Below are positions 1-54,146 of a DNA stretch of 54,146 nucleotides, piece by piece. The notes below the pieces were generated by a model. That model worked only from the letters and a program-made list of their open reading frames with translations. It was not told the origin of the DNA and did not search any database. The first letter of the stretch is position 1; each line of letters starts with the position of its first letter. The position numbers were made by a program, and so were the translations under genes. The stretch is from Nitrospinae bacterium RIFCSPHIGHO2_02_FULL_39_82 (lineage in GTDB: Bacteria > Nitrospinota > Nitrospinia > UBA9942): positions 1 through 54,146 of the forward strand of contig MHDI01000083.1 of the NCBI GenBank assembly GCA_001804915.1, written 5' to 3'.

Positions 1-9221: not shown

Positions 9222-10508
9222 ATGAAAAAGTTAAAGGCTATTTTGGGATTTTCCCTTTCAATTTTTATCTTATTTGTAACAGCCTCAAATGTAAATGCAA
9301 TAACTGCGTGGGGGAGAAAGTATGGGGTAAGCTGTAATGTCTGTCATATTGCAGGTTATAAACTAACATATGCGGGGCAGCAGTTTTTAAGACACGGGCA
9401 TCAGTTGCCCGGGGCTGAATCAAAAGAGGCAAACATGTCTGACTATTTCTCAATAACAATGAAAATCCGTGCATGGGATAAAAATACCACAGTTCAGCAA
9501 TCAGGAACTGCAGACGCAATTACGACAAAAAATTCCTTTGAGGCGCATGCATTAAGCGTATATTCAGGTGGTCCCCTTGACAGCGGTTTTACATATTTTA
9601 CAGAGATGTATCTGCACGAAAATGAACGGAAAAACCCAGCGGAAAATTATGAAGCAACCGAGTCTGATATGGGTGACTGGGCGAGGTCAAAATTGGCAGA
9701 GGCTTATCTTCAATACGGATATGAAAAAGATGATTTATATTTCACTGCAAGGGCAGGACGAATAATGCCGTGGCTGATACATCTGCATGGTGGCGGTGCG
9801 AGATTAGAATACTCAAGACCATTACCTTTAACTTCAACAGTTGGAGATAACCCTTACCGCCCGTTTTCAAGACAATTTGGTGTAGGTGCCGGTGTCGGCT
9901 ATGGAGAGCTGTTCTTTGAAGCTGGCGTAGTAAATGGGACAGGAAAATATGAAAATACTGTTGAGATCGGAACTGACAAGGCTAAGGACATATATGCATC
10001 CCTTGATTATTCCATTGGGGATAACGGCAGTATGGTTGGATTATATTATTATAATGGCCAGTATCCATTAGATTTATCATATATTCAAAAAGATTTAACT
10101 ACTTTAAAAAAGGCTGAAACCGCTGATAAATTCAATCAGATAGGTATAATGGGGCAATATGTAGCCGAATATGGCGCTTTAATCGCAGCATATTTTAATG
10201 GTTCGGATTCGTATACACCCCTTAATGGAACTTCTGAGACTACATACAAATCTCAAAGCTACTATGCTGAACTTCAGGGCTACTTTAATGATGGTGCCCT
10301 TTCACCCTATTTAAGATGGGAGTACTTTGACCCGGATACAGACAAGTCTGACAGCAGTGAAAAGTCAGGACCTGTACTTGGAATCCATTGGAAACCATTT
10401 GAGCATGGAAGATTTGTGCTGGAGGCATCAAACTATACTACTGCCAACTCTTCAACCAAAAAGACAATAGAAAGAGATATAACATTAGAGGTGCAGTTTA
10501 TGTTCTAA
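9222..10508 (+). CDS. predicted outer-membrane beta-barrel protein with N-terminal CxxCH haem-c motif
   Basis: Signal peptide MKKLKAILGFSLSIFILFVTASNVNA (the ORF track starts at 9189, but the internal Met is the more plausible start). CNVCH lies at mature residues about 12-16. Alternating amphipathic Tyr/Gly-rich strands and a C-terminal ...LEVQFMF ending in Phe are typical of OMP barrels. Confidence 0.5.
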   Translation: MKKLKAILGFSLSIFILFVTASNVNAITAWGRKYGVSCNVCHIAGYKLTYAGQQFLRHGHQLPGAESKEANMSDYFSITMKIRAWDKNTTVQQSGTADAITTKNSFEAHALSVYSGGPLDSGFTYFTEMYLHENERKNPAENYEATESDMGDWARSKLAEAYLQYGYEKDDLYFTARAGRIMPWLIHLHGGGARLEYSRPLPLTSTVGDNPYRPFSRQFGVGAGVGYGELFFEAGVVNGTGKYENTVEIGTDKAKDIYASLDYSIGDNGSMVGLYYYNGQYPLDLSYIQKDLTTLKKAETADKFNQIGIMGQYVAEYGALIAAYFNGSDSYTPLNGTSETTYKSQSYYAELQGYFNDGALSPYLRWEYFDPDTDKSDSSEKSGPVLGIHWKPFEHGRFVLEASNYTTANSSTKKTIERDITLEVQFMF

Positions 10509-10577
10509 TGCCCAATCTCCCTCTCCCTCTATAAAAGGGGTGAGGGAGAAAGAGGGACGAATTTTATAGGAGGAACA

Positions 10578-10922
10578 ATGTTTAGTAAAAATGGAGAAAC
10601 AAAACTAATTCTTTTATGTTCAGTGATTTTTATGCTCCTTGTCTCATTTGCAACTGCCACAGAGGATGGTAAGAAGATTTATGAAAAGAAGTGTACCACA
10701 TGCCATGGAAAAGAGGGGAAAGGTAATGCAGCACTGTTAAAGACGCTCAAAGTTAATGCATCCCTTCTTGACCTGCTGGACAAAGGGACACTGGAAAAAT
10801 CGGATGAGGAGCTTATATCCATAATCTCTAAGGGGATAAACAAGATGCCTGCCTATGGAAAAAATTTAAAGGATGAAGAGATAAAGGATGTTATATCCTA
10901 CATTCGTTCTTTAGTAAAATAG
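10578..10922 (+). CDS. class I monohaem cytochrome c (c553/c6-like)
   Basis: Signal peptide. Single CTTCH haem motif and distal Met ligand region KMPAYG. 114 aa. Confidence 0.75.
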   Translation: MFSKNGETKLILLCSVIFMLLVSFATATEDGKKIYEKKCTTCHGKEGKGNAALLKTLKVNASLLDLLDKGTLEKSDEELISIISKGINKMPAYGKNLKDEEIKDVISYIRSLVK

Positions 10923-10992
10923 TGCTGACAATGCCTATACCTCCGTTATGCATCGGATACACAAGAAATAAGAAAGAGACACCTAACTGAAA

Positions 10993-12450
10993 TCACATCT
11001 TTGCAGTACATACCCTGTTTCTACCGCTCTTTTTTGCATCGTAGAGGGCATCATCTGCCATTTTTATCAACTCAAGTTTATCATTAACATTGTCACTCAA
11101 TTTTGCTACTCCCATACTGATAGTTACCTTTAATGGCTCTTTTTCTGCTTTGAAGTTATGAGATTCCATAAGTTTTCTTATCTTCTCAGCTATATTAACT
11201 GCATTATTAATATTTGTATTGGGTAATATTGTAGCAAATTCCTCTCCGCCATATCGGGCAGGAAAATCTATCTTACGAATATTCTCTTTAATAATAGATG
11301 CAACCTCTTTAAGGACACTGTCTCCCTGAAGATGTCCATAGGTATCGTTAATTAATTTAAAATGGTCTATATCCATCACAATCAATGACAAGGCACTATT
11401 AGACCTTCTCCCCCTTTCAATCTCCCTATCAAAGACTTCAAGGAAATAACGTTTATTGTAAAGACCTGTAAGACCGTCTGTTATAGATAATTCCTTTGTC
11501 TCGTCATATAAAAGCATTAACTTAATAACCATAGAAAAATCATGGGCAAGAAGGTGAATAATATTTTCAGACTCCTGCGTAAAGGTATTCCGCATTACAG
11601 CAAAGAAAAATAGATAACCAATGCATTCATTATAGATATTTAATGGGACAATTATTTGCGAGGCTATCTTATTAATCGTCTTATTGTCTATTCCCATACT
11701 GCCCCTGATAAAATAAGTTTCACAATCTCTCTCTTTGCTATCCTTAATACCAAAAGTGCATAAATGATTTTTTATCGTATCTATATCTTCATCTGATAAA
11801 GGCTGTTTCAAATCAAAATACAGACTCGTCTTATTGGCATTAAGAAGACAGATACATAGACCTGAATAATCAATAAGGCTATTTGCAAGAACTGTAAGCT
11901 CTTTCAAAAGGTCATCTCTGCTGTAAATAAAATTAGCGAGGTGCCTTGCCTCATTAGAAAGTGTTGACTCAAAGAGCAGCTTATCGAGAAGTCTATTCAC
12001 ATTAGACTTTATCATCTTCCAATCCGCATCTTTTTTTGAGTCGGTAACATTGATTTTTCTATCCCCGGCCGGTTGAACAATCTTATTCAGAAGTTGATTA
12101 ACAGCCTCTTTTAAAGGAGATAATTCTGAGCTTTTAACTATATATTGGTCTGCCCCTGCCCGTATTCCCCAGAATCTGTCCTGTCTCTGGTCTAAACTGG
12201 TGAGGAGGATTATAGGAATATGGACAGTCTTTTTGTCATTTTTCAAGAGTCTGCACAACTGGTAGCCATTTAACTCCGGCATCATTATATCTGAAATAAT
12301 AAGGTCTGGTTTATCTGAAAACGCCCTGCTGACACCCTCCAATCCGTCGCTGGCAGTTATAACTTCAAATCCTTCCTTTTCAAATGCCATCTGGAGACTA
12401 ACGAGCTGTGTCCTGCTATCATCAACAATCAATATCTGTTTACCATCCAT
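10993..12450 (-). CDS. response regulator receiver - (middle domain) - GGDEF diguanylate cyclase
   Basis: N-terminal REC (ILIVDDS ... DLIISDIMMP ... K). C-terminal GGDEF with an intact RYGGEEF active-site motif and RxxD-like region. Last gene of the chemosensory operon, analogous to WspR. Confidence 0.85.
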   Translation of the reverse strand: MDGKQILIVDDSRTQLVSLQMAFEKEGFEVITASDGLEGVSRAFSDKPDLIISDIMMPELNGYQLCRLLKNDKKTVHIPIILLTSLDQRQDRFWGIRAGADQYIVKSSELSPLKEAVNQLLNKIVQPAGDRKINVTDSKKDADWKMIKSNVNRLLDKLLFESTLSNEARHLANFIYSRDDLLKELTVLANSLIDYSGLCICLLNANKTSLYFDLKQPLSDEDIDTIKNHLCTFGIKDSKERDCETYFIRGSMGIDNKTINKIASQIIVPLNIYNECIGYLFFFAVMRNTFTQESENIIHLLAHDFSMVIKLMLLYDETKELSITDGLTGLYNKRYFLEVFDREIERGRRSNSALSLIVMDIDHFKLINDTYGHLQGDSVLKEVASIIKENIRKIDFPARYGGEEFATILPNTNINNAVNIAEKIRKLMESHNFKAEKEPLKVTISMGVAKLSDNVNDKLELIKMADDALYDAKKSGRNRVCTAKM

Positions 12451-12531
12451 ATAGCTACCTGTTTTTTACCTATTTTCCGTTTTTCCAATTTTATTTTGCA
12501 TTTCCCATCCTGATTAATTAGTGTGAATTAA

Positions 12532-13608
12532 TCAATTTTTTGTTATGCCCCATTTATTTATCTCTCTGGGAATCTCTTCTACAGAACATACCTTCGTTGA
12601 TGCACCATTTTCAATTGCTGCCTTCGGCATACCAAAGATGGCTGAACTCGCCTCGTTCTGGGAAATTGTCACCCCCCCTGCCTTTCTGATTGCCATCATA
12701 CCATTTGCACCGTCATTGCCCATGCCTGTCAACACAATCCCCAGACATTTATCCTTATACGCTAAAGCTGCTGACTCCATCAAAAAGTTAATAGAAGGCC
12801 TATGTCCTAAAATTGGAGGCGTATTACTTAAAAACAATTTTCTATGTTTGGTTATTCCAAGGTGATGATAATCAGGGGCAAAATAGACAAAACCTTTTCG
12901 GATATCTTCGTTATCTTTTCCTACTTTTATCTTCAGCTGACAATTCTTCTGCAACCATTCAATAAGCCCATTTACAAAACCATATGCAATATGTTGAGTA
13001 ATAACTATGGGAAAAGGAAAGAGGAGAGAAATTTCTTTGAGAATATAGTTTAGCACCGGCGGACCTCCGGTTGAGGCACCTATAACCAGAACTCCATCCT
13101 GTGATTTTTCGCCAGCATTTTTTATATTATTATCTTTTTTAAAAGGGATATCTGCCTTTTTCTTCCTTTTATCTATGGAGATATCCAAATATTTACTGAT
13201 TCTTTTAAAAGGACGGAACTTGGCTACCGTTTTAACACCCCTGATAAGTTCCTCCCCGATTATCTGGAGGGGAACTCCTTCTTTCTGTCTTGGTTTTTCT
13301 ATGACATCAAGGGCCCCTGCCTTTAAGGCATTAAAACCTATATCAAGTTCACTTTTAACCAGAGAGCTTACAACCAATATGGAAGTGGGTATATTTTCCA
13401 TAATATATTCAGTCGCCTCAAGGCCATTCATAACAGGCATATGTATATCCATAGTAATTACATCAGGTCTCAGGAGCTTTGTCTTCTCAATACATTCACG
13501 ACCATCTTTTGCCAATCCAACGACCTGTATCTCTGAATCAGAATTCAGTATCATCTTTATAAATTCTGAAGATAGCTTTGAATCTTCTGTAATCAATACC
13601 CTTATCAT
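12532..13608 (-). CDS. cheB: chemotaxis response regulator protein-glutamate methylesterase CheB
   Basis: REC domain (IRVLITEDS ... DVITMDIHMP) followed by a CheB methylesterase domain (GASTGGP, catalytic region). Confidence 0.9.
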   Translation of the reverse strand: MIRVLITEDSKLSSEFIKMILNSDSEIQVVGLAKDGRECIEKTKLLRPDVITMDIHMPVMNGLEATEYIMENIPTSILVVSSLVKSELDIGFNALKAGALDVIEKPRQKEGVPLQIIGEELIRGVKTVAKFRPFKRISKYLDISIDKRKKKADIPFKKDNNIKNAGEKSQDGVLVIGASTGGPPVLNYILKEISLLFPFPIVITQHIAYGFVNGLIEWLQKNCQLKIKVGKDNEDIRKGFVYFAPDYHHLGITKHRKLFLSNTPPILGHRPSINFLMESAALAYKDKCLGIVLTGMGNDGANGMMAIRKAGGVTISQNEASSAIFGMPKAAIENGASTKVCSVEEIPREINKWGITKN

Positions 13609-16298
13609 ATCAACCTCTTTATCGTCTCAAGAAGATTAGACTGGTCAAAGGAACTCTTGACAATATATGCATCAGCCCCTACTTCTATCCCCTTTTTTTT
13701 ATCCTCCATTGATTCAAGAGCTGTAACAAGGATAACAGGAATATGTTTATATTTTTCGCTCTGCTTTATCTCTTCTGTCAATTCCAATCCATTCATGTTA
13801 GGCATCTGAACATCGCTGACGATAATATCAAAATCCCTGTTTTGAAGTTTTAAAAGGGCATCCTGCCCATCAACAGCCATTTCAACATAATATCCATAAG
13901 ATTCAATAATATTCTTTTCAAGGGTTCTTGTCATAAGAGAATCATCAACTACCAGAACTGACAATTCTTTTTCTATTTCTTCCCTCTTTCCCCTCTTCTT
14001 CGGTGAGGCTATTCCCCTTAGTTGAACGGTATTAATTATATCGGTAACATTAAGGACAGGGGCAATATTGCCATCACGCATAATTGTTACACCTGATACA
14101 TTCCTGACCCTTCTCATATAATTCCCAAGTCCTTTAATAAGTATCTTCTCTTCGCCCATAAATTTTTCTATACCAAGGGCTGCAAGGTTTTCTCCAGACC
14201 TCAAAACAACAACAGGTCTTTTTACATCAGTATAATCCCCGCCTTCCTCTTCAGGAATCTCAAGTACTGAGGATAAACGAACATATGGGATAAATGAGTT
14301 AAAATAATGCAATGCCGGAAAACCTTCAACAATCGGTAAGTCATCTTCTGATATACTGATTATCCTCTCCACCATAGCTACAGGCAGAAAATATATCCCG
14401 TCAGAAACTGATATCTTAAGGGATTGAGTTGTGCTTAATGTCAGAGGAATTGTCATTGCAAATGTGGTCCCTTTGTTTTTTACAATTTCTATATCTATAG
14501 TCCCATTCAGCTTTTCAATATTATCCTTAACCACATCCATCCCAACACCCCTTCCAGAAATATCCGTAATAATATCACTGGTAGAAAAACCCTGATGAAA
14601 AATGATATTCAGTATCTGCCTTTCTTTCATCAGGCTGAGTTCTCTTTCAGAGTAAAGCCCCTTTTTGATAGCAGATGTTTTTATCTTTTCTATATCAATC
14701 CCTTTACCATCATCTGAAATCTTAATAAGGGCATTATTCCCTTTATAAGAAACATCTACACGGATAGTCCCTTCCTCTCTCTTTCCGAGTTTGACCCTCT
14801 CCTCAGGTATTTCAATTCCATGGTCAATGCAATTCCGAATTACATGCATCAGAGGGTCCTTAATTTCTTCAAGTATAAATTTATCCAACTCAACATCCTC
14901 TCCTGAGACCTTTAATTTTATCCTCTTCTTTAAAGAGGCTGAGAGGTCTCTCACCATCCTCGGGAACAGGTCCAGAACAGTCTTTATGGGGAAGATTCTC
15001 GTCTTCTTCACATCATCCTGTAGTTTTTCTATTATATTGGATAACTGCCGGTAATCATCATAAAATGTCCTGTAGAGCGATTCAATCCGTTCAGATATAA
15101 AAGAAAACTTCTCTCTTAACTGGGAGGTGTGATTATTATCTGCAGGGAATTTATCTATATCCAGCCTTTTATGACCGCCCCCTTTCTTAATAATCCTGCC
15201 CAGTGTATTAAAGTCCTCAATTATAGACTGAATATCCATAAGACGCTGGTGTGCCCTCAATGTCATAATTATCAATTCGCTGGTTTGCTCCATAAGATTG
15301 TCAAGCTTTTCAAAACTAATTCTCACGGTGCCTTTTTGCTGGGTGGTTCCGTGGAGGGGGGGTATTTTATTTCCGGCAGGTGTTGTCCCAATGTTTAAGG
15401 TCTTTGGCTTTTTTACATCTCCATCTTCTGATTTTTTGAGAGAGGTTATTAAAGAATCTATAGAAGAGAGGACACCTTTGAAATCAGGAGTGGTCTTAGT
15501 CTCTCCTCCTGTTTCTATCTGGTCTATAAAGGTCTTTATGAAATCAGCTCCTCTAAGTAGTGTGGTAATCACACCAGAGGTAATCTGAATCCTTTTATCT
15601 AAAATCCCCTCTACAGCACGTTCTATAGAAAATGAAATGTCCCCCATATCTTTATGCTTTATAATTCTGGCACTCCCCTTAAGGGCGTGTGCCTGTTCGT
15701 AGGCATTCTCTATCTCCTTTCTATCGTCAGGGTTCTTTTCAATTTTAACTAAACTATCTATCAGCATTTGAATTGCATCATCTGTCTCCTGCAAAAAGAG
15801 GTTGACATCCCTGTCACCACCCGAGTCTTCAAAAGATTCAGTGGATTTTTTCACATCAGAATCTGCCCCTTGATTTTCTGACTGTATATTATGTATATGA
15901 CCTTCTGAAACCTCTGTTAATTGATTAAGAAGCAGGGGAATCCCTGTCTCTCCTTCTTCTACACCGGTTTTAGAAATCCTGTTGACAATCAATCCTACAG
16001 TATCAAGGCTCTTCAAAATGAGGCTGATAATTTCACGGGAAAGGGGTATTTCATTTTTCTTTATTTTTCCAAGGATGGTCTCCATCTTATGAGCTATATT
16101 TTCAATGGAGGTAAAACCTAACATCCTTGCTGCACCTTTCAGGCTGTGTACCTCACGAAAGACCTCTTCAATCAGACCTGATTGGTCAGGATTTTCGTCA
16201 AGGGAGATAAGACCTGAATTTAATTTCTGGATGTGTTCATCACACTCTATTTTGAAAATCCCGAAAAGCCTGTTAAAATCCTCTCTGCTTAAATCCAT
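13605..16298 (-). CDS. cheA: hybrid histidine kinase CheA with C-terminal receiver domain
   Basis: Two Hpt-like regions (HSLKGAARMLGF, AHALKGSARII), HATPase_c, a CheW-like domain, and a C-terminal REC (LVVDDSLMTR ... DIIVSDVQMP). 4-bp overlap with cheB. Confidence 0.9.
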   Translation of the reverse strand: MDLSREDFNRLFGIFKIECDEHIQKLNSGLISLDENPDQSGLIEEVFREVHSLKGAARMLGFTSIENIAHKMETILGKIKKNEIPLSREIISLILKSLDTVGLIVNRISKTGVEEGETGIPLLLNQLTEVSEGHIHNIQSENQGADSDVKKSTESFEDSGGDRDVNLFLQETDDAIQMLIDSLVKIEKNPDDRKEIENAYEQAHALKGSARIIKHKDMGDISFSIERAVEGILDKRIQITSGVITTLLRGADFIKTFIDQIETGGETKTTPDFKGVLSSIDSLITSLKKSEDGDVKKPKTLNIGTTPAGNKIPPLHGTTQQKGTVRISFEKLDNLMEQTSELIIMTLRAHQRLMDIQSIIEDFNTLGRIIKKGGGHKRLDIDKFPADNNHTSQLREKFSFISERIESLYRTFYDDYRQLSNIIEKLQDDVKKTRIFPIKTVLDLFPRMVRDLSASLKKRIKLKVSGEDVELDKFILEEIKDPLMHVIRNCIDHGIEIPEERVKLGKREEGTIRVDVSYKGNNALIKISDDGKGIDIEKIKTSAIKKGLYSERELSLMKERQILNIIFHQGFSTSDIITDISGRGVGMDVVKDNIEKLNGTIDIEIVKNKGTTFAMTIPLTLSTTQSLKISVSDGIYFLPVAMVERIISISEDDLPIVEGFPALHYFNSFIPYVRLSSVLEIPEEEGGDYTDVKRPVVVLRSGENLAALGIEKFMGEEKILIKGLGNYMRRVRNVSGVTIMRDGNIAPVLNVTDIINTVQLRGIASPKKRGKREEIEKELSVLVVDDSLMTRTLEKNIIESYGYYVEMAVDGQDALLKLQNRDFDIIVSDVQMPNMNGLELTEEIKQSEKYKHIPVILVTALESMEDKKKGIEVGADAYIVKSSFDQSNLLETIKRLI

Positions 16299-16323
16299 TT
16301 TCCTCTCCTGACATCTGATTCAA

Positions 16324-17907
16324 TCATACATCACTTTCAGAATCCATACCCTCATCCATAAGCTCCTCCGTCTCCTTCTGAATCTCACGCCTCATTTTTC
16401 TTCTATCTACAAGTTTTTGGAGCTGCTGAATGATAACGATATAATCCTTGGTAGCAGTACTTGACTCATGCATACCCCTGTTAATCTGAACCATAGCCTG
16501 CTCTACCTGCTCGGTTGCAGACGATTCCTGACGGGATGCAATGGCAATTTCATTTGCAGCCTCGGCTGTGGATTTTATTGTATTTATAGCATTATTGATT
16601 GTTGAACCTGCCTCCATAACATGATTTACCCCGATATCCACCTTTTTCCCACCTTCTTCAGTAGTCATAACCGTAGTGTTGACAGAGTCCTGAATATCAT
16701 GAATCAGAGAGGCAATTTTTTCTGTTGCCTTTTTACTCTGGTCTGAAAGAGAGCGAACCTCGGAGGCAACAACAGCAAACCCCCTCCCCTGCTCACCTGC
16801 CTTTGCAGCCTCAATCGCAGCATTTACGGCAAGCATATCAGTTTTGTTGGCAATATCCTCAACTACATTAATGATTGCCCCAATCTGATTGGTCTTTTCG
16901 CTGAGGGTCAAAACATTTTCTGCAATATCTGTTACCTTCTTTTTTATCAAATTCATCTCGGAGATGCTATTCTCAACTGCCTTCTGTCCCTCGTAAGTTA
17001 CAGAAAGTGCCTCATTGGCTTGACTTGATAATGATTCTGCCCTCGCACTGATTTGTTTGGATGATACATTCAATTCTTCAATAGCTGCGGTAATCTGGTT
17101 AACTGCTGTTGCCTGCTGAGAGGTAATTTTATCCTGGTTATCCGCCGCATTTGATATCTTGAAGATTGCCCTTGTCAAGGGTTTTATTATTTCCCTGTTT
17201 ATCAAAATATTCATAATAATACCAACCAAAACTATAACAATAAATACTGAAACAACCGCCCACAGAATACTACTCCTTATGTTATTAACTAATTCCCTCT
17301 TGGAAATTGATATCTGAAGGATGCCGCGAACAGGGTTTTTATCATAATCATGACATGCATCACAACGTTCATCCTTAATAATTGGAATAAGCCTTGTATT
17401 AACAGGCTCACCATTCATCTCTTCCTCATAGGATACCTCAATTTTACTATCTATCACTTTCTTAAGTCTCTGGATATTCTCTTCCTCAAATTCTTTTGGG
17501 GGCTCAGAAACAGCCTTCCGTGGAAATGTCTCACTTCCAAGATATTTATTGACATCATTAACAGTCTCATTATCAATAAATGCCTCTACACCGCTTTTGC
17601 GGAAAATTCTTATTTTCTTGAGGCCGGGAGTATTTCTAACCTCGGCAAGCCAATCCCTGACAATTTCTGCATTGCCTGATACCATTATAACCTTAACCCC
17701 CTTGGAGATTGCAGAAGAGAGAAAATCTACTTTACCCTCTTCAATCCTTTTCATATCTCTGATATTGCCTTTAATAGAAAAAACAGATATGATGCCAAGC
17801 CCGATAGCGAGGGTTAATGTTATAATAACCATTAGCTGCCGCTGCACCTTATTTTTACTGAAATATGAAGATAATTTCATAATTTTCCTCCCTTTAAACC
17901 TCCTCAT
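16324..17907 (-). CDS. methyl-accepting chemotaxis protein with CxxCH (haem-c) periplasmic sensor domain
   Basis: TM1 at about aa 25-45 and TM2 at about aa 213-235. CDACH motif between them at about aa 183-187 (nt about 17350-17364). C-terminal MCP signalling domain (LAVNAAIEAAKAGEQGRGFAVVASEVR). Confidence 0.85.
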   Translation of the reverse strand: MRRFKGRKIMKLSSYFSKNKVQRQLMVIITLTLAIGLGIISVFSIKGNIRDMKRIEEGKVDFLSSAISKGVKVIMVSGNAEIVRDWLAEVRNTPGLKKIRIFRKSGVEAFIDNETVNDVNKYLGSETFPRKAVSEPPKEFEEENIQRLKKVIDSKIEVSYEEEMNGEPVNTRLIPIIKDERCDACHDYDKNPVRGILQISISKRELVNNIRSSILWAVVSVFIVIVLVGIIMNILINREIIKPLTRAIFKISNAADNQDKITSQQATAVNQITAAIEELNVSSKQISARAESLSSQANEALSVTYEGQKAVENSISEMNLIKKKVTDIAENVLTLSEKTNQIGAIINVVEDIANKTDMLAVNAAIEAAKAGEQGRGFAVVASEVRSLSDQSKKATEKIASLIHDIQDSVNTTVMTTEEGGKKVDIGVNHVMEAGSTINNAINTIKSTAEAANEIAIASRQESSATEQVEQAMVQINRGMHESSTATKDYIVIIQQLQKLVDRRKMRREIQKETEELMDEGMDSESDV

Positions 17908-18544
17908 TTATAATCAATCTTTCATCATTAAGAAGTCCTTCAGTGTCTATTATTAAAAGAGGGGTATTATTGACACTTGCCTCATATTTTATAATTTTAT
18001 TTTTATCCTGAAAAAATGATGAAACAGGTTTAACACCATCAACGGACAATTCAATAAGACTGTCAAATCTATCTATTACAACACCTGCCCTGTTGTTTAA
18101 ATGTTCAAGAATGAGAATTTTATGCGGCAAACCTTTAGTGAATTTTGAGTCCTCATTACTGCCCATATCTTTCTGCAGCTTAAATAAAACATTCAGATTT
18201 ATAATGCTCAAAATGGTTCCTCTGTAATTTATCAATCCAGAGAGGACAGGTGAAGTGCAGGGGATTCTGGTAATAATATCATATTCATACACCTCCTTAA
18301 GATACTTTACCTCTATACCAAATAGTTCACCTGCCACATAAAAAGAGATAAACTTCAACAGGGTTTTATCATCCCTATAATCTGCTTTGGCAAGACTTAA
18401 CTTCTCGGCACGCTCCTTAAATATCCTCTCCTTCTCATCCTTTGAGACTTCCCTGATGGAGTTGGATTTTTTTTGGAGTTCTTCTGCCCTTTTTCTGAAT
18501 TTTATCCAAATAGTGTCATCCAATATCTGCATGGCAAACATCAA
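17894..18544 (-). CDS. CheW-like coupling protein (WspB/WspD-like)
   Basis: 216 aa with a CheW-like domain in the C-terminal two-thirds (FGIEVKYLKEVYEY ... GLINYRGTILSIINL). Overlaps both neighbouring genes. Confidence 0.7.
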   Translation of the reverse strand: MMFAMQILDDTIWIKFRKRAEELQKKSNSIREVSKDEKERIFKERAEKLSLAKADYRDDKTLLKFISFYVAGELFGIEVKYLKEVYEYDIITRIPCTSPVLSGLINYRGTILSIINLNVLFKLQKDMGSNEDSKFTKGLPHKILILEHLNNRAGVVIDRFDSLIELSVDGVKPVSSFFQDKNKIIKYEASVNNTPLLIIDTEGLLNDERLIINEEV

Positions 18545-18980
18545 GCCCCAGTAATTCTTCCCTTTCTTTGAGGGTTAGAATGTTATCCAAATTCAAAACG
18601 ACAGTTAACTGTTTATCAACCTGAACTGCCGCATACATATATTTGACATCAATTCCATTTAACATTTCGGGCGGAGGTATAAACTGGTCTTCATATACAT
18701 CTATAACATATAAAACCCTGTCAACAATGAGTCCTGTTATGGTGTCATGAAAATTCACAATAATGACTGTATCATTAAGTTCATCTGACTTGCTTTTCAA
18801 TCCAATACGCTTTCTTAAATCTACCACAGGGACAGCGGCTCCCCTTAAATTAATAATTCCACGGATAAAAGAGGGGAGATTTGCAAGTGGAGTAATATAT
18901 GGCAATGGTATAATCTCTTCAACATTCTTTACATCAAGGGAATAGCGGGCATTTTCTAAAAGGAATACAATGAGATTCAT
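18516..18980 (-). CDS. cheW: chemotaxis coupling protein CheW
   Basis: 154 aa, canonical CheW domain (YSLDVKNVEEII ... GIINLRGAAVPVVDLR). Confidence 0.85.
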   Translation of the reverse strand: MNLIVFLLENARYSLDVKNVEEIIPLPYITPLANLPSFIRGIINLRGAAVPVVDLRKRIGLKSKSDELNDTVIIVNFHDTITGLIVDRVLYVIDVYEDQFIPPPEMLNGIDVKYMYAAVQVDKQLTVVLNLDNILTLKEREELLGLDVCHADIG

Positions 18981-20542
18981 GCTGTTCTGACCCTAAGTTC
19001 CACTAAGCCTAAAAGGGCTCCAACTGTTAAATCCTCAGGCTGAAAAATGATTTCATCCGCCTTCTTTGAACCCAGCATATCTCTTACGATATTATAATAC
19101 TTCTCTGCCTGTGTCCTGAGTCGTTTTAACATATAAATATTGCCCAAAACAAAGTAGCCAATAATGAAGTTCTGGTCTATGTAGATAGCCTTTTTTATAT
19201 CACTCTCTGCCTCATTAAGCTCCCCCTTTGCTAAATGTATTAATGAAAGGGTATAATATGGTTCTTTATAAAGGGGATTAATCTTAATAGAACGTTCTGC
19301 CCAGGCAAGTGCCTCCTCAAAATATCCCCTGTTAGCTGCAATATAAGAAAGCATCCATGATGCCCTTATATTAGAGGAATTAATATCAAGAATCCTCAAA
19401 AAATACTCTATAGCCTGTTCATATTTTTTTTCATTATAATATCTTATTGCCTCGCTGAACAATTCCGTCTCTTCACTATTGATTTTGCGATGTTCATTAA
19501 AAGATAGATTTTTTTGCCCTGATAAACCATTTTTTTCTTTCACCAATTTTATAAAATCATCTTTTTTGACAGAACTTTTTCCTTTACCACCCCCTAAAGA
19601 TAAAGGTTTAGAGACGAGGGATATGCGATTATCAGGTACTTCCTTCCCATTTTTCTGATAAACTATTGCCTGGGGGAAAACCCTTGGCTTGAATAAGGCA
19701 TAATTTTCAGAGGAGTGCTCGGCATGTCCAACAATCAGATACCCGCCAGGTTCCAGCACATTATGAAACTTATTGGCAAGCCTTATGGTTGTTTCTTTTT
19801 CAAAATATATTGTTACATTCCTGCACATAATAAGGTCAAATTTTCTGTTCTCTTTTCCAGAATCTGGTGGATAATCCGAGATAAGGTTATTTCCAACAAA
19901 TTTAACAAAGGGCTTATATTCCTCTTTGATTTTATATTTATCTCCCTTTTTGATGAAACAGTTATTAATAATATCTGTATCTACTCCCCTGAATGACCAT
20001 TTTTTATATTCCCCCTTCATTGCCCTTTGAAGGACATTCTCATCTATATCAGAGGCAATGATAAATACCTTCCATGTTTCAATTTGAGGGATAAGTTTTT
20101 TAAGCAGAATGGCAATTGAATAAGGTTCTTCACCTGTTGAACAGCCAGCACTCCAGATGGATAGTGTTCTTGAGGTGGTAGCTTCTCTTGAAATTAATTC
20201 TGGTAAAATACATTTTTTCAGTAAATCAAAGTGCGGTTTCTCTCTAAAAAAGAATGTCTCCCTCGTTATCAACAAAGAAGTCAGCTTCCTCAAATGCCCC
20301 TCTCCCCTCTTTGAACGAAGGTAAAGCATATAGGCACCAAAATCAATATTTTTAGAATCTAAAAAATTGGAAATTATGAGTTTTTCTATTGAAAAAAACT
20401 TTGATTCTGGAAAAAAGAGGCCTGTCCTCTCTTGAATAAAATCACGAAGTGAAAGGAGATTATCTTTAGTGATAATTTTATTTAACATTCTATGTTTAGT
20501 TAATTCACACTGAAAAGTGACATTTTTTTCACCGTACACCAA
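18977..20542 (-). CDS. cheR: CheR-type MCP methyltransferase with C-terminal TPR domain (WspC-like)
   Basis: CheR N-terminal and SAM-binding methyltransferase domains (IWSAGCSTGEEPYSIAIL ... DLIMCRNVTIYF). C-terminal about 170 aa of TPR repeats. 4-bp overlap with cheW. Confidence 0.85.
   Translation of the reverse strand: MVYGEKNVTFQCELTKHRMLNKIITKDNLLSLRDFIQERTGLFFPESKFFSIEKLIISNFLDSKNIDFGAYMLYLRSKRGEGHLRKLTSLLITRETFFFREKPHFDLLKKCILPELISREATTSRTLSIWSAGCSTGEEPYSIAILLKKLIPQIETWKVFIIASDIDENVLQRAMKGEYKKWSFRGVDTDIINNCFIKKGDKYKIKEEYKPFVKFVGNNLISDYPPDSGKENRKFDLIMCRNVTIYFEKETTIRLANKFHNVLEPGGYLIVGHAEHSSENYALFKPRVFPQAIVYQKNGKEVPDNRISLVSKPLSLGGGKGKSSVKKDDFIKLVKEKNGLSGQKNLSFNEHRKINSEETELFSEAIRYYNEKKYEQAIEYFLRILDINSSNIRASWMLSYIAANRGYFEEALAWAERSIKINPLYKEPYYTLSLIHLAKGELNEAESDIKKAIYIDQNFIIGYFVLGNIYMLKRLRTQAEKYYNIVRDMLGSKKADEIIFQPEDLTVGALLGLVELRVRTA
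20497..20532 (+). repeat. REP/MITE-terminus-like repeat (tagttaattcacactgaaaagtgacattttt)
   Basis: Near-identical to 21278-21312 in direct orientation. In inverted orientation it matches the end of the 41893-42075 element (cattttccagtgtgaattaa). Confidence 0.6.
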
Positions 20543-20702
20543 ATAATCAGAATCGGGGCAAAAAATAGCCTATTTTTGCATTTCCATATAATTTACCCCA
20601 TAAAGACAGGTAAGTCAAAATATTTTTAGAATGGGAGACTTATACAACTATTTGACTTTGCTGAAATTTTATGATATTTTCCTTTAAAAACTGGGAGGGG
20701 AT

Positions 20703-21281
20703 ATGAGTACCTTTAAGGACCAACTGTTTCAGGAGTATGCCACAAAGGGTCTTGACAGACTCCGTTCAGAACTTCGCAATAAATATAAACCTAAAAAGGA
20801 GAATCGTTTTGATTACAAAAACATTACCTATGAAATCGGGGCAATAAAGACATGCAGGGAAGGCTTAGAGTTTGAGATAAGTTCCAAGATACCTCTCGAA
20901 CTGCTTTCACCTAATACATCCAAGAAAAAATACTTCAATTATGTAAAAGATATCATGCTTAAAAAGGATAAAACTCCTTTAACGGTTAATATGGAAAACA
21001 TTGTTACAACCTTAAGCGAGAACGAAAAAAAAGAGAGGGACTATGTAAAACTGACATATGTATATTCTGAGGATGAACTCTACAATAGCGATGAAATTAC
21101 AAAAAATGTAGAGAGGTTGAAGAAAAACCCTGCAGGTATTCCGGCTATCTCTGGCGTAACAACTATATTTGGAAAACTTGTTCTCGTATCCATTGAAGAA
21201 ACAATTTATAAAAATGCAAAAGAGAATATAAACTCTTTCATAGATGCAAATGAGGAGGCAAGGAAAAAATACTGTAGTTAA
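20703..21281 (+). CDS. hypothetical protein (192 aa), flanked by direct repeats
   Basis: No recognisable domain. Bracketed by two copies of the about 35-bp repeat at 20497 and 21278. Confidence 0.45.
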   Translation: MSTFKDQLFQEYATKGLDRLRSELRNKYKPKKENRFDYKNITYEIGAIKTCREGLEFEISSKIPLELLSPNTSKKKYFNYVKDIMLKKDKTPLTVNMENIVTTLSENEKKERDYVKLTYVYSEDELYNSDEITKNVERLKKNPAGIPAISGVTTIFGKLVLVSIEETIYKNAKENINSFIDANEEARKKYCS

Positions 21282-21330
21282 TTCACACTGAAAAATGACA
21301 TTTTTCAGTATCAACTAGTTAATTTTTGTG
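21278..21330 (+). repeat. REP/MITE-terminus-like repeat, second copy
   Basis: tagttaattcacactgaaaaatgacatttttcag, followed by a partial re-iteration (aactagttaattttt). Confidence 0.6.
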
Positions 21331-21446
21331 CTTTGATTCTGCTTCTTACTCTTCTCCCTTTCTACTCATATTTCCTATGGAAGGAAGAAATGTTTTTATA
21401 GCTAAACAAATATTGTTCTGAAAAGACAGAGATTTTAAATTTTAAT

Positions 21447-22526
21447 TTGGATTTTTTTATGGGCAAGATAAACTACTTAAGAAAAAGAATAGACAGGATT
21501 GATAAAGATATCCTGAAGCTATTAAACATCAGGGCTGAGATTGCCATGTTAATTGGAGAGGAAAAATCAAGGGTAAAAAGTAATTTTCATGTTCCTGATA
21601 GAGAGAGGGAGATAATAGAACATCTCACCAGAATAAACAGGGGACCGTTTCCGAATGATTCTTTAAAATCTGTATACAGAGAGATATTATCTGCAACCCT
21701 TTCGCTGGAACGTCCTTTGACTATTTCATACCTTGGACCGGAGGCTACCTTTACACATTTAGCAGCTATAAACCAATTTGGCTCATCTGCAGTATATGTC
21801 CCTATGGACAGATTGGATATGGTCTTCTCGGAGGTGGAAGCAGGCAGAACCGATTATGGTATCGTCCCGATTGAAAATTCAATGGAGGGGGTTGTAACAT
21901 ATACTCTCGACCTCTTCATGGATTCCAATGTGAATATATGCGGAGAGATACTCCTTGAAATAAACCATTATTTGATGTCAAATTGTAAAAATATAAGGGA
22001 TATAAAAAAAATATATTCCCATCCTCAACCCCTTGCCCAATGCAGATTATGGCTTGAAAAAAATCTTCCCGGTATTCCTTATTACGACGCACCAAGCACC
22101 TCAAAGGCAGCAAAAATGGCTGCCGGCGAAAAAAGGGCTGCCGCAATAGCCAGCGAGGCAGCAGCAGGACTTTATGGACTTAATATACTGGCAAAAAAAA
22201 TAGAAGATAGCAGGGGCAATTATACCCGCTTCCTGATTATTGGTAAGACAAAAAGGAAGAAGAGCGGAAACGACAAGACATCAATACTTGTATCAATAAA
22301 AGACAGAGTTGGGGCACTTAGCCATCTCCTTGACCCATTTGCAAAAAACAAAATAAATCTGACAAAGATAGAATCAAGACCCCTTAGGAAAAGGGCGTGG
22401 GAGTATGTTTTCTATATAGACTTTGAGGGGCATATAGAGGATAAAGGGGTTATGAGGACAATAGAAAAACTTAAAAAGGAAGTTTTGTTTTTAAAGACAC
22501 TCGGCTCTTATCCTAAATGGAGTTAA
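21447..22526 (+). CDS. pheA: bifunctional chorismate mutase / prephenate dehydratase (P-protein)
   Basis: N-terminal CM_2 domain (RKRIDRIDKDILKLLNIRAEIA), PDT domain (ISYLGPEATFTHLAA ... ENSMEGVV), and a C-terminal ACT domain. Confidence 0.85.
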   Translation: MDFFMGKINYLRKRIDRIDKDILKLLNIRAEIAMLIGEEKSRVKSNFHVPDREREIIEHLTRINRGPFPNDSLKSVYREILSATLSLERPLTISYLGPEATFTHLAAINQFGSSAVYVPMDRLDMVFSEVEAGRTDYGIVPIENSMEGVVTYTLDLFMDSNVNICGEILLEINHYLMSNCKNIRDIKKIYSHPQPLAQCRLWLEKNLPGIPYYDAPSTSKAAKMAAGEKRAAAIASEAAAGLYGLNILAKKIEDSRGNYTRFLIIGKTKRKKSGNDKTSILVSIKDRVGALSHLLDPFAKNKINLTKIESRPLRKRAWEYVFYIDFEGHIEDKGVMRTIEKLKKEVLFLKTLGSYPKWS

Positions 22527-23599
22527 AAATACCGGAACATATAAAAAACCTTATCCCCTATGAACCGGGTAAACCCTTAGAGGAACTTGAGAGGGAATTG
22601 GGGATAAAAAACTCCATCAAGCTGGCATCCAATGAAAATCCTATCGGACCTTCACCAGAAGCACTCAGGGCAATAGAAAAGATATTGCCCAATATCCACC
22701 GTTATCCTGACGGCAGTGGATTTTACCTTAAAAAGACAATTGCTGAATACTTTAATCTGCGACCGCAGAATATAATCCTCGGCAACGGCTCAAATGAGAT
22801 TATAGAGCTGTCGGTCAGGACATTTCTGAATCCCGGAGATGAAATTGTGATGGCTGACCAGTCGTTCATTGTCTATCAAATTGTCACCCAATCTGCCAAT
22901 TGCAAGGGGATAATCGTTCCATTGAGAGATTTCACCCACGACCTTGATAGAATGGCTGACGCAGTTACTGAAAAGACCCGAATGGTATTTATATCCAATC
23001 CCAATAATCCTACAGGAACAGCAGTGGGTACAAAAGATGTAGAGAGGTTTATGGGAAGGTTAAGGGATGACATAGTTGTTATATTTGATGAGGCATATTA
23101 TGAATATGTGGAGAGAAAAGATTTTCCTGATACTTTAAAATATGTAAGGGAAGGTAAAAATGTAATAGTATTACGGACATTCTCAAAGATATATGGAATG
23201 GCGGGTCTCCGCATTGGTTACGGATTTGCAAGGGATAAATTAGTTGGCTATATGAACAGAGTTCGGCAGCCCTTCAATGTAAATTCTCTGGCACAGATTG
23301 GTGCTGTGGCGGCACTGAAAGATAAAAGTCATTTAGAGGGGAGCAGGGAGGTTAATAGAAAAGGAAAGGAATATTTATATGGAGAGTTTAAAAAGCTTGG
23401 GTTAAATTATGTCTCAACAGAGGCAAATTTTATTTTAGTTAAAGCTGGGAATGGACGGAAAATTTATAACAGACTTTTAAAAAAAGGGGTAATAATCAGA
23501 TCTTTGGATGGATATAAATTTCCTGATTATATAAGGGTTACAATAGGATTGCCTGATGAGAATAAGAGGTTCATAGAGGCACTAAAAGAGAAAATATGA
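22517..23599 (+). CDS. hisC: histidinol-phosphate / aromatic aminotransferase (class II)
   Basis: Class II aminotransferase fold with PLP-Lys context FSKIYGMAGLRIGY. Overlaps the pheA stop by 10 nt. Confidence 0.85.
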   Translation: MELKIPEHIKNLIPYEPGKPLEELERELGIKNSIKLASNENPIGPSPEALRAIEKILPNIHRYPDGSGFYLKKTIAEYFNLRPQNIILGNGSNEIIELSVRTFLNPGDEIVMADQSFIVYQIVTQSANCKGIIVPLRDFTHDLDRMADAVTEKTRMVFISNPNNPTGTAVGTKDVERFMGRLRDDIVVIFDEAYYEYVERKDFPDTLKYVREGKNVIVLRTFSKIYGMAGLRIGYGFARDKLVGYMNRVRQPFNVNSLAQIGAVAALKDKSHLEGSREVNRKGKEYLYGEFKKLGLNYVSTEANFILVKAGNGRKIYNRLLKKGVIIRSLDGYKFPDYIRVTIGLPDENKRFIEALKEKI

Positions 23600-23998
23600 C
23601 TATCCATTCTAATTCAGACATCATTTCTAAATTCAGCTCAATCTCAAAGATAGCAGGCATCATCACCTCTCTCACTGGGTGCGAATCCTTGATAGTATCG
23701 CAATGATAAAGAAAGGGAGGAAATATAATGTGGTCTAAAGAGCATACAAAAAGAGTGTCGGAAAGTATGGGGAACTCAGCGAACAAAGAGGCGAGAAAAT
23801 GTCATTGCGGGACGAAGCCGAAGCAATCTCTAAAAGCGAGATTCCTCGCTTATCTCGGAATAACAAGCGAGGAACAATATGGAGGACATTATGGCTATTA
23901 ATTCTTTCATAATTAAAACGGCTGAACTTCTTGATAAAGAAAATATAACCATTAGTCCATTGAGCGGACTGGACGCTTTAGGCATTTAACTTAATGAA

Positions 23999-24310
23999 AT
24001 GAAAAACAGAACTGACATGGGGACGATATGGATAGAAGGGCTTGATGAAAAGGATAAGGGGCAGGTTGTCATCAGGGTGCATTCTGAAATGGTGAAACTG
24101 CATCGCCTGCCGGAAGTTGCCAAAATACTCGTTGAGAAAACCATACCTGTATTGGAAGATAATTTGGAAGGTGATTATCCTTATAATATAAACCTGAATA
24201 CCATGATATTTGAACCTGATATAAACGAACCCGAGGATGCCCCTACAAAGACGAGAAAAAAGATGCTTTGGTCAAATATAGGCTGGAGCAGGCAAAAGAG
24301 GAAGGGATAG
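23999..24310 (+). CDS. hypothetical protein (103 aa)
   Basis: ORF only. Acidic middle region and basic C-terminus. Located between a long structured non-coding region and the AddA-like gene. Confidence 0.3.
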   Translation: MKNRTDMGTIWIEGLDEKDKGQVVIRVHSEMVKLHRLPEVAKILVEKTIPVLEDNLEGDYPYNINLNTMIFEPDINEPEDAPTKTRKKMLWSNIGWSRQKRKG

Positions 24311-24407
24311 TTTATATCTGATTCTTTCCCCGCCTGAATTAAAAAAAGAGGCGAGGGGGGAGATAAGGAAGTTGGGGAGGGTGTATGAAAAAGGAAAGCA
24401 ATAATAA

Positions 24408-27400
24408 ATGGTGAAGAAATTGAAATTTCCACAGGCAATTATCATTGATGCTTCTGCTGGTTCCGGGAAGACCCATGCTCTGACTCAGAGATTTATCCGG
24501 CTTATCCTTTCCCGCCATATCCCCTACAATGACCTGACAAACATTCTGGCAATTACCTTCACCAATAATGCCGCCAGGGAAATGAAACAGAGGATTCTGG
24601 GAACTTTGAAGAAACTTGCCCTGAATGAAGAGTGTGTGGAAAAAAAACAGATATGTGAGCTGGTTAATTTAAAACCAGAGGAAATAGTAAGGGGTGCAGG
24701 GCAGGCAGTTGAAGCAATCATTGAGCGGTATTCAGATTTTCATGTCCAGACCATTGATAGCTTTATGAGAAGGATTTTATCTGCATCAACCCTTGAACTT
24801 GATTTACCTATGGATAATGAAATCACGGAATCTTACCGTCCCCTGATAAATTCTGCTATTCCCTTACTGATAGACTCAGTGGGAGAGGGAGCAACCCCCT
24901 ATCCCCATCTGTTAAGAGGGATTTCTCTGAAAGAGGTCAAAGAATTTCTGGATTTCTTAACTCAAGAAGCAGAGACCTTTCCCTGGAATCCTGAAGATAC
25001 CATACGGAGAGAATTTGAAAGTTTCTTAAGAGAAGAAGGGAAGATTCTTGAGGAGATTGCTTTTGAAGATAAATGGTCGTTAACAATGAAAAAGTTTGAA
25101 GATGTTTGTCAGATTTATAAAAAAGTGGTGGAGAATGGATTGGAAGACAAGATTAAAGATAAGACTAAGGAAGCAATTAAGAATAAAGATATAAAAGAAC
25201 TCATCATAAACTTCAATAAAGAAAATCTCTGGTTTGATGGAAGGAAAAAATCCGGCTTGAATGAGACTTACCCTGACATGGAAAAGTCTCTCTTACCGAT
25301 TGTTGAAGAAATGACTGAGTTATTTTCTTTATCAAAATATTCTCATTACAGTCCGCTCTATCAAGAATTTAAAAAATGTCTTGATAAGGTTAAAAGAAGG
25401 GCGGGAATACTCCACTTTGATGACATAAATAAAAAACTGTCTCAATATTTGCAGGAAAATGGGATTGTCCCGGAGGTTTTCTTTAGACTTGGTGACCGTC
25501 TCTATCATTTTCTCCTTGATGAATTTCAGGACACTGATAGGGTGCAGTGGGAAAATATAAGACCTCTTCTGGAGGAGGCATATTCAAAGGGCGGCTCTCT
25601 TTATGCGGTAGGTGATATGAAGCAGGCAGTTTATATGTTTAGAAAAGCAGATTACAGGATAATGAGGGAAATAGTAGATGGGATAAAATCAAAAAGTAAA
25701 GAGGTTCTATCACCCAGCGTTGCTGAAAATGCAGAGGTGATTCCATTAATGGAGAACTACCGCAGCGGCGGGGTAATTTTAGATTATGTTGATGATATTT
25801 TTAAAAATAAGCTAAAAAATAAAATTGGTGATGAGGATATTCTAAAGGAGGACCGAACCGGTTTAACAAATTATAGTCAGGCAGTTCTGAAAGAAAAAAA
25901 GGGGGCTGGTTATGTAAAGGCAATTGAGGTGGCGGTGGATGAAGATGAAGCCCGGGAAAAGGGAGTCCTCAGAGGAATTCTGGATGATGTTCTATCGAGA
26001 TATCCGAATAGTAAAGTGGCGATTCTGTGCAGGAGAAACAGGGAAGTGGAGGAGATTGTCGGCTGGCTTACTGAATGGCAGATACCTGCAGCCTCTTTCA
26101 GTTCCCTTGATATCCGAAAAAGAAAAATCATCAGGGAAATAATCAGTCTCCTCCAGTTTCTTGATTCACCGATTGATAATCTTAAGTTTGCTGAGTTTAT
26201 TACCGGTGAGATATTTATGGCAGCGGTTAAGTCTTCAGGCTTGTCCCCGAATGTTTTTATCGGGGGAAGGAGGCTTGAGCTAAGTGATATTTTTGAATTG
26301 CTTTTCCAGAGGGTAGAAGAAGGCAGAAGGGATTACCTTTATATCTGGTTTAAAGAACATCACCCTGACCTGTGGCAATCTTTATTTGAAGACCTCTTTA
26401 ACAAGGTTGGTTATCTCCCCCTTTATGAGCTTGTTTCCCTTATTTATAGAACCTTTAAAGTTTTTGAAAAATTTTCTGGCGAAAGTGCTTTTCTCGTCCG
26501 ATTTCTGGAGTCTATTGGTAGTGTGGAAGGAAGAGGGATGAATAACATCAAGGATTTTCTGGAAATAGTTTCCGAAGATGATGGCGAGTCAATTCTTGAG
26601 GTTTTCCTGCCTGATTATATTAATGCGGTTAAGGTGATGACCTTTCATAAAGCAAAAGGACTGGGATTTCCTGTGGTGATTAATATGATTTACGATGGTG
26701 GGCAGGGACGGAAGGATTCCAGATATTTTGAAAAGGATAGGGAAAAGATAAGGATTCATTACATAGTCAAAGATTTTTGTGATAAATCTTCAAAACTTGC
26801 CGGGCTTTATAGCGAAAAAGAGCTGGATGAAAGGATTCAAGACCTTAATCTGCTATATGTGGCTAATACCCGTGCAAAGAAAGAATTATACAATGTAATT
26901 ATTCATAAAAAGAGGCCCACCAGATACTTAAAAGAATTATTTGATAATTTTGAAAATGGCAAAAAAGAGAAGGAAGAAAGAGGAGAGTCTATCCCAGATA
27001 AAGACATTCTGGGACAGGAAGAGCCGAGAGGTATCATAATCCCGGATAGAGAATCATTTCAGTTCAGAGAAGAAGGGGAGGCATGGTCTATTGAGCGGAT
27101 TGAAGAGACACGAAGAGGCGAATTTTTCCATGAGATTTTATCCCGGATTACCTTTGAAGATGAAAAAGATATTGAAGAGATTATTAAGAATATCTCAACC
27201 ACCAAAAAGGAAAAATATGATGAGGAGAAGGTAGGGAAGATAATAATTGAATTCCTAAGCCTTGAGGATGTCAGAAAATGGTTTAAAAAACAGCCCAACC
27301 GTCAGATTCTCAGAGAAGTAGAATATGTTGATGAAGATGGTTCGCTGTATCGCATGGACAGGCTGGTGATTGACCCTGAGAGAATAACTGTAATTGATTT

Positions 27401-27566
27401 TAAAACCGGTGAGGAATTACCGTTCCCGGATAAAGAGCTTCCGGGACAGGCTTATCGGAAGCAGATTAAAAAATATATGAAGTTATTGGAAAAACTTTAT
27501 CCGCAAAAAGAGTGCAAGGGGTATCTGGCATTTATTGAGACGAAGTACTCAGAGGAAGTGCAGTGA
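24408..27566 (+). CDS. AddA/RecB-like SF1 helicase-nuclease (UvrD-like helicase + C-terminal PD-(D/E)xK nuclease)
   Basis: Walker A GSGKTHAL, motif Ia ILAITFTNNAAREM, motif III LLDEFQDTD, motif IV GDMKQAVYMFRKAD. C-terminal RecB-type nuclease motif MDRLVIDPERITVIDFKTGEE. 1052 aa, shorter than typical AddA. Confidence 0.8.
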   Translation: MVKKLKFPQAIIIDASAGSGKTHALTQRFIRLILSRHIPYNDLTNILAITFTNNAAREMKQRILGTLKKLALNEECVEKKQICELVNLKPEEIVRGAGQAVEAIIERYSDFHVQTIDSFMRRILSASTLELDLPMDNEITESYRPLINSAIPLLIDSVGEGATPYPHLLRGISLKEVKEFLDFLTQEAETFPWNPEDTIRREFESFLREEGKILEEIAFEDKWSLTMKKFEDVCQIYKKVVENGLEDKIKDKTKEAIKNKDIKELIINFNKENLWFDGRKKSGLNETYPDMEKSLLPIVEEMTELFSLSKYSHYSPLYQEFKKCLDKVKRRAGILHFDDINKKLSQYLQENGIVPEVFFRLGDRLYHFLLDEFQDTDRVQWENIRPLLEEAYSKGGSLYAVGDMKQAVYMFRKADYRIMREIVDGIKSKSKEVLSPSVAENAEVIPLMENYRSGGVILDYVDDIFKNKLKNKIGDEDILKEDRTGLTNYSQAVLKEKKGAGYVKAIEVAVDEDEAREKGVLRGILDDVLSRYPNSKVAILCRRNREVEEIVGWLTEWQIPAASFSSLDIRKRKIIREIISLLQFLDSPIDNLKFAEFITGEIFMAAVKSSGLSPNVFIGGRRLELSDIFELLFQRVEEGRRDYLYIWFKEHHPDLWQSLFEDLFNKVGYLPLYELVSLIYRTFKVFEKFSGESAFLVRFLESIGSVEGRGMNNIKDFLEIVSEDDGESILEVFLPDYINAVKVMTFHKAKGLGFPVVINMIYDGGQGRKDSRYFEKDREKIRIHYIVKDFCDKSSKLAGLYSEKELDERIQDLNLLYVANTRAKKELYNVIIHKKRPTRYLKELFDNFENGKKEKEERGESIPDKDILGQEEPRGIIIPDRESFQFREEGEAWSIERIEETRRGEFFHEILSRITFEDEKDIEEIIKNISTTKKEKYDEEKVGKIIIEFLSLEDVRKWFKKQPNRQILREVEYVDEDGSLYRMDRLVIDPERITVIDFKTGEELPFPDKELPGQAYRKQIKKYMKLLEKLYPQKECKGYLAFIETKYSEEVQ

Positions 27567-30442
27567 AAAATTTAATCCTCTCCCCATCTCTTGACCTGAT
27601 TGAATTTACGGGTAATATTCTTCTTGAAGACAAAGAAAGTCTTTGTCAAAATCTGATTATTTTTCCCGGCAAAAGACCTGCCTCCTTTTTGAGAAAATAT
27701 CTATCTGAAAAGTTAAAATTACCCTTTGAATCACCCCGTATCTTCTCAATTGATGAATTTATTGATTTTGCCTACCAATCACTTACACTGCCTGATAGAA
27801 AGATAGATGATATTGATGGAATCTCTCTCCTTTTCAAACTGAACCAGCAGGAAATATTAATCGGAAAGGAGGGTTTAACCCTTGATGATTTTCTGCCATG
27901 GGGATTAAAGATATTTTCTGATTTTGAAGAGATGCATATAGAAAAGATAAAACCGGAACAAATAAAAGGGATAGAGATAGTTGCCGAGGATAAGATACCT
28001 GCAAATATTAAGGAAAAACTTGGTAAATTATCTGTCCTATATACCTCCTTTTATGATTATCTTTTCAGTCATAACCTTTCCACGAGGGCTATGAGATACA
28101 GAAAAGCGGCTGAAGATGTGAAAAAAATAGATATCACTCCCTTTAAAGGGGTACTGTTTATTGGTTTTTTTGCCTTAACCAAATCCGAAATAATACTTTT
28201 TAAGGAGTTAAAGAATTATGACAAGGTCAACTTTATTTTTCAGAAAGGGCATAACATCGAGAGAATCATTTCTGCATTAGAAATAGAAGTAGAGGAAAAG
28301 GAATCTCCTCCTCAGGGACCGACTATTCAATTCCATAAGGCTATGGATATTCACGGTGAGATATTTGCCCTCAACCAAGTATTAAGCCAGAAGAAGAATT
28401 TTGATAGTAAAGATTTAATTGTCCTGCCTCTATCGGATACTCTCTTTCCCCTTCTTCAGCAGACATTAGGGTTTGCCAAAGAATATAATATCTCCCTCGG
28501 TTACCCTCTCTTTAGAACACAGGTTTATGGGGTGGTGGAAAAATTGAGTCGTCTGCTTACAACAAAAGAAGGCGATAACTACTTTCTACCTGACTATTTA
28601 TCCTTTGTCCTGCATCCCTATGTGAAGAATATCCGCCTTGGTCCAGCCAGTTATCTGTCCAGAATCATTTTTCATACCATTGAGGAACAGGCAAAATCAC
28701 TAAAAAAAACCTTCATCCTGCTGGAAGAGATAGAGGAAAACAGTAATATTATTAATGACTGCCTTAGAAAAATAACTGGCTTAAATGACTACATTGCTGA
28801 ACCTGAAATTAAAGGGCATCTAAAAAATATTCATCAGGTAATGATTAGACCCTTTGAAAAGATAGAAGACATTGGAGATTTCTGCGATAAACTCCTTAAG
28901 TTTTTTTCCTTTATTTCCATGAACAGTTCGGCCAATTTGCACCCCTACACTGTGCCTTTTATTGAAATAATATTAAAGGTTCTGCATGAATTAAAGACCT
29001 CAGAACTTAAAAATGAAAGATTTAAAGAGGTAGACAGTTATTTCCATCTTCTGAGGAATTATATTCAGCAAATCAATTATCCCTTTACAGGCACACCGGT
29101 AAAAGGACTCCAGGTTCTTGGCTTTCTGGAAACAAGAAATCTTAAGTTTGATAGTGTCTATTTTCTCGATGTTAACGAAGGAATAATCCCGGCAATCAGA
29201 AAAGAAGATACGATTTTGCCGTATATAGTGAGAAAGACGCTCGGATTACCTACCCATGAGGAGAGAGAAAAGATTTCCTCCTACTATTTTGAGACACTGA
29301 TTGCCGGAGCAAAAGAAGTACATATTTTTTATGTTGAAAGTGCTGATAAAGAAAAAAGCAGGTTTGTCGAAAGATTAATCTGGAGATTACAAAAGGAGAA
29401 AAAGACACTGGACTTACCGAAGATTGATGAGACTTTTTTTGAAGTCAATTTTGCCCAAACCAATCCACAAGAAGTTAAGAAAAGTGATCATCTGATTAAA
29501 TATATTCAGGACAAACTTATCTTTTCTCCTACCGGGCTGGACACCTATCTTCACTGCCCTCTTGACTTTTATTATAAGGAAGTTTTGAAATTAGAGGAAA
29601 AAGAAGATATAAGTGATGATTTAGACCGGAGGGATATCGGAAAGATTGTTCATAAAGTTCTTCAGAAATTTTTTAACCAGAAAATAGGGGAAAAGCTAAT
29701 AATCAAAGAGAAAGATTATCAAAATATTGAGGGGATTGTTGAAGAGGAGGTTTATCCTCATTCAGATAGAGGACCGATTTATCTGATAAAGCTGCAGATT
29801 AAGAAAAGAATGAGAGATGTCCTGGAGTATCATGAGAAACATTGCAAAGAGACGATGATCCTCAAATGTGAAGATAAAGTTAAAGTCGAAGTTAATATAC
29901 CATGTGAAAAGAAAGTTAGATTAAAGGGAAAAATTGATCGTGTTGAGCGGCGGGGAGAAGAGACTTTTATTGTGGATTATAAAACCGGTAAACAAGCATA
30001 TATGCCTGATTATGAAAAGTTCATCAATTCTTCCCGTCAGGAGTGGCATAAAACTCTTAAATCTGTTCAACTCCCTTTTTATCTGCTTCTATATAGACAG
30101 AAAAACAAAGATATTCCGATAGAGAAAATAAATAGCTCCTTGCTCCTTTTAGGGGGGAAAAGTATAGAAGAAAAACAGTTACTTGATGAAACTTGTCCTC
30201 GAATCCCCGATAAAAATATTCGAGAACAAGTGTTTTCATCGGGGAAGGGAAAGAAAAAACAAAAGGAATTGCCCTCCAGAAAAGAGATTTTAGAAGGATA
30301 TCAGAAGGCAATCTTTACCCTGATTGATGAGATATTAAATCCTGTTGTTTCTTTTACTCCTGCCCCTGAACCGGAAAAAAAATGTCTTCTCTGTGCCTTC
30401 CGCGTTATCTGTGGACATCAATGGCTGGTCAAGGAATGGTAA
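27563..30442 (+). CDS. AddB-like nuclease subunit with Fe-S cluster nuclease domain
   Basis: Degenerate N-terminal P-loop (FPGKRPAS). C-terminal nuclease motif IDRVERRGEETFIVDYKTGK, plus Cys ligands (HCPLDFY ... CLLCAFRVIC, CxxCx5C) matching the AddB iron-staple arrangement. 4-bp overlap with the upstream gene. Confidence 0.72.
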   Translation: MKNLILSPSLDLIEFTGNILLEDKESLCQNLIIFPGKRPASFLRKYLSEKLKLPFESPRIFSIDEFIDFAYQSLTLPDRKIDDIDGISLLFKLNQQEILIGKEGLTLDDFLPWGLKIFSDFEEMHIEKIKPEQIKGIEIVAEDKIPANIKEKLGKLSVLYTSFYDYLFSHNLSTRAMRYRKAAEDVKKIDITPFKGVLFIGFFALTKSEIILFKELKNYDKVNFIFQKGHNIERIISALEIEVEEKESPPQGPTIQFHKAMDIHGEIFALNQVLSQKKNFDSKDLIVLPLSDTLFPLLQQTLGFAKEYNISLGYPLFRTQVYGVVEKLSRLLTTKEGDNYFLPDYLSFVLHPYVKNIRLGPASYLSRIIFHTIEEQAKSLKKTFILLEEIEENSNIINDCLRKITGLNDYIAEPEIKGHLKNIHQVMIRPFEKIEDIGDFCDKLLKFFSFISMNSSANLHPYTVPFIEIILKVLHELKTSELKNERFKEVDSYFHLLRNYIQQINYPFTGTPVKGLQVLGFLETRNLKFDSVYFLDVNEGIIPAIRKEDTILPYIVRKTLGLPTHEEREKISSYYFETLIAGAKEVHIFYVESADKEKSRFVERLIWRLQKEKKTLDLPKIDETFFEVNFAQTNPQEVKKSDHLIKYIQDKLIFSPTGLDTYLHCPLDFYYKEVLKLEEKEDISDDLDRRDIGKIVHKVLQKFFNQKIGEKLIIKEKDYQNIEGIVEEEVYPHSDRGPIYLIKLQIKKRMRDVLEYHEKHCKETMILKCEDKVKVEVNIPCEKKVRLKGKIDRVERRGEETFIVDYKTGKQAYMPDYEKFINSSRQEWHKTLKSVQLPFYLLLYRQKNKDIPIEKINSSLLLLGGKSIEEKQLLDETCPRIPDKNIREQVFSSGKGKKKQKELPSRKEILEGYQKAIFTLIDEILNPVVSFTPAPEPEKKCLLCAFRVICGHQWLVKEW

Positions 30443-30595
30443 AGAAAATGAATTACCCCGCCATGAACAGGCTGTCTGATAATTCGTTTTTGCCTTTTAA
30501 AATATTTGTAGAATCTCACCAGGAATACTGCTAAACTTATTTATCAGAGCATCTTTTCAGGTATTTTTATCTCCTTCTTAAAACTATTTTACCTT

Positions 30596-32236
30596 TTGAG
30601 GGTTATTTCTGAAAACTTATTCTGGATAAATGTGATGAGTATATATTTTAAAACAATAATTATAATCGGTGTGGGGCTTATCGGCGGCTCTTTTGCAAGG
30701 GTATGCAAGAAAAAAGGGCTTACTGACAGGATTATTGGCTTTGGCAGAGGTGAAGAGAATTTAAAGAGGGCAGTAGAGCTTAATGTTATAGACTCATACG
30801 CTTTAAATATTGGTGATGCTGTCAGAGATTCGGATTTCATATTACTTGCAGCACCTGTATCAGCCATTATAGAGATTGCAAGGGATATGATACCCTATCT
30901 TAAAAAGGGGGCTATTGTTACTGATGCCGGGAGTGTTAAGGGTGAGATTGTCCGCAAAATAGATAAGATATTGCCTGAAGGAATATTTTTTGTTGGTGCC
31001 CATCCGATTGCAGGGACAGAAAAGTCAGGAGTTGAAGCCTCATTTGCAGAGCTATTTGAAGGCTCAAGATGTGTAATAACCCCCACTTCAAAGACAGACC
31101 CTGCTGCCCTTGAAAAGGTAAAGGAGATATGGAAGGAGACAGGCTCAGAGGTGATATTGATGGATGCCGATAAGCATGATAGATACCTTGCTGCTGTCAG
31201 TCATCTGCCTCATGCTGTTGCCTATGCACTTGTAAATGCAGTTGGCAATCTTGAGGAGAGGGAGAAGGGGATTCTGTCCCTCTCTGCCGGAGGGTTCAGA
31301 GATTTTACGAGGATTGCGGCAAGCCATCCTGCCATGTGGAGAGATATATTTTTGATGAATAAAAGGGAAATAGTAGAAATGATAAATATTTTTAAGTCAA
31401 CATTGGAGAATATTAAAGAGGCAATTGTTAATGGCGATGGTGGAAAACTGAAAAGAGAGTTTGAAAAGGCAAGGGAGATAAAATTTAAAATTCAAAATTC
31501 AAAATTTCAAATTCCGAATCTTCAATCTTCAATCTTCAATCTTCAATCTATAATCGTTGCCATTGATGGTCCTGCAGGATCGGGTAAAAGTACAATAGCA
31601 AAGATGATGGCAGAGAAACTTAAATTCAGATATATAGATACGGGGGCGATGTACAGGACAGTGGCACTAAAGGCGATTAAAAACAATATACCTCTGACTG
31701 ATGAGAAAAGAGTATCTGATATAGCAAAGACTATTGAAATAGAGTTTCAGGTAAACAACAATAATCAGAGTATATATATGGATGGGGAGAATGTCACCTT
31801 AAAAATACGGGATGAAAACATTGGAAAAGGGGCATCAATTGTATCTGCCTATTCAGACGTGAGAAATGCAATGTTGCTAAAACAGAGAGAGATGGGCAAG
31901 TCAGGTGGGATAGTAATGGAAGGTAGAGATATAGGAACTGTAGTATTCCCGGATGCCCACATAAAATTCTTTCTTGATGCCTCTGTTGAGGAGAGGGGGA
32001 GGAGAAGATTTATAGAATTGAAAGAAAAGGGAGAAAAAGTAACACTTGATAAAATAATTACTGATATAAAGAAGAGGGATAAAAATGATACATCCCGCAA
32101 CCTTGCACCACTAAAAAGGTCTGATGATTCTATAGTTATTGATACAACAGGAATTTCTATTGACGGGGTTGTAAAAAATATGTTACAAATAATAGATAAG
32201 GGCTTCAGAGTTAGGAGTCAGGGGGTTAACTTCTAA
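30596..32236 (+). CDS. prephenate dehydrogenase (TyrA) fused in-frame to cytidylate kinase (Cmk); possibly two genes
   Basis: N-terminal half is a NAD-binding prephenate/arogenate dehydrogenase (IIIIGVGLIGGSFA ... HPIAGTE). C-terminal half is Cmk (IVAIDGPAGSGKSTIAKMMAEKLKFRYIDTGAMYR). The junction at about 31484-31550 is a heptamer tandem repeat with no stop codon. The tyrA start is more likely at MSIYFK, about 30635. Confidence 0.75.
   Translation: MRVISENLFWINVMSIYFKTIIIIGVGLIGGSFARVCKKKGLTDRIIGFGRGEENLKRAVELNVIDSYALNIGDAVRDSDFILLAAPVSAIIEIARDMIPYLKKGAIVTDAGSVKGEIVRKIDKILPEGIFFVGAHPIAGTEKSGVEASFAELFEGSRCVITPTSKTDPAALEKVKEIWKETGSEVILMDADKHDRYLAAVSHLPHAVAYALVNAVGNLEEREKGILSLSAGGFRDFTRIAASHPAMWRDIFLMNKREIVEMINIFKSTLENIKEAIVNGDGGKLKREFEKAREIKFKIQNSKFQIPNLQSSIFNLQSIIVAIDGPAGSGKSTIAKMMAEKLKFRYIDTGAMYRTVALKAIKNNIPLTDEKRVSDIAKTIEIEFQVNNNNQSIYMDGENVTLKIRDENIGKGASIVSAYSDVRNAMLLKQREMGKSGGIVMEGRDIGTVVFPDAHIKFFLDASVEERGRRRFIELKEKGEKVTLDKIITDIKKRDKNDTSRNLAPLKRSDDSIVIDTTGISIDGVVKNMLQIIDKGFRVRSQGVNF
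31484..31550 (+). repeat. heptamer tandem repeat (aaaattc x about 4, aatcttc x about 4) inside the tyrA~cmk ORF
   Basis: Direct 7-nt periodicity. The reverse complement gattgaagattga recurs intergenically at about 34870-34900. Confidence 0.6.
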
Positions 32237-32289
32237 ACTCTTAAACTCATGAACTCTTAAACTTAATTAGGGGAGGTTTTTACACAAAA

Positions 32290-33966
32290 ATGGAAAAAGA
32301 GATGCCTGTAGATTTAAGTGATGATAATGACATAGATGTTGAAAATGCACCAACTGTGGATGAGGAGATAGAGAGGTTATATGCAGATACCCTGAAAGGT
32401 TTTAAAGAGGGTGAAATTGTAAAAGGGCATATTGTGAAAATTGACCAGGATTCAGTTGTGGTAGATATAGGATTTAAGTCGGAAGGCAGAATATTAAAAA
32501 GCGAATTCCCGAATCATGGCAGGAATTTAAAGATTGGAGATGAAATAACTGTATCCCTCGAAAGGGTAGAGAATAAAGATGGGCAGGTTGTCCTTTCTAA
32601 AGAGAAGGCAGATAAGGTAAGGGTATGGGATGATATAATAAAAGCCTATCGCAATAACGAGCCTATGGAGGGAACTGTTGTAGCCAGAATAAAAGGGGGG
32701 CTGACAATTGATATTGGTTTAAAGGCATTTCTTCCAGGGTCGCAGATTGACCTGAAGCCCATTAGAAATCTGGATAGTCTTATAGGGCAGAAATTCAGAA
32801 TGAGAATTATAAAGTTGGATAAAAAAAAGGGGAATATTGTTCTATCACGCCGCATCTTATTAGATGAGGAAAGAAAGGTATCAAGAGATAATATTCTTTC
32901 TACTCTTGAAGAGGGTAAAATTATTGAAGGAACTGTAAAGAATATAACTGAATATGGCGCCTTTATTGACCTTGGGGGTATAGATGGGTTGCTTCATATA
33001 ACTGATATGTCCTGGGGGAGAGTAAGTCATCCATCAGAAATCTTTGCAGTGGGTGATAAAGCCAAGGTAATGATACTAAAGTTTGACAGAAATAATCAAA
33101 AGGTGTCTCTGGGATATAAACAGATTACTCCAGACCCCTGGGCAAAGATAGAAGAAAAATATGCTGTCGGGGTAAAGGTGAGGGGTAAGGTGGTCAGCAT
33201 CACCGACTATGGTGCATTTATTGAATTAGAAAATGGAATAGAAGGACTTATTCATGTGTCTGAACTGTCATGGAATAAATATTTAAAACATCCATCAAAA
33301 ATTGTTGCTATAGGCGATACAGCAGAAGCAGTGGTTTTAAATATTGACAAGGAAAAAAAGAAAATCTCATTAAGTATGAAACAGGTTGAATCCAACCCAT
33401 GGATAACTGTAGAAGAAAAATATGCTGTGGGAGCCATTGTTGAGGGTAAGATTAGAAATCTCACAGATTTTGGTGCCTTTGTTGAACTTGAGGAAGGGAT
33501 TGATGGTCTAATCCACATATCTGATTTTTCCTGGACCCAAAAGATTAAACACCCCTCCGAGATACTAAAAAAGAGAGATAAGATTAAAGCGGTTGTATTA
33601 AGTGTGGATAAAGAAAATGAGAGACTTGCACTGGGTATCAAGCAGCTTACCCCTGACCCATGGGAAGTGGTATCTGAAAAATACAGGATTGGAATGGATG
33701 TAAAAGGAAGGATAGTTAAAGTTACAAATTTTGGTGCTTTTGCAGAACTTGAAAACGGTATAGAAGGGCTCATTCATATATCTCAGTTAAATTCAAAAAA
33801 GATAAAAGACCCGACAGAGGCGGTTTCAGTAGGAGATGAGATAAATGCAAAAGTGATAAAGGTGGATATCCCAAATAAAAGAATAGCTCTCAGTATCAAA
33901 GCTTACAACGAAGGACTGGATAACTTTGAAGGGATAGATATACCTGAAATTGAAGGGATTGAATAG
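32290..33966 (+). CDS. rpsA: 30S ribosomal protein S1
   Basis: Six S1 domains with the recurrent pattern G.V..I...GAF(I/V)(D/E)L..G..GL.H.S(E/D). 558 aa. Confidence 0.95.
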   Translation: MEKEMPVDLSDDNDIDVENAPTVDEEIERLYADTLKGFKEGEIVKGHIVKIDQDSVVVDIGFKSEGRILKSEFPNHGRNLKIGDEITVSLERVENKDGQVVLSKEKADKVRVWDDIIKAYRNNEPMEGTVVARIKGGLTIDIGLKAFLPGSQIDLKPIRNLDSLIGQKFRMRIIKLDKKKGNIVLSRRILLDEERKVSRDNILSTLEEGKIIEGTVKNITEYGAFIDLGGIDGLLHITDMSWGRVSHPSEIFAVGDKAKVMILKFDRNNQKVSLGYKQITPDPWAKIEEKYAVGVKVRGKVVSITDYGAFIELENGIEGLIHVSELSWNKYLKHPSKIVAIGDTAEAVVLNIDKEKKKISLSMKQVESNPWITVEEKYAVGAIVEGKIRNLTDFGAFVELEEGIDGLIHISDFSWTQKIKHPSEILKKRDKIKAVVLSVDKENERLALGIKQLTPDPWEVVSEKYRIGMDVKGRIVKVTNFGAFAELENGIEGLIHISQLNSKKIKDPTEAVSVGDEINAKVIKVDIPNKRIALSIKAYNEGLDNFEGIDIPEIEGIE

Positions 33967-34870
33967 TCAATTTAAAATGGATATCTGGAGGAAAAAACCT
34001 TTTTTGAAAAGCCTCATTACCCTCGGCATTGTAACTTTTCTGTTATTTTCTGCAGTATGGTGGATAAGTTCCTTTATCATAAAGGAGGATGGGGACTTTG
34101 CTCATAGAGGTAAATTAGCCCTCGTAAGAATTGAAGGGGTAATTACTGAATCTGATGATATCACCAAGCAGATAAAAAAATATCGTGAAGACCCTGCCGT
34201 TAAAGGTATTATCCTTCGCATTGACAGTCCGGGCGGGGCTGTTGGTCCATCACAAGAGATATATAAGGAAGTTTTAAAAACAACAGGAGAAAAAAAAGTG
34301 ATAGCCTCAATGGGTGGCTTGGCAGCTTCAGGCGGATACTACATAGCATGTGCCACAAATAGAATATTTGCCAATCCCGGTACAATAACAGGGAGCATAG
34401 GCGTAATAATGGCATTTTCCAATATTGAAGATCTAATGAAAAAGATAGGGTTAAAAACTGTCATAATCAAAAGCGGCAAACATAAAGATATAGGCTCACC
34501 GGTAAAGGAATTGACAGATGAGGAAAGAAAGATACTTCAGGATGTATCAGATGATATACACGGACAATTTATTGAGGCAGTTGCAAAAGGCAGAAGTCTT
34601 AATATAGAATCTGTAAAAGAACTGGCAGATGGAAGAATCTTTTCCGGAAAACAGGCAAAAGAGGCAAAACTTGTTGATGAACTGGGGACACTGGAAGATG
34701 CTATTTCTTATGCAGCAAAATTGACAGATATTAAAGGAAAGCCCAAAATTCTTCAGGAGAGAAAGGAAAAAAGCTTTTTACTGAGGCTTCTAAAGGGGGA
34801 TTTTTCATCTTTAATCCCTTCTCCTTTAGATACTAAATTTTTGGGTGCCCAATATATATGGCAGTATTAG
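33950..34870 (+). CDS. sppA: signal peptide peptidase SppA (36K type)
   Basis: N-terminal TM, ClpP/crotonase-like S49 domain with catalytic Ser context GGLAASGGYYIA and Lys in IKSGKHKD. Confidence 0.85.
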   Translation: MKGLNSQFKMDIWRKKPFLKSLITLGIVTFLLFSAVWWISSFIIKEDGDFAHRGKLALVRIEGVITESDDITKQIKKYREDPAVKGIILRIDSPGGAVGPSQEIYKEVLKTTGEKKVIASMGGLAASGGYYIACATNRIFANPGTITGSIGVIMAFSNIEDLMKKIGLKTVIIKSGKHKDIGSPVKELTDEERKILQDVSDDIHGQFIEAVAKGRSLNIESVKELADGRIFSGKQAKEAKLVDELGTLEDAISYAAKLTDIKGKPKILQERKEKSFLLRLLKGDFSSLIPSPLDTKFLGAQYIWQY

Positions 34871-34963
34871 GGATTGAAGATTGACTATTTAAGATTGAAG
34901 ATTTATATTTGATTAAATTCAATAGGCAATCGTCAATCGTAAATTGAGAGAGGGGGGTTTGTT

Positions 34964-35263
34964 ATGACAAAAGCTGAATTAGCAGAAGAGATATCAGTAA
35001 AGATAAATCTTTCAAAAAAGGATACCGAGCAGATAATAAGTATAATATTTGAAAGCATAATAAATGCCCTCAGTAAAGGAGATAAAGTAGAATTGAGGGG
35101 CTTTGGCAGTTTCAGAATAAGACATAGAAGTTCAAGAGATGGGAGAAATCCAAAAACCGGTTTAAAGGTTAAAGTTCCTTCTAAAAAGGTGCCTTTTTTT
35201 AGGGCAGGAAAAGAATTGAAGGAAAATGTAAACAATATATCAGGTAACCAACTGATTAAATAG
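34964..35263 (+). CDS. HU/IHF-family DNA-binding protein (likely IHF beta given cmk-rpsA-ihfB synteny)
   Basis: 99 aa with GFGSF ... R ... R.GRNP.TG signature of bacterial histone-like proteins. Confidence 0.85.
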   Translation: MTKAELAEEISVKINLSKKDTEQIISIIFESIINALSKGDKVELRGFGSFRIRHRSSRDGRNPKTGLKVKVPSKKVPFFRAGKELKENVNNISGNQLIK

Positions 35264-35316
35264 CATAAAATCATAATACTATAAAAACAAATGTGATATT
35301 GGAAACAGTGGATGTT

Positions 35317-36273
35317 TTACTCGCTAAACACACCCATTCTTCTGAATTTTCTCTTCCTCTGAAAAACCAAACTTTTTGAGGAAATTGATAAAAGCTCTTT
35401 CAAGTGTCTTCTCAAAACCCTCCTTAATATTGAAGCAGTGGCTTCAATGTTTTTGTGGGCACCTCCGAGTGGTTCCTTTACTATCTCATCTATCACACTC
35501 AATTTAAAAAGGTCATCAGCAGTAAGACACAGTGATTCTGCCGCCTCTTCAACTTTTTTACAATCCTCCCATAATATTGCAGCACATCCTTCAGGAGAGA
35601 TTACAGAATATACAGAGTTCTCAAGCATCAGGACTCTATCCCCTACCCCCAATGCCAACGCACCGCCGCTACCACCCTCACCTATAATCACGGCTATTAT
35701 GGGTACAGACAGATTAGACATCTCAAGGAGATTTCTTGCTATAGCCTCAGCCTGTCCTCTCTCCTCTGCACCAATACCCGGGTAGGCACCAGGTGTATCC
35801 AGTAATGTTATAATAGGTTTTCCAAATTTCTCTGCAAGTTGCATAAGACGAAGAGCCTTTCTATACCCTTCGGGTTGAGGCATGCCAAAGTTTCTGTACA
35901 TCTTTTCTTTAAGTTCTCTCCCCTTCTGATGACCTATAATAAATACACTCCATTCTTCCAATCTGGCTATGCCACCAATAATAGAATGACAATCTCCAAA
36001 ATGTCTGTCACCATGTAATTCTACAAAATCCTTACACATAAGATTTATATAATCCATAGCATAAGGACGGGCCGGGTGTCTTGCCAGTTGTGTCCTCTGC
36101 CATCGGGTAAGTTTTGAAAGCAGGTGTTTCTTAAGACGATTTGCCTTTTTGTGTAAACGCCTTATCTCTCTTGAGAAATCTATGCCATTATTCTTTGAGA
36201 TATCCTTAAGTTCGGCTATCTTTTTCTCAAGCTCAATTATCGGTTCTTCAAAATCTAAATATTGTCCGGCCAT
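35317..36273 (-). CDS. accA: acetyl-CoA carboxylase carboxyltransferase alpha subunit
   Basis: LDFEEPI ... ARHPARPY ... GHQKGR ... conserved AccA blocks. 318 aa. Confidence 0.9.
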
Positions 36274-36367
36274 AAAATAATAAATAATGAATTATGAATT
36301 AAGAATGAAGAATTATGTTAGAGGTTTTTGTTTATAACTCATAATTTGTAATTTCTGATTCTTTCTC

Positions 36368-39300
36368 CTACTCAAAATATACTGCATCTTCACCAACAAT
36401 CCCCCCAATTTCTTTAATCAGAAAATCTGATGGATTAACCTGAAAGGTTTTATCTGCCTCTATGTTTATCTGGCTTTTGTCAGGGAAAAATAAATGCAAA
36501 AAAATATTATTCTTGCCCTTATTTGATAATAAAATTTCCTTCAGACGGATTAACATATCCTTATCAAGTCCAACTGCCTGAAGATTTATATGCACTCTTG
36601 AAGATAACCTTTCGCTTATATTTGAAAGAGGAAATATCTCTCTGGTAATTATTTTTATAGAATCTTCTTCGGCACTAATATTCCCTCTAATCCAGATAGG
36701 GTCATCCCCTTCTATAAGATTTGCCGATGTTTTATATATGTCTGGAAATACTATTATCTCGGTTGAGCCATGGAGGTCTTCAAGTGTGGCAAATGCCATT
36801 TTATCACCCTTTTTAGTGAGCTGAGTTTTATACTTATTTATAACCCCTGCAATACTTATCTCTCTCCCATTCCCAATATTCTGAAGGCTCTGGGTATTAG
36901 CATTTGTAAAATGTTTTATTTCCTTTTCAAACTTGGAGAGGGGATGTCCTGAGATATAAAAACCGAGGGTCTCCTTTTCAAAGGATAAGAGTTCCTTCTC
37001 TGTCCATTTAATCTCGGATTTTAAGTTATCATTTACAGATTGCACGGTTTCAACCGAACCCATATCAAACATAATATACTGCCCCATTTCCCTGTCTCTT
37101 TGAACAACCTGGGCATTATTCATAACCCTATCAAGATTATTCATCATCCTTGCCCTATACTCTTGCGGGGAAGAATTTACAGAACTTGCAAATCCATCAA
37201 AAGCCCCGCATTTTATAAGGCTCTCTATTACTTTTCTATTCACAGCCCTTAGATCTACATTATCACAAAAGTCAGGGAATAAACAAAATGCCCCTCTTTT
37301 TTCTCTTATTTTTAATATTGACTCTACGGCACTGGTTCCTACATTTTTAACTGCCGTAAGACCAAAGCGAATACTCCCCTTAATAACCCCTCTCTTCCTA
37401 TCCTCCAACTCAAGGGGATTTAAAGTGGCGGTCTCGTCATACCCTACCGTAAAATCTCTGAAACTTTCATTTATATCAGGAGGGAGAACTTTTATCCCCA
37501 TATCCTTGCACTCGGATATATATTGTATTACCTTATCCATATCGCCAATTTCGCTTGTGAGGAGTGATGCCATAAACTCCAATGGATAATGTGCCTTTAA
37601 ATAGGCGGTCTGATAGGCAACAAGGGCATATGCAGCACTGTGAGATTTATTAAATCCATAACCTGCAAAATGCTCCATCAGGTCAAATATCTTATCTGCT
37701 TTATCCTTAGATATATTATTGGCTGATGCACCTTTTACAAATCTCTCTCTCTGCTGTGCCATTTTTTCTGGCTCCTTTTTACCCATTGCCCTCCTGAGTG
37801 TATCTGCTGTACCCATACTAAAACCTGCAAGAACACCTGCAATATTCATGACCTGTTCCTGATAGAGAATGACACCATAAGTTTCTTTTAAAATATCGTC
37901 CAGTTGTGGGATTATATTCTTTATAGGCACTGTCCCATGTTTTCTCTTAATGAAGTCATCCACCATGCCGCTGCCAAGAGGTCCCGGGCGATACAGTGCT
38001 ACAGTAGCTATAATATCTTCAAAGACCTCTGGCTTTAATTTTCTCAATATATCTCTTACACCAGAGCCCTCAAGTTGAAATACACCAAGGGTGCGTGCTT
38101 CACTCAAAAGTCTGTAGGTTTCCTTATCATTCAGCGGTATATTTTCTATGTTGAAATTACTTTCATGCTTTTTTCTTACGAGGTCCTCTGTATTCCTTAT
38201 AACTGTAAGTGTAGACAGTCCAAGAAAATCCATTTTCAGAAGGCCTAATTTTTCTATATCATTCATTGGATACTGGGTCATCACCTCACCTTTGTTTCCC
38301 CTGTAAAGAGGGAGAAATTCAGTAAGAGGGGCAGGCGATATAACAATTCCAGCTGCATGAGTAGAGGCGTGTCTTGGAAGCCCTTCAAGTCTTTTAGCGA
38401 TATCCAGAAGTGTCTTCACCCCTTTGTCCTTTTTTTCAATCTCACCAAACCTCGCTTCTTCTTTTATTGCTCTATCCAGATTAATATTGGGTATATTAGG
38501 AACCAGCTTTGCAATCCTATCTACCTCACTATATGACATTCCCAATGCCCTTCCAACATCTCTTATAACACCCTTTGCATTCATGCTTCCAAAGGTTATT
38601 ATCTGGGCAACATTTCCATATTTTTGTGTAACATATTCTATTACCTCATCCCTTCGCTTCTCACAGAAATCTATATCTATGTCAGGCATGCTTATTCTTT
38701 CAGGATTTAAAAATCTTTCAAATAATAAACCGTATTTTATCGGGTCAATGTCAGTAATCCGTAAGGTATAGGCAACAAGACTTCCAGCGGCAGAACCTCT
38801 TCCCGGACCTACAGGTATCCCCTTTTTACGGGCATAGTCTATGAAGTCCCAGACAACAAGGAAATATCCAGAATAACCCATAGCCTTTATTGTCTTCAGT
38901 TCTTCCTCAAGTCTGCTGAAATATAACCTTCTTATTTTCTCACCTTCCTTAATTTCCCTTTCCAATATTTTTTTAAGCCTTTTTTCCAAACCATGGACAG
39001 CCATATCATGAAGATAGCTGTCAAGTGTGGAATCAGGAGGGACATCATAGTGAGGAAGGCAAATCTGATTAAAATTCATATCAAGATTACATCTCTCTGC
39101 TATCTCCATTGTATTTGAAATAGCCTCAGGAATCTCTTTAAAAAGAAGTTTCATTTCCTGAGGGGGCTTGAAATAAAACTGGTCAGTTGAAAATTTCATC
39201 CGCTTCTGGTCATTAATTGTCTTTCCAGTCTGTATACACAAGAGAACCTCATGGGCATTAACATCACTTTTATCCATGTAATGACAATCATTGGTAGCAA

Positions 39301-39916
39301 CCATAGGTATGGAGAGCTTACGGGATATATCTATCATATGCCTGTTAATATCCTTCTGTTCAGGCATATTCTGGTCCTGAATCTCAAGATAAAATCTTCT
39401 ATCCCCCATTACTTCCTTGTAAAATGAGGCTACCTTATGGGCATCCTCAATCTGCCCCTTGATGAGGAACCTTTGAATTTCTCCCTTCATACAACTGCTT
39501 AAAGCAATAAGTCCGTCGGCATGCTTTGAAAGGAGTTCTTTATCTATGCGGGGTCTGTAATAAAAACCTTCAAGATAACCAGCACTAACAAGGAATATCA
39601 AGTTTTTATATCCTGCAGCATTTTTCACCAACAGGATAAGATGATTGGAACTGTCCGCTATCCCCTCTTCGGAAGATTTTTCAAATCTGCTCTTTGATGC
39701 AACATAGACCTCACAACCTATTATAGGTTTGATACCATATTTTCTGGCAGTCTGATAGAAATCTATGGCACCAAACATATTGCCATGGTCTGTTATAGCG
39801 AGTGAGGGCATTTTATATTCGTTTGCCCTCTCAAATAACTTCTCAAGGCGGATGGCACCATCAAGCAGGCTATACTGGGTGTGAAGGTGTAAATGGATAA
39901 AATCAGAATGCTGCAA
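36368..39916 (-). CDS. dnaE: DNA polymerase III alpha subunit
   Basis: N-terminal PHP domain (FIHLHLHTQYSLLDG), polymerase core (GPGRGSAAGSLVAY), and a C-terminal OB-fold. 1182 aa. Confidence 0.95.
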   Translation of the reverse strand: MQHSDFIHLHLHTQYSLLDGAIRLEKLFERANEYKMPSLAITDHGNMFGAIDFYQTARKYGIKPIIGCEVYVASKSRFEKSSEEGIADSSNHLILLVKNAAGYKNLIFLVSAGYLEGFYYRPRIDKELLSKHADGLIALSSCMKGEIQRFLIKGQIEDAHKVASFYKEVMGDRRFYLEIQDQNMPEQKDINRHMIDISRKLSIPMVATNDCHYMDKSDVNAHEVLLCIQTGKTINDQKRMKFSTDQFYFKPPQEMKLLFKEIPEAISNTMEIAERCNLDMNFNQICLPHYDVPPDSTLDSYLHDMAVHGLEKRLKKILEREIKEGEKIRRLYFSRLEEELKTIKAMGYSGYFLVVWDFIDYARKKGIPVGPGRGSAAGSLVAYTLRITDIDPIKYGLLFERFLNPERISMPDIDIDFCEKRRDEVIEYVTQKYGNVAQIITFGSMNAKGVIRDVGRALGMSYSEVDRIAKLVPNIPNINLDRAIKEEARFGEIEKKDKGVKTLLDIAKRLEGLPRHASTHAAGIVISPAPLTEFLPLYRGNKGEVMTQYPMNDIEKLGLLKMDFLGLSTLTVIRNTEDLVRKKHESNFNIENIPLNDKETYRLLSEARTLGVFQLEGSGVRDILRKLKPEVFEDIIATVALYRPGPLGSGMVDDFIKRKHGTVPIKNIIPQLDDILKETYGVILYQEQVMNIAGVLAGFSMGTADTLRRAMGKKEPEKMAQQRERFVKGASANNISKDKADKIFDLMEHFAGYGFNKSHSAAYALVAYQTAYLKAHYPLEFMASLLTSEIGDMDKVIQYISECKDMGIKVLPPDINESFRDFTVGYDETATLNPLELEDRKRGVIKGSIRFGLTAVKNVGTSAVESILKIREKRGAFCLFPDFCDNVDLRAVNRKVIESLIKCGAFDGFASSVNSSPQEYRARMMNNLDRVMNNAQVVQRDREMGQYIMFDMGSVETVQSVNDNLKSEIKWTEKELLSFEKETLGFYISGHPLSKFEKEIKHFTNANTQSLQNIGNGREISIAGVINKYKTQLTKKGDKMAFATLEDLHGSTEIIVFPDIYKTSANLIEGDDPIWIRGNISAEEDSIKIITREIFPLSNISERLSSRVHINLQAVGLDKDMLIRLKEILLSNKGKNNIFLHLFFPDKSQINIEADKTFQVNPSDFLIKEIGGIVGEDAVYFE

Positions 39917-39918
39917 AA

Positions 39919-40218
39919 TTAATATTCCTCCTCCCTTTCAATTTCAAAAGGAAACTCATCTTCTTCATCTAACTTAAATTCACCCTCATCTGTCTTTGCC
40001 ACCTCTTCTACCTCTGGAATGGTCTCTTCCAATGACTCTTCTTCAGGAGGTGCCGTCACTTTAGGAACTGAAGTCTGAATGGGCTTATATTCACGACGGG
40101 GGCTATTTGACTGGTCAGCCTTGCATTTTGGACATATTGCCTTTGGTTTGTTCAGGTCATAAAATTTACATCCACATTTAAAACACTGATATCTCTTACC
40201 ATAATTAATTTTTTTCAT
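39919..40218 (-). CDS. FYDLN_acid-family zinc-ribbon protein
   Basis: N-terminal CFKCGCKFYDLNK ... CPKC followed by an acidic C-terminal tail. 99 aa. Confidence 0.65.
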   Translation of the reverse strand: MKKINYGKRYQCFKCGCKFYDLNKPKAICPKCKADQSNSPRREYKPIQTSVPKVTAPPEEESLEETIPEVEEVAKTDEGEFKLDEEDEFPFEIEREEEY

Positions 40219-40233
40219 AAATCCCCCCTAACT

Positions 40234-41787
40234 CTATTCCCACTCAATAGTACTTGGCGGTTTTGAACTTATATCATAGACCACTCTATTTATCCCCTTT
40301 ACCTCATTAATTATACGATTTGAGATATTCCCAAGTAAATCATAAGGCAGCTTTACCCAGTCTGCTGTCATCCCATCTGTACTTGTTACAGCCCGCAATC
40401 CAATTACATTTTCATAGGTCCTCTCATCCCCCATTACACCTACCGTCTTGATGGGTAAAAGCACTGCAAAGGACTGCCATATCTTTCTGTAAACCCTTGC
40501 CTTTTTTATCTCTTCAAGGACAATAGCATCTGCTTCCCTTAATAAGTTAAGCCTCTCCCTTGTAATCTCTCCTAAAACCCGTATAGCAAGTCCGGGTCCC
40601 GGAAATGGCTGTCGCCATAGGACTTCATCAGGGAGGTCTAATTCCTTTCCAAGCAACCTGACCTCATCCTTAAACAATTCCCTCAATGGCTCAATAAGTT
40701 CAAATTCCATTTCGGTAGGAAGCCCCCCTACATTATGATGGGTCTTTATAGTAGCTGAAGGTCCCTTAACAGATGTACTCTCAATTACATCAGGATAAAG
40801 GGTTCCCTGAGCAAGAAAATCGAACCCCCCTACCCTATTTGATTCTTCCTCAAATACAGCAATAAACTCTCTGCCTATAATCTTCCTTTTCTCCTCAGGG
40901 TCACTTATACCCTCTAACTTATTTAAAAACCTGTCTTCTGCCTCTGCATAAATCAAATTTATATGAAAATTATCTCTGAATGTGGATAAAACCTTCTCTG
41001 CCTCTCCCTTTCTCAAAAGCCCATTATTCACAAAAATACAGGTAAGTCTGTCACCTATAGCCAGATGAACAAGGACAGCCGTAACTGATGAATCAACACC
41101 TCCGCTTAAGGCACACATTACCTTCTTTCCGCCTACCTTTTTTCTAATACTCTTTATTGAATACTCTGCAAAAGATGCCATTGTCCAGACAGGTGAACAA
41201 TGACAAATATCATAAAGAAAATTTTTTATAATTTCCATTCCATCTGGTGTATGAACCACCTCAGGATGGAATTGCAAACCAAAGAGATTTAGATTGTTAC
41301 TCTTCATTACAGCAACAGGAGAGTTATCAGTGTGGGCAATACTTACAAATCCTGCCGGCATTTTTTCAATCTTGTCACCATGGCTCATCCAGACTATTAC
41401 TGTTCCACCCTCCCCTATTCCCTTAAAAATATCAGAATCGTCATCAATTATAAGCTCCACCTTCCCATATTCCCGCTTAACGGACTTAGATACCTCCCCA
41501 CCAAGGATATATGTCATTAACTGCATACCATAGCATATACCAAGCACAGGGATGCCAAGCTCAAAAATTTTCTTATCTATAAGAGGTGCCTTTGACATAT
41601 AAACACTCGATGGTCCCCCCGATAATATTAATCCTTTGGGTTTCTCCTTCTTAATCCTCTCAATTCCCTCATTAAAAGGGATTATTTCACAATAGACCTT
41701 GCACTCCCTAACCCTCCTCGCAATCAACTGGGTATACTGAGAGCCAAAATCAAGAATCAATATCTTTTCCTGATGAATTTCTTTCAT
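40234..41787 (-). CDS. guaA: GMP synthase (glutamine-hydrolysing)
   Basis: Class I GATase domain (GICYGMQL), ATP-PPase motif SGGVDSSV, and a C-terminal dimerisation domain ending ...TIEWE. Confidence 0.95.
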
Positions 41788-41892
41788 GAGTTACAATAAT
41801 AGCAAACATAAAAATTATTTCAAGTAAAAATTATAAGAGCGGAATTTTGACTATTTTAATTAAAATATGTTATTCTTTAAACAGTAGATACT

Positions 41893-42075
41893 GAAAAATG
41901 ACTTTTTTGAACGACTTTTTCCGGTGGATTATAAAAATTTTTTCTTACACCGCAATTTTCTTTTGTTCCATAGTGTAATAATTTCAAATAAAAGAGCACG
42001 ACCCAGCTCCACTGTGTGCCCGAAATTAACGGAAGTGAAAAAATATCATTTTCCAGTGTGAATTAAATAATAGAC
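41893..42075 (+). repeat. MITE-like repeat element (~180 bp), copy A
   Basis: Shares three blocks with 48530-48665 in inverted orientation: tgaaaaatgactttttt(t)gaacgacttttt, ttttgttccatagtg(t)aataatttcaaataaa, and aattaacggaagtga(g)aaaaat.tcatttt.ca. The end near 42075 is the same about 35-bp unit seen at 20497 and 21278. Confidence 0.6.
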
Positions 42076-42136
42076 AATTAGATAACCATTAGCTCTATAT
42101 TCCACAGAGAAAAGGGTAATTAGTTGGAGGTGTTAT

Positions 42137-42379
42137 ATGCCAATATATGAATACAAATGTTCAAAATGTAATAGCAAATTTGAAATTATGCACCTGTCAT
42201 CAAAAATAGAAGGTGCATCCTGTCCTAAATGCGGGTCTAATAAAACTGAAAAGCTTATGTCGTCCTTTGCAGCAGTGGGCTCTTCATCCGCTTCAGATTC
42301 CTGCGATACGGGAACCTGTAGTTATCCCCCTTCTGACGGTTACCCACCATGTGGCGGAGGGAGTTGTGGAATGATGTAA
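42137..42379 (+). CDS. FmdB-family zinc-ribbon protein
   Basis: MPIYEYKCSKCNSKFE ... CPKCGS (CxxC ... CxxC) and a Ser/Cys-rich tail. 80 aa. Confidence 0.72.
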   Translation: MPIYEYKCSKCNSKFEIMHLSSKIEGASCPKCGSNKTEKLMSSFAAVGSSSASDSCDTGTCSYPPSDGYPPCGGGSCGMM

Positions 42380-42411
42380 GCACAGTTAAAATTATTTTTA
42401 AATCCCTCCTT

Positions 42412-43437
42412 TTATCTCTGTGGCTTTATAATCACCTTGATGGACTCCTGTGCCTTTGCAACGAGTTGAAACCCAAGCCCTGTCTCTAATAAACTCAGAC
42501 GATGGGTTATCATATCTTTTACCTCTAACCGATGGACCTTTAACAATTCAATCGCCCTAATAATATCCGATGGTGCCCCTGCATAAGAGGTAGTCATTGT
42601 TATCCCATCCCGCCAGATGTCCCATAGTGGGATTGGCATATTAATACCTTGTTCTACAGGTGCAAAAAACAGAATTGTGCCTCCCCTCTCTGCCGATTGT
42701 AATGCCTGTGTCATTGCACTTGTTGCCCCTGCGCATACTATTACCAAATCTGCAAACCTGCCGTCATTTGTCTCTCTGAGACGGGCGGGGACATTATCTT
42801 TTGCATTAATTACAGAATCTGCACCAAATTTCTTTGCACAATTCAATCTGTAATTATTAATATCAGTTGCAATAACCCGTCCTGCGCCGAGGGCACAGGT
42901 CAGCTTTATAAAAAGGAGACCTGAAATGCCACTGCCTATAATAAGCACACTCTGTCCTTCTTTAAAGTGAGAACGGTTTAATCCCCGAATTGCACATGCC
43001 AGAGGCTCAGTAAATGTTCCTTCTTCAAAAGAGAGTTCATCGGGCAGTAGAAATATACCACGGTCAACATTGATTTCTGGCACACGGATATACTCTGAAA
43101 AGCCACCCGGGTCAAAATTTGTATTGCGAAGGGTATCGCAAACCGAATGATTTCCATTCAGGCAATAGTAACAGATATTGCATGGGACATGGTGGGATAC
43201 GATGACTCTATCGCCTTTTTTATAGCCTTTTACACCGTCTCCAATCTCAGCAATTTCACCTGCAACCTCGTGTCCAAGGACTAAAGGAGCCTTCTTGATG
43301 CGATACCACTCCATCACATCACTACCGCAGATTCCACTTGCAATAACCTTTACAAGGAGTTCCCCTTTTGATATTTTTGGGATAGGTCTCTCTTCAATTC
43401 TTATGTCTTTATTATTATGGTAAACTGCAACTCTCAT
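42412..43437 (-). CDS. zinc-dependent medium-chain alcohol/polyol dehydrogenase (threonine/sorbitol dehydrogenase-like)
   Basis: Catalytic zinc ligands (CGSD ... GHEVAGEI), structural zinc Cys cluster (CNICYYCLNGNHSVC), and a Rossmann GSGISG. Confidence 0.8.
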   Translation of the reverse strand: MRVAVYHNNKDIRIEERPIPKISKGELLVKVIASGICGSDVMEWYRIKKAPLVLGHEVAGEIAEIGDGVKGYKKGDRVIVSHHVPCNICYYCLNGNHSVCDTLRNTNFDPGGFSEYIRVPEINVDRGIFLLPDELSFEEGTFTEPLACAIRGLNRSHFKEGQSVLIIGSGISGLLFIKLTCALGAGRVIATDINNYRLNCAKKFGADSVINAKDNVPARLRETNDGRFADLVIVCAGATSAMTQALQSAERGGTILFFAPVEQGINMPIPLWDIWRDGITMTTSYAGAPSDIIRAIELLKVHRLEVKDMITHRLSLLETGLGFQLVAKAQESIKVIIKPQR

Positions 43438-43515
43438 GGAAAGGTAGGGTTAGTTCCCTGAATGAACCCCCGACTGAATCTATCAGGGGCTGTTCTGGGA
43501 ACAGCTACTATAAAT

Positions 43516-44307
43516 TTATTTTTTTTTCTTTTCACTTTCGTATATCTTATTTGCCTCTTTTGCTGAGGCATTTTCGTGGATAACGGCACGGATTGCCTTA
43601 ATCATAGCAACGGGATGTTGATTCTGCCAGATATTTCTTCCAAGGTTTACACCTATTGCACCTCTTTGCATACCGTCATGTACAAATTCCAAAACCTCAA
43701 GCTCTGTATCCGTCTTCGGTCCGCCTGCTATGACAACAGGGACAGGACATCCGTTTACCACCTTATCAAAATTTTCGCACCAATATGTCTTTACGACCTT
43801 TGCACCGAGTTCGGCGGCGATACGACAGCAAAGGGCGAGGTAACGGGCATCACGTTTTTCCAATTCCTTGCCAACTGCTGTAACTGCCATTACCGGAATT
43901 CCATATTCCTCAGCCTCATTTACAAGGTTTGACAGGTTCATGAGGGTTTGATGTTCATAATCACTGCCGATAAATACAGATAGACCCACTGCAGATGCAT
44001 TAAGCCTGACTGCCTCTTTTATAGAAGTTGTAATGCCTTCATTGGCAAGGTCCTTACCCACAACACTTGTGCCTCCTGATACCCTCAAGATAATAGGAAC
44101 ACTGTTGTCAGGAGGGACACATGAGCGTAATACCCCTCTTGTAACAAAAAGTGCATCACTGTATTGGAGAAGGGGTTTAATTGTTTCTCCCGGTTTCTCC
44201 AATTTTGAAGTTGGACCAAGAAAATATCCATGGTCAATAGGCATGAACAGGCAATGCCCATCAGATTTAATCAGTTGAGATAAACGGTTTTTCATTCCCC
44301 AATCCAT
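43516..44307 (-). CDS. class I aldolase of the DhnA/LsrF/ADH-synthase family
   Basis: TIM-barrel DhnA-type aldolase blocks (LFMPIDHG ... KVVKTYW, the Schiff-base Lys region ... VVIAGGPK). The ORF track extends to 44370; the Met at 44307 is the more plausible start. Confidence 0.72.
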   Translation of the reverse strand: MDWGMKNRLSQLIKSDGHCLFMPIDHGYFLGPTSKLEKPGETIKPLLQYSDALFVTRGVLRSCVPPDNSVPIILRVSGGTSVVGKDLANEGITTSIKEAVRLNASAVGLSVFIGSDYEHQTLMNLSNLVNEAEEYGIPVMAVTAVGKELEKRDARYLALCCRIAAELGAKVVKTYWCENFDKVVNGCPVPVVIAGGPKTDTELEVLEFVHDGMQRGAIGVNLGRNIWQNQHPVAMIKAIRAVIHENASAKEANKIYESEKKKK

Positions 44308-44387
44308 AAATAAACCTCCTTTAAAATTTATACTCTGAAAATTAAAACATAAACAAGATTTATATGTCAATTAAATTAGCAAGTTAA

Positions 44388-45312
44388 TGGGGTCAGGTCT
44401 TTACTTTTACTATTTATTATTTACAATCCGGCTTATTGTCGTATAATACAGCCCAAGATAATCGGCAACCTCTTTCTGGCTGTAGCCATATTTATTAACC
44501 GCTTTTTTTATATGTGTGTTCCTATTTCTTTTATTCAACAACATTTCTCTTATAAAGATTTCTTTAAGTGCAGGTCTGTTTATGTATCTCTGACTCTTTG
44601 GTATTTCTTTGATGTCCTCATGTCCTTTTATATATCCAGTTAGTTTTTCTACAAACTTATCACTCCCAAGGATGCTCTGACCTTTCACATCTTCCCATAT
44701 CCCCTTCTCTCCTATCTTCGCTCCTACAAATTCCTTGTATCTCTTTTCTGCTGTCCTTTTCTGTTTTGCAAACTGACCTAATATCCACTCTGTTGTTAAA
44801 CAAGGATGTGACTTGTCTTTCCCCACTGTTGCACGGTAATTGCTCCACTTCCAATCCTCAACATTCTTTACGGCTTTTGCCCGCACAGGGTTTAAAACTA
44901 CATACCGGCAAACCTCAAGTAAATGACTCTCTTTCTGTATGAGTATTGCCTTGTATCTGCCCTGAAATATATGACCTGTCCGCTCATGTCTCTTATTGAA
45001 TGTTTGAGTATATAATCCGTTTAACTGCCTCATCCCCTTTGAGAGATTGCCATCCGGGGTTTCTATAATAAGATGGTAATGATTATCCATCAGGCAATAA
45101 GCATGGCATATCCAGTTGTATCTTTGATTTACCTTATGAAGTGTGGAAAGAAAGACATTGCGGTCTGCATCGTCTTTAAAGATAGGCTTTCTTTCATTGC
45201 CTCTTGAGGTAAGATGATACACAGCCCCATTGTATTCAATTCTCAATGGTCTTGCCATGAAATATATTATACATACCTAAAACATAATAGCAAGATTAAA
45301 GACCTGACCCCA
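44388..45312 (-). mobile_element. compact IS200-like / RAYT-like element with imperfect terminal inverted repeats
   Basis: tggggtcaggtctttac at 44388-44404 and its near reverse complement ttaaagacctgacccca at 45296-45312 bracket the transposase ORF. Confidence 0.6.
44410..45258 (-). CDS. IS200-like Y1 (HUH) transposase with extended C-terminal HTH-like region
   Basis: HuH motif HYHLII and catalytic Tyr context QGRYKAILI in the N-terminal about 140 aa. C-terminal about 130 aa extension, as in the long RAYT/IS200-like family. Confidence 0.8.
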   Translation of the reverse strand: MARPLRIEYNGAVYHLTSRGNERKPIFKDDADRNVFLSTLHKVNQRYNWICHAYCLMDNHYHLIIETPDGNLSKGMRQLNGLYTQTFNKRHERTGHIFQGRYKAILIQKESHLLEVCRYVVLNPVRAKAVKNVEDWKWSNYRATVGKDKSHPCLTTEWILGQFAKQKRTAEKRYKEFVGAKIGEKGIWEDVKGQSILGSDKFVEKLTGYIKGHEDIKEIPKSQRYINRPALKEIFIREMLLNKRNRNTHIKKAVNKYGYSQKEVADYLGLYYTTISRIVNNK

Positions 45313-45362
45313 GCTTGCAGTTTGCTCTTGATTTTATAGTTTATTTATTGCAAAATCTTTGA

Positions 45363-46697
45363 ATGGATTTGTTCAATGGAGAGCTTGAAGATATAAAGGG
45401 GAAGATGACCCCTCTTGCAGACAGAATGAGACCCTCTACCCTGAAAGATTTTGTCGGACAGCAGCATCTGATAGGTGAAGGGAAACCCTTAAGAAAATTG
45501 ATAGAAAGGGATAGTGTTGGCTCTATAATATTTTGGGGACCTCCTGGTTCTGGAAAGACTACACTTGCAAGGGTTATTGCAAATACAACAAAGAGAAGGT
45601 TTGAAGAATTAAGTGCAGTAAATGCAGGTGTCGCAGATTTAAGAAGTGCCATCAATATTGCACAGATGGAACTTCAGGTTAAAAAGATAAGAACAATTCT
45701 TTTTATAGACGAGGTTCACAGATTTAATAAGGCACAGCAAGATGCAGTTCTCCCCTTTGTAGAAAAGGGTATAGTTACGCTCATAGGCTCTACAACGGAA
45801 AACCCATCTTTTGAGGTAATCCCTGCCCTACGCTCCAGATGTCAGATATTCAGGCTTGAATATTTATCCTATGAGGATATTGAGTCAATCCTCCGGAGAA
45901 CGATTAATGATAGAGAAAAAGGGCTTGATAAATATAAACTCAATATAGAACCTGACGCCCTTCACAATATAACAATACAGGCAAATGGCGATGCAAGGTT
46001 TGCACTGAATGCACTTGAGGCTGCAACTTTCTCATCAGAACCAGACAGCGGAGGCAAGAGAAAGATTGATATAAAAATTGTAGAAGATGTGTTGCAGAGG
46101 GCGTCACTTCTTTATGATAAGATGGGGAGTGAACATTATGACCATGCATCAGCATTCCAGAAATCTATGCGGGGCTCAGACCCGGATGCATCAATATACT
46201 ATCTTGCAAAGATGATTGCAGGAGGTGAAGACCCTCGCTTTATTGCAAGGAGACTGATTGTAACTGCCTCTGAGGATGTGGGGAATGCAGACCCTATGGC
46301 ACTGGTTCTATCAGTCTCTGCCGCTGATGCGGTGGAGAAACTTGGCTGGCCGGAGGCAAGAATACCTCTTGCACAGGCAGTTATATATGTTGCTATTGCC
46401 CCCAAGAGCAACTCTTCTATAATCACTATAGATAAGGCACTTCACGATATTGAAAGGGACGGAAAGAGTTACCCTGTTCCAAATCATCTTAAAGACAGCC
46501 ATTACAGGGATGCTGTAAAATACGGTTTTGGAAAGGGATATAAATATCCCCATGAGTTTCCGGAACACCATGTGAAACAGGATTATCTCCCTGATAAGCT
46601 GAAAGGGAGAATCTATTATGAGCCTGATGGTCAGGGAAAAGAGGCAGAAATAAAGGAGAGGCTGGAGAAGATTCGCCAGAAGAGGAATGACAAATGA
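45363..46697 (+). CDS. rarA: replication-associated recombination protein A (AAA+ ATPase RarA/MgsA)
   Basis: MRP.TLDEFVGQ-type N-terminus, Walker [12 protein letters not shown], Walker [16 protein letters not shown], and a C-terminal MgsA domain. Confidence 0.9.
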
Positions 46698-46751
46698 CTA
46701 TTGACAAATGACGAATGAAAAAATCTCAAATCGTCAATCGTCATTCTAAAA

Positions 46752-54146: not shown

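What the first reader, a model, noticed from the sequence alone, without database searches (positions are those of the whole stretch)
10993..20542. Complete Wsp-like chemosensory operon with a haem-c (CxxCH) chemoreceptor and a diguanylate cyclase output
The minus-strand genes run in the order CheR-TPR, CheW, CheW-like, MCP, CheA-REC hybrid, CheB, REC-GGDEF. The junctions at 18977/18980 and 13605/13608 overlap by 4 bp, which indicates translational coupling. Content and domain architecture match the Pseudomonas Wsp system (WspC is a CheR with TPR; WspE is a CheA-REC; WspR is a REC-GGDEF). That system controls c-di-GMP and biofilm formation rather than flagellar switching. Here the sole MCP carries a CDACH motif (nt about 17350-17364) in its roughly 165-aa periplasmic domain, between TM1 and TM2. 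Covalent haem c in a chemoreceptor sensor domain is rare. It is known for Geobacter GSU0582/GSU0935-type sensors and Desulfovibrio DcrA. This suggests a periplasmic redox or small-ligand (O2/NO) sensing pathway that sets c-di-GMP levels. The DGC also has an extra roughly 180-aa middle domain that WspR lacks.
Basis: partly seen in the sequence, partly recalled or inferred. Interest (0 to 1): 0.72.

Follow-up and report, generated by a model that had tools for sequence, protein, structure and literature searches.

The report
Haem-sensing chemosensory operon driving c-di-GMP synthesis
This is a real, conserved seven-gene signalling operon in an uncultured Nitrospinota bacterium that most likely converts a periplasmic haem-based redox or nitric-oxide signal into synthesis of the biofilm messenger c-di-GMP; every part is of a known type and only the combination appears undescribed.

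Summary
Seven co-directional minus-strand genes (10993-20542) encode CheR-TPR, CheW, CheW-like, one MCP, CheA(2xHpt)-REC, CheB and REC-X-GGDEF. There are ATGA overlaps at 18977/18980 and 13605/13608.

The MCP's CDACH (aa 182-186, nt 17350-17364) lies between two TM helices. The sensor passes Pfam PF21563 (Geobacter GSU0582/GSU0935 haem-c sensor). Its only PDB sequence hits and its best fold hits are 3B42 and 3B47. Cys-x-x-Cys-His is invariant in 31 orthologues/paralogues and 76 distant relatives. Met75 aligns with the Geobacter distal haem ligand Met60.

The DGC has intact GGEEF, RxxD and REC residues. Its extra middle domain is a divergent GAF.

The operon recurs in four other Nitrospirota-type contigs, two of which lack cheB. 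A HAMP-bearing sister version occurs in one more.

- It is Wsp-like (ACF class), not Wsp proper. Gene order, phylum and DGC architecture fail the Wsp criteria.
- Haem-c Cache sensors are now a large described family that is common in these phyla, not rare.
- This MCP clade lacks a HAMP domain.

Verdict: a new variant of a known kind, of moderate interest. Function is inferred only.

The parts
18977..20542 (-). cheR-TPR: CheR methyltransferase domain (aa 95-285, nt 19688-20260) fused to C-terminal TPR repeats (aa ~352-484, nt 19091-19489). The ORF opens at TTG 20542; the likely true start is ATG 20488 (Met19).
   Evidence: Pfam CheR 8.8e-53 and TPR_2/TPR_8/TPR_1 above cut-off. Orthologue tblastn matches begin at residue ~20.
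18516..18980 (-). cheW (154 aa). Its start overlaps the cheR stop by 4 bp (ATGA).
   Evidence: Pfam CheW 1.4e-30; junction read.
17894..18544 (-). Second cheW-like gene (216 aa): a ~60-aa charged N-terminal extension followed by a CheW domain (aa 65-208).
   Evidence: Pfam CheW 5.6e-21. No family was found for the N-terminal 73 aa.
16324..17907 (-). The sole MCP of the operon (527 aa as ORF; probable start Met10 at 17880, giving 518 aa). Layout: TM1 - periplasmic haem-c sCache sensor - TM2 - signalling hairpin with no HAMP domain.
   Evidence: Pfam MCPsignal 9.7e-38 and PF21563 at 32.5 bits against a cut-off of 27. No HAMP hit. The His186-to-tip-Phe377 spacing is exactly 191 aa in all 27 orthologues, against 247 in HAMP-bearing paralogues.
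17275..17766 (-). Periplasmic sensor domain (aa 48-211), sCache_heme / Mcp40H-20_sensor type.
   Evidence: Hydropathy. The only PDB sequence hits are 3B47 and 3B42. The AF2 model has pLDDT 81. Best Foldseek PDB hits are 3B42/3B47, then sCache domains of KinD and WalK.
17350..17364 (-). CDACH haem-c attachment motif (Cys182, Cys185, proximal ligand His186).
   Evidence: Position. Invariant in 31/31 and 76/76. Aligned with CQSCH of 3B47/3B42. In the model it sits at the end of a short helix between two strands, as described for the family (PMC12889525).
17683..17685 (-). Met75, the candidate distal axial haem ligand.
   Evidence: Aligns with chain residue 26 of 3B47, which is Met60 in protein numbering (offset 34 derived from His109 = His143). 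That alignment stretch is not significant on its own (i-Evalue 17). Invariant in 31/31 and conserved in >=90% of 76 distant relatives.
13605..16298 (-). cheA-REC hybrid kinase (897 aa): Hpt1 (His51), Hpt2 (His204), dimerisation domain, HATPase_c, CheW-like domain, C-terminal REC (Asp829).
   Evidence: Pfam Hpt (2 stretches), H-kinase_dim, HATPase_c, CheW and Response_reg. HxLKG motifs at 51 and 204 and DVQMP at 829.
12532..13608 (-). cheB methylesterase with N-terminal REC (358 aa). Its start overlaps the cheA stop by 4 bp.
   Evidence: Pfam CheB_methylest 6e-56 and REC 2.6e-19. NCBIfam CheB subfamily NF001965 scores 331.7 bits against a cut-off of 293. Motifs found.
10993..12450 (-). Output diguanylate cyclase, REC-GAF-GGDEF (485 aa): REC nt 12082-12450 (Asp54), GAF-like nt 11482-12033, GGDEF nt 11005-11481, RxxD I-site nt 11266-11277, GGEEF nt 11236-11250.
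   Evidence: Pfam GGDEF 4.6e-49 and REC 4.6e-24. AF2 pLDDT 85 with a GAF-type alpha/beta topology at aa 140-323. GAF_2 scores E 0.018 here, and 6/46 family members hit GAF significantly. Foldseek finds PleD, WspR, DgcR and the GAF-GGDEF protein Dcsbis. Catalytic and regulatory residues are conserved.
20590..20618 (-). Possible sigma-70-like promoter upstream of cheR (TTGACT-17-TAAATT). Weak evidence only.
   Evidence: Consensus scan. The number of such sites in the region is not above the shuffled expectation.

Best explanation
[quoted passage not shown] Its output is c-di-GMP synthesis, not flagellar switching.

Proposed mechanism:
1. The single receptor carries a periplasmic single-Cache domain with a covalently bound c-type haem (Cys182/Cys185 thioethers, His186 proximal ligand, Met75 distal ligand).
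2. By analogy with Geobacter GSU0582/GSU0935, oxidation of the haem, or binding of NO/CO, displaces the Met ligand and changes the haem spin and coordination state.
3. That change is passed through TM2 directly into the receptor's signalling hairpin. There is no HAMP domain, and the register from haem ligand to hairpin tip is fixed.
4. Two CheW-type adaptors couple the receptor to the CheA-REC hybrid kinase. CheA autophosphorylates on an Hpt histidine (His51 and/or His204).
5. Phosphate is transferred to Asp54 of the REC-GAF-GGDEF protein. Its GGEEF site then makes c-di-GMP, with product inhibition through the RxxD I-site.
6. CheR-TPR and CheB methylate and demethylate the receptor, so the c-di-GMP response adapts to the background level of the signal.

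Shown here: gene content, domain architecture, conservation of all ligand and catalytic residues, predicted topology, and conservation of the gene cluster across lineages.

Inferred: haem attachment, the nature of the signal, the direction of the response, the phosphotransfer route, and the downstream phenotype (probably attachment or biofilm).
For: - Domain content.
- Topology and motif position.
- Sensor family: PF21563 is above its gathering score. The only PDB sequence hits are 3B47/3B42, with CxxCH aligned. The AF2 model's best fold hits are 3B42/3B47.
- Haem ligands: Cys/Cys/His are invariant and Met75 is conserved. Met75 corresponds to Met60, the redox-switched distal ligand.
- Motif across the sensor family: 145 of the 149 best-scoring listed hits carry CxxCH, and the other 4 are fragments.
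- Cluster conservation: the same gene order occurs in L081, L082, L084 and L085 amid different flanking genes.
- Sister operon: a version with a HAMP-bearing PF21563 MCP and a 47%-identical REC-GAF-GGDEF occurs in L087.
- Output assignment: more distant REC-GAF-GGDEF relatives (38-40% identity) also sit next to an MCP, CheA-REC and CheW in L086 and L088. This DGC family is therefore a dedicated chemosensory output.
- Catalytic competence: DGC catalytic, I-site and phospho-acceptor residues are invariant.
- Pathway class: CheR-TPR plus a multidomain response regulator marks ACF pathways (PMC3447774).
- Motility: no CheY, CheZ, flagellar or pilus genes were found among the ORFs scanned up to 50037.
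- Cytochrome c capacity: a class-I cytochrome c gene lies next to the operon, so the organism makes c-type cytochromes.
Against: - Nothing is experimental. The organism is an uncultured groundwater MAG.
- Sequence similarity of the sensor to the solved Geobacter domains is weak (E 0.007-0.011, 15-18% identity).
- The Met75 = Met60 equivalence rests on a low-scoring alignment stretch (i-Evalue 17) plus conservation.
- Signalling-type sCache_heme proteins tested so far behave as NO sensors and do not form stable O2 complexes (PMC12889525). The physiological signal could therefore be NO rather than redox potential.
- cheB is missing from two orthologous operons, so adaptation may not be essential.
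- CheA's own REC domain and second Hpt domain may make the phosphorelay more complex than drawn.
- The role of the GAF domain is unknown, and few of its residues are invariant.
- The rest of the genome was not available to check for ccm genes, other che clusters or motility genes.
Confidence: 0.7

Rival explanations
1. The pathway is the same, but the receptor is a dedicated nitric oxide (or other diatomic gas) sensor rather than a redox-potential sensor. NO would displace Met75 or His186, and the pathway would set c-di-GMP in response to nitrosative or N-cycle signals.
For: Signal-transduction-fused sCache_heme proteins have NO off-rates like H-NOX/NosP and form no stable O2 complex (PMC12889525). 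GSU0582/GSU0935 bind NO in both redox states (PMC8396549). The host is labelled Nitrospinae/Nitrospinota, a phylum of nitrite oxidisers (my own knowledge), where NO would be a plausible cue.
Against: The invariant distal Met is the hallmark of the redox-linked Met-on/Met-off switch of the Geobacter proteins. The Pseudomonas NO sensor that was studied is described as lacking the axial Cys and as having a water-like sixth ligand. The two readings are not mutually exclusive.
Confidence: 0.3
2. c-di-GMP is not the main output. In this view the REC-GAF-GGDEF protein is a side branch or phosphate sink, and the pathway mainly controls motility (flagella or pili) or gene expression through an unlinked CheY-like protein or through the REC domain of CheA.
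For: CheA carries its own REC and two Hpt domains, as in multi-step relays. Related ACF clusters swap the output for a histidine kinase (L001) or a nucleotide cyclase (L043). The rest of the genome was not inspected.
Against: The DGC gene is the last gene of the operon in all five orthologous loci, and in L087. It stays linked to CheA-REC even in rearranged clusters of other phyla. Its phospho-acceptor and catalytic residues are invariant. No single-domain CheY is encoded in the cluster.
Confidence: 0.1
3. The CxxCH does not bind haem. It would instead be a metal site, a disulphide, or a relic, and the Cache domain would sense a small organic ligand like ordinary sCache receptors.
For: No haem-binding data exist for this protein. 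The fold also resembles the cofactor-free sCache domains of KinD and WalK.
Against: Cys-x-x-Cys-His is invariant in 76/76 relatives down to 24% identity, and 145 of the 149 listed hits carry it while the other 4 are fragments. These are the only cysteines in the protein. The motif is periplasmic, where cytochrome c maturation acts. The family is defined by covalent haem, with 99% motif conservation and solved haem-bound structures.
Confidence: 0.04
4. It is a true orthologue of the Pseudomonas/Burkholderia Wsp system and senses surface contact or envelope stress.
For: The seven-protein composition is the same, including CheR-TPR, CheA-REC and REC-GGDEF. The receptor carries the four-heptad insertion relative to 36H receptors that the 40H class (to which WspA belongs) also has.
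Against: The gene order is not wspA-F. The host is outside the beta/gamma-proteobacteria, to which syntenic Wsp systems are confined (PMC8552884). The sensor is a haem-c Cache domain. The DGC has a GAF insert that WspR lacks. The closest other clusters found are ACF systems of cyanobacteria, Leptospiraceae and unclassified MAGs with other outputs.
Confidence: 0.03

Closest known systems
Pseudomonas Wsp system (WspA-F, WspR)
   Same: Both have one dedicated MCP, two CheW-type adaptors, a CheR with a TPR domain, a CheA-REC hybrid, CheB, and a REC-GGDEF output with an I-site. Both are chemosensory pathways with a c-di-GMP output and methylation-based adaptation. Both receptors appear to be 40H-type.
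   Different: The gene order is CheR-W-W-MCP-A-B-DGC rather than MCP-W-R-W-A-B-DGC. The host is Nitrospinota, not a beta/gamma-proteobacterium. The receptor has a haem-c Cache sensor and no HAMP domain. CheA has two Hpt domains. The DGC has a GAF domain between REC and GGDEF (485 aa, against the 334-358-aa WspR chains in the PDB).
Geobacter sulfurreducens MCPs GSU0582 / GSU0935 (PDB 3B47, 3B42; Pfam PF21563; sCache_heme family)
   Same: Both have a periplasmic PAS/Cache-like sensor between two TM helices, a CxxCH on a short helix between two strands, a His proximal ligand, a conserved Met distal ligand, and a fusion to an MCP signalling domain.
   Different: Sequence identity is only about 15-18%. 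The Geobacter receptors have a HAMP domain and were described without an assigned pathway. Here the receptor has no HAMP and is embedded in a dedicated ACF operon with a DGC output.
ACF-class chemosensory clusters marked by CheR-TPR and multidomain response regulators (Munoz-Martinez et al. 2012, PMC3447774)
   Same: It fits the published description: CheR-TPR in a cluster whose response regulator fuses REC to GGDEF, sometimes with GAF or PAS.
   Different: That survey did not describe haem-c receptors. The present clade pairs one particular sensor type with one particular DGC family.
One-component sCache_heme-HAMP-GGDEF proteins
   Same: The same sensor family is linked to c-di-GMP synthesis. 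Of the 75 nearest sensor relatives, 19 carry GGDEF.
   Different: Those proteins are direct fusions without a kinase relay or methylation-based adaptation.
HtChe2 Wsp-like pathway of Halomonas titanicae (bioRxiv 10.1101/2024.04.09.588698; abstract only)
   Same: It is a chemosensory pathway with a single dedicated receptor that controls a diguanylate cyclase.
   Different: Its receptor (Htc10) binds purine derivatives and has no cofactor-based sensor.
PleD (REC-REC'-GGDEF) of Caulobacter
   Same: PleD is the best PDB match to the DGC in both sequence and fold. Both have a phospho-REC, an adaptor domain, GGEEF and an RxxD I-site.
   Different: The adaptor here is GAF-like, not a second receiver domain. 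The upstream kinase is a CheA, not PleC/DivJ.

Membership tests
Wsp system sensu stricto (Kessler et al. 2021, PMC8552884) | Seven-protein composition: MCP, two CheW, CheR, CheA-REC, CheB, REC-GGDEF | tested here: met
   Pfam domains of the seven ORFs.
Wsp system sensu stricto (Kessler et al. 2021, PMC8552884) | Conserved wspA-wspF synteny (MCP, CheW, CheR, CheW, CheA, CheB, then wspR) | tested here: not met
   The order here is CheR, CheW, CheW, MCP, CheA, CheB, DGC, and it is the same in L081, L082, L084 and L085.
Wsp system sensu stricto (Kessler et al. 2021, PMC8552884) | Host among the beta- or gamma-proteobacteria | tested here: not met
   The proteins match exactly those of Nitrospinae bacterium RIFCSPLOWO2_02_FULL_39_110. 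Orthologues are labelled Nitrospirota or Manganitrophaceae.
Wsp system sensu stricto (Kessler et al. 2021, PMC8552884) | At least 30% identity to the P. fluorescens Pf0-1 / B. cenocepacia Wsp proteins | not tested
   No Wsp reference sequences were available apart from WspR in the PDB. For WspR only the GGDEF domain aligns by sequence, and Foldseek gives 23% identity over the whole chain.
Wsp system sensu stricto (Kessler et al. 2021, PMC8552884) | WspR architecture: REC, coiled-coil stalk, GGDEF | tested here: not met
   The protein is 485 aa with a ~185-aa GAF-like domain between REC and GGDEF.
ACF-class chemosensory pathway (Wuichet & Zhulin 2010, as cited in PMC3447774) | CheR fused to TPR repeats | tested here: met
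   CheR 8.8e-53 plus TPR_2/TPR_8/TPR_1 above cut-off.
ACF-class chemosensory pathway (Wuichet & Zhulin 2010, as cited in PMC3447774) | A multidomain response regulator as output, and no single-domain CheY or CheZ/CheC/CheD/CheV in the cluster | tested here: met
   A REC-GAF-GGDEF protein is the only stand-alone response regulator besides CheB. The neighbouring genes are housekeeping genes.
ACF-class chemosensory pathway (Wuichet & Zhulin 2010, as cited in PMC3447774) | Assignment by the class-specific CheA/CheW/CheB/CheR HMMs used in MiST | not testable with these tools
   The class HMMs are not in the available libraries. Indirect support: the nearest non-orthologous clusters (32-35% CheA identity) are CheA-REC clusters with REC-HK or REC-cyclase outputs.
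sCache_heme / Mcp40H-20_sensor (PF21563; GSU0582/GSU0935 type) | Match to the family profile above the curated threshold | tested here: met
   PF21563 scores 32.5 bits for the full protein and 35.1 bits for the domain alone, against a gathering score of 27.
sCache_heme / Mcp40H-20_sensor (PF21563; GSU0582/GSU0935 type) | Strictly conserved CxxCH on a short helix inserted between two beta-strands of a Cache fold | tested here: met
   C182/C185/H186 are invariant. In the model they lie at the short helix between strands 124-134 and 150-159. The best fold hits are 3B42/3B47, then sCache domains.
sCache_heme / Mcp40H-20_sensor (PF21563; GSU0582/GSU0935 type) | Extracytoplasmic location | tested here: met
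   Two hydrophobic segments flank aa 48-211, and the N-terminus is basic. This is a prediction only.
sCache_heme / Mcp40H-20_sensor (PF21563; GSU0582/GSU0935 type) | Distal Met ligand equivalent to Met60 of the Geobacter sensors | tested here: met
   Met75 aligns with Met60. It is invariant in 31/31 and conserved in >=90% of 76 relatives. The alignment stretch itself is weak (i-Evalue 17).
sCache_heme / Mcp40H-20_sensor (PF21563; GSU0582/GSU0935 type) | Covalently bound haem c | not testable with these tools
   This needs haem staining or spectroscopy of the expressed domain.
Active, product-inhibited diguanylate cyclase (GGDEF, PleD/WspR type) | GG(D/E)EF active site, Mg/GTP-binding residues and an RxxD I-site five residues upstream | tested here: met
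   GGEEF 401-405, RKID 392-395, N332, D360, D362, K473 and R477 are invariant or nearly so in 46 homologues. The base-specificity position is Asp341 (D/E in the family), not the Ser of cGAMP-making Hypr GGDEFs. The Hypr rule is from my own knowledge of Hallberg et al. 2016.
GAF domain (middle domain of the DGC) | Significant match to a GAF profile and a GAF fold | tested here: inconclusive
   This protein matches GAF_2 only at E 0.018, below threshold. Six of 46 full-length homologues hit GAF/GAF_2/GAF_3 at up to 3e-8. The AF2 topology is GAF-like, and the GAF-GGDEF protein Dcsbis (4ZMU) aligns over 357 columns. The domain alone was not fold-searched.
40H class of MCP signalling domains | Twenty heptads per arm, i.e. 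two extra heptads per arm relative to 36H receptors | tested here: inconclusive
   Alignments to the E. coli Tar/Tsr and Vibrio Aer2 models span 28 more residues here (221 vs 193, 226 vs 198, 228 vs 200). This is consistent with 36H plus four heptads. No heptad-class HMMs were available, and the N-arm runs straight into TM2.

The most novel reading that the evidence does not exclude
A distinct, conserved module exists in Nitrospinota and Nitrospirota, including relatives of Mn-oxidising Manganitrophaceae. In it a haem-c Cache chemoreceptor without HAMP reads periplasmic redox state or NO. Through a CheA-REC relay with methylation-based adaptation, it tunes a dedicated REC-GAF-GGDEF cyclase. 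This would be an adapting, gradient-type controller of c-di-GMP that ties attachment or biofilm formation to the cell's extracellular electron-transfer or N-oxide environment. It would also be the first Wsp-like pathway whose physical stimulus is predictable from the receptor's cofactor.
Probability: 0.3. Interest if true: 0.6.

Novelty: new variant of a known kind. Interest (0 to 1): 0.4.

Why it matters
The signal sensed by Wsp-type (ACF) chemosensory pathways is generally unknown or disputed. Here the only receptor of the pathway has a cofactor-based sensor whose chemistry (a redox-linked Met-on/Met-off switch, NO/CO binding) has already been worked out in Geobacter homologues. The input is therefore predictable and can be tested in vitro even though the organism is uncultured.

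The operon also shows that haem-c Cache sensors, so far linked to taxis receptors, kinases or direct GGDEF fusions, can feed an adapting chemosensory relay that sets c-di-GMP. This occurs in environmentally important lineages (Nitrospinota, Nitrospirota). In GenBank these proteins are annotated only as 'hypothetical protein'.

Tried and rejected
It was salvaged only as a set of comparison clusters by local tblastn. Orthologous loci were obtained through the look-up of encoding contigs instead.
2. The betaproteobacterial and Pseudomonas loci among those hits might have been wsp operons. Their CheA matches lack the REC part, so they were not used as Wsp references.
3. A conserved divergent neighbour of cheR (window 20703-21281 against the 188-aa gene in L081) shows no similarity. 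It was rejected as part of the system.
4. A Hypr-GGDEF (cGAMP synthase) reading of the output was prompted by the Geobacter REC/GAF GGDEF entry 6D9M. It was rejected because the specificity position is Asp/Glu, not Ser.
5. The promoter/terminator scan gave nothing above shuffled expectation.
6. Rfam found only a tRNA far from the operon.
7. Literature searches found no paper that pairs a haem-c MCP with a DGC-output chemosensory cluster. This covers the held library only.
8. The third homologue search and the third fold search were not spent, because no open question required them.

Full report
**Observation.** Pfam confirms every stated domain:
- CheR (8.8e-53) with C-terminal TPR repeats
- CheW (1.4e-30)
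- a second CheW (5.6e-21) with a ~60-aa N-terminal extension that matches no family
- an MCP (MCPsignal 9.7e-38)
- an 897-aa CheA with two Hpt domains, a dimerisation domain, HATPase_c, a CheW-like domain and a C-terminal REC
- CheB (REC plus methylesterase, 6e-56; NCBIfam CheB subfamily model above its cut-off)
- REC-X-GGDEF (GGDEF 4.6e-49)

The cheR/cheW and cheA/cheB junctions are ATGA overlaps. The remaining junctions are -29, -14, +25 and +81 nt. CDACH is at aa 182-186 (nt 17350-17364) and contains the only two cysteines of the receptor. Hydropathy places TM1 at about aa 25-47 and TM2 at about aa 212-236. The N-terminus is strongly basic, so the 164-aa loop is predicted to be periplasmic. 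Probable true starts are Met10 of the MCP (ATG 17880) and Met19 of CheR (ATG 20488), judged from orthologues.

**Source.** The proteins are identical to entries from 'Nitrospinae bacterium RIFCSPLOWO2_02_FULL_39_110' and sibling groundwater MAGs. There they are annotated only as hypothetical proteins. The window is otherwise housekeeping: ExbB/ExbD with TPR proteins, pheA/hisC, AddAB-like nucleases, tyrA-cmk, S1, accA, dnaE, guaA, MTHFR and amtB. No flagellar, pilus or other che genes were found among the ORFs scanned, which reach 50037.

**The sensor.**
- The MCP matches Pfam PF21563 (Mcp40H-20_sensor) above its gathering score: 32.5 bits for the full protein and 35.1 for the domain alone, against 27.
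- A phmmer search of all PDB sequences with the periplasmic domain returns only 3B47 and 3B42. These are the haem-c sensor domains of Geobacter GSU0582 and GSU0935, and CxxCH is aligned.
- An AlphaFold model of aa 44-214, built on 30 homologues, has mean pLDDT 81. Its best Foldseek PDB hits are 3B42 and 3B47, followed by the single-Cache domains of KinD and WalK.
- In the model the CxxCH lies at a short helix between two beta-strands. A 2026 preprint describes this as the defining insertion of the 'sCache_heme' family (PMC12889525).
- Cys182, Cys185 and His186 are invariant in 31 orthologues and paralogues down to 40% identity. They are also invariant in 76 sensor-domain relatives down to 24% identity.
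- Of the 149 best-scoring hits in the 1.84-billion-protein representative library, 145 have CxxCH. The other four are fragments truncated before the motif.
- Met75 is invariant in the 31 sequences and conserved in at least 90% of the 76. By the alignment it corresponds to chain residue 26 of 3B47, which is Met60 in protein numbering. That stretch is weak on its own (i-Evalue 17).
- Met60 is the distal ligand that binds the reduced haem and leaves on oxidation or on NO/CO binding (PMC8396549).

Both axial ligands of the characterised sensors are therefore present.

**An unusual feature of the receptor.** There is no HAMP domain. Among the 75 nearest sensor relatives, 69 have HAMP. A paralogous MCP group (P0030-P0037) has a 56-residue HAMP insertion at the corresponding place. 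In all 27 orthologues the distance from His186 to the hairpin-tip Phe377 is exactly 191 residues. The register from haem ligand through TM2 to the kinase-control tip is therefore rigidly conserved. Relative to the E. coli Tar/Tsr models the signalling domain is 28 residues longer. That is consistent with the 40H class, to which WspA also belongs (PMC2577667). No heptad-class models were available to confirm this. Two conserved candidate methylation sites (QQATA at 264, QESSA at 460) fit the presence of CheR and CheB.

**The output.** The 485-aa protein has REC (Asp11, Asp54, Thr84 and Lys106 invariant), a poorly conserved linker, a middle domain (aa ~140-323) and GGDEF. In the GGDEF domain, GGEEF 401-405, RxxD 392-395, Asn332, Asp360/362, Lys473 and Arg477 are conserved in 46 homologues.

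The middle domain matches GAF_2 only at E 0.018. However, six of 46 full-length homologues hit GAF profiles significantly. The AlphaFold model (pLDDT 85) shows a GAF-type helix/strand order. The GAF-GGDEF protein Dcsbis (4ZMU) aligns over 357 columns.

The best overall PDB relatives are PleD, then DgcR and WspR. The base-specificity position is Asp341, and Asp/Glu in the family. This argues against a cGAMP-making Hypr GGDEF (the rule is from my own knowledge of Hallberg et al. 2016).

**Conservation of the system.**
- The same gene order (CheR-TPR, CheW, CheW, PF21563-type MCP, CheA-REC, CheB, ~485-aa REC-GGDEF) occurs in L081 and L082 (MCP 59% and 55% identical). The flanking genes there are unrelated.
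- It also occurs in L084 and L085, Nitrospirota-type assemblies, but without cheB.
- L087 (Nitrospirota) carries a sister operon. It has the HAMP-bearing PF21563 MCP, a fused double CheW, CheA-REC, CheB and a 47%-identical REC-GAF-GGDEF.
- More distant members of the DGC family (38-40% identity, including a Melainabacteria-labelled homologue) also sit beside a short MCP, a CheA-REC and a CheW.

This DGC family is therefore a dedicated chemosensory output. The pairing with a haem-c receptor is a feature of the Nitrospinota/Nitrospirota branch. The nearest non-orthologous clusters have CheA-REC hybrids with other outputs: REC-GAF-like-HK in L001 and REC-adenylate/guanylate cyclase with a dCache MCP in L043. 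This is the modular pattern described for ACF pathways marked by CheR-TPR (PMC3447774).

**Comparison with the known.** In composition the operon equals Wsp. It fails the published criteria for a Wsp system on several counts:
- wspA-F synteny and restriction to the beta/gamma-proteobacteria (PMC8552884)
- the sensor type
- the absence of HAMP
- the second Hpt domain
- the GAF insert in the DGC

It is best filed as an ACF-class, Wsp-like pathway.

The sensor belongs to a family that is no longer rare. The sCache_heme preprint reports over 5,000 curated and about 20,000 PSI-BLAST members, with fusions to MCP, HK and GGDEF/EAL outputs. More than 50% of Nitrospirota genomes have at least one member. 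My own search found 334 representative clusters for this sub-type alone. Direct sensor-HAMP-GGDEF fusions are common among its nearest relatives (19 of 75). The haem-c-to-c-di-GMP logic therefore already exists in one-component form. Here it is routed through an adapting chemosensory relay.

**Mechanism (inferred).** Oxidation of the haem or NO/CO binding displaces Met75. TM2 transmits the change directly to the hairpin. The CheW-coupled CheA-REC changes its autophosphorylation. Phosphate passes to Asp54 of the DGC. The GGEEF site makes c-di-GMP under I-site feedback. CheR-TPR and CheB reset the receptor. Whether the cue is redox potential or NO cannot be decided from sequence. The conserved Met favours the Geobacter-type redox switch. 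The biochemical data on signalling-type sCache_heme proteins favour NO over O2.

**Novelty and interest.** Every component and the general pathway type are known. No paper in the held library describes this combination. I rate it a new variant of a known kind, of moderate interest (0.4). Its value is that the input of a Wsp-like pathway is, for once, predictable and testable in vitro.

**What led nowhere.** The genome-contig scan was consumed by generic MCP motifs. The promoter/terminator and Rfam scans were uninformative. The divergent neighbour gene is not conserved.

Noticed in passing
window 9189-10508 (+): A 439-aa ORF with a signal-peptide-like N-terminus and a single CNVCH haem-c motif near the N-terminus. 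Its C-terminus ends ...LEVQFMF, as in outer-membrane beta-barrels. It matches no Pfam or NCBIfam family. It could be a haem-bearing outer-membrane protein of an undescribed family. It is convergent with the DGC gene.
   Followed up: partly
window 10578-10922 (+): A small class-I cytochrome c (CTTCH; PF13442 2.5e-17, PF00034) lies immediately downstream of the 439-aa CxxCH protein. It shows that the organism matures c-type cytochromes.
   Followed up: partly
L084 11536-15827 and L085 11512-15746: The orthologous operons in two Nitrospirota-type assemblies go straight from cheA-REC to the REC-GGDEF gene and have no cheB, although CheR-TPR is kept. This implies methylation without a dedicated esterase, or a CheB encoded elsewhere.
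   Followed up: partly
L082 16252-19072: In this orthologous locus the DGC gene is followed in the same direction by a multihaem cytochrome (Paired_CXXCH_1), an NHL-repeat protein and a cytochrome c7-like protein. This hints at a link between the pathway and extracellular electron transfer in that lineage.
   Followed up: no
L082 1182-2729 (-): A histidine kinase with a faint PF21563 (haem-c sensor) hit plus HAMP-HisKA-HATPase lies a few kb upstream of the orthologous operon. The same sensor type is therefore used twice in one neighbourhood.
   Followed up: no
window 17894-18544 (-), aa 1-64: The second CheW has a ~60-aa lysine/glutamate-rich N-terminal extension with no family match. In L087 and L043 the two CheW domains are fused into one protein.
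   Followed up: partly
window 187-8025 (-): A run of ExbD, ExbD and ExbB, a 116-aa ORF with no Pfam family match, and three large TPR proteins (358, 963 and 645 aa). It resembles a Tol/Ton-like or gliding/secretion-associated TPR cluster. The 645-aa protein has weak similarity to PorW/SprE.
   Followed up: no
window 44410-45258 (-): An IS200/Y1-transposase-like domain is fused to an HTH domain in a 282-aa protein, next to aldolase and dehydrogenase genes.
   Followed up: no
window 30596-32236 (+): A fused prephenate dehydrogenase-cytidylate kinase ORF (PDH_N/PDH_C plus Cytidylate_kin in one 546-aa product). It is either a real tyrA-cmk fusion or two genes joined by the mechanical ORF call.
   Followed up: no
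window 48317-48402 (+): A single tRNA gene, the only Rfam match in the window.
   Followed up: no
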